The notes beneath the pieces were generated by a model, which searched no databases, was not told where the DNA came from, and saw only the letters and a list, made by a program, of their open reading frames with translations. This document shows, one piece after another, positions 1 through 64,000 of a DNA stretch of 64,000 nucleotides. How positions within the stretch are numbered: the stretch's first letter is position 1; each line of letters starts with the position of its first letter. Source of the stretch: Patescibacteria group bacterium (GTDB lineage: Bacteria > Patescibacteriota > Patescibacteriia > JAZDEU01); the NCBI GenBank assembly GCA_042568285.1, contig JBHPIX010000001.1, positions 539-64,538 of the forward strand. Direction: 5' to 3'. Both the position numbers and the translations under genes were made by a program.

Positions 1-97
1 AAAACGCAATTTTTAATTGACAAAAAATAATTAATGTAGTATCATAAAAAATTAAATATGTTCTTTTTTAATAATAATTTTAGACAATAAGGAGTAA

Positions 98-376
98 TTG
101 ATTATGCGAAGAGAAAAAAGGGAATTTTTTGTGGGAAATTGTTATCATACATATCATATTTATTATAATTATATAATAAATAATTCATTGCCACCTATTA
201 AGTGTATTAAATTGATAGAGACGGCTTTGCAAATTAAAAACCTTGATGACATTCTTAGAATAGAAGGATCAATAGTTGGAGAGTTATATGATATGCATAT
301 AAAAGATAAAAAAGATAATTATCCATGTGAAAGTATTATTATGATTAAGACAGAAAAAATCCTTTGTTTAGATTGA
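98..376 (+). CDS. hypothetical small protein (92 aa)
   Basis: ORF followed by a clear hairpin+T-run terminator; no recognisable domain. Confidence 0.25.
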   Translation: MIMRREKREFFVGNCYHTYHIYYNYIINNSLPPIKCIKLIETALQIKNLDDILRIEGSIVGELYDMHIKDKKDNYPCESIIMIKTEKILCLD

Positions 377-392
377 TAATTATAACGCATTA

Positions 393-430
393 AGCCGTTC
401 CTAAATTTTTATAATAGGAACGGTTTTTTT
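393..430 (+). terminator. rho-independent terminator (ccgttcctaaatttttataataggaacgg + T9)
   Basis: perfect 9-bp stem followed by a run of T. Confidence 0.55.
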
Positions 431-435
431 TTATA

Positions 436-468
436 ACCACACACCCCTAGCCCCTCTGATAGAGGGGA
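436..468. repeat. GC-rich hairpin element, copy upstream of tyrS (acacacccctagcccctct-gatag-aggggaa)
   Basis: member of a 9-copy family CCCCT..CCCCTCT/AGAGGGG hairpin found in 5' leaders. Confidence 0.6.
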
Positions 469-569
469 ATTAATATGTATATGCAAAATTATAGTTTTAT
501 GATATTATAATGATATATGATAGCAAAAAATGATGAAAAAATAATTAAAGAATTATTAAGCAGGGGAAA

Positions 570-1757
570 TTGAATTTGAAAAACCAATATATGGCGATAC
601 AGGAAGTTGAATTATTAAGCAGGGGAATTGAAGAGATAATAGATGTAAATTGTTTGAAGAAAAAGCTAAAAAGCGGTAAAAAGCTTAGAATTAAATTTGG
701 AATAGACCCGACGAGCCCGAATATACATATTGGAAGAGCAATACCATTGCTTAAATTAAGGGATTTTCAACAGCTTGGACATAAGATAGTTTTTATAATA
801 GGAGATTTCACTGGAACTATTGGCGATACTTCTGATAAAGACAGCGAAAGACCGATGCTGACTGAAAAGCAGGTTAAAGAGAATATGAAAAGCTATATAG
901 AACAGGCTGGCAAGTTACTGGACATTAAAAAATGCGAGATTCATTATAATAGCGAATGGCTTAAAAAATTAAAGTATCATGAAATTTGCAGGCAAGCTAA
1001 TATATTTTCTTTAAATGAATTTATTTCAAGGGAGAATATTAAAAAAAGATTAGACGGGGGAAAAAGAGTGTCTCTTAGAGAATTGTTGTATCCTCTTATG
1101 CAAGGGTATGATTCTGTTGCCATAAAAGCTGATGTTGAAATTGGAGGGACTGATCAGAGATTTAATCTATTGGCTGGCAGGGAATTACAGCGGAATTATG
1201 AACAGAAAGCTCAGGATATTATAACTAACCCGCTGATAGAAGGTTTAGATGGCAGAAAAATGAGTTCAAGTTGGAATAATACTATAAATTTATTTGATTC
1301 AGCGAATGAAATGTATGGCAAAGTTATGTCCCTTAGTGATGATTTAATTATAAAATATTTTATTTTAACTACTAGAATGGATTTGGATGAAATAGAGAAA
1401 TATAAAAAAGCCATAAAAGCTGGCGGTAATCCAAGGGATTATAAAATGAAATTAGGTTTTAAAATTGTTAAATTATATTATTCAGACAAGGAAGCTAAAA
1501 AAGCTGAAGAATATTTTATAAAAACTTTCAGCAAAAAAGAGGTTCCTGATAAGATGTCTGAAATAAAGCCAAGCAATTATGATGTTATAACAGCGCTTGT
1601 GGAATCTGGAATATGCAAAACAAGAACTGACGTTCGGCGGGTGATTTTGCAAAAAGGAGTTAAATTAAATAAAGAGGTTGTAGCTGATGGTAAAAAAAGT
1701 GTAAAAAAGGGTGATATTATACAAAAAGGCAAGAGGTTTTTTGTTAAAGTAGGGTAA
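570..1757 (+). CDS. tyrS: tyrosyl-tRNA synthetase (class I, with C-terminal S4 domain)
   Basis: HIGH-type motif PNIHIGRAIP, KMSKS-type KMSSS, C-terminal S4-like TRTDVRRVILQKGVKLN; track start is TTG at 570, ATG at 591 is an alternative. Confidence 0.88.
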   Translation: MNLKNQYMAIQEVELLSRGIEEIIDVNCLKKKLKSGKKLRIKFGIDPTSPNIHIGRAIPLLKLRDFQQLGHKIVFIIGDFTGTIGDTSDKDSERPMLTEKQVKENMKSYIEQAGKLLDIKKCEIHYNSEWLKKLKYHEICRQANIFSLNEFISRENIKKRLDGGKRVSLRELLYPLMQGYDSVAIKADVEIGGTDQRFNLLAGRELQRNYEQKAQDIITNPLIEGLDGRKMSSSWNNTINLFDSANEMYGKVMSLSDDLIIKYFILTTRMDLDEIEKYKKAIKAGGNPRDYKMKLGFKIVKLYYSDKEAKKAEEYFIKTFSKKEVPDKMSEIKPSNYDVITALVESGICKTRTDVRRVILQKGVKLNKEVVADGKKSVKKGDIIQKGKRFFVKVG

Positions 1758-1840
1758 TATATAAAAGACACGAAACACGCGAAGGGGAAGTGGAAAACAC
1801 GAAAAGCACGAATGTGGGGAGAGTGTGAGTTTTAAATTTT

Positions 1841-2416
1841 ATGTTTATGGAAAAAAATCAAGATATAAAAAATTTAAACAAAAATATAAAGGAATTAAAT
1901 AAAAGCTTTGGGAAAGCTAATTCATTTAAGCTTTCTTTTTTTAGGGGGCTGATGGTTGGCGTTGGAACAGCGATTGGCGCAACTATTATAGCCGCTATGG
2001 TAGTGACCATTCTGCTCAAAACAATAAAGACAGCTAAAAATATTCCGTTTTTTGGTGAACTTATAGAAACTACGAAAATAGAAAAATTTATTCCGCAGGA
2101 AGATGAAACTGGCGAAATAGAAATCAATGAAGATGAGCAGAATTTGTCTGTTAAAAAAATAGAACAGGAACAGATGTTTGAATCAGCGCGCGCGTATATT
2201 AAAAAATACAGCGCGGAAGGTATGGAAGTAGAACTGTCAATAATTAATCAAGTTGATAAATGGGCTATATTGCAAGTAGTTCCCGTTACCATAGAAACAG
2301 ATAATGCTTCTGTTATTATGGAAAAAGTTGAAGGCAAATGGATCACTCGGGAATTTGGCACTTTTTTATCTCCAGAGTGGATGGATAAAGCCCCTGAATT
2401 ATTTATTGAAGATTAG
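1841..2416 (+). CDS. hypothetical membrane-anchored protein
   Basis: one predicted TM helix (LMVGVGTAIGATIIAAMVVTILL), acidic C-terminal domain. Confidence 0.45.
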   Translation: MFMEKNQDIKNLNKNIKELNKSFGKANSFKLSFFRGLMVGVGTAIGATIIAAMVVTILLKTIKTAKNIPFFGELIETTKIEKFIPQEDETGEIEINEDEQNLSVKKIEQEQMFESARAYIKKYSAEGMEVELSIINQVDKWAILQVVPVTIETDNASVIMEKVEGKWITREFGTFLSPEWMDKAPELFIED

Positions 2417-2472
2417 TAGAGAACAAAAAATTTTGTTCTTCGAAAATTTTGTTCTCCGAATCCATTTAGTAT

Positions 2473-2504
2473 CAAAAAACCGCCCCTTGCGAGGCGGTCT
2501 TTTT
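2473..2504. terminator. bidirectional rho-independent terminator (aaaaaaccgcc-ccttgcga-ggcggtcttttt)
   Basis: 6-bp GC stem flanked by A-run and T-run between convergent genes. Confidence 0.6.
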
Positions 2505-2540
2505 ATGACAAATAGTTTTGTCATTGAATTTGTTTTGCTA

Positions 2541-2807
2541 TTAGAAGTTGTTTCTAGGTCTCATTGGACGAGCTTCGTTTACTGTTAATGTTCGTCCGTC
2601 AAGTTCTTTACCATTCCACATTTCTATAGCTGTTTCAGCTTCGTCGTCATTTGTCATTTCTACGAAACCAAAACCTTTTGAGCGTCCTGACATTTTATCC
2701 ATAATTATAACAGATGAGTCAACACTGCCAGCTTGGGCAAATGCGTCTTTTAAGGAATCCTCAGTTGTGTTATAAGAAATGCCACCGACGAATAATTTTT
2801 TAGCCAT
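2541..2807 (-). CDS. RRM-type RNA-binding protein
   Basis: RNP-2 LFVGGISY and RNP-1 KGFGFVEM motifs, 88 aa. Confidence 0.85.
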   Translation of the reverse strand: MAKKLFVGGISYNTTEDSLKDAFAQAGSVDSSVIIMDKMSGRSKGFGFVEMTNDDEAETAIEMWNGKELDGRTLTVNEARPMRPRNNF

Positions 2808-3119
2808 AATACTTTAAGAAAATTGTATAGTCAAAGATTTAAAATTTATATTATAAATATAAAAATTAAATTTTGCTATTTATTATATTGTAAGTCGACC
2901 TATTTTCTTGGATTATCCGCGCGCTATCCAGTTTTAGGACTTCGCGCGGTGGTTCCCGTTTTCTAAGACCAAAAAATTATTTGTCTTAATGCTATATTGC
3001 ATGTGGGGCTTGCCCCAGTGAAAGGGAAGAGTTAAGAATACTTACAATCTTTATTATACATTATTTTTATAAAATGTCAATAGGTTGCGAAAAAAGGGAG
3101 TTTTTGTTAAGATAGTGTT

Positions 3120-3710
3120 ATGGAAGAGATAGAAGTAAAATTTTTAAATATTAACCCAGTTGAGATAGAGAATAAGTTGAAAAAGCTGGGGGCAGATAGG
3201 CAATTTGAGCGACTTTATAGGCGACGCGTTTTTGATTATCCTGATTTGAGATTAGATAAGCAGGGCGCGTGGCTACGGCTTAGGGATGAGGGTGATAGCA
3301 TTAAATTAGCTTTTAAACAAAGGATTGGAATGTCTAATTTTGATGGAAAATTAAATGATATCGGTATGGAGGAAATAGAAATTGAAGTTAGCGATTTTGA
3401 TAAAACAGCTGATATTTTGTTAAAAAGCGGATTAAAGGAAAAATTTTATCAGGAAAATAAGAGAATAAGGTATGTTTTTGATAATATTGAATTTGATATA
3501 GATTTTTGGCCAAAGCTTGATCCGTATTTAGAAATAGAAGCTACAAGCTGGGATGATATTGATCGCGGAATTAAGCTTTTAGGATTAAACCCAGACGATA
3601 AGAAAATTTTTTCAACGAATCGGATTTATAAACTTAAAGGAATAGAAATTTTAGATTATAAAATAACTACTTTTGAACGGATGGTTAAAGGGGATAATAA
3701 AATGTTTTAG
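3120..3710 (+). CDS. CYTH-domain protein (class IV adenylate cyclase / triphosphatase fold)
   Basis: N-terminal EIEVKFL signature and overall 196-aa length typical of CYTH. Confidence 0.55.
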   Translation: MEEIEVKFLNINPVEIENKLKKLGADRQFERLYRRRVFDYPDLRLDKQGAWLRLRDEGDSIKLAFKQRIGMSNFDGKLNDIGMEEIEIEVSDFDKTADILLKSGLKEKFYQENKRIRYVFDNIEFDIDFWPKLDPYLEIEATSWDDIDRGIKLLGLNPDDKKIFSTNRIYKLKGIEILDYKITTFERMVKGDNKMF

Positions 3711-3767
3711 AATAATAACTCATACACGGATGTCTTATTTGTAAGATAGGATATTTGTATGTAAGGA

Positions 3768-3908
3768 AAAGAATCCCCCTGTCCCTCCCGGTCATCCGAC
3801 AGGACTTCGCCTTTATAAAAGGGGGAACTAGAGGAATTAGTTCGATTAGTTCCTCCCTCTGTGCCTGCCCGCCGAATTGGAGGGAGGGGGGACAGGGGGA
3901 TTCTTTAA
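3768..3908. repeat. 140-bp palindromic element with 20-bp perfect terminal inverted repeats (gaatccccctgtccctccc ... gggaggggggacagggggattc)
   Basis: read directly; internal sub-palindromes; GC-rich island in AT-rich DNA. Confidence 0.6.
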
Positions 3909-3944
3909 ATAAGTTCTTTAAACAATAAAAGATGTAAAACCATT

Positions 3945-4008
3945 AACAAAAAGGTCGTTGTCGCCCGCCGAATCGGCGAGGCTACGGCGGACCAAAGGAG
4001 GATTGATA
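3945..4008 (+). promoter_or_regulatory. conserved 5' leader motif (variant) ggtcg-tgtcgcccgccgaatcggcgaggctacggcggaccaaaggagg preceding pyrC start
   Basis: related to the ggtcgccgtcgcaaagctatggctgacaaaaggag leader found at 3 other genes. Confidence 0.35.
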
Positions 4009-5097
4009 ATGAAAGAGAATCAAGAACTAACAGAAATAATTGTCCCAAAATTTTTTGACGCGCACGCTCATCTGCGGGAAAAAGACATTCAGAATAATAT
4101 ATTATGGATTGTTTTAAAAGAAATGGTTAAATATTGTTTTGGCGCTGTGGTAATGCCAAATCTTTCTAGGCCAGTTTGTAATATAGAAGATGTTGGGTTT
4201 TATTCTAACAATATTAAGGAAAATTTAAAATGGATAAACAGTAGATATTCATCGTCTGAATTCCAAACTGTAATGACAATACAGCTTACTGACATTGAAA
4301 AAAAATATTTATGCAAAGCGACAACTCCAGAAATAATTTTAAAAGCGCATCAAGGCGGAGTAAAAGCGGGTAAAGCGTATCCTGTCGGCGCTACAACAAA
4401 TTCTGCAAGAGGCATAAAGAATTTTCGTTCGCAGGCGATGAAGATGGTTTGGAAAACTATGGAAGATCTTGGCATGCGAGCGCTTCTACATCCTGAACAG
4501 CCCGGCGTTTTTTGTATGGATAAAGAGAAAAAGTTTTTTGATACAGTAAGGTGGTTAGTTGATAAGTATCCAAAACTTAAAATAGTGTTGGAGCATATAA
4601 CAAGCGCTGAAGCAGTTAATTTTGTTAAGCAATTGCCTGATACAGTAAAAGCTACTATTACGGCTCATCATTTAATTTTAACATTAGATGATATTATCGG
4701 TGGCAAATTGCATCCGCATAATTTCTGCCATCCTATACCAAAACGACCTAAAGATAGGGATGCGTTAATTCAAGCCGCTATTAGCGGCAATCCTAAATTT
4801 TTCTTTGGTAGCGATAGAGCTCCGCATTTAAAAAAAAATAAAGAATGCGCCACTGGTTCTGCTGGCGTTTATTCTGGACCTGTTGTTCCTTCAATATTAG
4901 CTAAAATTTTTGCTGATAATTACGCAATTGATAAGTTAAAAGATTTTACTTCTACTTTCGCGTCTGATTTTTATGATATTACTCCTTCTACTAAAACTAT
5001 AAAGATAGTTAAAGAACCGTGGCGGGTTCCTAAAATGTATGACGAAATTGTTCCTTTTCTCGCAGACCAGACTCTTGATTGGCGGCTTGCGGATTAA
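4009..5097 (+). CDS. pyrC: dihydroorotase (type II, PyrC-like)
   Basis: FDAHAHLR metal-binding motif; GSDRAPHLKKNKECATGSAGVYSGP matches E. coli PyrC [25 protein letters not shown]; start taken at MKENQ (track ORF begins 3958 inside the leader). Confidence 0.75.
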   Translation: MKENQELTEIIVPKFFDAHAHLREKDIQNNILWIVLKEMVKYCFGAVVMPNLSRPVCNIEDVGFYSNNIKENLKWINSRYSSSEFQTVMTIQLTDIEKKYLCKATTPEIILKAHQGGVKAGKAYPVGATTNSARGIKNFRSQAMKMVWKTMEDLGMRALLHPEQPGVFCMDKEKKFFDTVRWLVDKYPKLKIVLEHITSAEAVNFVKQLPDTVKATITAHHLILTLDDIIGGKLHPHNFCHPIPKRPKDRDALIQAAISGNPKFFFGSDRAPHLKKNKECATGSAGVYSGPVVPSILAKIFADNYAIDKLKDFTSTFASDFYDITPSTKTIKIVKEPWRVPKMYDEIVPFLADQTLDWRLAD

Positions 5098-5112
5098 GTA
5101 TTTATAAAAAAA

Positions 5113-5148
5113 ATAGGCGATGAATAAATAAATATTCATCGCCTTTTA
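5113..5148. terminator. bidirectional terminator (ggcgatgaataaataaatattcatcgcc + T/A runs)
   Basis: 10-bp stem between convergent pyrC and phosphoesterase genes. Confidence 0.55.
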
Positions 5149-5173
5149 AAATAGCTGGGGAGCTTATAGATTA

Positions 5174-6310
5174 TTAAAGATCGGGAAGTGGATCATAAGG
5201 TATCCTGCCTAATGTTATTTCATATTTTGGCATTTCAATGATAGCGTAATTTCTGCCTTGAATGATATCTCCTGGATTAAGGAATATGACATTTATATCC
5301 TCCTCATAAAAAGCATCGTGAGTAAAACCTGATAAAATAAATTTCACCTGTGAATGTTCTCTTTGGATTTGGCGCGCTAAACAATTCATATCAAACTCGG
5401 ATTTAGATATGAGATCAGATCCTAAATCCCAGTGAACAAAAAATCCATAGCCTTTAATAGGAGTTATTTTGTCTTCTATTTTATGCCAATTTTTAAATGT
5501 TTGTGTTTGTATTTGCCTTTGTATCAAGCTATAGTGTACTTGGAATTTATCTAATTCAGAAATACCTATGTCATCTAAGTTAATATTGCCACAGTGTATA
5601 ATATCTGTGACATTTCTTTCTAAAAAAAGATTTCTTAGTTTTTCCCAAAAAGTAGGATCTTTTTTAGATATGTCCGCGCTATCTGAAATTATAGCTACTT
5701 TTAATTCTGGCGCTATACTCTGGCACATAGGTATTCTGCTATAAATTATTTCCTCTTTTTCAGTATCAATTATGGCATAACCGCAACCGCCTGCTATGCC
5801 CATAGGATTTTCTATAGCGCCGGGATTAATAAATGTAATCAATCTGTATTTAAGACAAATTTGATGGTGAGTGTGTCCTGAAAACATATATCGCACATTA
5901 TCATACTCTTTTCTTATCTCATCGAGCGTTTCCTTTAGTTTTGCTTCAGATCCCCTAAGTAATTCAAAAGACCTTTTATGACCTACATATACTCTAGTTT
6001 TTTCTTTTAATTTGCGCAAATCAACAATCCTCTCATTAGGGTGAGTGAATGTCCAATTATTAGGAGGAGAACAAAATGGTATATTATTCCTGTCTTTTGT
6101 CTTTTTTTCAGACTGGCAAAGTTGTGTCTGCTCATCTGTCAACGCGCAGAATACAGGTAAGTTGCCAAATAATTTTTTATTTACATGATTTTTTGATATA
6201 TCTCCGCAGTGTATAATTATTTCTACTCCATATCTTTTAAATATTTCTATTATATGACGAGTAGCTTTTTGCTTATCTCCATGAGTATCTGAAAGTATTC
6301 CTAGTTTCAT
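5174..6310 (-). CDS. tandem-domain calcineurin-like metallophosphoesterase (two YfcE/MJ0936-type domains)
   Basis: two copies of ILSDTHGD ... IIHCGDI type motifs; start taken at MKLGILSDTHGD. Confidence 0.65.
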   Translation of the reverse strand: MKLGILSDTHGDKQKATRHIIEIFKRYGVEIIIHCGDISKNHVNKKLFGNLPVFCALTDEQTQLCQSEKKTKDRNNIPFCSPPNNWTFTHPNERIVDLRKLKEKTRVYVGHKRSFELLRGSEAKLKETLDEIRKEYDNVRYMFSGHTHHQICLKYRLITFINPGAIENPMGIAGGCGYAIIDTEKEEIIYSRIPMCQSIAPELKVAIISDSADISKKDPTFWEKLRNLFLERNVTDIIHCGNINLDDIGISELDKFQVHYSLIQRQIQTQTFKNWHKIEDKITPIKGYGFFVHWDLGSDLISKSEFDMNCLARQIQREHSQVKFILSGFTHDAFYEEDINVIFLNPGDIIQGRNYAIIEMPKYEITLGRIPYDPLPDL

Positions 6311-6362
6311 CTTTTTTCTCCTTTTGTCAGCCATAGCTTTGCGACGGCGACCTTTTTGGTTA
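6311..6362 (-). promoter_or_regulatory. conserved 5' leader motif (reverse-strand copy) ggtcgccgtcgcaaagctatggctgacaaaaggag
   Basis: reverse complement of cttttgtcagccatagctttgcgacggcgacc read directly. Confidence 0.45.
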
Positions 6363-6434
6363 AAAATATTAAGTGATTGTTGTCGAAAAGAGCATTCGGC
6401 AACAGTTACAATTAGATAAAAAAAAATTGTAAAG

Positions 6435-6560
6435 AGCTATAATAATAATCCAAATCTCCGAATACCCGCCCGAACGACTGAATGGTTCAGTCGGGCAGGT
6501 ATCCGAATGACCCGAAAAATCCCTGCCTGACGGCAGGCAGGCGAATTACAATCCGAATGC
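6435..6560. repeat. GC-rich palindromic repeat block (ccgaatacccgcccgaacgactgaatggttcagtcgggcaggtatccgaatgac...ccctgcctgacggcaggcagg)
   Basis: nested inverted repeats, related tcaggcgggtatc copy at about 16240. Confidence 0.5.
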
Positions 6561-6687
6561 TCATTATATAGATTAGTATAACAGTAATATAAAAAAAAAT
6601 ATTTGTCAATATTGCGCTTATTATAAAAAGATTGTAAGGTTATGGGTAATAATATATAGTTCTTATAATTAGAATTTTACCCTTTTT

Positions 6688-6789
6688 GTCATTCCGCGCT
6701 TGACGCGGAATCTAGTGTTAAACTTGATGTTAGATCCCGCCAGTCTCGACTAGCTCGAGCCTAGGCGGACATCAAGTGCGGGATGACAA
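6688..6789. repeat. composite palindromic repeat R-family copy (gtcattccgcgcttgacgcggaat ... tccgcctaggctcgagctagtcgagactggcggg ... gcgggatgaca)
   Basis: same modules recur at 13486, 35552, 51626. Confidence 0.7.
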
Positions 6790-6850
6790 TTCCCCATTAT
6801 AGGAGGACTGAACATTGATAATTAAAGAGTAAAGGGATTTTTTTAAAACA

Positions 6851-6892
6851 GAACCCCACCCTGTCCCTCCCCTCAAAGGGGAGGGAACTATG
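6851..6892. repeat. GC-rich hairpin element copy (ccccaccctgtccctcccctc-aaa-ggggagggaactat)
   Basis: family member, upstream of pyrD-pyrK. Confidence 0.6.
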
Positions 6893-6902
6893 TGCCAAGG
6901 CA

Positions 6903-6957
6903 TAATTTTAAAAAAGGTCGCCGTCGCAAAGCTATGGCTGACAAAAGGAGAAATTAG
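6903..6957 (+). promoter_or_regulatory. conserved 5' leader motif ggtcgccgtcgcaaagctatggctgacaaaaggag + ATG
   Basis: identical 35-nt string also at 8745 and reverse at 6311. Confidence 0.45.
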
Positions 6958-8586
6958 ATGAACAAAAATTTTTGGAAACCGCCGTATTATTATTTTGACA
7001 AAAAAGTGAGAGGACCTTTTACTATACCAGCAGGTATAGTAACAACAAGAAAGGAGATTATTGAACTTATAGCATGGGAAATTCCAGAAGTTGGCATATT
7101 AACAACAAAGAGCACGAGTTTAAACCCGCGCGAGGGAAAAAAGGAGCCGATTATAGGATATGCTGGTCAATATTCTTTATTTAATGAAGTGAGATTAGCT
7201 AATCTGGGAGCAGAAAAAACAGCTGAATTTTTATCTAAACTAAATATTCCAAAAAATAAAGCTATAGTTGGCTCTGTTATTGGAAGTACTCCCGAAGAAG
7301 TCAAATCTGTCGCAGTAATATTGGCGCCGTATGTTGATGTTATTGAAATCAATGTGTCTTGTCCGAATGATGAAAAAGCAGGATTGGCAGTAGGTCAAGA
7401 CGCTATTCTTGTCCATAAAATAGTAAGCGCGGTAGTTGATGCTGTTAAACCAAAACCTGTAACAGTAAAGATCGCGGCAAGTTTGGATATTTATTCTGTA
7501 GTAGTGGTTTCTAAAGAGGCAGGCGCTTCTGGAATTGTAGCGATAAATACAGATGGGCCTAAGGAATATAACCATAATGGACATTTAGTTTTGAAAGGAG
7601 GAGAATCTGGCGAAAAGATTTTTAAGCTGCTTTTAAGAACCGTTAAAACATTGCAAGGGCTTCTTTCTGTTTGTCCTAATATTTATCCTTGCGGAGGAAT
7701 TGGATCAGCAAGACAAATACGGACATTAGTTGAAGCTAAAGCGCAGTTTGTAGGAACAGGGATTGGTACAGCTATTGGGGGTATGCGCTTGCAAGAAAAG
7801 AAATTGTTTTTTAACATATTGATGGATGATCTGCGAAAGGGGAAAAATAACGCAAAAGAATTTCGGCACGATTTTTCTGAAATGAAATATAGAAAACGTA
7901 CAGTTACGGGGATTAAAGAAATTTCAGAAGATGTTTTTACCATTACATTAAACGGAACTATTAAAATAAATCCAGGTCAATTTATTTTTGCAATGATTCC
8001 TGAAAAAGGAGAGAAGCCATTTTCCGCGCTGGATGTAAATAGTAAAAGTTTTTCTCTGTTAATTCAAAAAAGGAGATATTTTACTAAGGAATTGTCAGAG
8101 CTTAATAATGGAGATGATATTTATATCAGAGGACCGCATGGAAGATCTCCGCGACTTCAAGGTAGAATTTTATTAGTTGGAGGAGGAACTGGAGTAGCTG
8201 GATTATATCTTTTTGCTAAAGAATATAAAAATACATTTGCCATTTTAGGAGCTAAAGAAAAAATTCCTTATTTTGGCATGTTTTCTACTTTTTGCAAGAA
8301 AGTCTTACCAATTATTGAAAATCAGGAAGAAAGGAGAAGATTAGTTACAGATTGTTTAGATTATTTTATAGAAAGTATTAAACCAGATTATGTGTTAAAT
8401 TGCGGTCCGAAAGAGATGGTGATGAAAGCTATAGAGATTGAAAGGAAGTATTTATCTGAGGATAAAATTTTATCTGCAACAGAGGAGATTACTAAATGTG
8501 GCGAGAGTGTTTGTGGCAGTTGCGCTACTCCAAAAGGGTATTGTAGTTGTGTTGATGGACCGTTTATGACGGCGGATAAGATATAA
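6958..8586 (+). CDS. pyrD: dihydroorotate dehydrogenase 1B catalytic subunit fused to PyrK-like electron-transfer (FAD/NAD-binding, Fe-S) subunit
   Basis: N-terminal DHODH TIM-barrel motifs (INVSCPN, AINTDGP); C-terminal ferredoxin-reductase-like part with LLVGGGTGVAG and CGESVCGSCATPKGYCSC cluster. Confidence 0.7.
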   Translation: MNKNFWKPPYYYFDKKVRGPFTIPAGIVTTRKEIIELIAWEIPEVGILTTKSTSLNPREGKKEPIIGYAGQYSLFNEVRLANLGAEKTAEFLSKLNIPKNKAIVGSVIGSTPEEVKSVAVILAPYVDVIEINVSCPNDEKAGLAVGQDAILVHKIVSAVVDAVKPKPVTVKIAASLDIYSVVVVSKEAGASGIVAINTDGPKEYNHNGHLVLKGGESGEKIFKLLLRTVKTLQGLLSVCPNIYPCGGIGSARQIRTLVEAKAQFVGTGIGTAIGGMRLQEKKLFFNILMDDLRKGKNNAKEFRHDFSEMKYRKRTVTGIKEISEDVFTITLNGTIKINPGQFIFAMIPEKGEKPFSALDVNSKSFSLLIQKRRYFTKELSELNNGDDIYIRGPHGRSPRLQGRILLVGGGTGVAGLYLFAKEYKNTFAILGAKEKIPYFGMFSTFCKKVLPIIENQEERRRLVTDCLDYFIESIKPDYVLNCGPKEMVMKAIEIERKYLSEDKILSATEEITKCGESVCGSCATPKGYCSCVDGPFMTADKI

Positions 8587-8744
8587 AACAATGAAGAATA
8601 TTTATTATTGTTTTAAACGCCCCGCTGATTAACGCGGATATTAAGCCGCAAGAAATGCTATTGAATTTTCGTTAAATTTTTGAGGCGCGGCTTGACGCTG
8701 ATATACGCGGATATGTGACAGTAATTGTAACTGGTGAGTTAACA

Positions 8745-8789
8745 AAAGGTCGCCGTCGCAAAAGCTATGGCGAACCAAAGGAGAAAGAA
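8745..8789 (+). promoter_or_regulatory. conserved 5' leader motif ggtcgccgtcgcaaaagctatggcgaaccaaaggag
   Basis: third forward copy. Confidence 0.45.
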
Positions 8790-9872
8790 ATGAAAGAAAT
8801 GCCATCAGTATTAGTAGCAATGGTAACACCATTTGTTGATATGACTTGTCAATTGGATCATCCTGTAATAAATTTCAAATTGTTTAAAAAACATATTGAA
8901 TTTTTATGCTCCCAAGGAGTTGGACTACTTCCAATGGGAACAACAGGAGAGTCTCCTGTTGTAAGTGACATTGAGCATAAGAAAGTAATACAAATAACAC
9001 AAGAGGAGGTTTGCAAAAAAAAATCTGATATTTTTGTGTTAGCGGGAACAGGATCTAATAGTACATGGGAAGCAGGGCAATATACAGCGACAGCTAAAGC
9101 TTGCGGATGCGACGGGGCGTTGCTTGTAACTCCATATTATAACAAGCCTGCTTCGGAGCAGATGCTTAAAGAATATTTTATTCCTATTGCTAAGAAATTT
9201 CCTGATATGCCGATAATACCTTATCTTATTTCAGGACGGACAGGCAGTGTGTTTGTTCCACCTGATTTAGCAATATTAGTTGACCAGTGTCCTAATGTAG
9301 TCGCTGTAAAGTACGCTGAACCAGAACTTCATAACGCGAGAGAAATTCGTAGGTTGCTGCCTGATCCTGAAAAATTTGGAATTCTTTCAGGGGATGATAA
9401 TAGGACTTTGCAAATCATCACTGATACTAACATTAAAGCATGCGGAGTTATTTCGGTCATGGGGAATATTGTTCCAGCGGCTATCAAGGAAATGTGCGAT
9501 TTAGCTTTGGTAGGCAGAAAAGTTGAAGCTTCTTATATTCAAGAAAAATTAAAGCCATTGTTTGGATTAGTTAGTGTTAGCGGTTCAAGAACAATTGATG
9601 TTCCCGGAGATAAATTATATTATTTGGATAAATATCCAAATCCCGGACCTATTAAAACAATAATGAATGGGCTTGGAATAAATGCAGGTCATTGCGCTCC
9701 GCCTCTTGGGAAGATGTCATTGTTGTTGGTTCAAATTATTAGAGATATTGTTCGCAAAGTTTGGAGAACATACCCTGAGTGTTTACATCCTCTTGCTGAT
9801 TTTTATGATTTGGATATAGAGGAGCGATTAGAAGATGACGATGTTTGGCATCAGTTGGCTTATGAGGAATAA
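8790..9872 (+). CDS. DapA-family aldolase (4-hydroxy-tetrahydrodipicolinate synthase / N-acetylneuraminate lyase family) with C-terminal extension
   Basis: GTTGESP motif, YYNKP, candidate Schiff-base K in VVAVKYAE; start at MKEMPSV. Confidence 0.65.
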   Translation: MKEMPSVLVAMVTPFVDMTCQLDHPVINFKLFKKHIEFLCSQGVGLLPMGTTGESPVVSDIEHKKVIQITQEEVCKKKSDIFVLAGTGSNSTWEAGQYTATAKACGCDGALLVTPYYNKPASEQMLKEYFIPIAKKFPDMPIIPYLISGRTGSVFVPPDLAILVDQCPNVVAVKYAEPELHNAREIRRLLPDPEKFGILSGDDNRTLQIITDTNIKACGVISVMGNIVPAAIKEMCDLALVGRKVEASYIQEKLKPLFGLVSVSGSRTIDVPGDKLYYLDKYPNPGPIKTIMNGLGINAGHCAPPLGKMSLLLVQIIRDIVRKVWRTYPECLHPLADFYDLDIEERLEDDDVWHQLAYEE

Positions 9873-9911
9873 CTAAATTTTAATGGAATAAAGATATGAA
9901 AGGAATATATA

Positions 9912-11090
9912 ATGGAAAAAGATATGTATAAAGAATTAGGAGTTGATTCTGACAAGTCAGATATAGCTAAAACATTTGATGAAGTTAATGATAATGACTT
10001 CCCAAATGCTTTTTGCAATATGCTTACTGATCCAAAAAATTCTGATATGTTAATTATTAAACATGCGGACGGGGTAGGGAGCAAAAGTGTTCAAAGGTAT
10101 TTGCATTATTTACAAACAGGCGATAAAACAATTTTTCAAGGAGACATTTTTGACGCGGTTTCTATGAATACAGGCGACATAGCAGCAGTTGGGGCTGTGT
10201 TTTGCCCTTATATCGCTACTAACACAACAGCTATAAATGCTATAAATGTTAACAAAAATCTTATAAAAGAACAGTTTGCCATAGGAATTAAAAAAATAAA
10301 AGAGCTATACAGAAAATATTGCTTTGACTTTTTCTGGCTTGGAGGAGAAACTGCTGATTTGCCTGACCAGACTTCTTCTTATATTTTAGATGTTGATATT
10401 TATACTAGAGTTGAAAGACAAAAAGCTATCATAGGAAATGTTGAGCACGACGATATTATTTTTGGTTTTTCAAGTGGAGGCAGAGCTATCTGGGAAGAAA
10501 AAAAGAATTCAGGGCAGATGTCTAATGGTCTTACTATGAACAGAATCGCGCTTATGCATTCAGATTATACTAAAAAATATCCTTTTTTATTTCGCAATGA
10601 AGCTCCATGTCGTGGCAAATATGAAGTTTATGATTATTTAGATGATTTAGGCATGACAGTTAGCGATGCGCTTACTTGTCCAACTCGGCAATGGGCGATT
10701 GTTGTAAAAATGCTTATTGAAGAACTTGAGAAAAATAATGCTTTGCATCTATTGCACGGAATGTGCATGAATACAGGAGGAGGGAACACTAAGATTAAAA
10801 ATATAGGCAATAATATTAAGTATGTTAAAATACTTCCAAAGCCATTGCCGTTATTTAGATTAGTTCAATCTGAAACAGGCGAATCTTGGAAAAATATGTA
10901 TCAAGCCCAGAATATGGGAATAGGATTTGAAGTTGTTGGTTCTGCAGAAGGCGGATTTTTAAAAAATGCAATTGAAGAAGTTTCTAAAAAAACAAATGTG
11001 AGAAGTTATCTTTTGGGAAAATGTTATAATTCACCAGAAGATAAAAATCAAGTTGTTCTTGATACTGATTATGGGATTTTTGAGTATTGA
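9912..11090 (+). CDS. PurM-like (AIR synthase-related) protein
   Basis: LGVD...DGVGSK resembles PurM GVD...DGVGTK N-terminal motifs; family assignment only. Confidence 0.45.
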   Translation: MEKDMYKELGVDSDKSDIAKTFDEVNDNDFPNAFCNMLTDPKNSDMLIIKHADGVGSKSVQRYLHYLQTGDKTIFQGDIFDAVSMNTGDIAAVGAVFCPYIATNTTAINAINVNKNLIKEQFAIGIKKIKELYRKYCFDFFWLGGETADLPDQTSSYILDVDIYTRVERQKAIIGNVEHDDIIFGFSSGGRAIWEEKKNSGQMSNGLTMNRIALMHSDYTKKYPFLFRNEAPCRGKYEVYDYLDDLGMTVSDALTCPTRQWAIVVKMLIEELEKNNALHLLHGMCMNTGGGNTKIKNIGNNIKYVKILPKPLPLFRLVQSETGESWKNMYQAQNMGIGFEVVGSAEGGFLKNAIEEVSKKTNVRSYLLGKCYNSPEDKNQVVLDTDYGIFEY

Positions 11091-11119
11091 TCTTTAAATT
11101 AATAGTATAGATATTTATT

Positions 11120-11165
11120 AGGGCGAATTTTCAGGTTATAAACTTGAAAATTCGCCCTTTTTTTT
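11120..11165 (+). terminator. rho-independent terminator (gggcgaattttcaggttataaacttgaaaattcgccc + T9)
   Basis: long perfect stem plus T-run. Confidence 0.65.
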
Positions 11166-11188
11166 GTTTTTTGGTATAATTGTAGTTA

Positions 11189-11387
11189 GTCTATAAAGTT
11201 CATAAAGTCTATAAAGTCGTAAAGTCTGTAAAGAAAGTATGTTGTCATTCCGCACTTGATGCGGAATCTAGTTGTTTAAAAGTGTATCTTAACTAACTGG
11301 ATCCCGCATAATCGTTGCTACGATTTGCGGGATGACAAAAGGGAAGTGTCAAGCCTCGGCGAGCCGGCGGGTAAGCACGGGATGACA
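11189..11387. repeat. composite repeat: tandem ~10-mers (ctataaagtc x5) followed by R-family palindromes; left inverted copy flanking the peptidase gene
   Basis: reverse complement of block at 12346-12486. Confidence 0.65.
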
Positions 11388-11449
11388 AAACATAAGTAAT
11401 CGTGGTATGACAAGAAAACACCAATCCCATATAACATCAAATATAATTT

Positions 11450-12313
11450 ATGCTTAAAAAAATAATACTTATAATATCAATAATAGTCGCGTTGTTTTTT
11501 GTAATTCCTTTTGCGTTGCGTGATCCTAATGCTTCTTTATTAAATGAATCAGAAGAAATAACTTGGCAGATGTTTTTAGTGGATGAACAAGAACAAAAGG
11601 ATGATGTTGTGGCTGATGTTTTTTTGAAAGAAGAAATTTTAGTAAATGAAATAGAAAAAAATGAGCAAGCTAATTCTGAAAAAGTTAAGTTGCTTGTAAT
11701 TGACGATAATGAGGAAAAAATAGATGAGCGAAATGTTTTTTTAAAAGTTCCATTCACTCCGCAGGCTCCTTTTGCGAATTGGGATGATGTTCGCCAGCAG
11801 GATGGATGTGAAGAAGCGTCTGTCCTAATGGCAATGAGATGGATTGAAAATAAACAATTATCGCTTGAGGAGGCGGAAAAGGAAATTATTGCTATTTCAG
11901 AATATGAAAAAAGAGAATATGGAGAAGCTATTGATACCTCAGTTCAAGATACTGTTAGTAGAATTATAAAAGGATATTTTAAATATGAAAATAGTAAAGT
12001 AAAAGAAGATATAAATTTAGAAGATATTAAACAAGAAATTTTTAAAGGAAATCTTGTAATTGTTCCAATGGACGGCATAAAGTTAAATAATCCGTATTAT
12101 ACTCCTCCTGGACCTGAACGGCATATGCTTGTTATTAGGGGATATGATACTGAAAAAAAAGAATTTATCACTAATGATCCTGGCACTAAAAAAGGTGAAG
12201 CGTATTATTATCCTGAACAGCATTTTTTTAATTCTATTAGAGATTATTTAACAGGAGATCATAAGCCGATTGAAGTGGTGGAAAAGAATATTATAATAGT
12301 TGGGGGGGAGTAA
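11450..12313 (+). CDS. membrane-anchored papain-like cysteine peptidase (Peptidase_C39_2-like)
   Basis: N-terminal TM helix; PFTPQAPFANWDDVRQQDGCEEASVLMA matches the C39_2 N-terminal Q...C motif; downstream His in ERHMLVIRGYD. Confidence 0.45.
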   Translation: MLKKIILIISIIVALFFVIPFALRDPNASLLNESEEITWQMFLVDEQEQKDDVVADVFLKEEILVNEIEKNEQANSEKVKLLVIDDNEEKIDERNVFLKVPFTPQAPFANWDDVRQQDGCEEASVLMAMRWIENKQLSLEEAEKEIIAISEYEKREYGEAIDTSVQDTVSRIIKGYFKYENSKVKEDINLEDIKQEIFKGNLVIVPMDGIKLNNPYYTPPGPERHMLVIRGYDTEKKEFITNDPGTKKGEAYYYPEQHFFNSIRDYLTGDHKPIEVVEKNIIIVGGE

Positions 12314-12345
12314 TAGTAAATATAATCAATTTAAATTTTACTTAA

Positions 12346-12486
12346 TGTCATCCCGCACTTGATGCGGGATCCATTTCTGGATTCCGTGTCAAGCACGGAA
12401 TGACATAAACATATACTATTTCTAATTTCTAAATTTTCGACTTTACAGACTTTACGGACTTTCGACTTTACGACTTTATAGACTAA
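12346..12486. repeat. composite repeat right inverted copy (R-family hairpins + gactttatag tandem 10-mers)
   Basis: inverted partner of 11189-11387. Confidence 0.65.
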
Positions 12487-12492
12487 TTTTAT

Positions 12493-12897
12493 ATGAAAAA
12501 AGTAATGGTTTTTGGGACATTTGATATATTTCATAAAGGGCATCAGAGTTTTTTAAAGCAAGCAAGAGGATACGGAACATATTTGATAGTTGTAATTGCT
12601 AGAGATCGCACTGTGATTAATTTAAAGGGGAAAATGGCTAAAAATAGCGAAAAAATGCGCGCCAAAATAATTATGTCTAGTGGATTAGCAGATAAGGTAA
12701 TTTTAGGGCAATTAAGAAATAAATATAATATTATTAAGAAATATAGCCCAGATGTTATATGTTTAGGGTATGATCAGTTTAGTTTTTCTGAAGGATTAAA
12801 TAATAAATTGAGAGAGTTTGGCTTAAATAAGGCAAAAATTGTCCGCTTGAATGCATTTTGTCTAGATATTTATAAATCGTCAAAATTGGCATCTTGA
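12493..12897 (+). CDS. cytidylyltransferase-like nucleotidyltransferase (TagD / glycerol-3-phosphate cytidylyltransferase-like)
   Basis: GTFDIFHKGHQ HxGH motif at N-terminus, 134 aa. Confidence 0.6.
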   Translation: MKKVMVFGTFDIFHKGHQSFLKQARGYGTYLIVVIARDRTVINLKGKMAKNSEKMRAKIIMSSGLADKVILGQLRNKYNIIKKYSPDVICLGYDQFSFSEGLNNKLREFGLNKAKIVRLNAFCLDIYKSSKLAS

Positions 12898-13031
12898 CAA
12901 TTTTTTAAAATATGCTATAATAAAGATATCATACAGAAAATAAGTGTTAAAAATTTAGATTATTTATTTTTTAATTTAGGCTTTCATTTTATGTTTGTTA
13001 TTTTGAAAAAAAAATAATAAATTGTAATGAA

Positions 13032-13382
13032 ATGCTAGAAAACAGTATGGCAGTTAAAGATCAAGAGTTTGTGGAACAAGTTGTAAAATCCATTGTTTCT
13101 CATCCCGAAGATGTATCAACAGAAAGAACTGTTGATGAAAGGGGAGTTCTAATCACATTAAAAATTAATCAGGAAGATATGGGTTATGTGATTGGAAGAA
13201 AAGGTCAAACAGCAAGAGCTATTCGCACATTGGTAAAAATAGTTGGAGCTCAGAATAATGCTCGCGTAAATTTGAAAATTGAGGAGCCAGAAGGTTCTAT
13301 GAGACGAACTTCAGAAGCTTCTGAAGTTTCAACAGATGCTTCTGATATTTCAACAGACGCTGTTGACGAATTAAAAATATAA
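13032..13382 (+). CDS. KH-domain RNA-binding protein (KhpA-like) with acidic C-terminal tail
   Basis: GYVIGRKGQTARAIRTL KH GXXG motif. Confidence 0.7.
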   Translation: MLENSMAVKDQEFVEQVVKSIVSHPEDVSTERTVDERGVLITLKINQEDMGYVIGRKGQTARAIRTLVKIVGAQNNARVNLKIEEPEGSMRRTSEASEVSTDASDISTDAVDELKI

Positions 13383-13405
13383 TACATTATAATTAAATAA
13401 TATAA

Positions 13406-13431
13406 AGACCGTGGTTCGCCACGGTTTTTAT
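13406..13431 (+). terminator. rho-independent terminator (accgtggttcgccacggt + T-run)
   Basis: stem-loop plus TTTTTAT. Confidence 0.6.
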
Positions 13432-13485
13432 ATTGCTTTTATTTAGTGGAAAGGATATAATTAATTTAATATCATTGTCATCCCG

Positions 13486-13577
13486 CACTTGATGTCCGCC
13501 TAGGCTCGAGCTAGTCGAGACTGGCGGGATCTAACATCAAGTTTAACACTGGATTCCGCGTCAAGCGCGGAATGACA
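13486..13577. repeat. R-family composite palindromic repeat
   Basis: gtcatcccgcacttgatgtccgcctaggctcgagctagtcgagactggcgggat...gcggaatgaca. Confidence 0.7.
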
Positions 13578-13616
13578 AAAAGTATAAGTTATTTTATAAC
13601 AATAGAGCAATATAAT

Positions 13617-14276
13617 ATGACATATTATATATTAACAATTTTTCCAGATATTTTTGCTTCGTATGTTAATGAAAGTATTCTTAAACGAGCGCAAGAAAAA
13701 AGGATTATTAAAATTAAACCAATAAATTTTAGAGATTATACTGCTGATAAGCATAAAACAGTTGATGACAAACCGTATGGAGGGGGGACAGGAATGGTAA
13801 TGAAAGTAGATCCAATATATAAAGCTTTAAAAAATTTAAAGCGACTTAATGGAAAGAGCAGGATTATTTTATTAACTCCGCAAGGTAAAAAATTTAGCCA
13901 TAAAATAGCTCAACGGCTTTCTAAATATGAAAATGTTGTTTTTGTATGCGGTAGATATGAAGGCATTGACGCGCGCGTTGAAAAATTTGTTGATGAAAAA
14001 ATTTCAATTGGCGATTATGTTGTAACTGGCGGGGAATTGCCTGCTATGGTTATGATTGATAGTATTACACGATTGCTTCCAGGAGTTTTGGGAAATAAAA
14101 ATTCAATAAAAGAAGAAAGTCATTCTTCTGTAGGAATGATAGAATATCCTCAATATACACGACCTGAAGTTTTTGAAGCGGATGGTAAAAAAATAAAAGT
14201 CCCAAAGGTGCTTTTATCTGGCGATCATAAAAAAATCGCTGAGTGGCGGGGTAAGAATATGAAGAAAGCAAAGTAA
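13617..14276 (+). CDS. trmD: tRNA (guanine37-N1)-methyltransferase
   Basis: ILTIFPDIF, PYGGGTGMVM, VCGRYEGIDAR, VVTGGELPAMVMIDSITRLLPGVLG; start after the repeat. Confidence 0.9.
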   Translation: MTYYILTIFPDIFASYVNESILKRAQEKRIIKIKPINFRDYTADKHKTVDDKPYGGGTGMVMKVDPIYKALKNLKRLNGKSRIILLTPQGKKFSHKIAQRLSKYENVVFVCGRYEGIDARVEKFVDEKISIGDYVVTGGELPAMVMIDSITRLLPGVLGNKNSIKEESHSSVGMIEYPQYTRPEVFEADGKKIKVPKVLLSGDHKKIAEWRGKNMKKAK

Positions 14277-14462
14277 ATATTAACCTCCACCATAAACTCC
14301 ATATCTATATCCAGATCAGATGTCAATTCTAGGCTCTGATTTTTTTATTTAATTTATATGTCATTATATATAATTTTTAATCTCTTAACTTACATAAATC
14401 AATAAAAAAGGCAAGGATTAAGAATTTTTTTTATAATTCTTCATCCTTGCCATGCAATATGT

Positions 14463-15920
14463 TTAGTGGTGTCTTATGTAAATGCCATTATTTGTGGCAA
14501 TTACATCAAAGTTTTTTCCTCTATCCATTGACCAGACGATTAAACCATCGCCTGTCAATCCGTTATTATAGTTTGTCCAATTTTGACCATCATACAGCTT
14601 TATTCCAGAGCCGTAGGTAAGAGCAAAAATTTCTGTTGATGAATGAACATAATATCCTTGAAGTTCAAGGATCTGGATAGATATTTCTGTCCAATCTGCT
14701 CCTTTATTTGTGGAATAGAAATTACCGCAATATATTTTATCTGAGTCAGCGAAGGCGATTCCGGCGCCAGTTGAGATGCTATATTTGTCCCAAGTATCTC
14801 CGCCGTTATAGCTTAGGCGCGCGTATTTATCAATTGTATTATACACTGCCACAGTTCCATCAGAAGCTACATCAACCGCATCAAAAATAGAATTTATAGT
14901 TTGTAAGACATTTTCAGCTGTTGCCCAATTATCAGTAGTTTTCCATACGCCAGAATCCATTGTGCTTACATACCATGTTCTACTGTTCTTATCGCTTGGG
15001 TCAAAAGCGATTGTACCGACATATTCAAATTCAGTGTTTTCTAAATTTACATGACGATAAGTTTCAAATTTATTAAAACTTATGTATAGTCCGTTACCCC
15101 AAGAGGAGGCAAAAACTTTTTCAGGTCTAATTGTAGAGATTTCAATATCAGAAATTTTTACATCATTTAAATCGCTTTGTTCCCATGTTTTTCCAGAATC
15201 TTTGGAAATCCAAAGACCAGCAATCCCTACTCCAGCATAAATTGTGTTTGGATCATCCCTGTCTATTACTACAGAACGGCAAGTAATCCCATCAAATCCT
15301 AGTTGTATCCAATCTGTTTCTACAACAGGCGGATCTATTATGGGTTCATTAGGATCAGAATTTTCAATAACTATAGAATTGTTTTCATAATCTATAGGTT
15401 GATTGTTTATTATTACATCTAGCTCTATATTTATTATCGAGTTTTCAGATGAAGAATCTACAACCTCTACATCTGTTGGAGAGTTTTGCGACTGTGATGA
15501 AGATGAATCATCTTCTATTGTCATTGAAGAATCTTGCGATGAAGAATCTTCTATTGTTATTGAAGATGAATCTTCGCATCCTGAGCAATCTTGGCACCCT
15601 GCGCAATCAGAGCATTCTTCACAATCAACGCACTCTTCACAGTCAACACATTCTTCACAATCGGGGCAGTTAGTGTCTGGGCAATTACAGTCTGCATAAT
15701 CTGAGCAATCAGTACAATTACAATCTGGCAATATGTAATCTGGGTTATTTGAGTTATTACAGTTTATAGAATTACAATCTATATGGATATTGTAATTTTT
15801 TTGGCATTCTTCTGAATTGCATTCTTCATAGATTTTTTCAGTCCCACCGCATCCAGAAATGAATAATGCAATTATAACAATCAATACAATACCGAAATTT
15901 TTAAAAAATTTGTTTGTCAT
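14463..15920 (-). CDS. lipoprotein with Cys-rich acidic repeats and BNR/Asp-box beta-propeller repeats
   Basis: signal+lipobox LFISGCGG; repeated CxxC acidic units; SKDSGKTW, YNGGDTW, STNKGADW Asp-box motifs. Confidence 0.55.
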   Translation of the reverse strand: MTNKFFKNFGIVLIVIIALFISGCGGTEKIYEECNSEECQKNYNIHIDCNSINCNNSNNPDYILPDCNCTDCSDYADCNCPDTNCPDCEECVDCEECVDCEECSDCAGCQDCSGCEDSSSITIEDSSSQDSSMTIEDDSSSSQSQNSPTDVEVVDSSSENSIINIELDVIINNQPIDYENNSIVIENSDPNEPIIDPPVVETDWIQLGFDGITCRSVVIDRDDPNTIYAGVGIAGLWISKDSGKTWEQSDLNDVKISDIEISTIRPEKVFASSWGNGLYISFNKFETYRHVNLENTEFEYVGTIAFDPSDKNSRTWYVSTMDSGVWKTTDNWATAENVLQTINSIFDAVDVASDGTVAVYNTIDKYARLSYNGGDTWDKYSISTGAGIAFADSDKIYCGNFYSTNKGADWTEISIQILELQGYYVHSSTEIFALTYGSGIKLYDGQNWTNYNNGLTGDGLIVWSMDRGKNFDVIATNNGIYIRHH

Positions 15921-16120
15921 TTTAATTTCCCTTTCTTTTTGTTAAATGACGTTTTTAGAAAAATGAAAAAATTTTCCCTATAAAATTCCTCCTTTCTTTT
16001 TGTTTTATCAATGAACTACGTTAAAAACATTACGATTCCGTACTAAAAGTTTTTAAACCCCACCCTTACCCCTCATATTTAATATAAAACTTTACCATAA
16101 CATTGTAAAATAGTCAATGC

Positions 16121-16149
16121 CTTGACGGAAGAAATAAAAAAGTGTAAGA
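16121..16149 (+). promoter_or_regulatory. candidate sigma70-like promoter TTGACG-17nt-TAAGAT
   Basis: spacing 17 nt, immediately 5' of CIRCE. Confidence 0.35.
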
Positions 16150-16159
16150 TTATGATAAT

Positions 16160-16186
16160 CTGGCACTCGGAGCAAGAGAGTGCTAA
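16160..16186 (+). promoter_or_regulatory. CIRCE operator (HrcA site) TGGCACTC-N9-GAGTGCTAA
   Basis: matches TTAGCACTC-N9-GAGTGCTAA consensus in 16/18 positions; about 230 nt upstream of groES. Confidence 0.7.
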
Positions 16187-16413
16187 GGGGAGGTAATTTT
16201 AAATTTTAAATTTCAAATTTTAAAAAAACCTGCCCGACTTTGTCATTCAGGCGGGTATCAAATATTAAATTTTAAATAACCAAAGTTTTGTTTTTAAAAA
16301 TTTTATTTTAATAATAAATTACGATAATCTTAATATTTTTCCCGTGTAAATTAAAATAGTCATCTATATTATAGATATGATTTATGCGCTGTAAAAATAT
16401 TTTGAAATTAGTT

Positions 16414-16701
16414 ATGGATATTAAACCTTTAGCGGATAGGGTTATCCTAAAACCAATCCAAAAAGAAGAGGCGACTAAATCAGGAATTATTCTTCCTGAT
16501 ACAGTTGATAAAGAACGTCCTGAAAAAGGAGAGGTAATTGCTGTTGGTCAGGGTAAATTATTAAATGATGGGACACGAGCTCAGATGAGCGTTAAGCAGG
16601 GCGATCAAGTTATGTTTAAAAAATATAGTCCAGATGAAATTAAAATAGATAATGAAGATTATCTTGTCATTTCGGAAGAGGATATATTGGCTATTATTTA
16701 A
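16414..16701 (+). CDS. groES: co-chaperonin GroES
   Basis: MDIKPLADRVILKP...GEVIAVGQG typical GroES; real start at second Met of track ORF. Confidence 0.9.
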   Translation: MDIKPLADRVILKPIQKEEATKSGIILPDTVDKERPEKGEVIAVGQGKLLNDGTRAQMSVKQGDQVMFKKYSPDEIKIDNEDYLVISEEDILAII

Positions 16702-16776
16702 GTGGAACCTGATTTGCAAGATAAAAAGTGGCAAGTAATAAATGAGGCATGTAGAAATGCTATGTAATAATGAGGT

Positions 16777-16840
16777 TGTCATCCCGCGCTTGACGCGGGA
16801 TCCAATAGTGAGTAGATCCCGCATCAAGCGCGGGATGACA
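16777..16840. repeat. R-family double hairpin (tgtcatcccgcgcttgacgcgggat ... atcccgcatcaagcgcgggatgaca)
   Basis: in groES-groEL spacer. Confidence 0.7.
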
Positions 16841-16912
16841 TAAACAAAATTTAAAATTAAAAATTTTTAAGTAATTAGGTGGGTGATAAAAAATTAGTCA
16901 ATTAGTTCCCCT

Positions 16913-16990
16913 CTATCAGAGGGGACAGGGGTGTGTTTTAGTGAATTCAAGCGCTACACACCCCTAACCCCTCTCAAGAGGGGAACTATC
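16913..16990. repeat. two GC-rich hairpin elements in inverted orientation (agttcccctctatcagaggggacaggggtgtgt ... acacacccctaacccctctcaagaggggaactatc)
   Basis: read directly; just upstream of groEL. Confidence 0.65.
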
Positions 16991-16997
16991 TGAGTGA

Positions 16998-18680
<1,683 letters not shown>

Positions 18681-18683
18681 CCT

Positions 18684-18746
18684 GTGGGGGGCTACAGCGT
18701 AATAGCTCCCCCCCTTTCGGAGGGGGGGATAAAGGGGGGGTGTGGT
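18684..18746. repeat. GC-rich hairpin element(s), probable bidirectional terminator between groEL and DUF4342 gene
   Basis: ggggggctacagcgtaatagctcccccc and ctcccccc-ctttcgg-aggggggg hairpins. Confidence 0.5.
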
Positions 18747-18803
18747 CTGTGATATTATAAAAAAGAGAGGATTTTTCCTCTCTTTTTTGTTTAGCGTGAT
18801 GGT

Positions 18804-19058
18804 TTATTTTTTCTCAACTACAATAGTGCATTTTGTGAGCAGGGCAGCCAATGCTCCGACTGCGGCTAAAACTGGAGCGACAAGCGCTCCAACAGCGCCA
18901 ATTGTCAAAGGCACTTCAAGCATTGTTTCTCCTTTTTCGTTTTTAATGCTAATTTTTCTCGCGCTTCCTTCCTTGATTAGCTCTTTGACTTTTTTTACAA
19001 TTTCATCTCCTGAAACTTTAAACTCTTCTTTTTTTGTTGTTTTAGTTTTTTTAGTCAT
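18804..19058 (-). CDS. DUF4342-like small protein
   Basis: EVKGSEIVEKVKELIKEGxxRRIxIKxExGxTxLEIPLTIG..LAPVLAAVGA pattern recalled for DUF4342. Confidence 0.45.
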   Translation of the reverse strand: MTKKTKTTKKEEFKVSGDEIVKKVKELIKEGSARKISIKNEKGETMLEVPLTIGAVGALVAPVLAAVGALAALLTKCTIVVEKK

Positions 19059-19082
19059 ATTTTGTTTATCAAAAGTTACAAT

Positions 19083-19125
19083 AGTTCTCCCCTTCCCAGA
19101 GGGGGAGATAAAGAGGGGGTGTTAT
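19083..19125. repeat. GC-rich hairpin element (reverse orientation) upstream of DUF4342 gene
   Basis: ctccccttcccagagggggagataaagagggggtgtta. Confidence 0.55.
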
Positions 19126-19268
19126 AGTTATTACAATTTATTTATTATTATCTTCTTTAATGCCCATAATTATTACATAGCTAAAAAGCGCTAAAAATAA
19201 TATTGCAAGTATAATTATCATCATATATGTTTAGTATAAGACTTTAGAGTTTTATTGTCAAAGTTTTT

Positions 19269-19574
19269 TTACTTTACAAACTCTATTTTAAGATTGCGAT
19301 TAAGCGCGGAAGCGATTTTTTGGACGGTTGCGATTGTAAAATTTTGTTCACCGGCTTCCATCCTTGCTATATTGCTTTGTTTTGCGCCGATTTTTTTCGC
19401 AAGATCTGATTGGGATATTCCAGCCTGTTTCCGCAGTTGCAAAATTTTATAAGAAATCTCTAACTGCTTTGCATATTCATCATAATATTTTTTTATTTTC
19501 GGATCCTTTAATTGCTCGGATAGGTATTCCTGAAAATCTATAATTTTTTTTTGGTTTTTGTATAGTTTATTCAT
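19269..19574 (-). CDS. higA: XRE-family HTH antitoxin (HigA-like)
   Basis: HTH_3 motif ISQSDLAKKIGAKQSNIARME; 8-nt overlap with upstream toxin gene. Confidence 0.65.
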   Translation of the reverse strand: MNKLYKNQKKIIDFQEYLSEQLKDPKIKKYYDEYAKQLEISYKILQLRKQAGISQSDLAKKIGAKQSNIARMEAGEQNFTIATVQKIASALNRNLKIEFVK

Positions 19575-19905
19575 ATATATCTTTTTTATTTATAACATCG
19601 TAATAATTTTGTTCTGCTTTTTTAATTTCGGAAAGAGGAGTTTTAGAGGTGTTTTTTAAAAAAGCGTGGAGCAGGATAATATTTTTACCAATAAAGGTAA
19701 AGTAAAAAATTCTATGTCTATTTTTAGAAAAATCAAACGGTTCATCAAGAACACCTTTGTTTATTCGCAAAAAATCAATATATTTTAAAATCTTAGCCTT
19801 TTCTTTATCACGCAAGTTTTCAATATAGTCTAATACTGGGCTATTATAATTCTTTGTGTCTTTATAAAATTTTACTTTATAAGTTACATTGTTATTATAT
19901 ACCAT
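19567..19905 (-). CDS. higB: RelE/ParE-superfamily toxin, HigB / Gp49-like
   Basis: C-terminal IFYFTFIGKNIILLHAFLKNTSKTPLSEIKKAEQNY typical of Gp49/HigB family. Confidence 0.6.
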   Translation of the reverse strand: MVYNNNVTYKVKFYKDTKNYNSPVLDYIENLRDKEKAKILKYIDFLRINKGVLDEPFDFSKNRHRIFYFTFIGKNIILLHAFLKNTSKTPLSEIKKAEQNYYDVINKKDIYE

Positions 19906-19948
19906 ATATGATATATGTCAATAGGGTGATAAAACATGTTGTTCTATA

Positions 19949-20383
19949 TTAACTAAAATTAAATATCCTTTTCCCAATAAACTTTTCTATATACTCTACA
20001 ACCTCTTTTTTAGCTTCAGGCGGGCTGGCCGCTACCCATCGAGCAACATTATAAAGTTCAGTCGTATTAGTTTTTAACCATTTTTTATTTAGAGCTAAAA
20101 AAATTAATAGGGTAGTGACAGCTATTCTTTTATTTCCATTTTGAAATGGATGATTTTTTATTAAAAGATAAAAAAGGATGGCTACTTTGCCACTTAATCC
20201 TTTATATAAAAATTGCTTATTGAATTTTTGAAAAGGAGTTGCAATGCAACTTTCAAGTATGTTTGGCTGTCTAGTATTAAATTCAGGAATAGGCTCATCC
20301 CAACTCATAGTCTGGACAGCAAGTTGATGAGCAATATATTTGATGTGTTCAATTGTTATGTTATTTATTTTATTCATCTCCAA
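19949..20383 (-). CDS. doc: Doc-family toxin (Fic/Doc fold)
   Basis: HPFQNGNKRIAVT matches the Doc variant of the Fic motif HxFx(D/N)GNKR. Confidence 0.75.
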   Translation of the reverse strand: MEMNKINNITIEHIKYIAHQLAVQTMSWDEPIPEFNTRQPNILESCIATPFQKFNKQFLYKGLSGKVAILFYLLIKNHPFQNGNKRIAVTTLLIFLALNKKWLKTNTTELYNVARWVAASPPEAKKEVVEYIEKFIGKRIFNFS

Positions 20384-20666
20384 GCATTTTTAATGTGTCG
20401 CCATATTCTTCAATAACTTTGGCAACACCTTTTTTTATTTCTCCTTTAATTTTGTCAGTCAATTCATTATTCACAAGACCTTTTAACTCATCTCTGTGTA
20501 TGATATAAGCGCGTCCAACTTTTTCAGCCTTAATTTGGCCGTTTTGGATTTTTTTAAACACGGCAATACGGCTGATATTTAAAATATCAGCTAATTCTTT
20601 TACGGTATAATATTTTTTTTTAACGCCAGTATTAGGATTGTTAGCCATATATTTATAGGTTAACAT
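20370..20666 (-). CDS. HTH_17 / excisionase-type DNA-binding protein, putative antitoxin partner of Doc
   Basis: TVKELADILNISRIAVFKKIQNGQIKAEKVGRAYII; 14-nt overlap with doc; likely start at MANNPN. Confidence 0.5.
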   Translation of the reverse strand: MLTYKYMANNPNTGVKKKYYTVKELADILNISRIAVFKKIQNGQIKAEKVGRAYIIHRDELKGLVNNELTDKIKGEIKKGVAKVIEEYGDTLKMLGDE

Positions 20667-20697
20667 ATGTTAATTAAAAAGTCAATAATTAACATAA

Positions 20698-20728
20698 AAA
20701 TCCCGCTATTTTAGCGGGATTTTTATGA
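20698..20728. terminator. bidirectional terminator (aaaaatcccgctattttagcgggattttt)
   Basis: 7-bp stem with flanking A/T runs. Confidence 0.55.
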
Positions 20729-20910
20729 ATTTGGGGTCGGGTAGTGGATAGTATTAGAACTATATTGCAGAAACAAAGTAAATATATCTATATTCCTAAT
20801 TTGGTTTAAAATAAAATTTTACCCCACGCTACTACTCACTATATTAAAGTTTATAAAATTTAATCAATTTGGTCTAAATAAATAAACAAAAAAGGCAGAT
20901 TAAAAAATTT

Positions 20911-21939
20911 TTAATTAAAGCTATCAACAATACCGTCATCATCACCATAAAAACAAGACGGAGTATAATCGTGCCAACACCATTGCCAAGAAGTTCCATA
21001 ACCATAATTTGAAGGATTAGACGAATTTGGCACGCCTCTCCTATATTTCAACATATCAAGTGACATACCAATCCATATTTTATTATTCGCCAATCTTTCG
21101 CAATCATTTTTCCCCCATTCTGGATGTGCCTTGCAGATTTTTCCTGCTTTAGATTGTTCCCACGCTTTTTGTTCAGCCAATTCTTTCGCTTTTCTTTCTT
21201 CTTCCGCTTTTTTTTGTGCCTCAAGTATAGCCTGTTTTTTCTTTTCTGCTTCTGCTTTTTGTATCTCCATTTCTTTTTTTTGTTGTTCTTGTTGCTTTTC
21301 GCGCTCAACTAATTCTTCTTCTGTAAATATCCGATTAACCGTTATTGTTGCCTTAGACTCTTTTTCCCCATTTTTCGCAGAGAAAACAAAATTATTCTGT
21401 TCATTAAATAATTCTAATAGATATTCAAAATCGCCATCTATTGTCGCAATGGTTATGCCGTTAAAAATTATTTGTGATTTTTTAGGGCTAACTTTTCCTT
21501 TAATTGTAATACTTTCTGCTTGTATAGAAAAATTATTTTCGGGTTCAATAATCGTTATTTTAGGAGCGCGTGTAATATAATTTTTAATTCCAACGACAAC
21601 AACGAAAAAAACGATAATAACACCTATACTAATCAACTTTTTTTGTCTATTTAATTTTGTTTTTTTCCAAACAAGCCAAATTAAAAGGAGAGGCAAGGTA
21701 AAATACCAAAAAAATATGGTAGCAATAATAAAGGCAATCCACATTATAATTTTTAAATCTTTATCCCGCTTTTCTTTCTTTTCTTTATTTACAATATTGA
21801 GTGCATTTTTCCTTATATCTTCAAATTCTTGATCTGATACGACTGATTTTTTTAAATCACTCCCACAATGCTTGCATTTTATTGCTTCAATTTTTATGTC
21901 TTCAGCGCAAAACGGACATTTTTTAGTTTTATTTTCCAT
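20911..21939 (-). CDS. zinc-ribbon / TM / coiled-coil membrane protein, hypothetical
   Basis: CPFCAEDIKIEAIKCKHCG zinc ribbon, two TM helices, K/E-rich coiled coil. Confidence 0.4.
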   Translation of the reverse strand: MENKTKKCPFCAEDIKIEAIKCKHCGSDLKKSVVSDQEFEDIRKNALNIVNKEKKEKRDKDLKIIMWIAFIIATIFFWYFTLPLLLIWLVWKKTKLNRQKKLISIGVIIVFFVVVVGIKNYITRAPKITIIEPENNFSIQAESITIKGKVSPKKSQIIFNGITIATIDGDFEYLLELFNEQNNFVFSAKNGEKESKATITVNRIFTEEELVEREKQQEQQKKEMEIQKAEAEKKKQAILEAQKKAEEERKAKELAEQKAWEQSKAGKICKAHPEWGKNDCERLANNKIWIGMSLDMLKYRRGVPNSSNPSNYGYGTSWQWCWHDYTPSCFYGDDDGIVDSFN

Positions 21940-22000
21940 ATAGTTTTTTACATTTTTATTTCATAATTCACTTTTACATCGGTCGCTATTTATTGTTATA

Positions 22001-22618
22001 TTACCAACTTACACTATAATCTTTAAGAAATACCCAACCGCTGCCCCAAGAACTTGTGCCGTCAATATTATTACAATTAAAATTATCATTTTTTCTTTTT
22101 GATTTAATACCTGTATCTTCTTGTTTTGCAAATGATACAACACCTTTTACATCAATACAAACTTTTGTCCATTTTCCGTGCATTACTAAACTTTCTGTAA
22201 TATCCGTTCTGTTATCAGTTATCCCTTTGTCGTGCATTAACTTTGCTTTCTCTAATTCTATAATTCTTTTTTCTAATTCTTCTAAATAAGTATTATCGGT
22301 TTCTACTACCATTTTTTCAACTGGTTCTTTTGTGTTTGCGTTGGTTATACTTTTTAATTTTTCATCAATTATATTATTTATAATTGAAAAGTAAGGACTA
22401 AATTCAAATAAACTATTATTTTCTTTCCAGCCATATTTTTCAGCCCAATCTTTTAAATTTTTATTGTCCTCTAAATATGGATTTGGGAATGCTTTTTGTA
22501 AATCTGGTCTATTGTTCCAAACTTTAATTAGCTTATTATTAACATCAAACGCTTTTGCTGTTATAAAACTAAACAAGAATAGAACTACTACCAACGAAAT
22601 GATTTTAAATTTTTTCAT
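22001..22618 (-). CDS. secreted hypothetical protein
   Basis: N-terminal signal peptide; no known domain. Confidence 0.35.
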   Translation of the reverse strand: MKKFKIISLVVVLFLFSFITAKAFDVNNKLIKVWNNRPDLQKAFPNPYLEDNKNLKDWAEKYGWKENNSLFEFSPYFSIINNIIDEKLKSITNANTKEPVEKMVVETDNTYLEELEKRIIELEKAKLMHDKGITDNRTDITESLVMHGKWTKVCIDVKGVVSFAKQEDTGIKSKRKNDNFNCNNIDGTSSWGSGWVFLKDYSVSW

Positions 22619-22628
22619 ATTTTTTTTG

Positions 22629-22988
22629 TTATTGAATTATAACATAATTATATCCACATTTTGGACATCCTATATGTCTTGAATTAACTCTCCAAAGTGA
22701 ATAAATTATACCTACTGGAAAAAATAAAATCCAAAGAAATAATTCCATTAAAAAACTTCCTTTTGTTATTTTTTTTCCATTCCCTTCATACTTACAATTT
22801 GGACATTTTATGATTTGCATATCTTTTTTGTTAATTAAGTTAATAAATATATTATATGTTATTTTCGTATTCATATTTAACCATTCCGTAATCGTTGCCC
22901 CACTCCTGTTTTGCTCTTTCCATAATTTCTGGATATGCTGTTTGTTTGTTAATCCATTCATAATCCTCAACTTGATTTTCATATTCAT
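22629..22988 (-). CDS. small zinc-ribbon membrane protein (likely shorter, starting at MQIIKCPNCK)
   Basis: CPNCKYEG ... TM ... CPKCGYNY; track ORF overlaps the neighbouring gene 3' end. Confidence 0.3.
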   Translation of the reverse strand: MNMKIKLRIMNGLTNKQHIQKLWKEQNRSGATITEWLNMNTKITYNIFINLINKKDMQIIKCPNCKYEGNGKKITKGSFLMELFLWILFFPVGIIYSLWRVNSRHIGCPKCGYNYVIIQ

Positions 22989-23949
22989 ATTTAACCATTC
23001 CGTAATCGTTGCTCCATTCTTGTTTAGCTCTTGTCATAATCGCTGGATACGCTGTTTGTCTGTTAATCCATTCATAATCTTCAACTTGATTTTCGTATTC
23101 ATATTTAATCATTCCGTAATCATTGTCCCACTCTTGTTTTGCTTTTGTCATAATCGCTGGATATGCTGTTTGTTTAACAATCCAATCGTATGCTTCAGTC
23201 TGATTTTCTACCTCATAATTTACCATTTCGTAATCATTACCCCATTGTGCTAAAGCTTCTGCCCTAAAAATTTCTATTATCTTATCTCTGTCGCTCTTTG
23301 GTTCTATTATTGATACAGTTGGTGTAGGTTCTGGCGTTGGTGCTACTGTTGGTTGTGATGTTGGCTTTGTTGTTAGTATTGGTTTTATAATCGGTTTTGG
23401 TGTCAATACTGGAGTCGGCTCTGGTATTGGTTTTATTATTGGTGTTATTATTTTCTTTTTTGGTTCTTCAGCAACACTTTCATAAATTTGCTCTTTGTAT
23501 TTTTGAAAAATTGGAACTTTATTAAGGTCTTTATTAGTAATACCCAGTCCTTTTTCTCTCATAATCCTAAAAGCCTCATTTGGTCTGCTAAGATAATATC
23601 CTTTTAAATCTTCTGGATAAACATAATAAGCTTCTCCTTTACTTTCTACATCTAATAATATTTTACCAGCTAATCTTTCAGGAAAGGAAGAATTAAGATA
23701 TTTTTCTAATTCAATATGCTTTATTCCAAGTCCTAATTCCTGCATAATCTTAAAAGCGTCCGCAGGTCGTCCTAAATATGCCCTTTCTTGCGTGTCTGGG
23801 TCTATATACCACCCTTGCCCTTTATCTTCTACCTGTAATAAAATTTTACCTTTTAATCTACTTGATATATTTTGAGCATTAGAAAAATTGAAAGGAATTA
23901 AAAGTAAAATGAAAGTTAAAGTTGCTAACATTGTAAATTGTTTTTTCAT
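22852..23949 (-). CDS. secreted repeat protein (2 N-terminal + 4 C-terminal near-identical repeats, Pro/Thr-rich linker)
   Basis: signal peptide; four ~33-aa repeats AKQEWxNDYGMVKYEYENQVEDYEWI encoded by ~100-bp DNA tandem repeats. Confidence 0.5.
   Translation of the reverse strand: MKKQFTMLATLTFILLLIPFNFSNAQNISSRLKGKILLQVEDKGQGWYIDPDTQERAYLGRPADAFKIMQELGLGIKHIELEKYLNSSFPERLAGKILLDVESKGEAYYVYPEDLKGYYLSRPNEAFRIMREKGLGITNKDLNKVPIFQKYKEQIYESVAEEPKKKIITPIIKPIPEPTPVLTPKPIIKPILTTKPTSQPTVAPTPEPTPTVSIIEPKSDRDKIIEIFRAEALAQWGNDYEMVNYEVENQTEAYDWIVKQTAYPAIMTKAKQEWDNDYGMIKYEYENQVEDYEWINRQTAYPAIMTRAKQEWSNDYGMVKYEYENQVEDYEWINKQTAYPEIMERAKQEWGNDYGMVKYEYENNI
22860..23250. repeat. tandem ~99-bp DNA repeat x4 inside CDS
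   Basis: near-identical blocks starting ttcgtattcatatttaaccattccgtaatcgttgc. Confidence 0.8.
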
Positions 23950-24157
23950 AGTTTTTTATAATAGCTTAATTTTGGTTATTACTGGCGGAAAATATAAAGC
24001 CCGCCGCCAGCGATGGCTTACACCACCCATATTCCTTTCGGAATATGACCTGCTACAGGTGCTCTGACGACGAGCTTTCTATCCTGTAGCAGGTTTTTTT
24101 GCCATACCTCGCAGATTGACTACGAGGGTTAGGCAATTAAATTGTTAATGGTTTATG

Positions 24158-24376
24158 TTATTTTTTTTGATTTATCAATTTTAGAATATCTTCCTTTTTA
24201 TACCGCATTACTCTTTTAATTCCAATACGAATAGCTTGAAATATTCCTTTTTTATCCCATTGTCTTAAAGTGTTCGGATGGCATTTCAAAATATCACACG
24301 CCTCTTGCAGTGTGAGTAATTCTGGTATTTCTTGTTGATTTTTAGCTGTTTTTAGCATTGACTTTTTATCTAACAT
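24158..24376 (-). CDS. HTH_17 / excisionase-family DNA-binding protein
   Basis: LTLQEACDILKCHPNTLRQWDKKGIF. Confidence 0.55.
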   Translation of the reverse strand: MLDKKSMLKTAKNQQEIPELLTLQEACDILKCHPNTLRQWDKKGIFQAIRIGIKRVMRYKKEDILKLINQKK

Positions 24377-24410
24377 TTGATAACATTAGTATATAACAAA
24401 AATAAAAAAA

Positions 24411-25616
24411 TTGCAAATTAAATTACTATTACCAAAAATTACTATGACCCCAGAGGAAAAATTTAACCAAGAGGTTTGGTGGATTTTACAACGATTAAAG
24501 TATCTGGAAATCTCCTCAAAAAAGGGAGAAATCATCAATTTTATTATTGAAGCCAGACCCATTAGTCCCCCTAACGAACCATCACCAAGAGCTCAAGAAA
24601 GTGCCATTTTAAAGTTAGAGGAATGGCAAGCCATAAAAATACTTAACCAAAAAGTTAAATACGATACTTATGGAAAAGATTTTATTTATAATTTAAAAAT
24701 TTTACAACCAAAATTTGATGAGTTTTACAAAAAATATGAGGAAAAGTTAGAAAAAAATAGCCCCAAAAGAAAATTTTCCACTGAACAAGGCAATAAAACA
24801 ATTGCACAAGAAAATTTGGATTATACAGATACAGCTTCACGAAGAGCGTGGGAGAAAAAGTGGGACGCACTACAAGCAATATGGACTAACTACGAGAGTA
24901 GCAATAAACCAGATAATCTATTCATTCCTATTGAGCGATTGGCAATTAAAAATAGAACTGCCTTTGAGATAGATGGAATAATTGGCGGATTTCAAAAAGA
25001 GGGTTGTTTTAAGGATTGGCACAGAGGAACGGAGAATTATGAAATTAAAGATATAAACCATAATCAATTTGCTGAAAATTATAAAAAAACGGAACTTATT
25101 TACACTAAGTTTGCTAAAATTTATCAAGAAAGGGTTGGCGATAAAATATCTATAAACAATCAAGAAGAAAAATTAGAAAAAAGTAATAAAGAAAACTACA
25201 AAAATAATACTTTTCTACAATCAATTCATCTGATTACAACCACCTTAGAACCATCTGATGTTATATTTTTAGTGCTTGATAGAAACTTTAATATACCAAC
25301 AAGGTGTGCTGTAAAAAATTATAAAGGAACTCCTGCATATATAAAAAAATTATATGACATTGCTTATATAGCAGATGTTCCAAACAAAAAGGTTATTTAT
25401 GACAAAAAGTTGGCTGATAATATAAACAATGGATTATTTAGAAAAAGACCTATAAAGAAATTTATGAGAACAAATAAATTTAAAAAACCAACACTTGTTC
25501 AAAAATCAGAAGATAAAAAAACTTTAGTATTAAAAAATGAAATTCAGGTGGAAACAATCCTTGTAAAAAATATTCCACTCCAATATCAATATCTTTATAA
25601 AGACAAAACCAAATAG
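24411..25616 (+). CDS. hypothetical protein (401 aa), mobile-element cargo
   Basis: no recognisable motif; followed by terminator. Confidence 0.4.
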   Translation: MQIKLLLPKITMTPEEKFNQEVWWILQRLKYLEISSKKGEIINFIIEARPISPPNEPSPRAQESAILKLEEWQAIKILNQKVKYDTYGKDFIYNLKILQPKFDEFYKKYEEKLEKNSPKRKFSTEQGNKTIAQENLDYTDTASRRAWEKKWDALQAIWTNYESSNKPDNLFIPIERLAIKNRTAFEIDGIIGGFQKEGCFKDWHRGTENYEIKDINHNQFAENYKKTELIYTKFAKIYQERVGDKISINNQEEKLEKSNKENYKNNTFLQSIHLITTTLEPSDVIFLVLDRNFNIPTRCAVKNYKGTPAYIKKLYDIAYIADVPNKKVIYDKKLADNINNGLFRKRPIKKFMRTNKFKKPTLVQKSEDKKTLVLKNEIQVETILVKNIPLQYQYLYKDKTK

Positions 25617-25656
25617 TATACGAATACTATCAGTGCAATAAAATAGTCTTATACTA

Positions 25657-25685
25657 AAACCCGCTTATCTAAGCGGGTTTTTTAT
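25657..25685 (+). terminator. rho-independent terminator (aaacccgcttatctaagcgggttttttat)
   Basis: 7-bp stem + T-run. Confidence 0.65.
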
Positions 25686-25710
25686 TTATTCTCCGTCTGG
25701 TCAGTGAGAT

Positions 25711-26016
25711 ATGATAATTGTAAAAGTAAAACAATTAACCAAACAAAATTATATGAGCAAAAAATTACAAAACAATTTAGAAGACAATGGAGTGTTCGCT
25801 AATTATGATTTAGGCTGTGCCGCCGCTTTAGTAACGGCGAATTTTGTGTTGCTCACTTTAGACAGGGAAAACCCACGCAAAGTGAGATTTATTTTTCGCC
25901 GTGAGGCGGGAATTGAAAAGGTCGCAGATGACTTTTGGTCTGATCGTCTTGAGCAAAAGTCCCGTTCGTTTTGGGATAACATTAAAAATCTCAAGAACAG
26001 ATTATATTCGGACTAA
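25711..26016 (+). CDS. hypothetical small protein
   Basis: ORF only; overlaps alternative-frame ORF 25901-26224. Confidence 0.25.
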   Translation: MIIVKVKQLTKQNYMSKKLQNNLEDNGVFANYDLGCAAALVTANFVLLTLDRENPRKVRFIFRREAGIEKVADDFWSDRLEQKSRSFWDNIKNLKNRLYSD

Positions 26017-26224
26017 TAAATTTATGTTGTCGGACGAGCAAATTACAAAATTTCAGACGCTTTATAAAAACCGCTTTGGCAAAGAAATTAGCCGAGAGGA
26101 AGCGTATAAACAGGGTGCGAAACTCATCCGACTTGTTGAGTTGATTTATAAACCAATAACAGAACACGAGTATCAAAAATTACAGGAACGCCGTCAAAAA
26201 ACAGGCGAACTAAACATTAACTAA
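25901..26224 (+). CDS. hypothetical small protein
   Basis: ORF only. Confidence 0.25.
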   Translation: MRRELKRSQMTFGLIVLSKSPVRFGITLKISRTDYIRTNKFMLSDEQITKFQTLYKNRFGKEISREEAYKQGAKLIRLVELIYKPITEHEYQKLQERRQKTGELNIN

Positions 26225-26239
26225 ATTAACATTAAAATT

Positions 26240-28375
26240 ATGCAAGAATTACAAACCATTACAATTAAAGAATATCTTACACGCAAAGGTATTGCCTTTA
26301 GTGAAAGCGGAAAAGAACTTATAACTCACTGCCTATTTAACGGCTGTGATGAAGATAGCCGAAACAATGAAGCTCACCTGTATTTTCAGGCGGAAACAGG
26401 TCAATATAATTGCAAAAAATGCGGAGAAACTGGCAATATAATAACGCTCGCAAGACATTTAGGTGATGATATTAAGGATGTTGCGATTGATAGTTTTTCG
26501 GCACATAAAAAAGGGGCAATAAATCAACTAAAAGCCACTTATATTAACCCTGATATAGTCGCAAAGTGCCATAAAGAACTCCCAGAGCGTATCAGACGAT
26601 ATTTAAACAAAAGAGGGCTTACAGACGATTTTATAAGCGAATTTAAGCTTGGATATGGACAGTTTTATAAAAAATCGTGGATTACAATCCCTATTACAGA
26701 TATTGACGGCAATGTTTTGTTTTTTAAACTAAGGCAAGATCCTGATGACAAAGATAATCCTCATAAGCTTAAAGCTTATCCATCGGGAAGCAAGGCGACT
26801 ATTTACGGATTAGAGATGTTAAAAAATAATGAGGACATGATAATGATTTGCGAGGGCGAATTTGATAGATTGATTTTGTTAAAAAATGGAATACCTGCCA
26901 TTACTTCTACGGCTGGAGCTGGAACTTTTAAAGAGGGCTGGCTGGAAAATTTAAGCAAGCTTGAAAAAATATATATTTGTTTTGATAAAGATGAGGCGGG
27001 AGAGAAAGGGGCGGAAAAAGTAATAAAGGTAATGGCGGGAAAATTGCCAGAGGTTGCTATATATAAAACTACTCTTCCTGAACGAATGAATGAAGGCAAA
27101 GATATAACGGATTATTTTATAAAATATAACGGTACACCAGATGAATTAATCTATAAACTTTCAAAGCAGGTGGCTGGCAAAAAGCCCATTGATGTTTCAA
27201 AATTTACACCGCTTAAACTTGATGATATTATAAAGATATTAGGGCTTACAATAAAAAAAGATGAAGAAAATAAAATCGTAACTTTTTTATGTGAATTATC
27301 CGCTTATACGGAAAGCTCTCAGTTTAATATTAGTTTCAATGCTCCCTCATCAACTGGTAAAAGTTATATACCAACAGAAATAGCTCAATTATTCCCCGAA
27401 AAAGATGTTAAAGAAATAGGTTATTGTTCTCCAACCGCCTTTTTTCACGATGTAGGGGCATTTAACAAAGAACGGGAAGGGTATGAGATAGATTTATCAA
27501 GGAAAATATTGATATTTTTAGATCAACCGCATACAATGCTTTTAGAGAGATTAAGACCTTTGCTTTCTCACGATAAAAAGGAAATGCACCTAAAAATTAC
27601 AGACAAATCTCAAAAATCAGGTTTGAGGACAAAAAATGTTTTTATAAAAGGTTATCCATCGGTTATTTTTTGCAGTGCGGGTCTAAAGATTGATGAACAG
27701 GAAAGCACAAGATTTTTATTGCTTTCTCCCCAAACCGACAAAGAAAAAATTAGGGAGTCAATAATAGAGAGAATAAAAAAGGAATCAGACAATAGTAGTT
27801 ATTCGCAATGGTTAAATAGCGACTCAAGCAGAATAATGTTAAAAGAAAGAATTGAAGCGATAAAAAAAGAAAAGATAGAGCATATTAAAATTAAGAATCC
27901 GAAAATTATTGAAGAAAAATTTTTTAAAGGCAGAGATATTCTTAAACCAAGACATCAGCGAGATGTTGGCAGGCTAATATCTTTAATAAAGTCCATTGCT
28001 TTGCTTAATCTCTGGTTTAGGGAGCGAGAGGATAACATCATTATTGCTAATGAGGAAGACATAAGCGAAGCCGTAAAATTATGGGATAAAATCTCTGAAA
28101 GCCAAGAGTATAATTTGCCCCCATATATTTATCAACTTTATCAAGAAGTGATTATAACCGCATGGCAGGATCTAAATAATGGGAAAAATGGGATAAAAAT
28201 TGGGGTAAGTAGAAAGGATATAATGAAAAAACATTTTAAAGTATATGGGCGTATGATTCAAGATTGGCAATTAAGGCAACAAATTATTCCAATGCTGGAA
28301 ACCGCGGGGCTTATAACTGAAGAGAGGGATTCACAAGACAAAAGAAAAACATTAATTTACCCCACCACCCTTTAA
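26240..28375 (+). CDS. mobile-element primase / replication protein: zinc-finger + Toprim + P-loop (SF3-like) C-terminal domain
   Basis: CxxC...CKKCG zinc ribbon, Toprim ICEGEFD...CFDKDEAGEKGA acidic motifs, NAPSSTGKSY Walker A. Confidence 0.65.
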   Translation: MQELQTITIKEYLTRKGIAFSESGKELITHCLFNGCDEDSRNNEAHLYFQAETGQYNCKKCGETGNIITLARHLGDDIKDVAIDSFSAHKKGAINQLKATYINPDIVAKCHKELPERIRRYLNKRGLTDDFISEFKLGYGQFYKKSWITIPITDIDGNVLFFKLRQDPDDKDNPHKLKAYPSGSKATIYGLEMLKNNEDMIMICEGEFDRLILLKNGIPAITSTAGAGTFKEGWLENLSKLEKIYICFDKDEAGEKGAEKVIKVMAGKLPEVAIYKTTLPERMNEGKDITDYFIKYNGTPDELIYKLSKQVAGKKPIDVSKFTPLKLDDIIKILGLTIKKDEENKIVTFLCELSAYTESSQFNISFNAPSSTGKSYIPTEIAQLFPEKDVKEIGYCSPTAFFHDVGAFNKEREGYEIDLSRKILIFLDQPHTMLLERLRPLLSHDKKEMHLKITDKSQKSGLRTKNVFIKGYPSVIFCSAGLKIDEQESTRFLLLSPQTDKEKIRESIIERIKKESDNSSYSQWLNSDSSRIMLKERIEAIKKEKIEHIKIKNPKIIEEKFFKGRDILKPRHQRDVGRLISLIKSIALLNLWFREREDNIIIANEEDISEAVKLWDKISESQEYNLPPYIYQLYQEVIITAWQDLNNGKNGIKIGVSRKDIMKKHFKVYGRMIQDWQLRQQIIPMLETAGLITEERDSQDKRKTLIYPTTL

Positions 28376-28573
28376 CTCACTATATTATAAATAGTGAGTG
28401 ATACTGGGGGGATGTGGGAATAAAATACTAAATTTATGATTGGGAAATACTGGAAAAACAGGAAGATTAAAAATGTCGTTTTAAAATGATATTTTTGGCT
28501 AAAATTAGCTAAAATATAGTAATTAAATACAAAATTTAGAAAGCTTAATCTCTAATTATTTCGGTAAAATTAT

Positions 28574-29170
28574 ATGAGCAAAATAATAAAAGAAAATTGC
28601 AAGGAATTAAGTATTTATAGGTTAAAAGAATGGGGTTATTTTGAGGCTGGCTGGCGTAAAAACGGGGGAATTACTTGGACAAGCCCGAATGGAGATAAAA
28701 GTAATATTAGTTTTGTAGTAGATTTGGGAGAACAAAATGATATGTTTATAGAGGTAGATTATAGGGTAAAAAATTGGGGAGAGGATGAATGGACTAATAT
28801 AAAACAGAAATATCCGATCGTTGCGACTACTTGCAATTATGGAGGCGTAAGATATTGGTTTGAATGTTCAATTTATCATAATGGTGTTTATTGCGGACGG
28901 AGAGTGGCTAAATTGTATTTGGGAGCAGGAAGCAAGTATTTTGCTTGCAGGCATTGCTATGGTTTAACTTATCGTTCCCGATTAGAAGGATTTGCTTATA
29001 CTGCTCCCTATTTAGACGAATACGCTGAGAAAACAAAAAGGTGGTATTATAACGGGAAGCCAACCAGACGGCATAGGCAGTATATAAAGAAAGAAAATAG
29101 TATGATGAGATATTGGGCAAGGTTTTTATTTAAGGCAAATGAAAGAATGGACGGGAGAATAAATAAATAA
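28574..29170 (+). CDS. hypothetical protein (198 aa, Cys/His-containing)
   Basis: ORF only. Confidence 0.3.
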   Translation: MSKIIKENCKELSIYRLKEWGYFEAGWRKNGGITWTSPNGDKSNISFVVDLGEQNDMFIEVDYRVKNWGEDEWTNIKQKYPIVATTCNYGGVRYWFECSIYHNGVYCGRRVAKLYLGAGSKYFACRHCYGLTYRSRLEGFAYTAPYLDEYAEKTKRWYYNGKPTRRHRQYIKKENSMMRYWARFLFKANERMDGRINK

Positions 29171-29239
29171 ATTAAATAAAATAAAATAAAATGAGGTGAA
29201 TGAGTTGGCTAAATGAATTTTATGGTGTATAATATAAAT

Positions 29240-29340
29240 GTTGACCCACACATAAACTAATAACCGAAGGTTTTTGTTTTGTCGCCCCAAATGGGCGGTT
29301 CTGCCGATAAATACTACCTTCGGGAAAGTGTGTTGGGTCA
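29240..29340. promoter_or_regulatory. 100-bp imperfect palindrome (gttgacccacaca ... tgtgttgggtcaac with nested ccgaaggt...accttcgg) directly upstream of the serine recombinase; candidate att / operator site
   Basis: read directly; large serine recombinase att sites are typically int-adjacent imperfect palindromes. Confidence 0.35.
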
Positions 29341-29384
29341 ACCAGAACCGTCCTTTTGAGTTTTTATACAACTCTAACAATATG

Positions 29385-31031
29385 AGACAAAATGACAATA
29401 AAATTAAATACTTCCTTTATGCTCGCAAATCTTCTGAAAGCGAAGACAGACAAATTCAATCTATCAAAGACCAAATTGATCGTTTAAATGATTTGGCGAA
29501 AGATTTGGATTTGGAAATAATAAAAACTTTTACAGAAGCGAAATCGGCTAAACAGCCAAACAATAGACCTATCTTTGACGATATGTTAAGCAGAATTGAA
29601 AAAGGAGATGCTGATGGGATATTGTGCTGGCAAATCAACCGCTTATCAAGAAATCCTGTTGATAGCGGTAAAATAAACTGGTTACTACAACAAGGAACTA
29701 TTAAAGCAATACAAACCATTGATAAACAATATCTCCCAGAAGATAATGTTTTGATGTTTAGCGTGGAAAGCGGAATGGCAAATCAGTTTATTTTGGATTT
29801 AAGAAAAAATACTATAAGAGGCTTGGAGAGCAAAATTCAAAAAGGTTGGTTTCCAAGCAGAGCTCCACAAGGTTATATAAATGATGTGATAGATAAAATT
29901 ATTATCAAAGACCCAGAAAGATTTAATTTAGTAAGAAAAATGTGGGATTTGATGTTGACTGGGAGTTATCAACCGCCCAAAATATTGGACATAGTTACTG
30001 ATGAATGGGGATATTTAACAAGGAAAACAAAAAGAGGCGGAGGCAAACCAATGTCAAAAAGTGAAATTTACAGAATATTTAATGACCCGTTTTATTATGG
30101 CTGTTTTAAATATAAAGACAAAATTTATAAAGGCAAGCATAATCCAATGATAACAGTTGATGAATATGAGAGGGTGCAGGAACTTTTAGGCAGAAAGGAT
30201 AAGCCAAAACAAAAGACCCACGAATTTGCTTTTACTGGGATTATTAGGTGCGGTAATTGCGGATGTTTAGTTACTGCCGAAGAAAAGAAAAAATTTATTA
30301 AAAGCACAAAAGAATATGCGACTTATACTTATTATCGTTGCACCAGAAGAAAAAGGGAAGTTAAATGCAAAGAGCCGACAATAAATTTAGATAATTTGCA
30401 AAATCAGATTATTAATGAAATTGATAAATATACTATTCCCCCAGAGTTTAGGGATTGGGCATTAGAGGTAATAAAAGGAAATAATGAAAAGGAAATAGAA
30501 ACTCGCAATCAAGCTTATGAAATGCTTAATAAAAAATATTTGGATTTACAAAAACAGTTAGATAATTTAACCAAATTGAGATTAAGAGATTTGATTAGTG
30601 ATGAGGAGTTTGTCAAAGAAAGAAAAGAATTGCAAAATCAAGTTATTAAAGTTAGAGAAAAATTAAATCAAAATCAAGATAGAGGGCAAAATTGGGTTGA
30701 TTTAATTGAAAGGGCTTTTAATTTTGCGACTTTGGCAAGAGAGAAATTTATAAACGGCGATTTACAGACTAAAAGAGAAATATTATCGGCATTAGGGCAA
30801 ACTTACACATTAAAGGGAGGTAAATTATACATTGAACCAATAGAATGGTTAGCTCCCATTTCTAACCTTGCTAAAATTGAACAAGATGAGGTTGTGAGGT
30901 TAGAACCAGCTAATTTTCGCTTAAATAAAGCAAAAAACAGGGCTTTAAACCCTGTAATTGCGAATTGGGGTGATAGATGGGATTTGAACCCACGACTTCC
31001 AGTACCACAAACTGGCGCTCTAACCAACTGA
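29385..31031 (+). CDS. large serine recombinase (resolvase/invertase catalytic domain + recombinase domain + zinc ribbon + coiled coil)
   Basis: YFLYARKSS catalytic Ser context, ...RLSRN, CGNCGC...CTRRK zinc ribbon; ORF has no stop until 31031, so the last ~22 codons are antisense to tRNA-His. Confidence 0.8.
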   Translation, partial: RQNDNKIKYFLYARKSSESEDRQIQSIKDQIDRLNDLAKDLDLEIIKTFTEAKSAKQPNNRPIFDDMLSRIEKGDADGILCWQINRLSRNPVDSGKINWLLQQGTIKAIQTIDKQYLPEDNVLMFSVESGMANQFILDLRKNTIRGLESKIQKGWFPSRAPQGYINDVIDKIIIKDPERFNLVRKMWDLMLTGSYQPPKILDIVTDEWGYLTRKTKRGGGKPMSKSEIYRIFNDPFYYGCFKYKDKIYKGKHNPMITVDEYERVQELLGRKDKPKQKTHEFAFTGIIRCGNCGCLVTAEEKKKFIKSTKEYATYTYYRCTRRKREVKCKEPTINLDNLQNQIINEIDKYTIPPEFRDWALEVIKGNNEKEIETRNQAYEMLNKKYLDLQKQLDNLTKLRLRDLISDEEFVKERKELQNQVIKVREKLNQNQDRGQNWVDLIERAFNFATLAREKFINGDLQTKREILSALGQTYTLKGGKLYIEPIEWLAPISNLAKIEQDEVVRLEPANFRLNKAKNRALNPVIANWGDRWDLNPRLPVPQTGALTN

Positions 31032-31043
31032 GCTACTATCACC
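30966..31043 (-). tRNA. tRNA-His (GTG) with extra 5' G and encoded CCA
   Basis: cloverleaf read by eye: GGTGATAG acceptor, anticodon loop TTGTGGT, T-arm GTGGGTTCAAATCCCAT. Confidence 0.8.
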
Positions 31044-31070
31044 ATAATTTAATTTTAGATTGTAAATAGT

Positions 31071-31141
31071 GTCTCCGGAGGGAATCGAACCCCCATAACC
31101 AGCTTAGAAGGCTGGTGTTCTATCCGTTGAACTACGGAGAC
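31071..31141 (-). tRNA. tRNA-Arg (TCT)
   Basis: GTCTCCG acceptor, anticodon loop CTTCTAA, T-arm GGGGGTTCGATTCCCTC. Confidence 0.8.
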
Positions 31142-31159
31142 ATATTATATAATAAATTT

Positions 31160-31323
31160 TATGGAATCGCCCGCTAATACAGCGGGCGCTCGCCGTGGTG
31201 GCGAGCGAACCCCCATAACCAGCTTAGAAGGTTTGCCTCTCCGTAGCTTTAGCGTAGGCGGGTTGGTGTTCTATCCTCCTTCGCTAAAGCTACGGCGGAC
31301 AAAGTCCGTTGAACTACGAGCGC
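31160..31323 (-). pseudogene. degenerate tRNA-Arg(TCT)-like sequence with three insertions (D-loop, anticodon stem, T-loop); 3' acceptor strand missing
   Basis: blocks GTAGTTCAACGGA, GGATAGAACACCA, CCTTCTAAGCTGGTTATGGGGGTTCG align to tRNA-Arg; inserts at 31236-31266 and 31281-31308 are mutually complementary over 14 nt. Confidence 0.45.
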
Positions 31324-31376
31324 ATTTTATAACTGTATATAAAACTTATCAGAAAAGATTGTGATTGTCAATTTAA

Positions 31377-34040
31377 TTAACTTCTCAACTTCTTTTCAGC
31401 CTCTTCAAATTTAATACTTAACAACCTTGAAATGCCGTCATCTCCCATTGAAACTCCGTATAATAATTTTGCTTTTTGCATAGTTGCCCTGTTATGAGTT
31501 ATAACAATAAATTGAGATTTATTGGATAATTCACCAATTATTTTAGCGAGATTATGTGAATTTGCTTCATCAAGAGCCGCGTCTACTTCATCCAAAACAA
31601 TAAATGGGGAAGGGTTATTTGAAATAATAGCGCAAAGTAGCGCGATCGCGGTAAGCGCTCTTTCACCTCCTGATAGCATATTTATACTGTTGATTTTTTT
31701 TCCAGGAGGCGCTGCTTGTATTTCAATGCCAAATACAACTTTTTGTTTGTAAATTTTTAATGGATTTTTTTCTTTTACATCATTATTTTCTGCGATTATA
31801 TTTTCTTCTGATTCTGATGTTTGTTGGTTTTCTTCAGTTTCTTTTTCATCTTCCGCAATTTTTATTAAATTAGATTTGCCACCACCGAATAGAAGACTAA
31901 AATATTTTTGAAATTCTTTATTTATGGCATTAAATGATTTTTCAAATTTATTTTTAATAGTTAAATCAAGTTCTTTAATAATTTTTTCAAGGGAAGTAAT
32001 CGCTTTGCTTAAGTCTGTTGTTTGTTCTGATAAAAAAGTAAACCTTTCTTTTGTCTCTGTATATTCAGTTTTTGTTTCAGGATCAATTCCTCCAATAAAT
32101 TCTAATTGTTCCTTTATTTTTTTAATTTGCGGAAGCAGGTTTTCAGGGTGTTCTATAAATTCAAAATTTTCGCTTGTAAGGTGAATTTCATCTTGTTTTA
32201 TTTCATACATTAAATCCTCTTTTTTTGTTGTGATTTTTGCCAGCTCAATTCTAATTGTATTAGTTTCTTCAGACAGCTTATTAAATTTCATTTGATGCTC
32301 CTGATATTGTTTTTGCAGTTCAAACAAGTTTTCTTTTTTTATTTCTTCTTTTATATTAAATTCGTTTATTGCATTTTTTAATTTATTGATTTTTTTGTCT
32401 AATTCTGAAATTTGATTTTCTATTTTTTGATTTTTCGCTTCTAATTCTTTTAATTTTTGTTGTTCATTAACTGGTTTTTCTTTAGCTTCGGAAATTTCAC
32501 GAAATAAATTTTTTTCTTCCGTTTCCATTTTTTGCAATGATTCTTTGAGAGTTTTCTCCCTTTCTTTTTTACCATTAATTTCTATTAGCAGTTTATTAAA
32601 CGAAGCAATAATGTTTTCTCTTTCTTGAATGGCGATTTTAACATTATCTTTGGCGATTAGAATTTTTTGGGCGTTTTGGTCATCTTTTGGGCATAATTCT
32701 TTTAGTATTTCGTTTAAATTTTTGTCTATTTGCTTCGCTTCTTTTATTATATTATTTAACTCTTCTATATCTTTGGCTGATTCTAATTTTTTTACTAAAT
32801 TTTGATAAGAATAATATATCAAAGAGATGCTTTTTTCTAATTCTTTATCGTTTATCTTTTTTACATTATTATTCGCCTGCAAGTTATCAAGGCATTCTTG
32901 CGCCTTTTGTTCATCTTTCGTCGCTTTTTCTTTTTTTTCGCTAATTTTTTTAATGTTTCTATCTAACCTTGAGATTATATCAGAAATTGATGATATGGAA
33001 TCTTCTATTTTTTCTTTTTCTTTTTTAATCTCGTCATATTTTTTTTCCAGCCAAATTAAATTTACTTTTCCAATTTTTTTATACTCTATTTCTTTATTTC
33101 CTTTTATAACAGCTTGTTGTCTTAATAGTAGATTTTTTTCATCAATTAAGATGTCATATTTATTTCTAAGAATATTAAATGCCTCTGATCGTGTTTCTTC
33201 CTCTTTTTGTTTTTGTATGGCTGTTTCTATTGCATGCAATTCTTTCTTTAACTCATTTTCTTGTTTAATTAGTATATCTAAGTCAGTTTGAACGGTTTCT
33301 TGATGAGAGTTTAATTGTTTTTTTATAGTTCCGTAATAATTTAGTTGTAATTTTCTTAGATTAGAAGTTAAGCTTTCTCGTTTTTCTAATTTTTTCATTT
33401 GCCTTGTAAGAGATTTTAGGCGAGGGTCAATTTCTTTAAGCAGAAGATCTGTTTGCGATAAATTATCATGAGCATTAATTAGTTTATTTAATGATTGATT
33501 TCTTTTAATTTGATATTCTTTAACTCCTGCGGCTTCATCAAAAAATTCTTTTCTTTCATTCGGAGGCGCAATGAGAAAATAGTCTATCATTCCTTGACCG
33601 ATAACGCTGTAAGTCCTTTGCCCAATTTGAGCTTTTGCTAAAAGCATTTGGATGTCTAACAGTCTAACTTTATTTTTATTAATTAAATATTCGCTTTCTC
33701 CATTTCTGTATAGTCGTCTTGTTAAAACAAGCTCAGAATAATCAATTGGCGCTTTGCCGCTTTCATTATTCAAATACAAAGAAACTTCGGCAAATCCAAG
33801 CCGAGTTTTTTTATCAGATCCAGCAAAAATAACATCTTCGCTTTTTTTCCCGCGTAGAGTTTTTAAGCTTTGTTCCCCGAGAACCCATCTTATTGCGTCT
33901 GCAATATTAGATTTGCCACTCCCATTAGGACCGACAATGGCTGTAATAGTATGCTCATCAGCTTTTTCTTTTGGGAATTGCAGGACAGTTTTTTCAGCAA
34001 ATGATTTGAATCCTTTTATTTCTATTTTCTGTAAATACAT
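31377..34040 (-). CDS. smc: SMC-family chromosome segregation ATPase (887 aa)
   Basis: N-terminal Walker A GPNGSGKSN, C-terminal signature LSGGERALTAIALL and Walker B FIVLDEVDAALD, long coiled coils. Confidence 0.85.
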   Translation of the reverse strand: MYLQKIEIKGFKSFAEKTVLQFPKEKADEHTITAIVGPNGSGKSNIADAIRWVLGEQSLKTLRGKKSEDVIFAGSDKKTRLGFAEVSLYLNNESGKAPIDYSELVLTRRLYRNGESEYLINKNKVRLLDIQMLLAKAQIGQRTYSVIGQGMIDYFLIAPPNERKEFFDEAAGVKEYQIKRNQSLNKLINAHDNLSQTDLLLKEIDPRLKSLTRQMKKLEKRESLTSNLRKLQLNYYGTIKKQLNSHQETVQTDLDILIKQENELKKELHAIETAIQKQKEEETRSEAFNILRNKYDILIDEKNLLLRQQAVIKGNKEIEYKKIGKVNLIWLEKKYDEIKKEKEKIEDSISSISDIISRLDRNIKKISEKKEKATKDEQKAQECLDNLQANNNVKKINDKELEKSISLIYYSYQNLVKKLESAKDIEELNNIIKEAKQIDKNLNEILKELCPKDDQNAQKILIAKDNVKIAIQERENIIASFNKLLIEINGKKEREKTLKESLQKMETEEKNLFREISEAKEKPVNEQQKLKELEAKNQKIENQISELDKKINKLKNAINEFNIKEEIKKENLFELQKQYQEHQMKFNKLSEETNTIRIELAKITTKKEDLMYEIKQDEIHLTSENFEFIEHPENLLPQIKKIKEQLEFIGGIDPETKTEYTETKERFTFLSEQTTDLSKAITSLEKIIKELDLTIKNKFEKSFNAINKEFQKYFSLLFGGGKSNLIKIAEDEKETEENQQTSESEENIIAENNDVKEKNPLKIYKQKVVFGIEIQAAPPGKKINSINMLSGGERALTAIALLCAIISNNPSPFIVLDEVDAALDEANSHNLAKIIGELSNKSQFIVITHNRATMQKAKLLYGVSMGDDGISRLLSIKFEEAEKKLRS

Positions 34041-34216
34041 AGTTATATTTTACAATATATAACTTTGTAAAGCAAGGATATTTTTTATTGCCAGTCCTCT
34101 TGACGGATTCTGCATAAAAGCATAAGATAAAGCCAACAAGAAAGGGGGGGATAGCTCATTAAAAATATTGTATAACAAAAATTTATTTAAAACATTTAAG
34201 CTTAAAGGAGAAAAAG

Positions 34217-34837
34217 ATGGCAATTGAAAGAGCTTTAATAAGCGTATCAGATAAAACAGGAATAGTGAAATTTGCAAAAGAGCTGATAGAGTTGACTGGA
34301 TGTGACATTATTTCAACAGGAGGGACAGCTGAAATTTTACTGGAGGATGGTATTCCAATAATTCCAATTAAAAATGTTTAAGGCAATCCAGAATCTTTTG
34401 GCGGAAGAATGAAAACTATTAGTTTTGAAGTTGAATCCGCTATTTTGTATAGACGCAACAATGAAATGGATGTTTCAGACGCTGATGCGTTAGGCATTAT
34501 GCCAATTGATATAGTTATATGCAATCTATATCCTTTTGAAAGAACTATCGCGCGTCCAGATTGCACATTTGAACAGGCAATTGAAAATATTGATATTGGC
34601 GGACCGACAATGTTGCGCGCCGCAGCTAAAAATTATCAGGATGTGGTTGTTGTTATAGATCCTTATGATTATTATACTATAATAAAAGAGTTGAGAGACC
34701 GAAAGGGAAGTATTTCCATTGAAACCAGAGAACAGTTAATGCTAAAAGTGTTTGCGCGAACAAAAAATTATGATACTGCGATTTATAATTATTTAAACCA
34801 ACAATATTTAAACCAAGAATTAGGGAATGCTTATTGA
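34217..34837 (+). pseudogene. purH: PurH N-terminal (IMP cyclohydrolase / MGS-like) domain gene interrupted by in-frame TAA at about 34379-34381
   Basis: [12 protein letters not shown]...STGGTA and GRMKTISFEV...IDIVICNLYPF...NIDIGGPTMLRAAAKN align across the stop to E. coli PurH residues 1-200. Confidence 0.5.
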
Positions 34838-34889
34838 TTCAAAATTGTGATATTATTTTCTCCACTAAAAAATTGTTCTGTCTAAACTA

Positions 34890-34927
34890 TAAAGCCCCAA
34901 GGCATTTATGCGATTGGGGCTTTTTTT
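34890..34927 (+). terminator. rho-independent terminator (aagccccaa...ttggggcttttttt)
   Basis: stem + T-run. Confidence 0.6.
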
Positions 34928-34948
34928 ATTTTTATTTTTGAATTTTAA

Positions 34949-34985
34949 AATCCCCCTGTCCCCCCTTATAAAGGGGGGAACTATC
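34949..34985. repeat. GC-rich hairpin element (aatccccctgtcccccc-ttataaa-ggggggaactatc)
   Basis: family member. Confidence 0.6.
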
Positions 34986-35020
34986 TAATAAATCCTGTGG
35001 CATAATTTTTTTCTGCTACT

Positions 35021-35095
35021 GGATCCCGTGTCAATCCCGCCGAATCGGCCTGCCTGCCGGTAGGCAAGGCAAGCACGGGATGACAATCCGTGTCC
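35021..35095. repeat. R-family repeat (ggatcccgtgtcaatcccgccgaatcggcctgcctgccggtaggcaaggcaagcacgggatgaca)
   Basis: same module as 43490-43556. Confidence 0.65.
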
Positions 35096-35114
35096 ATCCG
35101 TTTCTAATCTGTGT

Positions 35115-38100
35115 CTATCCGTCTTGAGCCCGTCTTTTCCAAACCAAGACTCCCAGCACGACAGCTAAAATCCCAACCGCTATAGATAAAACCCACTGTA
35201 ATATTTTTTTTATGCCGATAGCGCGATCAGCGTCTTTTTGTAAATTTTCTATTGTTTGCGCCAGTTTTATTTCAGGCACTTCCTCAACTGTTTCTTGCTC
35301 AGAAATTTCATCTACATTTAAAGAAATTTCAATATCCTCTTCGCCTTCCAAATCTACGCCGATAACTTCTGTCTCCCATTCGCCGTCTTCGGGATCTTCA
35401 ACAACCACAATTGCTCCCATGCCGTCCTGCATGGGCTCGCCTGAATATTTTTTTCCAGACGGACTTATTAAAGCAAACTCAATAACTGGTTTGTCTTCAG
35501 CCATCGCTGGCGAGATATTCCAGAGCCTATCAGACTCTCTAAAGTGCTTTTTGTCATTCCGCGCTTGATGTCCGCCTAGGCTCGACTCCGCCTCGGATCG
35601 CCGAGTGCGAGACGGGATAGTCGAGACTGGCGGAATCCAGTTAGTTAATCTGGATTGCAAAATTTCTGGATCCCGCGTCAAGCGCGGGATGACATTCCCA
35701 GAATACTCTGATAGTAACGCGGACCCAAACCTCATAACCCCAGTTAAAATTTGCCTGCCCCCGCTTCTAACCGCCTCCGCTGTTTGGCGCGCAGTTTCTT
35801 CTACTCTCTCACCAGTTTCAATAATGGTTTTAGCGGCTTCTTCCGCTATATTTTCAGCTGTTTCAACAGCTTGCTCTGTTTTTTCCTGAATTGCGTCCCG
35901 CATCGCTTCGCCAGTTTGACTTGTCGCCTGTACTACAAATTTTTTTGTTTTCTTAACTCCTCTAACGAGAGTGGTCTTTGTTGTATTTGCTACTTGCCTA
36001 AAAATATTCACCATTTCATTGGATATTCTATCAGCTTCTCTTGTAAATTCATAAGCTAAATTACCTCCTTTTACAATAGCATTATCAATAGAAGCTCCCA
36101 ACGGTCTCATTGACTGATAAACTGATTCCAGATCAATAATCTCTTGGGTTCCCGGAATACGGATTACTGAATGGCAATCACCGATAGTGGCTTCGCACCA
36201 ATCACTCGCGGTATTATGATAAATTGCGAACATCTTTCCTTCTGAATATATACCGAAAATCGCCTTGCCATAAAGTCCAGCGATATTAATGCCGTCAGTC
36301 GCTAATTTTAATTTGTCATTAATATCTCTGGCGAAATCGCTAACTTTTTCAAAAACATCGCCAAAAATAGTTTCCTTGCCTAATAAACTGGCGCCCCAAT
36401 CTACTGCCGCGCCAGCTAATCCAAGCTGATCCATTAGCTTGCCAAAATTTGTGGTAGTATCAATTAATTGGTTGCCCATATTTTTGCTTTTATCAAAAAT
36501 ATTGTCATTATTGTAAACAAAATTTTTCTCTGCTATTAATGCTTCTCTGATTTGATTAATTTTTGTTTGATATCCATAATAAGGAACATCGCTATTTGGC
36601 ACAGCTCCAACAAATTTATTTTGATGCCATATAGCAACTTGATAATCAACCATTTGGTTAGAAACAGCTTCTTTAAAATTCGTCATAAAAGCTAATTTAT
36701 ATAAATTTTTATATTTATGTTTTACAGTCTTTTCTAATTCATCCATATAGCGCTTCAAACTTCCCTGCGAGTTTTCAAACGCCCTGTCAGCTTCCATTTT
36801 AAAATCCGCGATTTGCGCGGAACTTTCTATTCCCAAACTATTCAATACAGATTCCAAACTATGTCCTTCCAACTGTCCTCCTACTAATTCAGTAGCGGCA
36901 GTTAATTTATCCGCGACACCTCTTAAATTTACATTAAGTTTTCCTGACAAGCTATTTAATCTTTGGTGCGCGACAATCTTCGCTTTAAACAATAAGAACG
37001 TTCTCATCAACTGCCATGTCGCTTCTCCAAGAACATCCGCCATTTCTGTTCCTGCCTCAATAGTCGCAACTCCTAATTTTTCTATGGCAATAGAACTTTT
37101 TAATAAAGCGATTGCTTTTACTTTATTGCCCCCGTCCTTTTCTTCTTCTACGGAAATCATTAAGGTTCTATGCATATCATGCGGGCTAAAATTACCTTCC
37201 AGTCCAGGCACATATTTTTTATCATTTAATGGCATTATACTTCCATAAATATTGCTATACTCATTAATATATTCAATTACATTTTCTTCCATCGCGCATT
37301 TTTTTTCCCAGCAAAAATCAGACTTGCATTGCGAACTTTCAGAACATGCGTCGCCATTATTAAACAATAAACATTCTCTTCTTGTTGTGGCGCAGTCAGG
37401 ACATGAACAATCTTCATTATCCTGGCATTCTCCATCACCGCACCAAGTGTATCCTAGGGGTCTGCATACAGACTCTACGCAATTATTTGATGCGCAGTCT
37501 TGTTGCTCGTCACAACTTTGTCCGTTTTCTTTTTTAACTTCTTCTTCCTCTCGCTCTTCTGCACCTTCTTCCACTTTTAATTCATCTTCTACTCCATTCT
37601 CATCGTTCCCCTCTTGAGAGGGGTCAGGGGTGTGTTCTGTTTCAGCAGAAACACTTACCCTTAATTTTACACCTATAGCTTCAATTGTAGTGTAATGATA
37701 GAATTTAACTGTATTAGATCCAGCTTGAAAAAACTTTGTGGCGTCAATCCATTTATTTAAACCGCTTGCTTCTGTCACATTTTTTCCAAGCGAAGCATCA
37801 TAAACTTGTCCGTTTGACGATGAATATGGAGAAAATTCCCAAACTGTTTTATCATTCACTTTTACATATCCATTTTTTCCCATATATTTTTTAACATAGT
37901 TAGAACTGTTCTTAGCATAATGGGTAATTTCTACTTTGGTAAACCGGCTCGGAAGATTAACTGTCCATATATGAGGCGCGCGCGAAGCTGGAATAACTCC
38001 TCCGTCTTTCATTTCTCCACTTGATCCAAATGACATAGAATTTATTGCTGTAAATTCATCATCCTCGCACTGTCCGCAATCTTTTACGCAATCAACGCAT

Positions 38101-40034
38101 GTTTCTCCGCTATCGCAAAATGTGTCTCCACAATATGTTTCAGAGCTTCTGCATTTACTGTGAACACAATGGTTATTTTTGCATTCTGAATTAGCTCCGC
38201 ATGTTTCTCCAGTATCTTTCAATGAACATGCTCCACAATCAGAAGTACAGCTTGAACAAGACTCTCCTCTATCGCAAAATGTATCGCCGCAATATGTTTC
38301 AGAGCTTCTGCATTTGCCATGAACACAATGCCAATTTTTACATTCCCCGCTATTAACGCAATCAGAACCGTCTGGCTTACTGCATAATCCGCAATCATCA
38401 GAACAATCATCGCATGTTTCACCTGTATCGCAGTTACTGTCTCCGCAGTATGTTGAAGAGCTTCTGCATTTTCCGTGAACACAATAATTGTTCGCGCATT
38501 CTGAATTAGCGTTGCATACAGCTCCATCAATTTTTAATGAACATGACCCGCAGTCGGAAGTACAGCTTGAACAAGATTCGTCGCTATCGCAAAATGTATC
38601 CCCGCAATATGTAGAATTTTCGCGACATATATTATGAACACAATAATAATCCCCGCAATCAATCTGCGAAAGGCATTGCTCTCCTATTCCAGCTCGGCAG
38701 TTTCCGCAGTCCTGCTGGCACACATCGCACTCTTCGCCATTGTCGCAATGACCGTCTCCGCAGTATGGGGATGAAGATCTGCACCTGCTATGCAAACAAT
38801 ATGGACTTTCGCACTCTGAATTGTTTGAGCAAACCTCGCCGTCTGCTTTTAAATTTAATTCGCAATAATAATTAGAAGTATCGCATAAATAACCGCTATC
38901 GCAATGATCATTTATTGAGCAACATGTTTTGCCAGCTTCGCAACATACATAATTTGCGCAATTTTCTGATTTGCAAGTTGAAGATGCATAGCAGACTTCT
39001 CCAATTTCTTTTCTTGTATCCACTTTTTCAACGCAATATTTATTATAATGGCATTCATATCCAGTTGAACAATCATCATCGTCATAACAGCACGTTCCAG
39101 AATCACAACATTTTCCATTGTTGCAGTATCCACTAGCGCATTCTTCTGAAGATGCGCAGACAGAACCATTTACTTTTAAGTATGTATACTCGCATAAATA
39201 ATTTGAATTGCATAAACCATTATTGCCACAATCATTATCAGTTTCGCAACACCATCCAACGCCTCCGCAGCATATTTTTTTTGAATAATCGCTTCCAAGC
39301 ACATAATCACAAATACTTGATTCGCATTCGCTATATTGAGAGCAAGCTTCGCCATTTGCCTTTTTAACTTTATCTTCGCAATAATAATTATCATTGCAAA
39401 TAGTATTCAATCCAAAAAGATCTCCGCAGTCGTTGCTTGTCTTGCAACATTCTTTGCCAGCTTCGCAACAAGTTCTATGCTGGCAATTATCTGATACGCA
39501 GTCTGTGTTAGAGCTACAACTCCCGCCATTCGCGGTCGTAGCGTCTGATTCGCAATAGCATCCGCCGGATTCGCCATATAGGGTGCAAGTAGCCGCGTAT
39601 GGACAATGGTCATTATTGAAACAGCATACGCTTCCCGTTTTACAGCATATATTATTACTGCAATTTCCTGATTCACATTCTGCGTCTTCGCCTGAATCGC
39701 ATGTCATAGAATTTATTACACTGCCGGCGCAATCTTCTGGACAAATGGTATATCCTTCATCGCAATAGCCGTCTCCGCAAAAATAATAATGATCTCTGCA
39801 AATATTATGGATGCAATAATCCGCATCGCAGTCCCATGATGTTGTACAGCTTTCACCCAGAGCGTTCGTCGCAAAAGAAACATTCGCGAACAGCGACATT
39901 GCGAATATTGCAAAAACAAAAACAGCGATAAACTTTAATGAACTAAAAGTACAATCGCTGTTTGCAGATAACTGTTTTACGAAATGCCACAATTTTTCGT
40001 AAAATGTTTGTGGCGTTTTGATAGAGTGTTTCAT
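35115..40034 (-). CDS. giant (1639 aa) Cys-rich modular surface protein with N-terminal signal/TM and C-terminal TM anchor
   Basis: dozens of ~45-aa Cys-rich repeats (GxxCxxxxxCxSxxC...CC), a second repeat class (YCGDxxCDxGExCxxCxxDCGxC), ~700-aa helical region, C-terminal hydrophobic helix. Confidence 0.6.
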   Translation of the reverse strand: MKHSIKTPQTFYEKLWHFVKQLSANSDCTFSSLKFIAVFVFAIFAMSLFANVSFATNALGESCTTSWDCDADYCIHNICRDHYYFCGDGYCDEGYTICPEDCAGSVINSMTCDSGEDAECESGNCSNNICCKTGSVCCFNNDHCPYAATCTLYGESGGCYCESDATTANGGSCSSNTDCVSDNCQHRTCCEAGKECCKTSNDCGDLFGLNTICNDNYYCEDKVKKANGEACSQYSECESSICDYVLGSDYSKKICCGGVGWCCETDNDCGNNGLCNSNYLCEYTYLKVNGSVCASSEECASGYCNNGKCCDSGTCCYDDDDCSTGYECHYNKYCVEKVDTRKEIGEVCYASSTCKSENCANYVCCEAGKTCCSINDHCDSGYLCDTSNYYCELNLKADGEVCSNNSECESPYCLHSRCRSSSPYCGDGHCDNGEECDVCQQDCGNCRAGIGEQCLSQIDCGDYYCVHNICRENSTYCGDTFCDSDESCSSCTSDCGSCSLKIDGAVCNANSECANNYCVHGKCRSSSTYCGDSNCDTGETCDDCSDDCGLCSKPDGSDCVNSGECKNWHCVHGKCRSSETYCGDTFCDRGESCSSCTSDCGACSLKDTGETCGANSECKNNHCVHSKCRSSETYCGDTFCDSGETCVDCVKDCGQCEDDEFTAINSMSFGSSGEMKDGGVIPASRAPHIWTVNLPSRFTKVEITHYAKNSSNYVKKYMGKNGYVKVNDKTVWEFSPYSSSNGQVYDASLGKNVTEASGLNKWIDATKFFQAGSNTVKFYHYTTIEAIGVKLRVSVSAETEHTPDPSQEGNDENGVEDELKVEEGAEEREEEEVKKENGQSCDEQQDCASNNCVESVCRPLGYTWCGDGECQDNEDCSCPDCATTRRECLLFNNGDACSESSQCKSDFCWEKKCAMEENVIEYINEYSNIYGSIMPLNDKKYVPGLEGNFSPHDMHRTLMISVEEEKDGGNKVKAIALLKSSIAIEKLGVATIEAGTEMADVLGEATWQLMRTFLLFKAKIVAHQRLNSLSGKLNVNLRGVADKLTAATELVGGQLEGHSLESVLNSLGIESSAQIADFKMEADRAFENSQGSLKRYMDELEKTVKHKYKNLYKLAFMTNFKEAVSNQMVDYQVAIWHQNKFVGAVPNSDVPYYGYQTKINQIREALIAEKNFVYNNDNIFDKSKNMGNQLIDTTTNFGKLMDQLGLAGAAVDWGASLLGKETIFGDVFEKVSDFARDINDKLKLATDGINIAGLYGKAIFGIYSEGKMFAIYHNTASDWCEATIGDCHSVIRIPGTQEIIDLESVYQSMRPLGASIDNAIVKGGNLAYEFTREADRISNEMVNIFRQVANTTKTTLVRGVKKTKKFVVQATSQTGEAMRDAIQEKTEQAVETAENIAEEAAKTIIETGERVEETARQTAEAVRSGGRQILTGVMRFGSALLSEYSGNVIPRLTRDPEILQSRLTNWIPPVSTIPSRTRRSEAESSLGGHQARNDKKHFRESDRLWNISPAMAEDKPVIEFALISPSGKKYSGEPMQDGMGAIVVVEDPEDGEWETEVIGVDLEGEEDIEISLNVDEISEQETVEEVPEIKLAQTIENLQKDADRAIGIKKILQWVLSIAVGILAVVLGVLVWKRRAQDG
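35552..35694. repeat. R-family composite repeat inserted in-frame inside the giant protein CDS
   Basis: translated as VIPRLTRDPE...NWIPPVSTIPSRTRRSEAESSLGGHQ, the same peptide as in the MiaB-like gene. Confidence 0.8.
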
Positions 40035-40561
40035 ATAGTTTGTATTTTAAAATTATTTTTTATACGAAATCCAATTTCATTTGCAGGTTCTTTTTGCGGC
40101 GAAATTAGTTGTTTTATAGCTTCAAAAATAATTTTAAATTGTTGGTCGTATTTTTTTTCTAATTTTTGTATTTTATTTTTAAGTTCTTTATTGGTTAATA
40201 ATATTTCCCTCAATTTTACAAAAGTCCTTATAATTTGGATGTTAACCTTTATGGCTTTTTCACTATTTAAAACACTGGATAGCATAGCCACTCCTTGTTC
40301 TGTGAAAGCATAGGGAAGATATCTTTGTCCGCCCCAACTTGAGGTCACAATTTGTGACCTCAAAATTTGAAATTCCTCGTTTGTTAGTTGAAACATAAAA
40401 TCAATGGGGAAACGTTTGATATTTCGTCTGATGGCTTGGTTAAGAACTTTTGTTTCAACTCCGTAAAGTTTAGCAATGTCTTTATCCAAAATTATTTTTT
40501 TGCCACGGATATAGAATATTTTATCCATTATTCTTTCTTGGGGTATTAGATTTTTTGACAT
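40031..40561 (-). CDS. ORF6N-domain (KilA-N-like, DNA-binding) protein
   Basis: IYxIRGxKIxLDxDxAxLYGVETKVLNQAxxRNxxRFPxDFMFQLTxEE ... VAMLSSVL consensus of ORF6N; 4-nt overlap with the giant gene start. Confidence 0.6.
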   Translation of the reverse strand: MSKNLIPQERIMDKIFYIRGKKIILDKDIAKLYGVETKVLNQAIRRNIKRFPIDFMFQLTNEEFQILRSQIVTSSWGGQRYLPYAFTEQGVAMLSSVLNSEKAIKVNIQIIRTFVKLREILLTNKELKNKIQKLEKKYDQQFKIIFEAIKQLISPQKEPANEIGFRIKNNFKIQTI

Positions 40562-41023
40562 AAAGTAATAGTCTGTTTAAGGTTGCAATTTATGAACAGT
40601 TAAATTCTATGAAACACAGAATTTAAGTTTTTGTTTTCTTGCTTTCTTGTTTAATATTATACCAAAAAAACAAAATATCAGCAAAAAATTTTTTGACGGT
40701 TCCATTGTCCCGCCGATTCGGCGGGCAGATGCGCGTTCAAGAATCCACACCATAAAGCAACCTTGCGTTTTCTTTTTAAAGTATTATAATTAAAGTTATA
40801 TTTATTTTTTTATTGCTTTTTGACAATTTAACTTAATCCCGAAAGGAAAAAAATGGAAAACAAAAAATTAATCATGACAAAAGTCGTAAAAAAAAATTTT
40901 ATGAATAATTTTCCATTATTATGTGTCGTTATTTTTAGTTTATTATTTTTATTGCTTATTATTCTTTATTTAAAATGTCCTTTAATAATTTTATAAATAA
41001 TTACTCAGAAAGGAGTATAAAAA

Positions 41024-41488
41024 ATGAAAAACAAAGAATTAATTTCAAAATTTGCAGATAAACTTGCGAATAGGTTTTTAATATTTTTTTCAGCGTTGAT
41101 TACATCCGCTGTAACTTTATTATTGCTGTATATTGCGAAATGGTCTCTTGACAGAGGAATAACAGATTTCCAACATCTAAACTTTATCTTTGCTGTTATT
41201 GTTTGCATAACATGCGATATTATAATGTCTTTGAATTTTGGCAAATATGCTTATGATACCTTGTCTGGCTCCAAGTTCCAAACTTTAGACAGCATTCTTT
41301 ATAGCATAGTTCACTCTATTTTTATATTCTTCATATGCTCTTTATTTGTCAGTGCAACCCTTTCCATTGTATTCGCAGTAATTTCTTTTATCACAGTTAT
41401 ATTTATCCAATTTTTTATCAGAATAAAAAATGGTGAAAAAATTAACTTATGGCCAACGGGCCACAACAAATTGCTCTTTTCTATATAA
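41024..41488 (+). CDS. hypothetical multi-pass membrane protein
   Basis: 4 hydrophobic helices. Confidence 0.4.
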   Translation: MKNKELISKFADKLANRFLIFFSALITSAVTLLLLYIAKWSLDRGITDFQHLNFIFAVIVCITCDIIMSLNFGKYAYDTLSGSKFQTLDSILYSIVHSIFIFFICSLFVSATLSIVFAVISFITVIFIQFFIRIKNGEKINLWPTGHNKLLFSI

Positions 41489-41499
41489 ATTGTCCAAAC

Positions 41500-41535
41500 A
41501 AAAAAGCCTGTCGTTCAATATGAATGACAGGCTTG
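41500..41535 (+). terminator. rho-independent terminator (aaaaagcctgtcgttcaatatgaatgacaggcttgtttt)
   Basis: stem-loop + T-run. Confidence 0.6.
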
Positions 41536-41565
41536 TTTTATTTAATTTATATTTTAGAGAACTAT

Positions 41566-41605
41566 ATTGACGCGGTGTTGTCATCCCGCACTTGATGCGG
41601 GATCC
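41566..41605. repeat. R-family single hairpin (tgtcatcccgcacttgatgcgggat)
   Basis: read directly. Confidence 0.65.
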
Positions 41606-41609
41606 ATTC

Positions 41610-42554
41610 CTAAATATCATAGAGCAATTTTTTAAAGTTCATTGCTTTCCAATAATCAAAGATCCGATCAAAAGAAGGGGATAATGAATCTTTTATATGT
41701 TCTGTTGTTTTTATAAATATATAATGTCTCCCTGTTTCAGTATGATAAAATAACCATTCAATGCCACGTCTTAATGCTTCCGCAACAAGTCCGCATATTA
41801 TGCCATTGCAAAATGCAACGATCCACAATAATATCACATTTTCTATAAAAGGAAGTAAAAAATACGCTAAAGCAACTGTTATTGCCATTGTTGTAAAAAG
41901 GCAAATCCAGTAGCCAGATAATTTTACTGCTTTATAAATAGCTTTTATGCTGATGATATACGTTATTGAAAGTAATGCAAATAAAAGGAATATGAATCCT
42001 GTAATACTAAAATAAATAAATCCAAAATATGCCATTATTATCCAAAAAATTTGAACTCTAAATAAGCTAATTATATCGCTAAAAAAGAACTTTAATGGGT
42101 TTATAGATTGATAGTTTTTAAACCTTTGGTTAAAAGGGCTTTTTTCTTTAGAAAAAAGAAAAGACATAGGGAAGCTACTTAAGATAAAACAATTTATATA
42201 ATCCCATCTGCCAACAATAAAAAAACGACGAATAAACAAATAACTAATCAAAAAGACAATAATAACAGCAAATGCCCGAATTATCCAAGCATGATTTTTA
42301 TTAACGGCTTGTTTTGCCTCACCTGTTTTTATGCAAACATAGTTCAAACTTTTTTTGCCGACCAGAACGCTTTTTTTATAAATAGCAATTATATTGCAAT
42401 AAATTTCCTGATAGCACCAACCGATTAACACTCCCAGAATAACTCCAAATCCTAATAAATAAAAATTTTTACTATAACCGAATGCCAATAATCCAACAAA
42501 ACCTCCAAGAAAAGCTCCTAACACATTTTTTTTCGTAATTTCTTTTATTTCCAT
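41610..42554 (-). CDS. hypothetical multi-pass membrane protein (314 aa)
   Basis: many hydrophobic helices. Confidence 0.4.
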   Translation of the reverse strand: MEIKEITKKNVLGAFLGGFVGLLAFGYSKNFYLLGFGVILGVLIGWCYQEIYCNIIAIYKKSVLVGKKSLNYVCIKTGEAKQAVNKNHAWIIRAFAVIIVFLISYLFIRRFFIVGRWDYINCFILSSFPMSFLFSKEKSPFNQRFKNYQSINPLKFFFSDIISLFRVQIFWIIMAYFGFIYFSITGFIFLLFALLSITYIISIKAIYKAVKLSGYWICLFTTMAITVALAYFLLPFIENVILLWIVAFCNGIICGLVAEALRRGIEWLFYHTETGRHYIFIKTTEHIKDSLSPSFDRIFDYWKAMNFKKLLYDI

Positions 42555-42572
42555 CTTAAACTCCTCCTCTTG

Positions 42573-43112
42573 TTAATAATAAAAATAATAATATCCAACA
42601 TAAAATAAAATTCCTGTAAATAAAAAAGAGACTACGGTAACAACAATGTTTCGCCATATAGTAAATTGATCTATAATAATATCTATCTCATTTAATGCCA
42701 CCAAAGAAAAAATAACAATACCTCCATCTATTACTGAAATCAATAATAAACTTGATAGTGATATATCTGATAACAATTTTATTTTTGCTACACACATAAT
42801 AGAAGATATTAGAAACGTTATTCCTGCGATAACTGATAAAATGGAGCACATAATACTGAAGAATGCAATTTTAACACTACAATTCTTTTTTTCGTTTTCT
42901 ATAAATTTCAAAAAAGCAATAAAACAGATTATAGCCGAGATAAAAAAACCTACACAAATTTTAGGCCAGATAGGATAATTTAAATTTATTATTATTATGG
43001 CTAAAAATAAAAATATTACAGCTGATATTATTACGGCTTCCAGAACATCATTAAAAAATAAGTTGAAATTTGTATTAAATCCATTCTTAATTTTATTAAC
43101 AACATTTTCCAT
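42573..43112 (-). CDS. hypothetical multi-pass membrane protein (179 aa)
   Basis: hydrophobic helices. Confidence 0.4.
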   Translation of the reverse strand: MENVVNKIKNGFNTNFNLFFNDVLEAVIISAVIFLFLAIIIINLNYPIWPKICVGFFISAIICFIAFLKFIENEKKNCSVKIAFFSIMCSILSVIAGITFLISSIMCVAKIKLLSDISLSSLLLISVIDGGIVIFSLVALNEIDIIIDQFTIWRNIVVTVVSFLFTGILFYVGYYYFYY

Positions 43113-43186
43113 TTTTTTCTCCTTCTTTTAAATTATTTGGATTAACAACGTTTATAACGTTGCCTCTGATTTTTTCAAAGAGCTAT

Positions 43187-43250
43187 GTGCCGGGAAGAGG
43201 ATTCTTGCCCTGTCGTATGACAGGGTGAACCTCCACGCTCATTCGCACTA
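43187..43250 (-). pseudogene. 3' fragment of tRNA-Leu duplicated immediately 3' of the intact gene, carrying a 26-nt hairpin insertion in the T-loop
   Basis: tgtgccgggaagagga[ttcttgccctgtcgtatgacagggtg]aacctccacgc matches the tRNA-Leu 3' end. Confidence 0.5.
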
Positions 43251-43269
43251 CAAAAACGAAATTCCTATG

Positions 43270-43351
43270 TGCCGGGAAGAGGACTTGAACCTCCACGCCC
43301 GAAGGCACGTGCTCCTAAGGCACGCGTGTCTGCCAATTTCACCATCCCGGC
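43270..43351 (-). tRNA. tRNA-Leu (TAG) with long variable arm
   Basis: GCCGGGATGGTGAAATTGG..., anticodon loop CTTAGGA, variable arm GTGCCTTCGGGCGTGGA, T-arm GGTTCAAGTCC. Confidence 0.8.
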
Positions 43352-43401
43352 GTTACTCAAAAAAATAATCAAGCTGTCTTAAAAAGCAATTAAAGCAGTT
43401 T

Positions 43402-43556
43402 TTGTCATCCCGCAAATCGTAGCAACGATTATGTCCGCTTCGGCTTGAATCGAGACGAGCGGGATCCACTTTTAAATCAAATTTCTGAATCCCGTGTCAA
43501 GCCCGCCGAATTGGCCTGCCTGCCGGTAGGCAAGGCGAGGCAAGCACGGGATGACA
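43402..43556. repeat. R-family composite repeat (three modules)
   Basis: gtcatcccgcaaatcgtagcaacgattatg..., ...cgtgtcaagcccgccgaattggcctgcctgccggtaggcaaggcgaggcaagcacgggatgaca. Confidence 0.7.
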
Positions 43557-43592
43557 GTTTTTAATGTTAGCACAATTTAATAAATTTGCAAG

Positions 43593-44444
43593 TTAAAAAG
43601 AAAATGAAACCGCGCCGTATCCTACCACTCCACCCTTGTCAGATATTGTATCTCCTGAATTCATATATTTTAAAATATCTATTTTATTAGCGCCCAAATC
43701 TTTTGCTAAAAGCATAACTGTTTTAACCGCGCCGGACCCGCATAAAAAAGAAACTCCATTCGGGATTATTTCTATCTCAAGATCCAGTAATAATTTTTCC
43801 AGTTTAGCTTCATCTCCTGTCTGAATAGTTTTTAAAACTTCATTATCAACTTTAACCGCGTCATCATAAGCTGGATAATGTGACATATCGCTAGAAGCTA
43901 TAACTAAAATATCTTTTCTATCTCCAATTATAGCTACTAAAATTTCAGATAACATTTTGCAATTATCTATTAAATCATTACCCAGTAATATCGGAATTAT
44001 TTTAAATTCTTTTAAAGTGTTCTGTAAAAATGGCAACTGGACTTCAATAGAATGTTCTTCTTTATGCGCATCGCTATTAAATGATATTTTTTCATTTTTT
44101 TCAATTATTAAATTTGCCATTGCGCTATCAATTTCTACTTCTCCTAAAGGGGTTTTATAACCGCCACTGCTATAAACTGATATTCCGTCAAAAAGACTGT
44201 GGTGACTATTGCCAATAATAATTACTGTATTAATGTTCCTATCTTTTATTTTAGAATAAGCGCTCGCCATCACTTTTCCCGCGTATTTATATCCAGCATG
44301 AGGAACCATTAAGGCTAAAACATTTTCTGACGTAGAAGTTTTTTCATTTTTTAATAAGCTATTTATTTCTTTAGTTAAAAGATCTGCAGAAGCGGGATAA
44401 AATTTTCCAGCCGCTGAAGGTTGTCTCAAATTGTTTTTAGGCAT
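43593..44444 (-). CDS. Memo-like protein (AmmeMemoRadiSam system protein B family)
   Basis: AAGKFYPAS and VPHAGYKYAGKVMASAY motifs. Confidence 0.7.
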   Translation of the reverse strand: MPKNNLRQPSAAGKFYPASADLLTKEINSLLKNEKTSTSENVLALMVPHAGYKYAGKVMASAYSKIKDRNINTVIIIGNSHHSLFDGISVYSSGGYKTPLGEVEIDSAMANLIIEKNEKISFNSDAHKEEHSIEVQLPFLQNTLKEFKIIPILLGNDLIDNCKMLSEILVAIIGDRKDILVIASSDMSHYPAYDDAVKVDNEVLKTIQTGDEAKLEKLLLDLEIEIIPNGVSFLCGSGAVKTVMLLAKDLGANKIDILKYMNSGDTISDKGGVVGYGAVSFSF

Positions 44445-44643
44445 ATTGATTTCACATTAAAGATAAAATAATTAAAAATATTTTTTTATTATATTATAAT
44501 TTTACCATATTTCCATTATTAAAGAAAGATAATAAACTAATATTTGACAATGAGTAATAAAAAATATACACTAAATGCTATAGACCTGTTGCGGAATGAG
44601 TTCCATAGCGAAATATTGCGTAATATATTTATAAAATAATTTT

Positions 44644-46422
44644 ATGAAAAATAAAAATGAAAAATTAGAGCTATTAAGACACTCTTTATCTCACATTCTT
44701 ATGCAAGCGCTCACTAGGTTATATGGAGCTATTCCTGGTGTAGGACCAGCTATTGAAAATGGTTTTTATCATGATATAGATGCGGAATACCAAATTACAG
44801 CTGAAGACATCCCAAAAATAGAAAAGGAGATGAAAAAAATCATAAAAGCAAATTATCCTATTGAAAAAAAAGTTATGCCCATTGATGAAGGTATAAAATT
44901 TTTAAAAGAAAAAGGATATATCTATACTGCTGAACTGGCGGAAGATTTAAAAAAAGAAGGCAAAGCAGAAATTACATTTTATCAACAAGCGGAATTTATC
45001 AATATGTGCAAAGGACCTCATTTAGAAGCTACTGGAAAAATAAATCCAGACGGTTTTAAACTTACAAAACTTGCTGGCGCTTACTGGAAAGGGGATGAAA
45101 AAAATAAAATGATACAGAGACTTTATGGAGTAGCTTTTGAAACAAAAGATGAATTGGAGAAATATTTGAAGATGATGGAAGAAGCTGAAAAGAGAGATCA
45201 TAGGAAAATCGGATCTGAATTAGATTTATTTAGCTTTTCCAGAGGATCGGCAGGACTACCGGGAAGCGTGTATTGGCACCCAAAAGGGACTATTATATAT
45301 CAAGAAATTATTAGTTATATAAGGGAAAAATTAAAAAAATTTAATTATGGCGAAATTAGAACTCCCATGATTTTAAATAGGGAACTTTGGAAAAAAAGCG
45401 GACATTGGGAAAAATATAAAGAAAATATGTTTTTTGCGGCAGATACTTCCGATATAGAAGATATAAGAAAAGGAAAAAGTCCTGTTTGGGGAATAAAGCC
45501 AATGAACTGCCCTGGAGCAATAGCTGGAATATATAATGCTAAAAAAAGATCATATAAAGAATTTCCTTTGCGAATTGCTGAATTTGGAATGGTGTATCGT
45601 AATGAAGAAAAAGGGGTAATTCACGGACTTTTTAGAGCAAGAGCTTTTACGCAAGATGACGCTCATATTTTTTGCACCGAGGATCAATTAATTTCTGAAA
45701 TAGAAGCTTTAATAGATATTGTTCTTTCAACTTATAAAGATTTTGGTTTTGACGATATTAATACAGAACTTTCTACAAGACCTAAAAAGTATATTGGGAG
45801 TTTAAAAACTTGGGATAAAGCAGAAAAAATTCTTGAAGCTTCTTTAAAGAATACAAAATTAAAATTTGTAATAAATGAAGGTGACGGCGCTTTTTATGGA
45901 CCTAAAATAGATTTTCACATAAAAGATGCTTTAAACAGATCATGGCAATTAGGAACTATTCAATTAGATTTTTCCATGCCTGAAAAACTTGATGCCAAAT
46001 TTACTGATAAAGATGGGAAAGAAAAAGCGCCAATAATGTTGCATAGAGCAGTTTTGGGTTCGTTGGAAAGATTTATAGGCATACTTGTAGAACACTACGG
46101 CGGAGCCTTCCCTCTATGGTTATCACCTGTTCAAGTGAAAATAATTTCAGTTGGTGAAGGGCATATTGAATTCTGCAACAAGCTGGCAGATGAATTTAAA
46201 GAACAAAATGTAAGAGTAGAAGTTGATTCAAATGACGAAACAGTTGGGAATAAAATTAGAAAAGCCAGAACAGAAAAAATTCCTTATGTTTTAGTAATCG
46301 GCGATAAAGAAATGAACTCTGACAAACTGCATATCAATGTAAGAGGAAAAAAAGAAATCATTGAAATGACAAAAAATAATTTTTTTGGTAAAATAAAGGA
46401 AGAGATTGGAGAACGGGTATAA
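44644..46422 (+). CDS. thrS: threonyl-tRNA synthetase (lacking N-terminal TGS domain)
   Basis: class II motifs, HRAVLGSLERFIGILVEHYGGAFPLWLSPVQV, anticodon-binding C-terminus. Confidence 0.9.
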   Translation: MKNKNEKLELLRHSLSHILMQALTRLYGAIPGVGPAIENGFYHDIDAEYQITAEDIPKIEKEMKKIIKANYPIEKKVMPIDEGIKFLKEKGYIYTAELAEDLKKEGKAEITFYQQAEFINMCKGPHLEATGKINPDGFKLTKLAGAYWKGDEKNKMIQRLYGVAFETKDELEKYLKMMEEAEKRDHRKIGSELDLFSFSRGSAGLPGSVYWHPKGTIIYQEIISYIREKLKKFNYGEIRTPMILNRELWKKSGHWEKYKENMFFAADTSDIEDIRKGKSPVWGIKPMNCPGAIAGIYNAKKRSYKEFPLRIAEFGMVYRNEEKGVIHGLFRARAFTQDDAHIFCTEDQLISEIEALIDIVLSTYKDFGFDDINTELSTRPKKYIGSLKTWDKAEKILEASLKNTKLKFVINEGDGAFYGPKIDFHIKDALNRSWQLGTIQLDFSMPEKLDAKFTDKDGKEKAPIMLHRAVLGSLERFIGILVEHYGGAFPLWLSPVQVKIISVGEGHIEFCNKLADEFKEQNVRVEVDSNDETVGNKIRKARTEKIPYVLVIGDKEMNSDKLHINVRGKKEIIEMTKNNFFGKIKEEIGERV

Positions 46423-46459
46423 AATTGCGAAATTTCTATTTTTTTGATATACTATAATT

Positions 46460-46753
46460 ATGATTACTCAAATTTTTAAAAAGAAAATAACTCCCGTATT
46501 AAAACGGCAAGGGGTAACCAAAGCTGCCATTTTTGGTTCTTTCGCAAGAGGAGATTGTAAAAAAAATAGCGATATTGACATTTTAGTAAGTTTAGAAAAA
46601 GATAAAACATTGCTTGACCTTATAGGATTAAAAATTGAATTGGAAAATAAGCTTAAAAGAAAAGTTGATGTTTTAACATATAATGGAATTAACCCTCGTT
46701 TAAAGGATATAATTTTAAATGAACAAAAAATAATTTATGAAAAAAGATCTTAA
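46460..46753 (+). CDS. MNT-type nucleotidyltransferase antitoxin
   Basis: IFGSFARGDCKKNSDIDILV GS...D.D motif. Confidence 0.75.
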   Translation: MITQIFKKKITPVLKRQGVTKAAIFGSFARGDCKKNSDIDILVSLEKDKTLLDLIGLKIELENKLKRKVDVLTYNGINPRLKDIILNEQKIIYEKRS

Positions 46754-47075
46754 TATTTTCATAGAACATATCTTGGAAAGCATTACTGAAATTGAAAAAT
46801 ACACAAAAAATATTTCTTGTGCCAAATTTTTAAAAACCACACAAATTCAAGACGCGGTTATTAGAAGATTAGAAATCATAGGAGAGGCGGTAAAAAATTT
46901 ACCACTTTCTTTAAAAAAACAATCTCCATATATACCATGGCAAAAAATTGCTGGATTAAGAGATGTCCTAATTCATGAATATTTCGGAGTTGATATAGAC
47001 TTAGTTTGGAAAATTATAAAGAAAGATCTGCCAAAATTCAAAAAGGAAATTATAGAATTGACAAAATTAATATAA
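46737..47075 (+). CDS. HepT/DUF86 toxin
   Basis: overlaps MNT gene by 17 nt; DUF86 R-x4-HxY-like region RDVLIHEYF. Confidence 0.7.
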   Translation: MKKDLNIFIEHILESITEIEKYTKNISCAKFLKTTQIQDAVIRRLEIIGEAVKNLPLSLKKQSPYIPWQKIAGLRDVLIHEYFGVDIDLVWKIIKKDLPKFKKEIIELTKLI

Positions 47076-47146
47076 TATAAAATTAAAATTAGTAATGCCA
47101 ATGTATTGCGCAACTAATGCTCATCATTGACACATTCTAAAATTAT

Positions 47147-49747
47147 ATGCAAAAAAAACTTTTCTCAATCATACTAATTTCTTTTTGTATGATTTTTTGC
47201 GTTGGAACTATAAAAGCGCAGGAAATTGTCGCTGATGAAGCGAATTTAGATATTACTGTTGAGCAAAATGAAACTGCGCAGGAAGATGCTGGAATGACAG
47301 CTGAAACAGAAGCAACTGAAACCGCAGACACGACAACAGGCATGGCAGAAGAAACAACTGGCGCGACAGAAGCTCCATCTTCAGAACAAGTAGCGGCAGA
47401 AGTAAAAGAAATGACTGAAGACATTGAAGCGCAGGCTATAGTTGACGGTGATGTGAACATAGAAGCTGAAGATTTTGGCATCTCTGAACCTACTATGCTT
47501 CCTGATAGTCCATGGTATTTTACAAAAAGTTTATGGCGCGGAGTAAAATCAGCTGTAACATTTAATCCAATCAAAAAAGCTGAATTAAAATTGCAATTTG
47601 CTAATGAAAAATTAATTGAGACAAAAAAATTAGCAGAAAAAACAGGAGCAACCGGCGCGATAGAAAATGCTCTTGAAAGTTATCAGAACGAAGTTGACAA
47701 AGTAAAAGAAAAAATTGATAATATTAAAGAAACAGTAAAAGAAAATCCTAATGTGGATAAATTTTTAGATAAATTAGCTGACCATCAAATAAAGCAAAAA
47801 AAACTTCTTGATAAGTTAGAAGAAAAAATGCCTGAAAAAACATTCGCGAAAATACAAGAAGCTAAAGATAATGTAATGGAAAATTTAGGCAATGCTTTAA
47901 ATAAATTGGATGATAGAAAAGAAAAAATAACTGAACGGTTAGAAAAAATTATTGAGAATCAAGATGGAAGCAAATTTAAAGATTTTAAAAATATAGAAAT
48001 TTTAAAAGAAATAGAGGATAGAGCTCCAGAAGAGGCGAAAGAAGCTATACAGAAAGCTCAAAAAAATACAATGGCAAATTTTCAAATACAAATGGGAAAG
48101 ATGGAAAATAAAAAAGAAGATTTAATGGAATTTCAAAAATATATAGGAGCTATAGGTGGTGATCAGACAAGGCATTTAGAAATATTAAATGATTTTAAAC
48201 AAGGAGAAAATGTTGGAGAGGGAATGGTTAATATAATTAATGAAGTAAAATTAAAACCACTTGCTAGATTAAGGTATGAATTAGAAACTTTGCCCAATGA
48301 AGAAGCTAGGGGACAATTTTTAAATAACTTGCAAGATGGAGAGATGGGAAAAATGCAGATTATGAAAGAAATTGAAAATAGTCTGCCGCCAGAGATGCAA
48401 AACAAAATAAAAATAATAAAAGAAAATGCGTTTAAAGTATTTGAAAATAAAATGAAAGATGTCATCAAAGATCCTGAAAGAAGAAAAGAATTTTTTGAAA
48501 ATATGCCTCCACCTCCGATTGAACAGCTTGAGATGATGGATGAGATGAAAGATTTTGTTACTCCTGAGAATATGGCTATGATACAGGAAATAAAAGAGAA
48601 ATCAATGGATAAATTTAAAGAAAAATTTGAAGAAATGGAAGGCGATCCTGAGCAGCAGAAAATGTTTATGAAAAAAATGATGGGCGCGCCTGCTCCAATG
48701 TTTATGGATGGTAATATGGATAGGCTGCGGGCGATGAAAGAAATGGAAAATAATCTTCCTGATGAAATACAGAAGAAAATGGAACCAATGAAAAATATGT
48801 TTATGGAAAATTTTCAAGATAAAATGGAAGATATAGAAAATAATCCTGAAAAGAGAAAAATATTTTTTGATAATACTATGAATCCTGACGCTAAACATTT
48901 TGAGGTTATGGAAGAATTAGATAATTATATGCCGTATGTAAAAGATGGATTTATGGAAGAAATGAAAGAAAAGGCGTTTGAAATGGTTGGCGAAGAATTA
49001 AAAAATATGGAAAATAATCCTGACCAAAAAGAGAAATTTATTGAAAGATTTGCAGGGGATGACATGCAACATTTTCAAGTTTTAGAGAGAGTTCAAGAAA
49101 AATTGCGTGAATTTTTGCCTGATCAGGCGAAAGCTCCCAATGTCTTGCAAGAAGTAATAGAAAGGCAGACTGAACGGATGAAAGAAAAAGCTCAATTTAT
49201 TGAAGATCCAGAAAGATTTCAAGATTTTAGAAAAGAATTAGAAACAGGAAATGTAAATTATAAATTAAAACAAGAATTAATGAAAGATATACCAAAAGAA
49301 ATGCCAATTAAACCTTTTATCCCGCCAACATCACAGGAAACAATGCCATTTAAAAAAATAATGGAAAGAATTGAAAATATAAAAGAGGAAGCTATAAATT
49401 CACCAAAAGATAGAATGCCATTTAAAGAAGCATTTAATGGTGATGAGAATACTGGAGAGGAAAATTCAAATGTTGATATGTTTAATAAACAGATGGAAAA
49501 TTTTGGATTTAAAAAAGAGAATAACGAAATAGATTTTTCTAAATTAAAACAAGACGATTCTGTAAAAAATAATGCGCCTGAACCTGTGAAACAGCCTGCG
49601 CGGACTGAACCTTATCAGCAGAGAGAACAAGAAAGAACGCAAGCTGCTCAGCCGCTAAATCAGCCGAAATACTCTGAACCTGCGCCAGTAGAGCCAAAAC
49701 CAGCGCAACAGCAGGAATCGAAAAATTATGTTCCTGAACCAAACTAA
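47147..49747 (+). CDS. DUF5667-like secreted protein with long Met/Glu/Lys-rich repeats and Pro/Gln-rich C-terminus
   Basis: signal peptide; LPDSPWYFTKSLWRGVK N-terminal signature recalled for DUF5667 (Patescibacteria); repeated MENNPEKRKIFFDN-type modules. Confidence 0.5.
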   Translation: MQKKLFSIILISFCMIFCVGTIKAQEIVADEANLDITVEQNETAQEDAGMTAETEATETADTTTGMAEETTGATEAPSSEQVAAEVKEMTEDIEAQAIVDGDVNIEAEDFGISEPTMLPDSPWYFTKSLWRGVKSAVTFNPIKKAELKLQFANEKLIETKKLAEKTGATGAIENALESYQNEVDKVKEKIDNIKETVKENPNVDKFLDKLADHQIKQKKLLDKLEEKMPEKTFAKIQEAKDNVMENLGNALNKLDDRKEKITERLEKIIENQDGSKFKDFKNIEILKEIEDRAPEEAKEAIQKAQKNTMANFQIQMGKMENKKEDLMEFQKYIGAIGGDQTRHLEILNDFKQGENVGEGMVNIINEVKLKPLARLRYELETLPNEEARGQFLNNLQDGEMGKMQIMKEIENSLPPEMQNKIKIIKENAFKVFENKMKDVIKDPERRKEFFENMPPPPIEQLEMMDEMKDFVTPENMAMIQEIKEKSMDKFKEKFEEMEGDPEQQKMFMKKMMGAPAPMFMDGNMDRLRAMKEMENNLPDEIQKKMEPMKNMFMENFQDKMEDIENNPEKRKIFFDNTMNPDAKHFEVMEELDNYMPYVKDGFMEEMKEKAFEMVGEELKNMENNPDQKEKFIERFAGDDMQHFQVLERVQEKLREFLPDQAKAPNVLQEVIERQTERMKEKAQFIEDPERFQDFRKELETGNVNYKLKQELMKDIPKEMPIKPFIPPTSQETMPFKKIMERIENIKEEAINSPKDRMPFKEAFNGDENTGEENSNVDMFNKQMENFGFKKENNEIDFSKLKQDDSVKNNAPEPVKQPARTEPYQQREQERTQAAQPLNQPKYSEPAPVEPKPAQQQESKNYVPEPN

Positions 49748-49751
49748 AAAA

Positions 49752-49813
49752 TGTCATCCCGCGCTTGACGCGGGATCCATGAATTTAGATCCCGCGTCAA
49801 GCGCGGGATGACA
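49752..49813. repeat. R-family double hairpin abutting the stop codon of the preceding gene
   Basis: tgtcatcccgcgcttgacgcgggatcc...gatcccgcgtcaagcgcgggatgaca. Confidence 0.7.
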
Positions 49814-50018
49814 AAAAGGATTTTTATTGCATTTTGAGCGAAACGTCGCCTTTTGTCATATACCAAAAAGCGTCTAAATGGGCGCTTTTTTTGTGCCATT
49901 GACAAATTATCCTTAATATGCTAATTTATAATATTGCTAATTGACAACTAAACAACCGTCCGATTTCGGACTATATTAACAATTTTTTGCCAAATATGAT
50001 GGCGAGGAGGAAGAAAAG

Positions 50019-50588
50019 ATGAAAGAAGAATTAGTAAAAAAAGAATCAAAAAAACAGGAATCAGCGTTTTCTTATAATGTAGAGCCGTATATATTATATA
50101 AAGCTATAAGAGTTTTTCATAATCAAAATAATATTCTAATCAATGCGCCTGATCTAAAGTTTCTTGGAACATCAATAGACCAAAAATTTTATAAATATAA
50201 TGATGAGTGTCCTTGTGGAATATTATTGACCTGCTTAGGAATGGAAAAAGCTGTGAAGAAAGATCTTATAGCTGTTGTCTATTCTGAAATAGTGGAAGGA
50301 TATAAATATAAGCAAGCTTGCTTTATAGAAGTAATAGTTGATCGTTTTGATTTAGCGATGAATCTGGCGAAAATTAATAATTATGAGATGAGTGCGGTGA
50401 AAACGAACATAAATATCAATATTCCTTTTATTCCTCAACCAGAAGATAATATTATAATAGATTATGATGATGCCATAATATTCTATAGGGAGGGAGAGAA
50501 GTTTTCCACTGAGTATATCGCACCAGAAAAGGCGGTTCTGTTTTTAAAATTTTATTTAAACCATATAACAGAAGAAGAGTTAGAATAA
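50019..50588 (+). CDS. hypothetical protein (189 aa)
   Basis: ORF with terminator downstream. Confidence 0.35.
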   Translation: MKEELVKKESKKQESAFSYNVEPYILYKAIRVFHNQNNILINAPDLKFLGTSIDQKFYKYNDECPCGILLTCLGMEKAVKKDLIAVVYSEIVEGYKYKQACFIEVIVDRFDLAMNLAKINNYEMSAVKTNININIPFIPQPEDNIIIDYDDAIIFYREGEKFSTEYIAPEKAVLFLKFYLNHITEEELE

Positions 50589-50695
50589 TAGTTATGAAAA
50601 ATTAAAAAAATAATGAACATCGAACATTTCACAGGGAAGAAGAAAAAAACAGCACAAATTAAGCGCTGTTTTTTCTTTGACAATATTTTTCTAAA

Positions 50696-50920
50696 ATGGT
50701 ATTATATAAGTATATGTTATCTACTGAACAGCTCAAAATAATTTCTAATTTTTTATCTGATAGCGCTAAAATTATATTCGGATCAATGGTAATAGGAATT
50801 TTTGTGCCAAGCGCGTCTGGAGAAACGCCATGGGCTACATTTATAATGGGATTAACATTAACAATAGCATTTTTGATTTCAGCTATAATTTTATCAAAAC
50901 CATCAAAAAAAACTTTATGA
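50696..50920 (+). CDS. small two-TM membrane protein
   Basis: hydrophobic helices. Confidence 0.3.
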   Translation: MVLYKYMLSTEQLKIISNFLSDSAKIIFGSMVIGIFVPSASGETPWATFIMGLTLTIAFLISAIILSKPSKKTL

Positions 50921-51117
50921 ATCTTCTAACTTTTTATATCGCTGCTGGAATTTTACTCTTGATAATTATTACAGGGGTAATACTTGCTCAGCGAAAATAA
51001 ATATGAATTTAAGTATTCCAGTTTACATCGCAGGAGTAATCCTTCTCGCTGATCTTATCGGCATTCTTTATCTTAATAAATATATTACAAAATAAGCATC
51101 TTGATTTGCACCGAAGA

Positions 51118-51149
51118 AAAAAAACAGCGCCGAACACGCGCTGTTTTTT
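51118..51149 (+). terminator. rho-independent terminator (aacagcgccgaacacgcgctgtttttt)
   Basis: stem + T-run. Confidence 0.6.
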
Positions 51150-51180
51150 ATTAGACATTTCTTCCAAAATCTGTTTAACT

Positions 51181-51230
51181 TATAATAGTATATCCGTGTT
51201 CATCCGTAACTAATCCGTGTCAATCCGTTT
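51181..51230. repeat. short motif atccgtgttcatccgtaactaatccgtgtcaatccgt, also at 35093-35140
   Basis: two ~45-nt copies sharing atccgtgt.catccgt..ctaatc.gtgtc.atccgt. Confidence 0.5.
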
Positions 51231-51281
51231 TTCACTGTCAAAATACGCCAGAAAATCTATAAATTAAACAAACATATCTCT

Positions 51282-52787
51282 ATGCAAAATTATTATATAA
51301 CTACATACGGATGCCAGATGAATAAAAGCGACAGCGAACGAATTGCAACTGTTTTAGAAAATGTTGGATATAAAGTATGTTCAAAAGAAGAAGATGCTGA
51401 TTTAATAGTGGTAGTTTCCTGCTCTGTTAGACAAACTGCTGTTGATAGAATTTACGGAAGGGGAGTAAAGTATAAAAAATTAGAAAAGGAAAATCCTAAT
51501 TTGAAAACAATTTTAACTGGATGTCTTTTAGATGAAGACAAGAAAAAATTAGCAGATAAGTTTGATGTGATCTGTGATATAAGAGAGATAGAAAAAATAT
51601 CAGACTTAATAAAATGCAAGAAAATTGTCATCCCGCGCTTGACGCGGGATCCAGAATTTACTAAATTTTGTTTAAATAACTGGATTCCGCCAGTCTCGAC
51701 TATCCCGTCTCGCACTCGGCGATCCGAGGCGGAGTCGAGCCTAGGCGGACATCAAGTGCCGTGCCTACCCTGCCTACCGGACAGGCAGGCGGCAGGCAGG
51801 CGGAATGACAAAAAGGTGATTGATTGCGTTTTTAGACAGTCTGAACCGATCGATTCCATACATAACAAGAAAAAATTAGATTACTCATACCTCTCAATTC
51901 CACCAAAACACTCCTCGCTATTCAAGGCATACATTCCAATAATGACAGGATGTAATAATTTTTGCTCATACTGCGTTGTTCCATATACAAGAGGTAGAGA
52001 ATACTCGCGTCCCGCTGATGAAATTTTAAACGAAGCGCGCCAGTTAATCCAAAATGGCTACAAAGAAATCACGCTAATCGGGCAGAATGTTAATAGTTAT
52101 AATGGAAAAATAAACTTCCCATCCCTCCTTCGCGAAATAAATTTTATCCCGGGAGATTTTTGGATTAGATTTGCCACAAGTCATCCAAAAGATATGAGTG
52201 ACGAACTGATAACCACTATATCAGAATGTGAAAAAATAACTCCATACATACATTTGCCAATTCAATCTGGAAGCGATAAAATTCTTAAAGCAATGAATCG
52301 TAAATATACAAAAAATCATTATCTAAATTTAATAAAAAAAATAAAGTCTAAAATTCCTAATGTAATGCTATCAACAGATATTATAGTAGGATTTCCTAAT
52401 GAGACAGAAGCAGATTTTAATGAAACTGTTGATGTATTTAAAAAAGTGAAATATTCTATGGCATATATTGCTAAATATTCTACTCGTAAAGGTACTGTCG
52501 CTGGCTCTTTAGCGGACAATGTTACGCAAGAAGAAAAAGCTAGGCGAGAAAATGTTTTAACTGACATTTTAAAACAAACTGCTTTAGAAAATAATAAAAA
52601 ATTTATAGGTAAAACTGTAAAAGTGTTAATTGAAAAAAAATTTGGGAATTACTATATTGGAAAAACTGATCAATTTATAAATGTAAAAGTAGATCTATCT
52701 GAAAGGCGAGATGCGCAAGTATCATCTGTCGTATTCATAAACTGCAAAATTATGAAAGTTGCTTCATTTGGCATGGAAGCGAAGTAA
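51282..52787 (+). CDS. MiaB/RimO-family radical-SAM methylthiotransferase carrying a ~60-aa repeat-encoded insertion
   Basis: N-terminal MTTase YGCQMN, radical-SAM CNNFCSYC, TRAM-like C-terminus; insertion between MTTase and radical-SAM domains. Confidence 0.8.
   Translation: MQNYYITTYGCQMNKSDSERIATVLENVGYKVCSKEEDADLIVVVSCSVRQTAVDRIYGRGVKYKKLEKENPNLKTILTGCLLDEDKKKLADKFDVICDIREIEKISDLIKCKKIVIPRLTRDPEFTKFCLNNWIPPVSTIPSRTRRSEAESSLGGHQVPCLPCLPDRQAAGRRNDKKVIDCVFRQSEPIDSIHNKKKLDYSYLSIPPKHSSLFKAYIPIMTGCNNFCSYCVVPYTRGREYSRPADEILNEARQLIQNGYKEITLIGQNVNSYNGKINFPSLLREINFIPGDFWIRFATSHPKDMSDELITTISECEKITPYIHLPIQSGSDKILKAMNRKYTKNHYLNLIKKIKSKIPNVMLSTDIIVGFPNETEADFNETVDVFKKVKYSMAYIAKYSTRKGTVAGSLADNVTQEEKARRENVLTDILKQTALENNKKFIGKTVKVLIEKKFGNYYIGKTDQFINVKVDLSERRDAQVSSVVFINCKIMKVASFGMEAK
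51626..51810. repeat. R-family composite repeat inserted in-frame in the MiaB-like CDS
   Basis: encodes VIPRLTRDPE..NWIPPVSTIPSRTRRSEAESSLGGHQ.. identical to the segment in the giant protein. Confidence 0.8.
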
Positions 52788-52791
52788 AACA

Positions 52792-52828
52792 AAAAACGAA
52801 TATTTTTGCGAATATTCGTTTTTTTATT
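52792..52828. terminator. bidirectional terminator (aaaacgaatatttttgcgaatattcgttttttt)
   Basis: 12-bp stem with A/T runs. Confidence 0.65.
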
Positions 52829-52842
52829 GAGTGTCATTTAGT

Positions 52843-53268
52843 TTATGATATGCCCGTAGTAGCGCGAATTAAATTTTCTAAAACGAAATATGTTATAGCG
52901 TAAGAAGATATAATTATAATTACTCCGATAATACCGTTAGTGATAATGCTCTTCGCGCGAGTGACTTGTTCTTCGTTTCCTCCAGCTGTCATCCATAGAA
53001 ATCCGCCATATAGAGTTAGAACTAAAAATATAATGCCTAGGAATGAAAGGATATATTTTATGATTTCAGCAATTATTTGCGTAACAGATTTTTGTGGAGT
53101 TTCACTTCCATAAACAGTATATCCAATGTCTTCTAATCCACCTTCTTTAATTTCATCAAACATAGACGCTTGCGCTGTATGAATTAGAGAAGTAGAATAC
53201 ACCAATCCGTAGCAGAAAGATGAGATTAAAAAGAGGGAAATGAGTGAGATGAAAATTTTTTTTTGCAT
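52843..53268 (-). CDS. TrbC/VirB2-like pilin-type membrane protein (tentative)
   Basis: signal peptide, two hydrophobic helices separated by short loop. Confidence 0.3.
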   Translation of the reverse strand: MQKKIFISLISLFLISSFCYGLVYSTSLIHTAQASMFDEIKEGGLEDIGYTVYGSETPQKSVTQIIAEIIKYILSFLGIIFLVLTLYGGFLWMTAGGNEEQVTRAKSIITNGIIGVIIIISSYAITYFVLENLIRATTGIS

Positions 53269-53393
53269 AGAATTAAATTTATTTAATTAAATCTATAATA
53301 TTATAAGTATAGCAGAAAAGTGATTTATAGGCAATACATTATATTATTTGATGTTATATTTTTTTTATGATAAAGTATATTGTATATATTGAT

Positions 53394-53420
53394 TAGATCC
53401 CGCATCAAGTGCGGGATGAC
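53394..53420. repeat. R-family hairpin (agatcccgcatcaagtgcgggatgaca) overlapping the 5' end of the activase ORF
   Basis: translates as SRIKCGMTY in track ORF. Confidence 0.65.
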
Positions 53421-53436
53421 ATACCTATTTATGCAA

Positions 53437-54237
53437 ATTGCGGGACTGCAAAAAATTAGTTTGCTGGATTATCCAGATAAAATATCTTCGGTTGTTTTTA
53501 CGCAAGGATGTAATTTTATATGTCCGTTTTGCCATAATCCAGAACTTACTGGAATGAGGGGGAGTTCATTGAATGCATCGCATAACCCCCCCTTAATCCC
53601 CCCCTTACTAAGGGGGGGAGCGGAGAAGTTAATCTCCCCATTGGTAAGTGGGGAAGCTGATCATTTATATATAAATGAAAAAGATTTTTTCAAGCATTTA
53701 GATGAGAGAAAAGGTTTTATAGATGGAGTATGTATAACTGGAGGTGAGCCTTTGATGCAAAAAGATATTGCTGATTTTATAAAAAAAGTTAAAGAAAGGG
53801 GATTGTTAGTTAAGTTGGACACTAATGGATCTTATCCAGATAAGTTGCGAAATTTAATAAAACAAAAAATATTGGATTATATAGCAATGGACATAAAAAA
53901 TACATTTTCTAATAAATATAGCGAAGCATCTGGCGTTAATGTTGATTTAAATCAAATTAAAAAAAGTATAAAATTAATAATGGATAGTGGTTTAGGTTAT
54001 GAATTTAGGACAACAGTAGTTAAAGAATTGCATAAAAAAGAAAATATTTTGGAAATAGCTGAATATATAAATGGCGCGCGAAAATATGTCTTGCAAAAAT
54101 TTGAAATTAGAGATAAAATAATGGATAGGAGCTTTATTAATTATTCAAGTATAACAACAGAGGAGGCATTAGAGTTAAAAAAGGAATGTAGTCAATTTGT
54201 TGAAAAAGTTGAACTTAGGGGATGGGGGGAGTCTTAA
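53437..54237 (+). CDS. nrdG: radical-SAM activating enzyme (anaerobic RNR activase NrdG-like)
   Basis: LLDYPDKISSVVFTQGCNFICPFCHNPE radical-SAM CxxxCxxC; likely start MQIAGLQK (track ORF 53380 starts inside a repeat). Confidence 0.6.
   Translation: MAGLQKISLLDYPDKISSVVFTQGCNFICPFCHNPELTGMRGSSLNASHNPPLIPPLLRGGAEKLISPLVSGEADHLYINEKDFFKHLDERKGFIDGVCITGGEPLMQKDIADFIKKVKERGLLVKLDTNGSYPDKLRNLIKQKILDYIAMDIKNTFSNKYSEASGVNVDLNQIKKSIKLIMDSGLGYEFRTTVVKELHKKENILEIAEYINGARKYVLQKFEIRDKIMDRSFINYSSITTEEALELKKECSQFVEKVELRGWGES
53571..53660. repeat. GC-rich hairpin element embedded in-frame in the activase CDS
   Basis: cataacccccccttaatccccccc-ttactaa-gggggggag translated as HNPPLIPPLLRGGAEK. Confidence 0.6.
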
Positions 54238-54296
54238 TTTCAAATTTCAAATTTTAAATAAAATATTAAATATTAAAAAATATACTTACAAAAAAT

Positions 54297-54554
54297 ATGG
54301 AAAATAATAATGAAGAAATAAAAAAAATGCTGGCAGAAAATTTAGAACAGTCAAAAAATATTTTAAAATGCGTTAAGTCAACTCGTAAAATTATGATGTT
54401 TGACCAAATTATGGGTGTTCTCAAAATTGTTATAATAATTGTGCCATTAATTCTAGGTTTCCTTTATTTAGGTCCTTTTATTAAAAAATCAATGGGCATT
54501 TATTCTGAGATAATGGGAGAGCAGGGAATAAATATTGAAAATCTATTGAAGTAA
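54297..54554 (+). CDS. small membrane protein
   Basis: one TM helix. Confidence 0.3.
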   Translation: MENNNEEIKKMLAENLEQSKNILKCVKSTRKIMMFDQIMGVLKIVIIIVPLILGFLYLGPFIKKSMGIYSEIMGEQGINIENLLK

Positions 54555-54558
54555 TCAC

Positions 54559-54596
54559 TTACACACCCCTAACCCCTCTTAGTAGAGGGGAACTAT
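54559..54596. repeat. GC-rich hairpin element (acacacccctaacccctct-tagt-agaggggaactat)
   Basis: canonical family copy 7 nt upstream of start. Confidence 0.65.
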
Positions 54597-54602
54597 AAAT
54601 AT

Positions 54603-55895
54603 ATGGAATTTAAAAATTCAAAAATGAATATGAATAATTATTTAAATCAATCTGAAAAAAATAATACGCAAGGTAAAAAGAGACTAGTTTTTTTAATAAG
54701 TGTATTATTTTTAGTTGGAATTGGAATTATTGTTTCATTATTTTTTTGGTCTGGTAATATAAATTTTAAAAATATTTTTCCTTCATCTGTATCTTGTCTT
54801 TCAAAAAAAGAAAATAATTCATCTAAACAGATTGTGGTTGAAGAAGAGTCTGCGACGATATCGGCAGTTCAAAAAGTATCTCCATCCGTTGTTAGTATAA
54901 TTGTTAGCAAGGATTTGAATAATTTATATAATATAACTGGTCCTGGAATATTTCCGTTTAATGATTTTTTTGGTTTTGATGTTCCTAATTATGAAGAGCC
55001 TGAGAATGAAGAGTCTAAAAATGGCAAACAAAAAGTAGGTGGTGGCACTGGTTTTATTATTTCTGATGATGGTTTAATTTTAACAAATAAGCATGTTGTT
55101 TCTGATGATGAAGCAGAATATACAGTTATTACTAATACTGGAAAAGAATATGAAGCAAAAGTTTTAGCAAGTGATTTTTTAAATGACATAGCTATTCTGA
55201 AAATTGAAGAGAAGGGAATGCCAGTAGTTGAATTAGGCGATTCAGATTCTTTACAATTAGGGCAAACTGTTATTGCAATAGGTAATAGTTTGGCTGAATA
55301 TAGCAACACTGTTACTAAAGGTGTTGTGAGCGGTATAGGAAGAAAAGTAGAGGCAGGTAATGGGAGAGGGGCAAGTGAAGTTTTAGAAGAAGCTATACAA
55401 ACTGACGCAGCTATAAATCCTGGCAATTCAGGAGGGCCTTTAAGTAATTTGTCAGGACAAGTTATAGGTATTAACACAGCTGTTAATATGTCGGGGCAAC
55501 TTATAGGGTTTGCTATTCCTATAAATCAAGCAAAACGGATTATAGAAAGTGTAAAAAAATATGGCAAAATTATCAGGCCATTTTTAGGAGTCAGATATAT
55601 ATTGCTTAATAAACAAATTGCGAAAGAAAATAATTTAGATGTTGATTATGGGGCATTAATTATTCGTGGAATGAGTCAAACAGATTTAGCTGTTATTCCT
55701 GGCAGTCCTGCTGACAAAGCTGATTTAAAAGAAAATGACATTATAATTGAAATTAATGGGCAGAAAATTGACAGTGATCATAGCTTGGCAAAGGAGCTAT
55801 CAAATTATAATCCGAAAGATGAAATTGAATTAAAAGTTTTACATAAAGGCAACGAAAAAATGGTAAAAGTCATTTTAGATGAATATGAAAATTAG
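54603..55895 (+). CDS. htrA: HtrA/DegP-family trypsin-like serine protease with PDZ domain
   Basis: TNKHVV His, DIAILKI Asp, GNSGGPL Ser triad; C-terminal PDZ. Confidence 0.85.
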   Translation: MEFKNSKMNMNNYLNQSEKNNTQGKKRLVFLISVLFLVGIGIIVSLFFWSGNINFKNIFPSSVSCLSKKENNSSKQIVVEEESATISAVQKVSPSVVSIIVSKDLNNLYNITGPGIFPFNDFFGFDVPNYEEPENEESKNGKQKVGGGTGFIISDDGLILTNKHVVSDDEAEYTVITNTGKEYEAKVLASDFLNDIAILKIEEKGMPVVELGDSDSLQLGQTVIAIGNSLAEYSNTVTKGVVSGIGRKVEAGNGRGASEVLEEAIQTDAAINPGNSGGPLSNLSGQVIGINTAVNMSGQLIGFAIPINQAKRIIESVKKYGKIIRPFLGVRYILLNKQIAKENNLDVDYGALIIRGMSQTDLAVIPGSPADKADLKENDIIIEINGQKIDSDHSLAKELSNYNPKDEIELKVLHKGNEKMVKVILDEYEN

Positions 55896-55904
55896 AGATT
55901 ACTT

Positions 55905-56997
55905 ATGAAAGAACTTATAAATAAAATTAAAAATTTAGCCGACAAAATTGTCGAGGTCCGGGGGTTACTTTGACTTTGCTGAAAAGGAAAAGGAGATTAA
56001 AAATTTAAAATCAGAAATCGCTGTTCCAAGATTTTGGGATGATCAGAATAAGGCTAAGCAAATTACGCAAAAGTTAGCTGATTTAGAGAGAGAGGCGGAA
56101 GAGTGGAATGATTTTAAAAAAGAGACTAATGATTTGTTGGAATTATCTGAATTAGCAGAGAAAGATGCTGATTCTGACTTAGAGAAAGATATAGAATTGA
56201 AATTATCTAGTTTAGAGAAGAAATATGAAGAACTAGAATTTTTTGTATTATTCAATGGAAAATATGACAAGAATAATGCAATAATATCAATTCATGCTGG
56301 GACTGGTGGAGTTGACGCTCAAGATTGGGCTGAAATGCTTCTTAGAATGATTTTACGTTTTTGTGAGAATAAAAATTTAAAGACTAATATTATTAGTCAA
56401 GTTATGGGTTCAGAAGCTGGGATTAAGAATGTTACATTAGAAATTTTAGGCAGATATGCTTATGGATGGCTTAAATCAGAAGCAGGTGTCCATCGTTTAG
56501 TCCGTATTTCTCCTTTTGATGCTGAAAAGATGCGTCATACATCTTTTTCTTTAATTGAAGTTATTCCTGAATTGCCTGAAAATAATAGCATTGAAATAGC
56601 TCAAGAAGATTTGAGAATAGATACATTTATGTCTAGCGGGCATGGAGGGCAGAGTGTTAATACTACTTATTCTGCTGTGCGAATTGTTCATTTACCGACT
56701 AATATTACAGTAACATGCCAAAATGAAAGATCACAGCTACAGAATAAAGAAACAGCTTTAAAGATTTTAAGATCTAAATTAAATCAATTACAAGTTGAAC
56801 AGCGCGCAAAGGAAGTTAAAGATGTGAAAGGTGATTATATGAAAGCTCAGTGGGGGAACCAAATTAGATCTTATGTATTGCATCCTTATAAAATGGTTAA
56901 AGATCACCGAACAAAATTTGTGTTCAAAGAGCCTTATAAAGTTTTAGATGGAAATTTAGATGAATTTGTTAAAGAGTATCTGAAGATGGAAGTATAA
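55905..56997 (+). CDS. prfB: peptide chain release factor 2, requires +1 programmed frameshift at 55968-55974
   Basis: frame 0 MKELINKIKNLADKIVEVRGLL then CTT TGA C; +1 frame continues DFAEKEKE... with SPF (RISPFD) and GGQ (HGGQSVN) motifs. Confidence 0.85.
55959..55974 (+). promoter_or_regulatory. prfB autoregulatory +1 frameshift site (GGGGG-TTA-CTT-TGA-C)
   Basis: internal SD-like GGGGG 3 nt upstream of CTT-UGA-C shifty stop. Confidence 0.8.
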
Positions 56998-57017
56998 TAT
57001 ATAAATGTAATTGTCCA

Positions 57018-57130
57018 TGTCATCCCGCAAATTGTAGCAACAATTATGCGGGATCTATATAGGAAAATTATAGCAATTAGAAAGGAGCTTCTTATTGAAA
57101 ATTAGATCCCGCATCAAGTGCGGGATGACA
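57018..57130. repeat. R-family composite repeat
   Basis: gtcatcccgcaaattgtagcaacaattatgcgggat ... agatcccgcatcaagtgcgggatgaca. Confidence 0.7.
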
Positions 57131-57158
57131 TTTAATAAATTAGTATTAATTTAATCTA

Positions 57159-58652
57159 ATGAAGAAATCAGAAACATTTTTATTTTATTCATTTTCTTTC
57201 ATTATTGGAATAGCAGTTGGATTGTTAGCAGATATTAGTTTTTTTACAATTTATATTTTACTATTATTAGTTATAATTTTTGTTGTTACATTTTGGAATA
57301 ATAAAAATTTGAGGATCTTTTTTATAGGGATTCTTTTTTTGTTTTTAGGGATTGGAAGAACTATAATTTTTTTTAATTTATCTTTTACTCAAAATGAAAT
57401 TAGTAAATACAATGAAACAGAAGTTGCGATTAAAGGGATGATTATAGATGAGCCACAGCGAGCTTATAGTAAACAAAAATTTAAGTTTAAAGCAAAAAGT
57501 ATTAAAAAAGATAATATCGGATGGGCAGAAATTAAAGGAAATGTTTTAGTTTATGTAGATTTTTATCCTTCTCGCGTATATGGAGATAATCTAGAAATAA
57601 AGTGTAAGTTAGCGACTGTTGAGCCTTTTGATGGTTTTAGATATGATAAATATTTAGCTATAGATGATATTTATTCTATTTGCTATTATCCAGAAGTAAA
57701 ATTTTTAGGTAAAGGCAATGGAAATATAGTATATGCTAAAATTTTAGTTTTTAAAGATAAAATGCAGAATATTATAAAGGCATATATAGATGAGCCACAA
57801 GCGTCTATTTTGTCAGCTGTATTATTAGGGAATAAATATGGTGTTAATAAAGAATTAAAAGATTTATTTAGTAGAGTTGGGATTAGTCATATTATTGCTG
57901 TTTCAGGTATGCATATTGCAATTGTGTCAATAATTATTTTATTTTTTTTATCTTTTATTGGGATATCCCGTAAAAAATCTTTTTATATTACTACTGTTAT
58001 TCTTGTATTATATGTGATTATGATTGGCGCGCCAGCTTCAGCAGTAAGGGCAGTTATTATGGCTTTTGTTATCTTGCTTGCTGTTCAGATAGGAAGATTG
58101 TCAAAATTAATAAATGCTATTTTATTAGCAGCTGTTATAATGATTTTTGTTAATCCATATATTTTATTTTATGATGTCGGATTCCAATTTTCATTTATTG
58201 CTTTATTAGGAATATTCCATTTATTCTCAATTATTAGAGGTTTAATTAAATTACCATTAAATAAATATGTAAAAGATTTAATAAGTATTTCTTTATCAGC
58301 TGAAATTGCTATTTTACCATTAGTTTTTTATTATTTTGGCTTATTTTCATTAACAGCTCCATTTACAAACCTTTTAGTTGTTTGGCTTATTCCTTCCGTG
58401 ATGTTAATGGGAATAATTTTAGTGTTCACTGGGATGTTTCCTTTATTTTCTATTTTGTCATATTTTGTCGGCGCTCTTATAGGAGCTATATTAAAGTATA
58501 TCATCTTTATTGCTGGGAGTTTTGCTAGCCCGCAATGGGTTGCAATTAATGTTGATAATTTTCCTTTATGGGGCGTTGGTTTATATTATATTTTTTTGGC
58601 GTTTTTGGTTTTAAAGTCTAAAAAGGCAGTATCCAAAGTTGAAAGAAGTTGA
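57159..58652 (+). CDS. comEC: ComEC/Rec2-family membrane protein (DUF4131 + competence domain, no beta-lactamase domain)
   Basis: multi-TM; VGISHIIAVSGMHIAIV conserved competence-domain motif. Confidence 0.65.
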   Translation: MKKSETFLFYSFSFIIGIAVGLLADISFFTIYILLLLVIIFVVTFWNNKNLRIFFIGILFLFLGIGRTIIFFNLSFTQNEISKYNETEVAIKGMIIDEPQRAYSKQKFKFKAKSIKKDNIGWAEIKGNVLVYVDFYPSRVYGDNLEIKCKLATVEPFDGFRYDKYLAIDDIYSICYYPEVKFLGKGNGNIVYAKILVFKDKMQNIIKAYIDEPQASILSAVLLGNKYGVNKELKDLFSRVGISHIIAVSGMHIAIVSIIILFFLSFIGISRKKSFYITTVILVLYVIMIGAPASAVRAVIMAFVILLAVQIGRLSKLINAILLAAVIMIFVNPYILFYDVGFQFSFIALLGIFHLFSIIRGLIKLPLNKYVKDLISISLSAEIAILPLVFYYFGLFSLTAPFTNLLVVWLIPSVMLMGIILVFTGMFPLFSILSYFVGALIGAILKYIIFIAGSFASPQWVAINVDNFPLWGVGLYYIFLAFLVLKSKKAVSKVERS

Positions 58653-58707
58653 TTTATAATAGAGTATAGGTTAAAATAGGTATTAAGGGGCTGATAACAC
58701 TTTTTAT

Positions 58708-58871
58708 GGGACTGTTGCCGAATGCTCCTTTAGGCATAAATTTTTAGATTTTGAGGCACAATTTTTTAAACAATTTTTGAGGTTTAGCCTAAGCTAAGCC
58801 AAAAAAAATTTTGGAAAATTTGACCAAAATATGAAAATTTAGGACAAAGAGGAGCATTCGGCAACAGTCCC
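58708..58871. repeat. MITE-like element B (TIR gggactgttgccgaatgctcc ... ggagcattcggcaacagtccc, ~164 bp)
   Basis: copy 1 of 4. Confidence 0.75.
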
Positions 58872-58878
58872 TTTATAT

Positions 58879-60096
58879 ATGATTTTTTCACATTTTCCAG
58901 CAGGATATATTACAGCAAAAATTACAGAGAAAAAATTTTGGAAAAATTTTTCGCGTATTGAGATTTTATGGCTTTATGCTATAATTTTATTTTTTAGCAT
59001 TTTTCCTGACATAGATTTATTTTATTTTTATTTTATAAACGGCATTAATGGACATCATGAAAATTTAACTCATTCTTTTTTCTTGTATATATTTATTGCT
59101 TTAATTGTTTATTTTTTAGGGACATTGAAAAAAAATAGATTTATAAAGTATATGGCTTTTTCTATTGTTTTAGGCGCGACTTCTCATCTTGTTTTAGATT
59201 CGTTATTTTCTTGTGTGAAATGGATATGGCCGATTAGAAATGGAGTATATGGTTTGCCACTTATAACAAGTTATTTTAATATTTTAAATCAATATGGAAT
59301 TGGTTTCTATTTATTTGTAGAGTTGTTTATTATTTTTTTAGCAATTAGTATATATATATGTGAAAAATTAAGCAAAAAAAATGGTATAATTATGTTGATA
59401 TTTTTTTTAATATTTTCTTTTGTATCCGCGTATTTAGCGCTGGATAATTTTTATATGCAACCCAATATTTGTTATAGAGATTTAGATAATGATTGCATCC
59501 CAAATGTAAAGGATTTTGATTCTGATAATGACGGAATTGAAAATATTTTAGATACAGATGCAAATAATAATGGTATTAGCAATAAGGAAGAGATTTTAAC
59601 GCATGTTAAGCAGATGGAAGGTAAATATTCTAATATATTACATGGAGAATTTTGGCATAACGGCGTTAGCTGGGGATTAGTTTCTGATACAGCCGTTCTT
59701 AAAGATGGTTTAGAAAAGGCAGGAATATTTTTATCCACTGAAATTAGCAGAGATTTTGAGAAAGATCCAAAATTATATGAATTTAAACAAAATGATTCTC
59801 CTGTAAATGTATATTTTTCTGATAAAATAAATAATATTTATAGTTTTTTGAGAAATAAAAATATGTTAATTTTTGATGGCGCTACTTGTAAAAAACTAGA
59901 GTCTCTTAACCTTGAACCAGCCGATATAATTTTTTATGGTAGTAATTTAATTCATATTGCGATTGTTGTTGATACTAAAGAAGAATCTTATCAGGTTTTG
60001 GAAATTGAGAATTATTATAAAAAAGCAGTAATTTTAGATAATTGGGAGATGGAAAGGTATTATGGCGTCCCTATCGCAGTTGCTAGATTGCCTTGA
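58879..60096 (+). CDS. membrane-bound metal-dependent hydrolase-like (YdjM/DUF457-type) protein with C-terminal Asp-rich Ca-binding-like repeats
   Basis: N-terminal TM helices with conserved His; DNDCIPNVKDFDSDNDGIENILDTDANNNGISNKEE repeats. Confidence 0.4.
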   Translation: MIFSHFPAGYITAKITEKKFWKNFSRIEILWLYAIILFFSIFPDIDLFYFYFINGINGHHENLTHSFFLYIFIALIVYFLGTLKKNRFIKYMAFSIVLGATSHLVLDSLFSCVKWIWPIRNGVYGLPLITSYFNILNQYGIGFYLFVELFIIFLAISIYICEKLSKKNGIIMLIFFLIFSFVSAYLALDNFYMQPNICYRDLDNDCIPNVKDFDSDNDGIENILDTDANNNGISNKEEILTHVKQMEGKYSNILHGEFWHNGVSWGLVSDTAVLKDGLEKAGIFLSTEISRDFEKDPKLYEFKQNDSPVNVYFSDKINNIYSFLRNKNMLIFDGATCKKLESLNLEPADIIFYGSNLIHIAIVVDTKEESYQVLEIENYYKKAVILDNWEMERYYGVPIAVARLP

Positions 60097-60127
60097 AAAA
60101 AAGGTTTTATAATGATATGCTTTAAGT

Positions 60128-60164
60128 GGGACTGTTGCCGAATGCTACTTTAGTCAACAGTCCC
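60128..60164. repeat. MITE-B minimal copy (termini only: gggactgttgccgaatgctactttagtcaacagtccc)
   Basis: copy 2. Confidence 0.65.
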
Positions 60165-60204
60165 ACAGTAGTCTTTTTAGTTTGAGAATTAGTTCTTGTA
60201 AATT

Positions 60205-62208
60205 ATGAAAAATAGCAAATTTATAAAAAATATAGCAATTTCTTTTTTTTCAGCAGGTTTTTTATTCGTTATTTTTGTGTATCTTTGGATTTTAGGAGTT
60301 TCTGACTTAATTGTTTCAAAAATTGATTATTTAGGGCGTAATTTTCAGGGATTAAATAAATCGTTATTTTTTAGTAGTAGCTTTTTTTCTTCTTATATTT
60401 TTGTGATAGTATCTTTTACTGCAGGCGCGCTTGTTTTTTTAGAGATTAAAAATAAGATTTTTAAAGCATGTTTATATGTTTTAGTAAGTTTAAGTTTATT
60501 GCTTTTAATCTTCATAGATTTTTTAATTATATGGATATTATTGCTCATTGTGTCTTTTATCGCATCATATTTATTGGATAAGAAAAAAAAAGGATGTATT
60601 CCAAAATTATATTTATATATTAGTATTATCGCTATATTTTTTAGTTTTTTGCAGGTTAATAATTTTATTAATTCATTTAAAAAAAATATTAATTCAAATA
60701 ATAATAGCGCGATGTTTTTTGTTTTTGATAGAATATCTTTTTTGAATTTTAAAAGCAACAGTTTTGGATTTAATGATTCTTTCAAGATTGCAAAAGAATC
60801 ATTTAAAGAAAATTGGTTTATAGGATCTGGACAGGGAACCTTTACTTATAATGTTTCAAAATATGGAGGAGCAGTAGATGGATCGGCAAGTCCAGAAATG
60901 ATCCGTTCTAATAATCCATCTAATTATTTTTTTATGTTAGTTTCTAATAGCGGATTGCTTGGAATTTTGGTATATTTTGTGTTTATTTCCCTTTTTTTTA
61001 TTATATCCTTCCATATTTTATATGACAATTTGACGAAAGATTATGCCATATATAGAAAAAATAGTTTTATTTTAATTAGTATTATTTCAGTAATTTTTGC
61101 GAACCTTTTTTTATTGCCTAATATTTTTTTAACGTTTATTTTTTGGATTTTATTAGCAATAATGATGATTGAAATTAAAAAAGATGTTCCTCAATTTTTT
61201 TCAGATAAGATTATCTCACGTGATGTCGAGAATAATCAAGAAAATAAAATAAACATTTATCCGCTTGCTAATCTATTGTTTGTAGTAATTATAGTTATTT
61301 TATCTGGTTTTTATACAATTATTTTTCGTTACCATATAGCTGATTATAATTATAAAGAATATTTAATAAATAGCGCTAAAGCGTCTGAGGAATTAAAGGA
61401 AGCTATTCGTTTAAATCCTTATTTTGAAGATTATTCTATTAAACTTGCAGAAAATTCTTTGGCAAAGATTAGTTTTGAATTGGGTAAGGAAAATGAGGAA
61501 GATAAAGATTTGAGTGTACTTGGAGAAGAATCAGCTCGTAGCATAGAAATCATAAAAAGAAATCTTAAAGAGCATCCTAATTCTGTTAGAGCATGGGAAA
61601 TCGCCGGCAATGTATATAAAAATGTATCTCCATTTATTAAAAAAGGAGTTCAAGAATGGATTATAAAAAGTTTTGAAAATGCATTGGAATTTGAGCCCCA
61701 TAATCTTTTTTTTAAACTTGAGATAGCAAAAGCGTATTTATTAGAAGGGACGACTGATGGCGTGGATAATGAAAAAGTTAATAAATCAATTGATTTATTA
61801 AATAGTATAACAGATAAGTGTCTAAATAATAGATGCCTGTATTATACAGAAGCAAAGTTTTATTTAGCAAAAGCATTGGAAGCAAAAGGAAAAAATAAGC
61901 AAGCTATAGAAGAGTTGCAAGATATAAATATAGATAAGCAGGAGTTTATAGATGAGAATGACCCTAATGTTTTATTTGAATTAGGAAGAATTTATTTTAA
62001 TAATGAAGAACTTGATAAGGCAAAAAAAGTTTTAGAAGAAGTTTTAAGAATAAAACCAAATTATTCAAATGCATTATATACATTAGCATCTGTATATGAA
62101 AAACAGGGAAATATCGGGAGAGCTATTACATTATTAGAAAAGGTAAAAGAATTAAATCAGGATAATAGTGAAATATTAGAAAAAATAGATAGCCTTAAAA
62201 AATTATAA
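60205..62208 (+). CDS. O-antigen ligase/polymerase-like multi-TM protein with C-terminal TPR repeats
   Basis: about 10 TM helices followed by TPR-like helical repeats. Confidence 0.5.
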   Translation: MKNSKFIKNIAISFFSAGFLFVIFVYLWILGVSDLIVSKIDYLGRNFQGLNKSLFFSSSFFSSYIFVIVSFTAGALVFLEIKNKIFKACLYVLVSLSLLLLIFIDFLIIWILLLIVSFIASYLLDKKKKGCIPKLYLYISIIAIFFSFLQVNNFINSFKKNINSNNNSAMFFVFDRISFLNFKSNSFGFNDSFKIAKESFKENWFIGSGQGTFTYNVSKYGGAVDGSASPEMIRSNNPSNYFFMLVSNSGLLGILVYFVFISLFFIISFHILYDNLTKDYAIYRKNSFILISIISVIFANLFLLPNIFLTFIFWILLAIMMIEIKKDVPQFFSDKIISRDVENNQENKINIYPLANLLFVVIIVILSGFYTIIFRYHIADYNYKEYLINSAKASEELKEAIRLNPYFEDYSIKLAENSLAKISFELGKENEEDKDLSVLGEESARSIEIIKRNLKEHPNSVRAWEIAGNVYKNVSPFIKKGVQEWIIKSFENALEFEPHNLFFKLEIAKAYLLEGTTDGVDNEKVNKSIDLLNSITDKCLNNRCLYYTEAKFYLAKALEAKGKNKQAIEELQDINIDKQEFIDENDPNVLFELGRIYFNNEELDKAKKVLEEVLRIKPNYSNALYTLASVYEKQGNIGRAITLLEKVKELNQDNSEILEKIDSLKKL

Positions 62209-62230
62209 CAGTCCAAATATATAAAATTAT

Positions 62231-62521
62231 ATGTCTATAACAAAAACTAAAATTGAAGAGATCGCAAATTTGGCGCGTATAAAATTAACAGAGGAAGAAA
62301 AAAATATTTATATTGAACAGCTTTCTTCAATATTAGATTATTTTAAGCAATTAAAAGAAGTTGATACTTCAAAAATAACTCCATTAATTAATGCTAATTT
62401 AGAGTTTAATGTTTTAAGGGATGATATTATAGATGATTGCGAGAAAGATATTGCAGAAGAAATTTTATGTCAGTTGCCTGAAAAAAAAGGACGAAATATT
62501 AAAGTTAAGAAAATTTTGTAA
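62231..62521 (+). CDS. gatC: Asp-tRNA(Asn)/Glu-tRNA(Gln) amidotransferase subunit C
   Basis: IEEIANLARIKLTEEEK...LSSILDYFKQLKEVDTSKITP. Confidence 0.85.
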   Translation: MSITKTKIEEIANLARIKLTEEEKNIYIEQLSSILDYFKQLKEVDTSKITPLINANLEFNVLRDDIIDDCEKDIAEEILCQLPEKKGRNIKVKKIL

Positions 62522-62522
62522 A

Positions 62523-62686
62523 GGGGACTGTTGCCGAATGCTCCTTTAGGCATAAATTTTCAAATTTTGAGGCAAAATTTTTTTAACAATTTTTGCGGTT
62601 TAGCTTTAGCTAAGCTAAGAAAATTTTTAGAAAATTTGACCAAAATATGAGAATTTAGGACAAAGAGGTATTCGGCAACAGTCCCC
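62523..62686. repeat. MITE-B copy 3
   Basis: near-identical to 58708-58871. Confidence 0.75.
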
Positions 62687-62703
62687 TAAAAGAATTCAAG
62701 CTA

Positions 62704-63528
62704 ATGAACTATAAAAAAGATATCTTAAAAGATACTTATAAAAATCCTTTTTACCCTAAAAAGGATATTAGTGTTAATAAAGGAATAATATTAACATTAA
62801 TTTTTAGTATTATTATGGGTTATTGGGTATATTTATTATTTTATTCGCCGTATTTTAAGATTAAAAGAATCTATATTAATGATATAGAATATATTGATAA
62901 TAAAAAAGTTTTAGAAATCGTTAGATCTCAAATATCTGAGAGAAGATTTTTTATATTTCATCAAAATAATTCGCTATTGCTAGATGAGCTAATGTTGCAA
63001 ACAAAAATAAAAAAAACTTTTTTGGTAGAGGATATTCAGATTAGAATTCAAAGTTTTAATGATATTTATATACAAATAATAGGGAAGCCATCAGGAGTTA
63101 CATGGATTGCAGGAGATAAATATTATTATTTGGATATGGATGGGAATGTAAAAAGAGAAGTTTCGCCGATGGAAGCAAAAAGGGAGTATCTCATTATTTA
63201 TGGTTTTAATAATGATAGAGTAGATGAAAATTTTGATAATCAAAAGTTTATTAGTAAAGAATATATAAATAGCGCGATAAAAATTAAAGAAGATATTAAG
63301 AAGAATACTCAGTTTACGATTATATCATTTAAATATATAAATAATGATTATATTCAAGAATTTTATGCAAAAACAGACAAAGGATATGAAATATTTTTTG
63401 ATTTAAGGATAGATCTAACAGAGCAATTAGGTAATTTATATACTTTATTAAACCAAACATTTAAAAATAACGTTTATCCTGATCAGTATATAGATTTAAG
63501 ATTTGGAGAAAGAGTTTATTATAAGTAA
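62704..63528 (+). CDS. FtsQ/DivIB-like cell division protein (POTRA)
   Basis: single N-terminal TM followed by FKIKRIYINDIEYIDNKKVLEIV POTRA-like start. Confidence 0.4.
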   Translation: MNYKKDILKDTYKNPFYPKKDISVNKGIILTLIFSIIMGYWVYLLFYSPYFKIKRIYINDIEYIDNKKVLEIVRSQISERRFFIFHQNNSLLLDELMLQTKIKKTFLVEDIQIRIQSFNDIYIQIIGKPSGVTWIAGDKYYYLDMDGNVKREVSPMEAKREYLIIYGFNNDRVDENFDNQKFISKEYINSAIKIKEDIKKNTQFTIISFKYINNDYIQEFYAKTDKGYEIFFDLRIDLTEQLGNLYTLLNQTFKNNVYPDQYIDLRFGERVYYK

Positions 63529-63532
63529 TTTT

Positions 63533-63706
63533 TTATTCGGTCATATCATTAGCATTAATTTTATATTCCTTTCTATCATAAAATTCCGCTTGTTTTCCTT
63601 TATTCCATGAATTAACAGGACGTAAATATCCTGACACTCTGGAATAAACTTCGCATTTTTGTCTTTTTTGATTTTGTAAAATTGTAGGATTTGATTGATT
63701 TGACAT
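63533..63706 (-). CDS. 57-aa ORF encoding only the glycyl-radical C-terminal tail of NrdD
   Basis: YSRVSGYLRPVNSWNKGKQAEFYDRK matches NrdD RVCGYLGSP...FNAGKQEEV glycyl radical region. Confidence 0.5.
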   Translation of the reverse strand: MSNQSNPTILQNQKRQKCEVYSRVSGYLRPVNSWNKGKQAEFYDRKEYKINANDMTE

Positions 63707-63746
63707 ATAATTTAATTATAGCATATCCTAAAATTTTTAGCCATTA

Positions 63747-63909
63747 TGGGGCTGTCGCCTAATACCTCTTTGTCCTAAATTCCCATATTTTGGTCAAATT
63801 TTCTAAAATTTTTTTGGCTTAGCTAAGGCTAAACCGCAAAAATTGTTTAAAAAATTATACCTCAAAATCTGAAAATTTATGCCTAAAGGAGCATTAGGCG
63901 ATAGCCCCA
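63747..63909. repeat. MITE-B copy 4 (inverted, diverged) inserted in the 3' end of nrdD
   Basis: ggggctgtcgcctaatacctc ... gagcattaggcgatagcccc. Confidence 0.7.
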
Positions 63910-64000
63910 TTGTTGTTAGTGACGTTTTGTTCCTCATCGCATATAGGGCAATAGAAATGTTCACCTGCGATATATCCATGTTTGGGACAAATGCTGAAAG
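63894..64000 (-). CDS. nrdD: anaerobic ribonucleoside-triphosphate reductase NrdD, 3' part (zinc ribbon), 5' end beyond window; terminated by stop inside MITE
   Basis: minus-strand translation ...FSICPKHGYIAGEHFYCPICDEEQNVTNNNGAIA* shows NrdD C-terminal CPxxG...CPxC zinc ribbon. Confidence 0.5.
   Translation of the reverse strand, partial: FSICPKHGYIAGEHFYCPICDEEQNVTNNNGAIA

Follow-up and report, generated by a model that had tools for sequence, protein, structure and literature searches.

Four adjacent transcription units in a 64-kb stretch of DNA from an uncultured Patescibacteria bacterium (hereafter, the window) carry the same short, GC-rich hairpin motif directly upstream of their Shine-Dalgarno (SD) sequences. 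We propose that the motif is a palindromic repeat, resembling REP elements or "GC clusters," that was copied into ribosome-binding regions and has at most a generic effect on RNA structure; we would give this reading a probability of about 50%. The repeat is predicted to fold into a hairpin that leaves the SD exposed. It is present in some relatives and absent from others, it occurs next to unrelated genes and at sites that are not ribosome-binding sites, and it is nested and shuffled with other repeats.

Four copies of the motif within 5 kb

An earlier note on this DNA had described a leader of about 39 nt at four neighboring genes. There are indeed four copies, against none expected, and the core that they have in common is 35 nt. 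The exact 35-mer (GGTCGCCGTCGCAAAGCTATGGCTGACAAAAGGAG) occurs twice in the window (none expected, from 100 shuffles), and a degenerate pattern, which is also not expected to match by chance, adds two more copies:

3953-4000, + strand: hairpin and SD of pyrC (degenerate pattern; covariance model, 55 bits)
6318-6352, - strand: hairpin and SD of a tandem YfcE-like phosphoesterase (exact 35-mer; covariance model, 65.8 bits; fold)
6916-6950, + strand: hairpin and SD of a pyrD-pyrK fusion (exact 35-mer; covariance model, 65.8 bits)
8748-8783, + strand: hairpin and SD of a DHDPS-family gene (degenerate pattern; covariance model, 68.2 bits)

When two covariance models were scanned over the window with filters off, they matched these four copies alone (52–68 bits), and the next best match had just 13.6 bits. 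By both pattern and covariance-model scans, the 64-kb window contains no further full copies. The four copies are in four adjacent transcription units, with the same orientation relative to the SD, and the remaining ~59 kb has no full copy. The two divergent copies (phosphoesterase and pyrD-pyrK) are identical at 43 of 43 nt, flanks included. Relative to the 35-mer, the DHDPS copy has one inserted A and three substitutions, while the pyrC copy, the most diverged of the four, has three substitutions and a 13-nt apical insertion.

The genes that follow the copies, and one further gene, are:

4009..5097, + strand: pyrC, dihydroorotase of the dimer type (TIGR00856, 306.8 bits, above cutoff)
5174..6310, - strand: tandem calcineurin-like (YfcE family) phosphoesterase (PF12850 twice; TIGR00040)
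6958..8586, + strand: pyrD-pyrK fusion (pyrDK), dihydroorotate dehydrogenase plus electron-transfer subunit (PF01180; NF000796 and NF005574 on the two halves)
8790..9872, + strand: DHDPS/DapA-family gene (PF00701)
9912-11090: PurM-like gene, 392 aa (weak match to TIGR00878)

The pyrDK fusion has 653 homologues, mostly from Parcubacteria. The DHDPS-family gene matches TIGR00674 with a score below the cutoff, and it is probably in one transcription unit with the PurM-like gene. pyrC and pyrD encode consecutive steps of their pathway.

As the earlier note stated, all four copies end in the SD AAAGGAG, which lies 6–8 nt upstream of the ATG (at 4009 for pyrC, 6310 on the reverse strand for the phosphoesterase, 6958 for pyrDK, and 8790 for the DHDPS-family gene). 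It was also right that open reading frames extend into the motif (3958.., 8715.., and 5174..6334, the last of which starts at an ATG within the motif). If the motif is a repeat, it would explain miscalled gene starts, since reading frames run through it. The motif is not coding, because differences in loop length destroy any common reading frame.

The shared 43 nt do not contain a -35 or -10 element, and a scan for promoters and terminators gave results at background level. We compared the pyrDK leader to that of the closest syntenic relative (L002), whose PyrDK is 70% identical at the amino acid level and which has the same gene order (pyrDK, DHDPS, 392-aa gene) as the window. The leader looks like a series of conserved AT-rich islands with lineage-specific GC-rich inserts between them. 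A block that is conserved with L002 lies ~300 nt upstream of pyrDK, which suggests that the promoter or control region is away from the motif.

The hairpin and the accessibility of the SD

The core of the motif (~27–30 nt) is a GC-rich imperfect palindrome of the form GGUCGCC-GUCGC-loop-GCUAU-GGC(N)GACC. The earlier note gave gccatagc and gctatggc as the arms of the palindrome, which are one sequence read on two strands; the actual arms are GGTCGCCGTCGC and GCTATGGC(N)GACC. For all four copies, a stem-loop is predicted on the sense strand, 1–4 nt upstream of the SD, with energies of -11 to -26 kcal/mol. The fold of the pyrC copy has -25.7 kcal/mol and the fold of the DHDPS copy has -15.6 kcal/mol (z = -3.2); the SD is unpaired in both. 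For three of the window copies, including the pyrDK copy, the probability that the SD is paired is at most 0.14; for the phosphoesterase copy, it rises to about 0.5 at the first two G's of the SD. None of the window copies has a competing fold within 3 kcal/mol or a U-tract 3' of the hairpin.

Several features suggest that the hairpin forms in RNA. Sense folds are better than antisense folds by ~3 kcal/mol, and G-U pairs form on the sense strand only. In the pyrC copy, all three substitutions in the stem keep the pairing (C-G to U-G twice, and G-U to G-C). These pair-preserving substitutions and the sense-only G-U pairs suggest selection on an RNA hairpin. A C-U mismatch and an adjacent G-U pair are conserved as well. 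There is little covariation: 3 of 11 stem pairs are invariant, and a two-sided change is seen at one pair only, in diverged copies that we call v1. Otherwise, changes in the stem are one-sided and pair-preserving, and the stems are conserved in sequence. The bulged base varies among copies (U, A, G, GU, or none), the apical loop is variable too, and the spacing of the half-sites is 13, 14, 15, or 27 nt. The v1 leader, which is found in L027 and L007 and conserved between two lineages, differs from the window copies: in L027, it sequesters the SD.

Distribution in relatives and other genomes

In L002, the orthologous leaders of pyrDK and the DHDPS-family gene have a plain AAAGGAG with no hairpin, and the covariance model does not match them. 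More broadly, the motif is absent from the pyrDK leaders of relatives. The earlier note had named conservation in relatives' orthologous leaders as a test of a shared regulatory element, and these leaders lack it. Between L007 and L027, there is a clean 32-nt presence/absence of the motif within flanks that are ~90% identical, and the 79-aa open reading frame downstream is 79% identical. Near-identical copies are also found on three other low-GC contigs, upstream of unrelated genes (a 79-aa membrane ORF, an 86-aa Cys-rich ORF, and a 12-codon ORF).

Some copies are not in leaders at all. The earlier note had also named random occurrence in coding regions as evidence against a shared element, and copies overlap the 3' ends of coding regions in L010, L011, and L042. 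In the viral contig L042, a PEP-CTERM gene ends in an identical 24-nt core, whose loop contains the stop codon; no SD follows. We considered whether L010 is a phage and rejected this, as its sole PHROG match is a HicA-like toxin.

The motif is rare. A pattern search of 185,579 species-representative genomes gave no true matches (and one chance match in a coding region of a high-GC Planctomycetota), and a pattern search of metagenomes gave three matches in 241 million records. The metagenome pattern required an SD, so the adjacency of these external matches to an SD is in part an ascertainment effect. Two scans of viral sequences that required an SD gave no matches; without this requirement, there were 29 matches, of which 28 were chance matches in the coding DNA of high-GC phages and one (L042) was genuine. 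BLAST against a phage collection found only fragments at the chance level. At the protein level, a 40-column profile of three translated frames of the motif yielded 74 word-sharing candidates from a database of 5.8 billion proteins, none with E ≤ 10.

We also considered a link to metals, given a ZIP transporter beside the L007 copy, the zinc dependence of dihydroorotase, and the Cys-rich ORF. We dropped this link because a terminator of its own separates the 79-aa ORF from the ZIP gene and because loci with ZIP orthologues lack both the ORF and the hairpin.

Partial and nested copies among other repeats

The window contains several other families of GC-rich hairpin repeats, with 7–20 copies in other families. 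The motif itself has four full copies and one partial copy in 64 kb, all of them intergenic. Two features tie it to the other repeats:

3963-3978, + strand: apical insert CCCGCCGAATCGGCGA in the pyrC copy, a piece of another GC-rich repeat family that forms a nested hairpin
31281-31300, + strand: partial fifth copy TCGCTAAAGCTACGGCGGAC, corresponding to the 3' two-thirds of the motif

Part of the pyrC apex (GCCCGCCGAATYGG) recurs at 3867, 35037, 43501, and 40713 (- strand). The partial copy matches the external consensus at every position (no such match is expected by chance). Paired with 31241-31254, it makes one arm of a perfect palindrome of 14 bp; there is no ribosome-binding site there, and the copy sits within a chain of hairpins (31165-31312) beside tRNAs. 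A 9-mer search of the window for a complementary (antisense) partner of the motif found only this palindromic partial copy (31241-31300).

The whole element is a single inverted repeat. Direct repeats of AAAGG or CCAAAGG flank most copies, in overlap with the stem and the SD; the v1 copies and L042 do not have them. None of these repeats is an unambiguous target-site duplication, as the stem and the A-rich context account in part for the flanking AAAGG. A crude motif regular expression for HUH transposases had no match in the window's ORFs of at least 100 aa.

Known classes of RNA and repeats

Scanning the window with Rfam 15 at gathering thresholds identified only LOOT and three tRNAs, and a scan of 3800-9000 at E ≤ 10 gave nothing that overlaps the motif. 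A riboswitch aptamer should show conservation across lineages, covarying stems, and conserved loops; here, the loop and bulge vary, and the closest relative lacks the motif. The window copies also lack the mutually exclusive folds, involving the SD or a terminator, of an expression platform. Nor is the SD hidden in the hairpin, as it would be in a ROSE or fourU thermometer: it is unpaired in the window copies. The switch in start site of enteric pyrC and pyrD involves a hairpin that pairs with the SD, and here the SD is 3' of the stem and unpaired. For the PyrR box (ARUCCAGAGAGGYU), the window contains only two matches, with two mismatches each; this is no more than chance would give, and both are distant from the pyr genes. 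The associated genes do not form a coherent set (pyrC, pyrDK, a DHDPS-like gene, a phosphoesterase, a 79-aa membrane ORF, a Cys-rich ORF, a 12-codon ORF, and the 3' end of a PEP-CTERM gene). Integron attC sites have GTTRRRY and RYYYAAC boxes at their ends, and the hairpin has neither; the genes are in mixed orientation and housekeeping-like. The motif does share one feature with REP or REPIN sequences: it is a short, imperfect, GC-rich palindrome that is repeated in extragenic DNA.

Explanations for the motif

If the motif is a copied repeat, then it would be one of the many scattered palindromic repeats, modular in makeup, with which the AT-rich intergenic regions of this genome are filled. 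Copies would have been placed directly 5' of the AAAGGAG SD in four neighboring transcription units, presumably by insertion and/or local gene conversion. Once transcribed within the 5' UTR, the element would form a stable stem-loop on the sense strand, with the SD staying single-stranded. It might then act as a barrier to decay or processing from the 5' end, or it might insulate the SD from other GC-rich repeats in long leaders. With a stem-loop beside a single-stranded SD in the 5' UTR, any effect would be generic and structural, rather than the specific sensing of a metabolite or pathway. The empty sites in L002, the polymorphism between L007 and L027, the unrelated genes, the copies in L042 and beside tRNAs, and the nesting all argue against a dedicated regulator of pyrimidine synthesis.

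Observations fall on both sides of the repeat reading. The little covariation, the great rarity of the motif, and the stable hairpin with a free SD speak for it. On the other side, each of the four full copies directly adjoins an SD, always in one orientation relative to it, and the units are adjacent; a local regulon would explain this more readily than random dispersal. The consecutive pathway steps of pyrC and pyrD and the pair-preserving substitutions also count against it, as do the low copy number in 64 kb for a REP-like family, the lack of a transposase candidate in the window, and the lack of an unambiguous target-site duplication.

A rather doubtful alternative is that the hairpin is a dedicated translational operator. 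An RNA-binding protein or sRNA would bind the hairpin beside the SD and block or promote the 30S subunit, so that pyrC, pyrDK, the DHDPS/PurM-like pair, and the phosphoesterase would be one post-transcriptional regulon. Such an operator would account for the fixed distance to the SD and the shared orientation in four adjacent units with no other full copy in 64 kb, for the conserved C-U mismatch and neighboring G-U pair, and for the structure-preserving substitutions in pyrC. The apical insertion is tolerated, as expected of an RNA stem-loop and not of a DNA operator, and the related v1 leader sequesters the SD in sequence that two lineages conserve. However, the operator would have to be missing from the orthologous leaders of L002, to precede unrelated genes on other contigs, and to occur at gene 3' ends and in the tRNA-flanking hairpin chain. 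Also, the bulged base differs from copy to copy, the motif itself is extremely uncommon, and no candidate regulator was identified.

It is unlikely that the motif is a neutral by-product, with leaders homogenized by local gene conversion or duplication of repeat DNA and a hairpin that has no effect on expression. The identity of the divergent copies across 43 of 43 nt including flanks, the clustering of four copies within 5 kb, and the richness of the genome in similar repeats would follow naturally. But near-identical sequence is kept in several distant genomes, substitutions keep the pairing, and the position relative to the SD is constant; and one would hardly expect a hairpin of -11 to -26 kcal/mol, placed 1–4 nt away from the SD, to be wholly inert.

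More speculatively, and with no better odds, the hairpin might be a very small mobile element, non-autonomous, that targets ribosome-binding sites. It would insert at the AAAGG of the SD, leave AAAGG on both sides and the SD functional, spread by horizontal transfer between Patescibacteria and further hosts or phages, and so rewrite translation-initiation regions; it could then serve as an operator for a host factor.

It is very improbable that the motif acts at the DNA level, whether as a palindromic operator bound by a transcription factor or as a mobile cassette carrying a promoter. An imperfect inverted repeat does lie between the upstream region and the gene, and identical sequence does precede non-homologous genes. 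But the spacing of the half-sites (13 to 27 nt) and the bulge vary, a good hairpin forms on the sense strand only, owing to the G-U pairs, no promoter was found in the shared 43 nt or above background, and the block that is conserved with L002 suggests that control of pyrDK lies elsewhere.

Among the proposals of the earlier note, a transposed cassette comes closest to the evidence, except that the copied unit is a hairpin and ribosome-binding module with no evident promoter. A shared cis element is real in the four adjacent leaders and is best read as an RNA-level hairpin adjoining the SD. The proposed coordination of pyrimidine genes, whether by an operator or a leader RNA and possibly via PyrR, is disfavored, given the empty L002 leaders, the unrelated genes elsewhere, and the lack of a PyrR box or Rfam match.

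Finally, although pyrC and pyrD are among the four genes and a structured 5' UTR RNA adjoins the SD, a metabolite-sensing riboswitch, or a PyrR-type or start-site-dependent attenuator of pyrimidine synthesis, is already largely refuted and scarcely credible, given no Rfam match at E ≤ 10, no PyrR box, an SD that is not sequestered, no alternative fold within 3 kcal/mol in the window copies, a variable apex and bulge, relatives' pyrDK leaders without the motif, and non-pyrimidine genes downstream.

Overall, the motif is a modest curiosity that looks like a patchy, copy-and-spread palindromic repeat rather than a pyrimidine-sensing control element. If it is a repeat, then reduced, AT-rich Patescibacteria genomes would carry modular families of GC-rich palindromic repeats that can land on translation-initiation regions and can recur in distant genomes. 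This would be a caution against calling each shared 5' hairpin a riboswitch, and a small entry into how repeats spread in organisms with few known mobile-element enzymes. If it is instead an operator, then it would be a first candidate post-transcriptional regulon in the phylum, joining dihydroorotase and dihydroorotate dehydrogenase with three uncharacterized enzymes.

Comparison with known systems

In E. coli and Salmonella, the leader hairpins of pyrC and pyrD include the SD and block it in longer transcripts, via nucleotide-sensitive selection of the start site. The motif is similar in that it is a 5'-leader hairpin immediately upstream of the start codons of pyrC and pyrD, but its SD is outside the stem and predicted to be unpaired, it precedes non-pyr genes too, and it is missing in relatives. 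The stem-loops that stabilize the 5' UTRs of ompA and of B. subtilis aprE and ermC owe their effect to lying at the very 5' end and do not depend on a conserved sequence. Like them, the motif forms a stable stem-loop with an accessible SD just downstream, and it could protect against 5'-end-dependent RNases; unlike them, it is probably ~300 nt downstream of the transcription start, in the case of pyrDK. Putative mobile promoters also place identical upstream sequence at non-homologous genes, within and between genomes, but here only ~43 nt are shared, as a hairpin near the ribosome-binding site with no recognizable promoter.

The mobile GC clusters of yeast mitochondria (such as GC42) are GC-rich hairpins of ~30–45 nt in an AT-rich genome and are found sporadically at homologous sites (PMC4478555). 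Their loops vary more than their stems, their palindromic modules merge and shuffle, and they have a short purine (AG) target duplication (PMC4478555). Our motif comes from a bacterium and not a eukaryotic organelle, it is close to ribosome-binding sites, and it has no clearly demonstrable target duplication. As an analogy only, it resembles GC clusters in the size of the hairpin, the AT-rich setting, the sporadic sites, the variable loops, and the shuffling of modules.

The REP and REPIN sequences of proteobacteria differ from the motif in their host group and in copy number, which is very low for the motif in this 64 kb. Also, full copies of the motif immediately precede SDs instead of lying at the 3' ends of genes, the window yielded no RAYT (Y1 transposase), and no conserved GTAG-like 5' tetranucleotide could be defined. 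Nevertheless, REP sequences are also GC-rich imperfect palindromes of 20–40 nt with mismatches or bulges that are intergenic and transcribed as hairpins in mRNA. As in the motif, their G-U pairs favor the transcribed strand, and their presence is patchy between relatives. They lie at intercistronic junctions, sometimes as inverted doublets, which the partial copy at 31241-31300 resembles.

Motif copies in the window

Four neighboring genes in the window (GC content 32%) are preceded by a full copy of the motif, a GC-rich hairpin of about 30 nt followed by the Shine-Dalgarno (SD) sequence AAAGGAG.

Copies of the motif and the genes that follow them
3953–4000, + strand, degenerate pattern; before pyrC (start 4009; TIGR00856, above cutoff)
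6318–6352, - strand, exact 35-mer GGTCGCCGTCGCAAAGCTATGGCTGACAAAAGGAG; before a tandem YfcE-like phosphoesterase (start 6310, - strand)
6916–6950, + strand, exact 35-mer GGTCGCCGTCGCAAAGCTATGGCTGACAAAAGGAG; before the pyrD-pyrK fusion (start 6958)
8748–8783, + strand, degenerate pattern; before a DHDPS-family gene (start 8790), then a PurM-like gene

For both the 35-mer and the degenerate pattern, zero matches are expected in shuffled sequence. With two covariance models (CMs) run with filters off across the 64 kb, these copies scored 52–68 bits and the next match scored 13.6 bits; neither the CMs nor regular-expression searches found a fifth full copy in the window. All four copies end in AAAGGAG, with the ATG 6–8 nt further on, and the two divergently oriented copies (phosphoesterase and pyrD-pyrK) are identical at 43 of 43 nt. 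The earlier note had described a leader shared by four genes and had proposed a motif search; the search, run on the 64-kb window, placed every full copy before an SD, and the shared leader stands, with small corrections to the core length, the palindrome arms, and the start of pyrC.

The PyrD-PyrK fusion (6958–8586) matches an NCBI “Patescibacteria group bacterium” protein at 100% identity and is widespread in Parcubacteria/Patescibacteria (653 homologues; most of the 120 matches listed are about 45–48% identical). In some NCBI records it goes by the name “tRNA-dihydrouridine synthase,” probably mis-annotated on the strength of a weak Dus-domain match.

Predicted fold

All of the copies are predicted to form a common stem-loop, GGUCGCC-GU-C-GC-[loop]-GC-U-AU-GGC-(bulge)-GACC, with the SD 1–4 nt after it. 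The C-U mismatch and the adjoining G-U pair are invariant. The bulge holds a U, an A, or a G (it is missing from the copy in the metagenome contig L010), and the loop reads AAA, AAAA, UAAA, or UAAG, except before pyrC, where an entire additional hairpin takes its place. Minimum free energies (MFE) range from -11 to -26 kcal/mol, and, owing to the G-U pairs, the sense strand is about 3 kcal/mol more stable than the antisense strand. As predicted, the SD is paired with a probability of at most 0.14 in three window copies; for the phosphoesterase copy, the first two G's of the SD have a paired probability of about 0.5. No alternative fold that sequesters the SD was predicted within 3 kcal/mol for the window copies. 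Structure prediction, also proposed earlier, thus gives a sense-strand stem-loop with the SD outside the stem, whereas the enteric pyrC/pyrD hairpin mechanism needs the SD inside the stem. PyrR had been suggested as a possible regulator, but its binding-loop consensus is absent, and Rfam 15 has zero family matches to the motif, even at E ≤ 10.

The spacing between the arms varies from 13 to 27 nt, which, together with the apical insertion, is consistent with a hairpin of RNA (or of a single strand) but not with an operator in duplex DNA. ORFs run through the motif; since the differences in loop length shift the frame, it is not coding. Across 8 distinct sequences, 87.5% of cells pair; 3 of the 11 pairs are invariant, 4 show one-sided variation, and the lone two-sided change comes from copies of v1 (a diverged member of the family, see below). 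Shuffle controls for these statistics were unremarkable. In the pyrC copy, 3 of 3 substitutions keep pairing, which is weak evidence of selection on the hairpin.

Comparison with a syntenic relative

The closest contig that we found, L002, has a PyrDK that is 70% identical and the same gene order (pyrDK-DHDPS-392aa). If the motif were a conserved cis-regulatory leader, it should recur at orthologous genes, but it is missing from the pyrDK and DHDPS leaders of L002, both of which have a plain AAAGGAG and no CM match.

Upstream of pyrDK, the two contigs have AT-rich islands in common (window 6571–6643, 6806–6830, and 6892–6905; L002 183–253 and 272–312; TATTTGTCAATNTTGCGCTTATTATAAAA..ATTGTAAG and CTGAACATTGATAATTRAAGAG), which are about 88–90% conserved and include a block of about 70 nt that lies about 300 nt upstream. 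The GC-rich segments between these blocks differ, and L002 has GC-rich inserts unlike those of the window. The blocks are candidates for a promoter, an operator, or a leader signal, and they imply a pyrDK leader of about 300 nt.

Copies in other contigs

One strict pattern was run once against each of two collections: 185,579 species-representative genomes gave only a chance match, and among 241 million metagenome records three contigs (L007, L010, and L011; GC 0.36–0.41) proved to have a genuine copy. All three read AAAGGTCGCCGTCGCTAA(A/G)GCTATGGCG(G)ACC, and the genes after them are unrelated (a 79-aa membrane ORF, an 86-aa Cys-rich ORF, and a 12-codon ORF). Their adjacency to an SD is partly ascertainment because the pattern demanded one; the spacing to the ATG was left free and is nonetheless correct. 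In L010, the hairpin lies within the 3' end of the preceding ORF, and there is a stop/start overlap (ATGA). In L011 (748–843), a hydrophobic ORF of 31 aa that has a good ribosome-binding site (RBS) ends in KGRRR*, and the hairpin loop contains its stop codon. Downstream in L011 (1000–1080) is a tRNA-like sequence broken by two small GC hairpins (CCGCCAAAGGCGG, CCCGCCTCTGGCGGG), where ARAGORN calls no tRNA.

We fetched relatives of L007 via the adjoining ZIP transporter gene. Most of them (ZIP 81–88% identical) have neither the 79-aa ORF nor the hairpin. L027 keeps the ORF (79% identical) behind v1 (GAGTCGCCTTCGTGAAACTTTGGCGGACCAAAGGAGG; L027 69–110; L007 1920–1957, - strand), which is near-identical in the two lineages; L007 has v1 plus a clean additional 32-nt unit, the canonical hairpin. 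Unlike the canonical hairpin, v1 is predicted to sequester its own SD (GCCUUC pairs with GGAGGU), which makes this leader itself a candidate for a translational riboregulator. The ZIP neighborhood is highly variable: in L017 (Parcubacteria bacterium Gr01-1014_13; 9596–10744), a gene for a Fur-family regulator precedes the transporter by 25 nt, and other relatives have DUF2238 at that site.

A viral scan with no SD requirement gave 28 chance matches (in high-GC phages) and one genuine match, in the IMG/VR contig L042 (GC 0.49; 5529–6275). There, an identical 24-nt core, GTCGCCGTCGCTAAAGCTATGGCG, closes a PEP-CTERM gene (PF07589), and no SD follows. The Arg codons and TAA stop of the protein's tail (...LAARRRRR*) are the 5' arm and loop of the hairpin. 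Given 24 nt of identity that includes the same mismatches, the L042 hairpin appears homologous and chance is unlikely. The hairpin's 5' arm (CGY repeats) may have arisen from sequence that encodes an Arg-rich C terminus.

Other repeats in the window

The external copies have a 20-mer consensus that recurs with 0 mismatches at 31281–31300, where it forms a perfect 14-bp palindrome with 31241–31254. This partial copy lies in a chain of five GC-rich hairpins (31165–31312) that runs from the 3' end of a 673-aa gene to two tRNA genes (MFE about -71 to -73 kcal/mol; z = -5.4 to -6.5 on either strand); Rfam gives no match to it. The sequence inserted at the apex of the pyrC copy is a fragment of another local repeat, GCCCGCCGAATYGG, with five sites. 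There are several further families of GC-rich hairpin repeats. One of them, TGTCATYCCGCRCTTGAYGCGGRATC(CA), has the core GTCATYCCGC, with 20 occurrences in the window and two in L002, at different sites.

Further repeats and other features
TGTCATYCCGCRCTTGAYGCGGRATC(CA), abundant, often in inverted pairs: e.g., 6686–6727, 11242–11283, 12345–12418, 13550–13590, 16776–16853, 35667–35707, 41578–41619, 49751–49826, 51625–51666, 53394–53434, 57103–57143
ACACACCCCTAACCCCTCT..AGAGGGGAAC, second family: 439, 16956, 54561
24012–24135, - strand, full-length LOOT RNA (RF03000), 97.5 bits versus a gathering score of 46.4
22816–23267, tandem repeat in coding region, 114-nt period, 3 copies
38073–38816, tandem repeat in coding region, 156–159-nt period, 5 copies, rich in TGY (Cys) codons, reverse strand

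Interpretation

Taken together, the observations bear the signature of dispersed palindromic repeats: the stem is conserved in sequence, and the apex is variable or nested; the element is present or absent at orthologous sites and near-identical across unrelated contexts and genomes; partial copies are recombined into other palindromes; and similar elements crowd the host genome. This is the signature of neither a riboswitch nor an ancient operator. We consider it about 50% probable that the motif is a REP-like repeat that was copied into ribosome-binding regions and has a generic structural effect.

Simple dispersal does not account for the placement of the four full copies, which all lie in sense orientation and exactly at an SD, in transcription units next to one another. 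This placement could have come from local gene conversion (compare the identity of the divergent copies) or from a preference for AAAGG sites, or copies might have been retained for some benefit of having a stable hairpin near an open SD, whether for 5' protection, as a processing boundary, or to insulate the SD from G/C-rich neighbors. As for a means of mobilization, a crude regular expression for HUH transposases matched nothing in the window, and the signs of a target duplication are ambiguous.

A specific translational operator or regulon is the leading alternative, at roughly one chance in four, and a neutral by-product seems less likely still. In our judgment, the motif is not a pyrimidine regulatory RNA, one of the options raised earlier; a metabolite riboswitch is very improbable, and so is a DNA-level operator or promoter.

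The motif is a real but modest feature. The RBS-proximal variant is new; the class of short palindromic repeats is known. The motif most resembles REP/REPIN elements and the mobile GC clusters of yeast mitochondria; the clusters, too, show sporadic presence, variation biased to loops, and merging of palindromic modules (PMC4478555).

Follow-up and report, generated by a model that had tools for sequence, protein, structure and literature searches.

A mobile element abutting the 3' terminus of tRNA-His in a Patescibacteria genome, with a serine recombinase gene divided between its two ends

A recombinase gene that runs into tRNA-His

In the Patescibacteria (CPR) genome considered here, a mobile element abuts the exact 3' end of a tRNA-His gene, and the recombinase gene at its edge continues without a stop codon into the tRNA. 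This raises the question of where the element begins and ends, and of whether this overlap is part of its mode of integration. The preliminary description of the 64,000-nucleotide stretch of DNA analysed (hereafter, the window) had proposed an element of about 12 kb (19200-31043) inserted at tRNA-His by a large serine recombinase.

The target gene, tRNA-His(gtg) (30966..31043, minus strand; called at 30966-31042), forms the B' arm and is intact, with an encoded G-1 and CCA and the T-loop motif ATTTGAAC at 30982-30989, and lies beside a tRNA-Arg(tct) gene (31069-31141, minus strand); both were identified by ARAGORN and Rfam (69.2 and 71.6 bits, respectively). The first stop codon of the recombinase open reading frame (29274..31031, plus strand) is at 31029-31031, so that the frame enters tRNA-His at its 3' end and overlaps it in antisense by 66 nt, close to the ~65 nt initially reported. 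Since homologues begin at ATG 29379, the integrated form of the gene (29379..31031, plus strand) encodes 550 aa, with Resolvase, Recombinase and Zn_ribbon_recom domains (Pfam PF00239, PF07508, PF13408) and a match to the C-terminal domain of the A118 integrase (PDB 4kis). The CCA end of tRNA-His is read in antisense as codon TGG (30966-30968), and the last 20 codons (30972-31031) are the antisense of the host tRNA. The recombinase gene runs across its own attachment site, and insertion replaces its last codons with antisense tRNA.

The codons replaced in this way were located at the opposite end of the element. Among the 120 closest homologues, about 6 end without entering a tRNA, and their tails share the motif W(G/L)x(V/L)xDx(F/V)RT, within a native-tail consensus W-x-x-V-V-D-x-V-R-T...Y-I-Y-I-P-D-L. 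TBLASTN searches with these native tails, and an HMM match (E=4e-12), identified the same motif on the plus strand at 20732, opening with TGGGGT as at 30966. This displaced 3' end (20732..20809, plus strand) encodes WGRVVDSIRTILQKQSKYIYIPNLV and a stop codon, the 24 codons with which the recombinase gene natively ends once past the shared W codon. It has kept its reading frame up to this native stop, contains TGGAT (20745-20749) and ATTAGAAC (20753-20760), forms the P' arm and adjoins the original terminator of the tRNA. The earlier suggestion that the run-on reflects an integrase gene spanning attP is thus borne out, with the missing native C-terminus at the element's other end. In an AF2 model the recombinase is folded to about residue 506 and continues as a low-confidence tail, and the ~24 exchanged terminal codons probably fall within this predicted unstructured region.

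Borders, empty site and gene content

The displaced tail places attL at 20732, and the element therefore spans ~20732-30971 (10.2 kb), not ~12 kb. The identity block TTGGGGT is all that the two att sites have in common, with the left end of the element within or just after the attL copy (20731..20737, plus strand) and its right end within the attR copy (30965..30971, plus strand), which is the antisense of tRNA-His A71-C72-C73-C74-C75-A76 plus one base. Such minimal identity fits the short crossover of serine recombinases that had been anticipated. Likewise, the reported lack of an obvious direct repeat at the left border was confirmed, as no repeat of the tRNA-His region of at least 11 nt was found at this border or at ~19200.

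Comparison with a relative lacking the insertion, suggested at the outset as a means of locating the borders, was informative, with an outcome that does not place the border at ~19200: the window without 20732-30965 aligns colinearly with locus L082, which presents the order SMC, split tRNA-Arg-like sequence, tRNA-Arg, tRNA-His and terminator. The colinear stretch includes ~60 nt of terminator and promoter at ~90% identity, in a relative whose SMC is only 79% identical and whose tRNA-His has diverged. A terminator scan identified the intrinsic terminator of the tRNA-Arg/tRNA-His unit, with a 16-pair stem and T-run, at 20693..20727 (minus strand). It is homologous to the terminator directly 3' of tRNA-His in L082, and as host sequence it forms the B arm of attL, now 10.2 kb from the tRNA. 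The proposed check of GC and codon usage proved uninformative, with a GC content of 0.318 for the element and 0.323 for the window.

Pfam and PHROGs searches recovered all the genes initially listed, although not all within the element. Its variable cargo lies between attL and the core and comprises four secreted or membrane proteins, all encoded on the minus strand: a 342-aa Zn-ribbon membrane protein (20911..21939; Pfam Zn_ribbon_3, below cutoff, and Glucodextran_B) not conserved in other elements, a 205-aa protein with a signal peptide and no family match (22001..22618), a small Zn-ribbon membrane protein (22629..22988) with one relative, in L007, that probably starts at an internal ATG near 22820, and a secreted protein (22852..23949) with a signal peptide and three 38-aa C-terminal repeats, encoded by three 114-nt direct repeats (family D1, period 114 nt).

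The core opens with a divergent, excisionase-type HTH_17/MerR protein of 72 aa (24158..24376, minus strand; Pfam PF12728, E=1.8e-11; phrog_66 and phrog_2907, excisionase), conserved in 17 related loci and a candidate regulator or directionality factor. A 390-401-aa protein with no family (24444..25616), which may be core or variable, has its N-terminal ~110 aa conserved in 7 loci. The remaining core genes, on the plus strand like the latter, encode a DUF5659 protein (25711..26016; PF18903; 49 of 80 related loci), a 66-aa protein with no family (26024..26224; a gene call in L001 and TBLASTN matches in 59 of 80 loci), a 711-aa Zn-finger/Toprim DnaG-type primase with a C-terminal P-loop domain (26240..28375; Pfam Toprim_2), a 198-aa Cys-rich protein with no family (28574..29170; 31 loci) and the recombinase. 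The primase carries the Walker A motif APSSTGKS, matches DNA primase and primase/helicase PHROGs, and has copies 58-68% identical in 33 loci. The core genes are conserved among related loci, whereas the cargo is not. Locus L001 is a second assembly with nearly the same sequence, and presents an inversion-type junction within the recombinase gene.

Taken together, we consider it very likely that the sequence at 20732-30971 (~10.2 kb) represents an integrated element that is non-viral and probably self-replicating, from a large family found almost only in the Patescibacteria (CPR). The larger 19200-31043 unit, with an undefined left border near 19200, would include the two toxin-antitoxin (TA) modules at 19269-20666: a HigBA-like module (19269-19905; HTH_3 antitoxin, 19269-19574, and Gp49/HigB-like, 19567-19905) and an HTH_17-Doc module (19949-20666; Fic/Doc, 19949-20383, and HTH_17, 20370-20666). 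Mobile elements typically carry TA modules as cargo, these two abut the element and have a low GC content (0.294), and none of their genes is present at the corresponding place in L082, which carries a different TA (SocA_Panacea). Both modules nevertheless lie on the host side of attL, behind the original terminator and promoter region conserved in L082, with the displaced tail and shared core to their right, and the 60 nt separating them from 20732 are host sequence conserved beside tRNA-His in L082. Furthermore, no second attL-type motif was found further left in the window, and related elements lack all four TA genes within their borders; the only matches are three weak HTH_17 hits beside other recombinase genes and one Doc hit beyond attR (L044). 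The larger unit is already contradicted by these data, and we regard it as highly improbable. It is scarcely credible, in turn, that the overlap is an accidental read-through into a GC-rich tRNA poor in antisense stops, with attP elsewhere as in most serine-integrase elements. Homologues do differ in the length of the tRNA-encoded extension (1 to more than 40 codons), a spread expected of chance stops, and the last ~48 recombinase residues are predicted to be unstructured, but in ~68 loci with nine different tRNAs the junction is at one and the same Trp codon (CCA antisense), and a conserved continuation of the frame, opening with the same core, lies at the element's other end.

We deem it very unlikely that the element is a prophage or a phage satellite of PICI-like or inovirus-like type, with its small secreted and membrane proteins as virion or morphogenesis parts or with a helper phage to hijack. 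It does resemble satellites and inoviruses in size (3.5-11 kb), in its int-xis-primase module and in its small membrane proteins, and tycheposons, the closest functional analogues, include PICI-like forms (10.1101/2020.12.28.424599). However, families of capsid, terminase, portal or Zot/pI-type ATPase proteins were absent from the Pfam and PHROGs results, and no conservation of the membrane-protein cargo was seen between elements. Among 2.9 million IMG/VR contigs, the recombinase had a single, distant relative (36% identity), and nothing in INPHARED exceeded 28% identity to it. A fixed remnant, vertically inherited after an ancient insertion and with a decaying or domesticated recombinase, is unlikely, if less so. 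No excised circle or same-strain empty site was found, with searches of metagenome contigs for attP and attB junctions returning nothing, and decay is evident in some family members: the primase is split in L083, the attL tail lies out of frame in L006 and L081, and the tail of L016 is truncated. Against this, the core genes of the window are all full length, the displaced tail is in frame, L082 lacks the insertion, and recombinases 80-85% identical have switched target tRNAs. The integrated element is presumably still mobile and may be passed from cell to cell.

Attachment sites, terminators and CCA across the family

The layout observed in the window, with a recombinase gene across its own attachment site at a tRNA 3' end, recurs over a large CPR family, for which we found no published description in the literature. 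In GTDB species genomes 349 relatives were detected, and 80 of these loci were retrieved for comparison. About 68 of the 80 present a minus-strand tRNA whose 3' end meets or overlaps the recombinase 3' end. Target tRNAs include His (31), Gln (10), Asn (9), Ser (7) and Trp (5), as well as Met, Ile, Glu and Asp, and the nearest recombinase neighbour uses the same target in 53 of 69 cases (17 expected). In the 81 sequences formed by these loci and the window, the native-tail HMM returned 20 matches (E<0.01) in 19 of the sequences, all on the plus strand and 3.5-11.2 kb upstream of the recombinase end, and none on the other strand or downstream; the attL tail was seen in only these 19 of the 81, within the 10-kb flank available. 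Native-tail recombinases without an adjacent tRNA also occur on large contigs (L083, 176 kb, and L085), which are not explicable as free circles.

In 15 attL/attR pairs from the family, identity is limited to TGG and 0-4 further nt, and host terminators form the B arms. Where attR carries TGG, attL retains non-CCA host ends (TTG, CGG, TGGG-T), which suggests a crossover within four bases at the tRNA end (C74/N73/N72/N71), limits that rest on a handful of loci and that the L042 pair misfits unless decayed. Both P' and B' carry GGA(T) at positions 15-18 from TGG, and the T-loop motif TT(C/T)GAAC at 18-24 in B' recurs as TTAGAAC at 23-29 in P'. The LI integrase rule expects the zinc-ribbon-domain motif 5 bp further out in attP than in attB (PMC3783163). 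Judging from these sequences, the P' arm probably imitates the tRNA T-loop motif with an outward displacement of 5 bp, in keeping with the attP/attB model of serine integrases. A counterpart of the P' motif in mirror orientation is not clear in the P arm, so that the shift is visible on one half-site only.

A second, predicted intrinsic terminator, ACAGGGTTTAAAGCCCTGT + TTTTTGCTTT, is borne by the element (30927..30955, minus strand; terminator scan, 30955-30937), antisense inside the recombinase 3' end and starting 10 nt past the CCA. It was identified in 43 of 68 loci, against 26 of 1620 control positions. The hairpin presents covariation, with 73.8% of cells paired versus 55.2% in shuffles (0/500) and a score of 0.529 versus 0.10-0.21 in slid controls, and pairs better, with more G.U pairs, on the tRNA strand. 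With its T-run, it would be expected to terminate the tRNA transcript. CCA is encoded in 68 of 72 target tRNAs, compared to 32 of 120 non-target tRNAs, suggesting that the element provides its target with an encoded CCA.

These features outline a probable mechanism. In the free form, the recombinase frame would pass the conserved Trp codon (TGG) into ~24 more codons. Integration, with the zinc-ribbon domain putatively recognizing the tRNA T-loop motif, would leave this native tail at attL (20732-20809) and fuse the frame to antisense tRNA-His until a chance stop. The tRNA remains intact, although its final bases, C75-A76 of the CCA at the least, would be supplied by the element, and its own terminator would be moved to attL, its place being taken by the element terminator antisense in the recombinase 3' codons.

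Comparison with known systems

The family was compared to large serine recombinases (Listeria A118/LI, TP901-1, phi105, Bxb1, phiC31, CcrAB, XisF), with which it shares a resolvase catalytic domain with the YxRxS motif, a recombinase domain, a zinc ribbon with a long coiled coil, and short att sites with very little attL/attR identity. The zinc-ribbon-domain-type motif lying 5 bp further out in P' than in B' also matches the LI model (PMC3783163). The window recombinase is nonetheless at most 28% identical to any recombinase in phage and plasmid collections, and its NCBIfam XisF and Ccr matches are far below cutoff. Unlike in those systems, integration is directed to tRNA gene 3' ends, of nine types family-wide, the recombinase frame itself spans attP, and the element would bring a CCA and a terminator for its target gene. 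Compared to the A118 integrase, the protein has ~100 extra aa at the C-terminus, past the A118-matching region.

SSV-type integrases of archaeal viruses and plasmids also have their gene partitioned upon integration into a tRNA gene: attP is internal to the integrase frame, so that insertion breaks the gene in two, with one part at either end of the element, as seen here. SSV-type integrases are archaeal tyrosine recombinases, whose attP matches a long tRNA stretch and whose split removes a large part of the protein. The element described here instead encodes a bacterial serine recombinase, in which only ~24 terminal codons are exchanged and the core common to both sites spans 6-7 bp.

Finally, the element resembles the tycheposons of Prochlorococcus and Islander-type tRNA islands in being small and tRNA-associated and in combining a site-specific integrase, an excisionase-like HTH protein, a primase/helicase replication module and variable cargo (10.1101/2020.12.28.424599). 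Tycheposons and islands rely almost exclusively on tyrosine recombinases (910 of 937) and are flanked by partial tRNA copies of ~40 nt, whereas the window element has no tRNA fragment repeat, is inserted at the extreme 3' end of the tRNA and resides in a different host phylum.

The recombinase, its C-terminus and its tRNA targets

The window is AT-rich (GC ~32%) and of Patescibacteria (CPR) origin, identical or near-identical proteins at NCBI bearing the name 'Patescibacteria group bacterium'; every ORF enumerated in the preliminary description is present in it, with family assignments that hold in Pfam and PHROGs. ARAGORN and Rfam both identified a tRNA-His(gtg) gene at 30966-31042 and a tRNA-Arg(tct) gene at 31069-31141, each on the minus strand. 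The reading frame of the large serine recombinase (Resolvase, Recombinase and Zn_ribbon_recom domains) runs on into tRNA-His: its first stop codon lies at 31029-31031, resulting in a 66-nt antisense overlap, and its TGG codon at 30966-30968 is the exact antisense of the CCA encoded by the tRNA gene, confirming what had been noticed from the sequence alone. Pfam detected a resolvase-type catalytic domain in this protein (PF00239, E=2.1e-18), together with PF07508 and PF13408, and the serine motif Y-x-R-x-S is present as YARKS, invariant in 28 aligned homologues. A phmmer search matched residues 203-448 to the C-terminal domain of the A118 integrase (4kis), and an AF2 model has helices at 357-402 and 408-459, in keeping with a recombinase domain followed by a zinc-ribbon domain with a coiled-coil insertion.

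Over 4000 relatives of the recombinase were retrieved in a protein search; the best 120 of them are 55-79% identical to it and come nearly all from CPR sources. The C-termini of homologues, such as WGGYRELNPR, RWRRGWDSNPR and WLPGLDSNQD, are the translated antisense of a tRNA acceptor end and T-arm, with GGATTCGAACC in the tRNA antisense yielding D-S-N-P. In a simple classification of the best 120 homologues, about 80 read into the T-arm, 27 stop 1-4 codons past a conserved Trp, and about six present a different tail, similar from one to another. Taking one genome per GTDB species gave 349 relatives, and 80 loci were fetched; in 68 of these, ARAGORN placed the 3' end of a minus-strand tRNA so that it meets the recombinase 3' end at TGG, and in one more (L046) a tRNA overlaps the recombinase without a TGG at its 3' end. 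The targets in these 69 loci, L046 included, are tRNA-His (31), Gln (10), Asn (9), Ser (7), Trp (5), Met (2), Ile (2), Glu (2) and Asp (1). Target choice is inherited among recombinases, the nearest recombinase neighbour having the same target in 53 of the 69 loci, compared with a mean of 17 and a maximum of 31 after shuffling. Switches of target, for instance from Gln to Asn or from His to Gln, are seen at 80-85% recombinase identity. The 886-kb CPR chromosome OZ246416.1 carries two elements (loci L005 and L023), one at tRNA-His and the other at tRNA-Asn.

Borders, neighbourhood and gene content of the element

The minority of tails that do not derive from a tRNA have in common the motif W-(G/L)-x-(V/L)-x-D-x-(F/V)-R-T, and they are taken to be the native C-terminus of the enzyme, encoded across an intact attP. 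Searches by tblastn with these tails located the native-tail motif in several integrated loci, on the plus strand and at a distance of several kb upstream from the recombinase; in the window it lies at 20732-20788 (plus strand). The sequence from 20732 onward reads TGG GGT CGG GTA GTG GAT AGT ATT AGA ACT ... TAA, translated as WGRVVDSIRTILQKQSKYIYIPNLV*, and this displaced recombinase 3' end (20732-20809), also seen in 18 other loci, starts with TGGGGT, identical to 30966-30971. A literal search for FRT in the plus-strand frames missed attL, the left attachment site, which was found by tblastn with the tails and subsequently with an HMM. In the six frames of 81 sequences, the tail HMM gave 20 matches at E<0.01 in 19 sequences, all of them on the recombinase strand and 3.5-11.2 kb upstream of the recombinase end, with none on the opposite strand and none downstream of the recombinase. 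One related locus (L016) presents two displaced-tail motifs upstream of a single recombinase; the outer motif (443) pairs with attR, the right attachment site, and the inner one (1221, a truncated tail) may be what remains of a previous or a nested insertion. Directly left of 20732 is a strong terminator on the minus strand (20727-20693), and in many other loci a terminator hairpin is likewise found left of the displaced tail, as expected after a tRNA gene.

Comparison with related genomes lacking the island had been proposed in the preliminary description as a way to locate attL and attR. Such a relative (L082) is a JGI contig carrying the closest SMC relative (79% identity), with no insertion after tRNA-His; there, SMC and a split tRNA-Arg-like sequence precede tRNA-Arg(tct) and tRNA-His(gtg), which are followed by a terminator and then by a SocA_Panacea toxin-antitoxin (TA) module. 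After in silico removal of 20732-30965, the window is colinear with L082 over the stretch that begins at the SMC stop and includes both tRNAs, and the alignment extends ~60 nt into terminator and promoter-like sequence (20731 to ~20655) at ~90% identity; past ~20655 the two sequences carry different TA genes. This colinearity pins the insertion to the tRNA-His 3' end and places both TA modules (19269-20666) on the host side; the element, with borders at 20732 and 30971, is thus ~10.2 kb long. The original proposal of an element integrated at tRNA-His, with an integrase gene extending across attP, therefore stands, but its extent of about 12 kb (19200-31043) and its inclusion of the TA modules do not. 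Among the 17 elements with both ends known, lengths range from 3.5 to 11.2 kb, with a median of 9.2 kb. The left border was correctly described as lacking an obvious direct repeat: short-word BLAST revealed no repeat of the tRNA-His region of at least 11 nt at that border and no useful direct repeat of it in the whole window, a 17-nt match at 11772 being rejected as chance, and a repeat search of 18000-32000 returned AT-rich chance pairs and the cargo repeat only. GC content and skew, suggested earlier as a check on the island, do not delimit the element.

The two host-side TA modules are type II pairs of adjacent small genes, one encoding HTH_17 and Fic/Doc proteins (PF12728 and PF02661) and the other, HigBA-like, an HTH_3 antitoxin and a Gp49/HigB-like toxin (PF01381 and PF05973). 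When searched by tblastn against the 80 loci, no TA gene was found within the bounds of any related element; HTH_17 gave three weak matches beside other recombinase genes, and Doc a single one beyond attR in L044. Alignment of 20655-20731 with L082 13047-13115 indicates that the terminator and a promoter-like TTGACT...TAACATA sequence are kept beside tRNA-His. On sequence grounds, this site looks like a hotspot for the exchange of TA cassettes behind a fixed promoter, with HTH_17-Doc and HigBA-like modules here and SocA_Panacea in L082. In AT-rich surroundings, a small DUF4342 gene (18804-19058, minus strand) is flanked by two copies (18700-18745 and 19088-19125) of a GC-rich hairpin with ATAAAG(A)GGGGGTGT after it, and the hairpins near 18700 and 19100 matched no Rfam family.

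On the other flank, a second tRNA-Arg-like sequence (31161-31335, minus strand) separates tRNA-Arg(tct) from SMC. It is made up of segments with exact matches to tRNA-Arg (31086-31111 is identical to 31206-31231, in addition to two shorter blocks), and it is interrupted by hairpin-forming inserts of ~17-32 nt, two of them mapped in the window and a third, in the T arm, seen by eye in L082, where the sequence is conserved with base changes (12712-12870). It was called by neither ARAGORN nor Rfam, and it could be an intron- or insert-bearing tRNA or a tRNA-derived RNA.

The core genes of the element, which lie upstream of the recombinase, were recognised by tblastn of the window proteins against the 80 loci. 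Matches were obtained in 59 loci for a 66-aa protein, in 49 for the DUF5659 protein, in 33 for a Zn-finger/Toprim primase with a Walker A motif, in 31 for a 198-aa Cys-rich protein and in 17 for the excisionase-type HTH_17/MerR protein. The HTH_17, 66-aa, DUF5659 and 198-aa proteins are candidates for the directionality factor. Between attL and the HTH gene, the four genes at 20911-23949 encode a pair of Zn-ribbon membrane proteins and a pair of proteins with signal peptides, of which one has 3 x 114-nt repeats; they are almost without relatives in other elements and hence constitute variable cargo. No capsid, terminase, portal, packaging or Zot-type gene was detected in the element with Pfam and PHROGs, searches of IMG/VR returned only one distant locus (36% identity), and INPHARED and PLSDB contained only distant recombinases (<=28% identity). 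The lack of viral genes and the near-absence from virus and plasmid collections point to an integrative, non-viral element that, judging from its gene content, is probably self-replicating.

Three other sequences depart from the common arrangement. The 13.9-kb contig JBHPIQ010000009.1 (L001), from another assembly, is 100% identical to window positions 23550-30381 and continues past 30381 in reverse orientation, from 22229 to 16619, across an inversion-type junction at the 6-nt microhomology CGACAA, which truncates the recombinase to 335 aa. Mediation by the recombinase was set aside since this microhomology is unrelated to the att cores, and the junction represents either a genuine inversion or a chimera that arose in assembly or amplification. 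The other two, L083 (10001-11680, on a 176-kb contig, with the primase split into two ORFs) and L085 (203-1870), encode recombinases with a native, unsplit tail and no adjoining tRNA, followed by defence-type genes (HEPN, SocA_Panacea and type III R-M; PDDEXK and OLD-like Toprim). Tandem insertion was considered for them, but no second copy is present.

Attachment sites, the tRNA 3' end and the split enzyme

To compare attachment sites, positions were numbered from the T of TGG. In 15 attL/attR pairs, identity covers TGG and 0-4 nt rightward and falls to chance level leftward; in the window, attL and attR have a 7-nt core in common. Several attL sites retain a host tRNA end other than CCA, with attL and attR reading, respectively, TTGCTCC and TGGCTCC in L015, TTGCTG and TGGCTG in L016, CGGCACGG and TGGCACGG in L070, and TGGGT and TGGGGT in L006 and L081. 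The contrast between these host ends and the TGG of attR indicates that attR positions 1-2 (A76 and C75) come from the element. From these alignments, the crossover would fall within positions 3-6 (C74, N73, N72 and N71), a four-base window rather than a single dinucleotide. Of 72 target tRNAs, 68 have an encoded CCA, compared with 32 of 120 non-target tRNAs from these loci, and this enrichment, together with the origin of the attR bases, argues that the element donates the encoded CCA. Many non-target tRNA genes in L002-L081 end in N73-CAA or N73-CAT, and such near-CCA ends are odd for CPR genomes of this kind.

Insertion also parts the tRNA from its own terminator. On the tRNA strand, ACAGGGTTTAAAGCCCTGT followed by TTTTTGCTTT is found at 30955-30927, 10 nt past CCA and inside the last codons of the recombinase. 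A hairpin and T-run within 25 nt of CCA was detected in 43 of 68 loci, as against 26 of 1620 control positions taken from these genes on the strand in question. In an ungapped alignment of 66 sequences, the seven stem pairs are 73.8% paired, compared with 55.2% in shuffled alignments (0 of 500 shuffles reach the observed value); the covariation score is 0.529, versus 0.10-0.21 with partners slid, and double changes are found in every stem pair. Pairing favours the tRNA strand, where it reaches 73.8% with 15% G.U, as against 62.1% with 3.7% G.U in the recombinase sense. We infer that this hairpin and T-run serve as a replacement terminator for the tRNA transcript, which would explain the conserved peptide NKAKTEALASVRARW as an A-run plus palindrome.

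The arms of the two sites, B' on the tRNA side of attR and P' on the element side of attL, also resemble each other. In consensus sequences aligned at TGG, GGA is present at positions 15-17 of both B' (68 loci) and P' (16 loci), and a T-loop motif follows, which spans positions 18-24 of B' as TTCGAAC and positions 23-29 of P' as TTAGAAC. The corresponding window sequences are GGAT (30980-30983) and ATTTGAAC (30982-30989) in B', and GGAT (20746-20749) and ATTAGAAC (20753-20760) in P'. Based on the A118/LI integrase-attP structure, a rule has been proposed whereby the motif of the zinc-ribbon domain lies 5 bp nearer the centre in attB than in attP, at bp 11-19 and 16-24, respectively, for LI integrase (PMC3783163). 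A crossover near positions 5-6 would put the motif observed here at ~bp 17-25 in P' and 12-20 in B'. A search of the P and B arms for a mirror of the P' motif gave no convincing one, so that the 5-bp shift is seen on right half-sites only, and GTTCG at -12..-8 has attB-type rather than attP-type spacing. The reading as a zinc-ribbon-domain motif with a 5-bp shift is therefore likely rather than shown. Exact attP (30971 joined to 20738, ...GCGAATTGGGGTCGGGTAGTGG...) and attB (20731 joined to 30972, ...TATGAATTTGGGGTGATAGATGG...) junctions had zero matches in metagenome contigs, with neither a free circle nor a same-strain empty site among them.

On integration, ~24 native codons are swapped for 20 tRNA-encoded codons. 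The AF2 model, built with 28 sequences, is confident to about residue 506, with pLDDT <50 over 503-550; the swapped part belongs to a tail that probably lacks structure. Since the swap is confined to this tail, the integrated form of the recombinase should still be active for excision. The native tail, conserved as ...VDxVRT...YIYIPDL, may have its own function, for instance in directionality, but some or all of this conservation may instead come from constraint on the P' arm as DNA.

Proposed reading and relation to known systems

Taken together, these data allow a joint reading that we put forward tentatively, and that we regard as rather improbable in its entirety. A CPR-wide clade of serine integrases would read the generic architecture of tRNA 3' ends, with the acceptor end and T-loop at a fixed distance, and attP, superimposed on the C-terminal codons of the enzyme, would imitate a tRNA into which 5 bp have been inserted. 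Donation of CCA and of a terminator would repair the disturbance to the host gene, and the tail swap, native when free and tRNA-encoded when integrated, would provide an intrinsic marker of the integration state, or a switch for it, and thereby bias direction. The frequent target switches at 80-85% identity would denote a naturally retargetable family.

Patescibacteria have tiny genomes, and to our knowledge few mobile elements have been recognised in them. With hundreds of species-level occurrences, these elements would be a major route of gene flow in CPR and a ready marker for finding cargo. They would also embody a serine-integrase answer to tRNA-gene targeting, with almost no sequence identity, an attP that mimics the T-loop and is overlain by the recombinase ORF, and replacements for the CCA context and terminator that are lost. 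Their natural specificity for conserved tRNA-gene ends, combined with natural retargeting, would provide genome engineering with a well-defined set for the study and redesign of att-site recognition. For annotation, database C-termini like ...WGGYRELNPR are tRNA antisense and not protein sequence, and island finders that seek displaced tRNA fragments will miss elements of this family.

In the full-text literature, we found no description of this CPR family, coverage of the search being incomplete and hence no proof of novelty, nor of serine integrases with an ORF spanning attP at the CCA end of a tRNA; a large survey of large serine recombinases nowhere mentions tRNA (PMC10083194). The recombinase belongs with the serine integrases by its domains and att-site logic, but its sequence is remote from those of characterised members. 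Integration into tRNA genes is typical of tyrosine integrases, the classic users of these sites, which leave a displaced tRNA fragment. In contrast to classical Islander-type tRNA islands, which depend on a tyrosine integrase, the element encodes a serine recombinase and leaves no displaced tRNA fragment. A split integrase ORF is a hallmark of archaeal SSV-type tyrosine integrases, and here too the ORF contains attP and is partitioned on integration; however, SSV-type integrases are tyrosine-fold enzymes of archaeal viruses and plasmids, whereas this is a bacterial serine enzyme from Patescibacteria, and its split is far milder. Almost all tycheposons rely on a tyrosine recombinase and are bordered by partial tRNAs (10.1101/2020.12.28.424599), but they have the int-xis-primase-cargo design at tRNAs in common with the element described here.

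Follow-up and report, generated by a model that had tools for sequence, protein, structure and literature searches.

A conserved tRNA-Arg(UCU)-derived element ahead of a patescibacterial tRNA-Arg/tRNA-His operon: no tRNA gene, and a candidate structured leader RNA

In Escherichia coli, the 3′ external transcribed spacer 3′ETS-leuZ and internal tRNA spacers act as sponges of small RNAs (sRNAs), and in tmRNA and the YrlA/Y-RNA-like RNAs, tRNA-like modules form a mimic of the acceptor/T-arm. The tRNAs of Thermoproteales carry introns at non-canonical positions, and the short palindromic repeats known as RPEs, REP and MITE are dispersed in genomes and tolerated inside genes. sRNAs from tRNA precursor spacers are mentioned, for example, in PMC6191717, and Rickettsia palindromic elements in PMC1458961; archaeal multi-intron, split and tri-split tRNAs are the subject of a 2009 paper by Fujishima et al. 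(PMC2650326) to which PMC10714607 refers. Our literature search turned up no account of small inserts within the tRNA genes of CPR bacteria.

Here we analysed a tRNA-Arg-like element in a 64-kb stretch of AT-rich genomic DNA from an uncultivated bacterium (the whole stretch is called the window hereafter; GC ∼33%), whose host was assigned to the Patescibacteria by its SMC protein, with relatives named Buchananbacteria and Falkowbacteria. A single close relative of the SMC protein was found (P0002, 79% identity), and it is encoded on contig L007 (JGI sample 3300009105). The locus comprises the following features:

31377-34040, minus strand: smc, first in the minus-strand order smc, element, tRNA-Arg, tRNA-His, terminator
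31343-31371, minus strand: promoter-like sequence of TTGACA (31366-31371), a 17-nt spacer and TAAGTT (31343-31348), beginning 6 nt after the smc stop codon
31163-31323, minus strand: tRNA-Arg-like element, 161 nt, between smc and tRNA-Arg(TCT)
31069-31141, minus strand: genuine tRNA-Arg(TCT), called by ARAGORN and matched by the Rfam tRNA model at 71.6 bits
30966-31042, minus strand: genuine tRNA-His(GTG), whose G-1 and CCA are both encoded, called by ARAGORN and Rfam
30937-30955, minus strand: operon terminator hairpin, 3′ of tRNA-His
29274-31031: large serine recombinase gene of an integrative element, its reading frame entering tRNA-His
26240-28375: primase gene of the same integrative element, on the far side of tRNA-His

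The element ends in a short T-arm remnant, ATTCC, from which tRNA-Arg(TCT) is separated by 21 nt. No conserved ORF was found in the element; a 67-aa plus-strand ORF of the window is interrupted in L007, and therefore the reading of the element as coding sequence was dropped.

The first-pass annotation had aligned this sequence block-wise to tRNA-Arg(TCT), and our alignments bear this out. Three blocks on the minus strand are identical to the neighbouring gene, i.e. 31206-31231 to tRNA-Arg 31086-31111 (26/26, blastn E 6e-9), 31264-31276 to 31113-31125 (13/13) and 31305-31318 to 31123-31136 (14/14), and the tRNA positions spanned by these blocks are 31-57, 21-29 and 8-19, respectively. The anticodon loop CTTCTAA is intact, as had been said, and the acceptor 5′ strand is indeed a different one (GCGCTCG in the element versus GTCTCCG in tRNA-Arg). 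All three of the inserts described before are present, and those in the anticodon stem (31 nt) and the T-loop (a double hairpin of 38 nt) have the sizes given earlier, but the D-loop insert measures 31 nt instead of 28; the insert boundaries are ambiguous by 2-3 nt. The lack of a 3′ acceptor strand was confirmed as well, as none follows the ATTCC remnant (31163-31167). Read in the direction of the minus strand, the element is composed of the following parts:

31317-31323, minus strand: 5′ heptamer GCGCTCG, in the place of the acceptor 5′ strand
31306-31316, minus strand: tRNA-like block 1, TAGTTCAACGG, positions 8-19 with the D-stem 5′ strand and D-loop, equal to tRNA-Arg 31125-31135
31275-31305, minus strand: insert I1, 31 nt, in the D-loop, with hairpin A and the 14-mer CCGTAGCTTTAGCG
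31264-31274, minus strand: tRNA-like block 2, ATAGAACACCA, the D-loop end, D-stem 3′ strand, position 26 and the first 3 nt of the anticodon stem
31233-31263, minus strand: insert I2 of 31 nt, placed between positions 29 and 31 on the 5′ side of the anticodon stem, holding the 14-mer CGCTAAAGCTACGG
31206-31232, minus strand: tRNA-like block 3, ACCTTCTAAGCTGGTTATGGGGGTTCG, the CTTCTAA loop, anticodon-stem 3′ strand, variable loop, T-stem 5′ strand and the first 4 nt of the T-loop
31168-31205, minus strand: insert I3, 38 nt, in the T-loop, with the two adjacent 8-bp hairpins C and D
31187-31207, minus strand: hairpin C of I3, CGCTCGCC-ACCAC-GGCGAGCG
31168-31188, minus strand: hairpin D of I3, CGCCCGCT-GTATT-AGCGGGCG
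31163-31167, minus strand: ATTCC (ATTCCCT in L007), remnant of the 3′ part of the T-loop and the T-stem 3′ strand, where the tRNA homology stops

The complementary 14-mers that had been pointed out in the first two inserts, CCGTAGCTTTAGCG and CGCTAAAGCTACGG, match each other exactly (31241-31254 and 31282-31295), and no further exact copies of them occur in the 64-kb window; the complementarity between I1 and I2 extends to 21 nt at 90%. Hairpin A of I1 (CGGAC-TTT-GTCCG) is built partly from D-loop bases, and I2 is bordered by a direct repeat, A(A/G)CC. Overlooked by the first-pass annotation was the exact complement of the 5′ heptamer, CGAGCGC (31186-31192), which sits in the T-loop insert as a part of hairpin C.

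Regarding the source of the inserts, I1 was found to be a reverse-oriented match to a family of 5′-leader hairpins in this genome, aligning with 6322-6347 and 6921-6946 at 22 of 25 positions with one gap, while none of 150 shuffles scored as well. Further copies of the leader hairpin were located by pattern search at 8745-8785 and 3953-3998, and the element profile also matches the leader-hairpin sites, weakly. Such hairpins are placed directly upstream (5′) of the ribosome-binding sites of four neighbouring genes:

3958: amidohydrolase gene, leader hairpin 5′ of its ribosome-binding site
5174, minus strand: metallophosphoesterase gene, leader hairpin likewise
6958: DHODH/Dus-like gene, leader hairpin likewise
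8715: DHDPS-like gene, leader hairpin likewise

I2 alone had no significant match elsewhere in the window (26 of 150 shuffles were as good), and the most fitting view of it is as the inverted counterpart of I1. Other copies of I3 (hairpins C and D) were found neither in the 64-kb window nor in 14 related loci. GC-rich palindromic modules of several families abound in this genome, and the two relatives differ in their insertions; for example, 12 copies of the palindromic family GTCATCCCGCGCTTGACGCGGGATCC were counted in the window against 2 in L007, and a composite element of ∼190 nt (51629-51809) lies in frame in a MiaB-like gene, whose product is 66 residues longer than the L007 orthologue. 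GC-rich hairpin families are also near-identical at non-orthologous sites of both genomes, and therefore a family-level process, distinct from selection on this locus, may conserve hairpin sequence.

An orthologue of the element was identified at L007:12712-12875, with the gene order smc, element, tRNA-Arg(TCT), tRNA-His, and each of the three inserts occupies the site that it has in the window; the L007 tRNA-His is followed by a terminator and then by a SocA_Panacea gene. Neither an integrase nor a primase gene occurs in the 10 kb upstream of the L007 element or in the remaining 1 kb downstream. Between the window and L007, the element differs by 13 substitutions and 1 indel in 161 nt (92% identity), versus an identity of 54% at the four-fold degenerate sites of the adjacent smc. 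In the tRNA-like blocks and the heptamer together, a single difference was counted in 56 nt (heptamer 7/7, block 1 11/11, block 2 11/11 and block 3 26/27 identical); I3 is identical at 36 of its 38 positions, with both differences in the loop of hairpin D; I2 carries 4 substitutions in 31 nt, one of which turns a U-A pair into U-G; and I1 carries 6 substitutions and 1 indel in 31 nt. In hairpins A, C and D, the loops have changed and the stems have not. Moreover, 4 of the 7 acceptor-stem pairs of the real tRNA-Arg differ between the two genomes while the heptamer of the element is invariant, tRNA-His is visibly more diverged than the element, and the flanks have diverged too, with a 10-nt indel between the promoter-like sequence and the element and a downstream spacer that is hardly alignable. 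By this sequence comparison, the element is conserved far above the neutral level and has evidently been under purifying selection since the split of the two known host lineages. Being near-unchanged in a distant relative, it probably functions as a non-coding RNA rather than being junk; the genomes of Patescibacteria are tiny and have little DNA to spare, so a 160-nt non-coding element that has persisted over saturating divergence likely has some role.

The differences between the two copies are skewed, in that 10 of the 13 are A/T in the window and G/C in L007, and the A/T changes of the window copy weaken its anticodon-stem and T-stem remnants and local hairpins, so the window copy may be slowly eroding. 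A parallel A/G difference at both borders of I2 may be due to chance, given 13 mostly AT-biased substitutions; it was also considered as possible evidence of an independent site-specific insertion or of a structural switch.

A second tRNA gene of the window served as a control for this conservation. Behind tRNA-Leu (43269-43351) lies an incomplete copy of its 3′ part (43185-43238) with the hairpin CCCTGTCATACGACAGGG in the T-loop, and MITE-like GC-rich elements lie upstream of tRNA-Leu. On L010, a contig of the same relative (Memo protein 79% identical), tRNA-Leu is 96% conserved, and the partial copy, its hairpin and the upstream MITE-like elements are gone or unrecognisable. Non-functional tRNA remnants and palindromic elements therefore do not outlast such divergence, whereas the Arg-like element did. 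Tracing other tRNA fragments in related operons, we found that L006 (Falkowbacteria) has a tRNA-Val/tRNA-Ile operon directly behind smc, in whose leader tRNA-Val is represented by four incomplete 5′ copies bearing D-loop hairpins and tRNA-Ile by one such copy, and that these units finish in GC hairpins followed by T runs, i.e. are terminator-like. One homologous unit is present in L012 (69% SMC identity), with ∼28 of the first 30 nt (tRNA 5′ piece and hairpin) identical, and no unit of the L006 type was found in L011 (86% SMC identity) or L014 (61%). L011 carries two GIY-YIG endonuclease genes inside its tRNA cluster together with an inverted duplication of the tRNA-Phe 3′ end, and the GIY-YIG endonuclease SegB in the T4 tRNA cluster is a known source of rearrangement (PMC2330249). 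Hairpin-bearing partial copies of tRNAs thus arise repeatedly in these operons, probably via mobile-DNA activity and break repair; most of such tRNA-fragment-plus-hairpin units are dispensable, and the Arg-like element is unusual in being kept. As the Falkowbacteria units are sporadic, we claim no universal class.

Across all searches, the known homologues of the element number two, those of the window and L007. A scan of genome contigs with the SMC protein yielded 6 loci, none with the element and only L006 with tRNAs after smc, and at three loci with SMC homologues of ∼60% identity (L001, L008 and L009), a terminator or other genes follow smc and the element is absent. Scans of metagenome DNA with a conserved 25-mer and with a two-gap tRNA-block pattern gave no match, nor did a scan of viral sequences for the element, and an nhmmer profile run over 215 kb of related loci returned only the two orthologues.

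Folding prediction for the 176-nt minus-strand RNA gave a minimum of −77.4 kcal/mol (z = −5.8 versus shuffles), and that for the L007 RNA gave −77.8 kcal/mol (z = −3.25); in the predicted fold, block 2 becomes the apical loop of the I1:I2 helix. Compensatory double changes were seen at 0 of 51 pairs between the two sequences, and covariation evidence is absent because there are only two homologues. The pair changes comprise 2 wobble-compatible and 2-4 disruptive ones, two L007 substitutions break I1:I2 pairs, and substitutions are not significantly enriched at the unpaired positions of the window fold (Fisher p = 0.22). The G-U pairs and wobble-compatible changes fit an RNA of the minus strand only.

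On the same strand, the hexamers TTGACA and TAAGTT and their spacing are identical in L007. The −10 hexamer TAAGTT is weak and the consensus promoter scan omitted this sequence; TTGACA-17-TAAGTT is a putative promoter. In the stretch from the element to tRNA-Arg, the consensus scan listed neither a promoter nor a terminator, and no terminator was found between smc and the tRNAs; hairpins C and D are not followed by a U tract. The element, tRNA-Arg and tRNA-His are probably co-transcribed. A gene for the protein subunit of RNase P (rnpA) is present in the relative.

We favour, with moderate confidence, the explanation that this is a conserved, structured RNA element derived from tRNA-Arg(UCU) which forms the 5′ leader of the tRNA-Arg/tRNA-His operon and is not a tRNA gene. 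To judge from the sequence, a second copy of tRNA-Arg, first in the operon, would have been interrupted by GC-rich hairpin modules, and the 3′ acceptor strand and the last part of the T-arm would have disappeared from this copy. Transcription would run from the conserved TTGACA-17-TAAGTT after smc through the element into tRNA-Arg and tRNA-His. In the transcript, I1 and I2 would pair as a helix of ∼20 bp, which would make a cloverleaf impossible, with hairpins A, C and D flanking this helix, and the segment that begins with the anticodon loop and reaches the T-loop, 100% tRNA-identical, would be left weakly structured. A cut by RNase P at the 5′ end of tRNA-Arg would then free a leader RNA of ∼190 nt with two stable hairpins at its 3′ end, thanks to which it would persist. 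As for function, our preferred guess, by analogy with the E. coli tRNA external transcribed spacers, is a stable regulatory or decoy RNA derived from the tRNA precursor, and a cis role in the expression or processing of the downstream tRNAs is a close alternative. A more elaborate version, to which we give only a slim chance, is that the tRNA-mimic leader RNA would be the founder of a Patescibacteria class, exposing the anticodon-to-T-loop stretch of tRNA-Arg(UCU) and so acting as decoy of either a nuclease or a protein that binds tRNA, that its I1 module would be antisense to the leader hairpins of the genes at 3958, 5174, 6958 and 8715 and so couple transcription of the tRNA operon to translation of this cluster, and that I2 would be an internal anti-seed.

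The element is no tRNA gene. Neither ARAGORN nor Rfam RF00005 made a tRNA call on it, only the neighbouring tRNA-Arg and tRNA-His being called, and at permissive Rfam thresholds (E<=5-10) no tRNA match appeared but only noise, e.g. microRNA hairpins. The first-pass annotation had raised the idea of an intron-like or split tRNA and had proposed a covariance-model search with the inserts masked; with the inserts removed, the spliced copies of both genomes were rejected by ARAGORN at default settings, and relaxed settings rejected them as well except for a lone partial call on the spliced L007 copy (-ps90 -i, 65 nt, without a proper acceptor). That a real tRNA is made here by removal of three intervening sequences through archaeal-type or novel splicing, or that the element is the 5′ part of a split tRNA, fits with insert sites (D-loop after G19, anticodon stem 29-31, T-loop 55-58) resembling those of the non-canonical Thermoproteales introns, and removal of the inserts in L007 does restore perfect D and anticodon arms and 4/5 T-stem pairs. 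However, the 3′ acceptor strand is absent after the T-arm in both genomes, and the missing 3′ piece, ATTCCCYCCGAGCGC, was not found in the window with <=3 mismatches allowed; A30-C40 is mismatched in the window copy, which retains no more than 2-3 T-stem pairs; the inserts pair mutually and not with their own exon borders, with no bulge-helix-bulge evident on inspection; and the cloverleaf is 8-18 kcal/mol worse, since, compared with the minimum-energy fold in which I1 and I2 are paired, a forced D stem is less favourable by 18 kcal/mol for the window copy and by 8 kcal/mol for that of L007. Also, a normal tRNA-Arg(TCT) is available 21 nt downstream, and we know of no tRNA splicing endonuclease in bacteria. 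A processed or split tRNA is thus largely refuted and we regard it as hardly credible. A tRNA using the CGAGCGC of I3 as its acceptor 3′ strand was considered too and not adopted, as it lies ∼6 kcal/mol above the minimum and has a non-canonical T arm and a 4-nt linker; both partners of this heptamer/CGAGCGC pairing are invariant between the window and L007. Very unlikely, in our judgement, is also a site that acts as DNA, in which the inverted repeat (21-nt arms and a spacer of 13 bp, 55 bp in total) would be bound by a recombinase or repressor or would be an att relic of the adjacent serine-integrase element. The large serine recombinase gene (29274-31031) and the primase gene adjoin tRNA-His, and the repeat has a size and symmetry like serine-integrase att sites, but the integrase abuts tRNA-His rather than the element, the L007 repeat is less symmetric as DNA, and its U-G pair is acceptable in RNA only. 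The earlier suggestion that the sequence is left over from an att site of the neighbouring integrative element is refuted because L007 keeps the element without an integrase or primase beside its tRNAs.

Two further explanations were considered. A leader that acts in cis alone, as an attenuator, an insulator or a processing platform that controls read-through from smc or from the leader promoter into tRNA-Arg/tRNA-His, or that guides RNase P or other RNases, and with no role as free RNA, seems rather improbable. It would agree with the position on the smc strand, 3′ of a conserved promoter-like sequence and 5′ of the tRNAs, with the absence of a terminator from smc to the tRNAs, with a possible switch by which the heptamer may pair with CGAGCGC or leave CGAGCGC to hairpin C (∼6 kcal/mol difference), and with the terminator-like form of the analogous units in L006; yet hairpins C and D have no U tract and no terminator was found there, no ligand or protein partner is evident, and the related operons of L011 and L014 do without such a leader. 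The competing explanation that we take most seriously, while still considering it unlikely, is a non-functional relic, i.e. a tRNA-Arg pseudogene broken by selfish palindromes or by break repair in the tRNA cluster, whose similarity between the genomes would have a cause other than selection here, such as concerted evolution or gene conversion of hairpin families and tRNA blocks, or lateral replacement of the segment. Of the earlier proposal of a decaying tRNA paralogue colonised by palindromic elements, the tRNA-Arg origin and the membership of the D-loop insert in a dispersed hairpin family are supported, the decay is not (92% versus 54%). Speaking for a relic are the abundance of GC-rich palindromic modules and their insertion polymorphism between both relatives, the comparable tRNA-fragment-plus-hairpin units (tRNA-Leu, L006 clade) that were not stably kept, the GIY-YIG genes inside a relative's tRNA cluster as a rearrangement source (SegB in T4, PMC2330249), the mostly G/C to A/T differences of the window copy, as erosion would give, and the absent covariation. 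Against these stand the same 92% identity versus 54% at neutral sites; the uniqueness of hairpins C and D and the heptamer, which have no donor for gene conversion and yet keep invariant stems; the tRNA-like blocks of 11 nt between non-homologous inserts, which by established knowledge are too short for RecA-type conversion; and the tRNA-Leu control remnant, which did decay. Recent transfer of the segment is unlikely because the adjoining spacers have diverged.

If the preferred explanation of a stable RNA holds, a tRNA gene would have been converted into another kind of RNA by insertion of palindromic elements, and functional tRNA-precursor spacers would extend beyond enterobacteria. For the annotation of CPR genomes, palindromic inserts in proteins and tRNA fragments inflate ORFs and make tRNA-like sequences that standard tools silently skip, and homing-endonuclease genes inside tRNA clusters touch annotation as well.

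Compared with the described systems, the element is like archaeal multi-intron and split tRNAs in that its D-loop, anticodon stem and T-loop are interrupted and long GC-rich complementary segments adjoin the pieces, and unlike them in its bacterial host, the missing acceptor 3′ strand, the mutual pairing of two inserts and the normal isoacceptor next door. Like the partial tRNA copies left by integrative elements or homing endonucleases, it is a partial duplicate beside an intact gene, with GIY-YIG genes in the L011 cluster and an integrase here; but it corresponds to the 5′ two-thirds of the gene where the 3′ end would be usual, no mobile element lies between the copies, and it is conserved and, in L007, integrase-free. 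With tmRNA and YrlA it would share that tRNA sequence or shape elements are kept for a non-decoding purpose, although it is without an acceptor, its predicted fold is not tRNA-like, and Rfam gave no match to either family. Resembling RPE, REP and MITE repeats, GC-rich palindromic modules are dispersed in this genome, insertion-polymorphic and found in frame in the MiaB-like gene, and I1 belongs to such a family; the likeness is one of behaviour, with no relation in sequence expected, and the element differs in that I3 is single-copy and the inserts of the element are orthologous and conserved. Unlike the E. coli ETS and ITS sRNAs, the element is a 5′ leader, larger (∼165-190 nt), tRNA-derived and equipped with three hairpin inserts, and has no known partner RNA; like those of the 3′ETS-leuZ type, it is a non-tRNA segment of a tRNA operon transcript, for which release by the tRNA processing enzymes and a role as stable RNA would be possible.

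Insert I2 in the anticodon stem of the odd element, a broken tRNA-Arg-derived sequence at 31163-31323(-) carrying hairpin inserts, occupies 31233-31263 and is bordered on both sides by a 4-nt direct repeat, which reads AACC in the window and AGCC in L007, the contig of a relative bearing the orthologous element. The two versions thus differ by a single A/G change that is present twice, once per border. Such a paired difference could be a chance outcome under AT-biased change, could reflect target duplication that took place separately in the two lineages, or could be maintained by structural constraint. In the T-loop insert I3, the 5′ arm and loop (loop 31195-31199) of hairpin C, one of its two adjacent hairpins, read GCTCGCC-A-CCA and are followed by the inverted complement. 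This string, unchanged in L007, is laid out like the 3′-end of a tRNA, with acceptor strand, discriminator and CCA. Such an end may have been folded back here by an inverted duplication and left as a relic, or the string may mimic the CCA end.

Partial tRNA copies with hairpins were observed at further loci, including the tRNA operon leaders of Falkowbacteria loci L006 and L012:

43185-43238(-), window: 3′ partial copy of tRNA-Leu, from the variable arm to the 3′-end
L006 9074-9290 and 9381-9430: partial tRNA copies in the tRNA operon leader right after smc
L012 6074-6127: partial tRNA copy in the tRNA operon leader right after smc

The tRNA-Leu copy lies 30 nt downstream of the genuine tRNA-Leu, holds the hairpin CCCTGTCATACGACAGGG in its T-loop (43208-43225) and is not conserved at the tRNA-Leu locus of the relative (L010). 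In both L006 and L012, tRNA-Val fragments carry a near-identical hairpin in their D-loop. The leaders comprise 5′ partial copies of tRNA-Val, four in tandem in L006 and one in L012, and a single such copy of tRNA-Ile; all of them have GC hairpins in their D-loops. The L012 tRNA-Val fragment retains the acceptor GGGTCGT, versus GGACGAT in the functional tRNA-Val. These fragments are missing from L011, the closer relative of L006, and from L014.

L011 contains a Val-Ile-Met-Phe-Pro tRNA cluster, in which the following features were recorded:

L011 6325-6561, 6872-7126 and 6806-6860: features of the tRNA cluster

Two GIY-YIG endonuclease ORFs are located within the cluster; just upstream of one of them, the tRNA-Phe 3′-end is included in a 19-bp inverted duplication, and a tRNA-like fragment with the hairpin GCGTAGCTCCGCCAAGGGCGGAGC lies upstream of tRNA-Met.

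Another repeated hairpin, with the consensus GGTCGCCGTCGC-AAA-GCTATGGCTGAC, was found in the window ahead of four adjacent genes, directly preceding the AAAGGAG ribosome-binding site of each:

3953-3998(+): leader hairpin
6320-6355(-): leader hairpin
6917-6950(+): leader hairpin
8745-8785(+): leader hairpin

The genes behind it encode amidohydrolase, metallophosphoesterase, DHODH/Dus-like and DHDPS-like proteins, and every copy has the same orientation relative to its gene. The hairpin is absent from Rfam and shares its core with the mutually complementary inserts I1 (in the D-loop) and I2 of the odd element. It is possibly a cis-regulatory 5′ UTR motif or a mobile module carrying a ribosome-binding site.

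An integrative element (provisionally placed at 24411-31031), of which none was found in the relative L007, adjoins tRNA-His:

26240-28375: primase
DUF5659 protein
29274-31031: large serine recombinase

In antisense orientation, the recombinase ORF extends across the operon terminator as well as the 3′ half of tRNA-His. A full-length LOOT RNA (24012-24135(-); Rfam RF03000, 97.5 bits) is located immediately beyond the element's first gene.

GC-rich palindromic modules are also dispersed through the genome, and the high-copy one reads tGTCATCCCGC(G/A)CTTGA(C/T)GCGGGATcc:

Window 6691, 12350, 13553, 16781, 16816, 35670, 41583, 49756, 49789, 51630, 53397 and 57106: module copies
L007 5900 and 5954: module copies

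Inverted pairs are frequent, stem variants are compensatory, and the near-identical module occupies non-orthologous sites of the window genome and L007. One pair coincides with a weak match to Rfam WsnRNA46 (49733-49828). Several GC-rich palindromic modules lie inside the 3′ part (35413-35795) of a 1639-aa ORF (35115-40034(-)), which has a higher GC content of about 40% and no match in Pfam or PHROG. Beside it, a 142-aa ORF (34409-34837(+)) comprises solely the MGS domain and residues 1-60 of AICARFT, and is probably a truncated purH.

Within a MiaB-like radical-SAM gene (ORF 51282-52787), the linker holds an in-frame composite GC-rich palindromic element of ∼190 nt (51629-51809), which gives the protein 66 extra residues compared with its orthologue L007:8030-9337, itself carrying another, different GC-rich element in the same linker. 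This in-frame element resembles the Rickettsia palindromic elements in behaviour.
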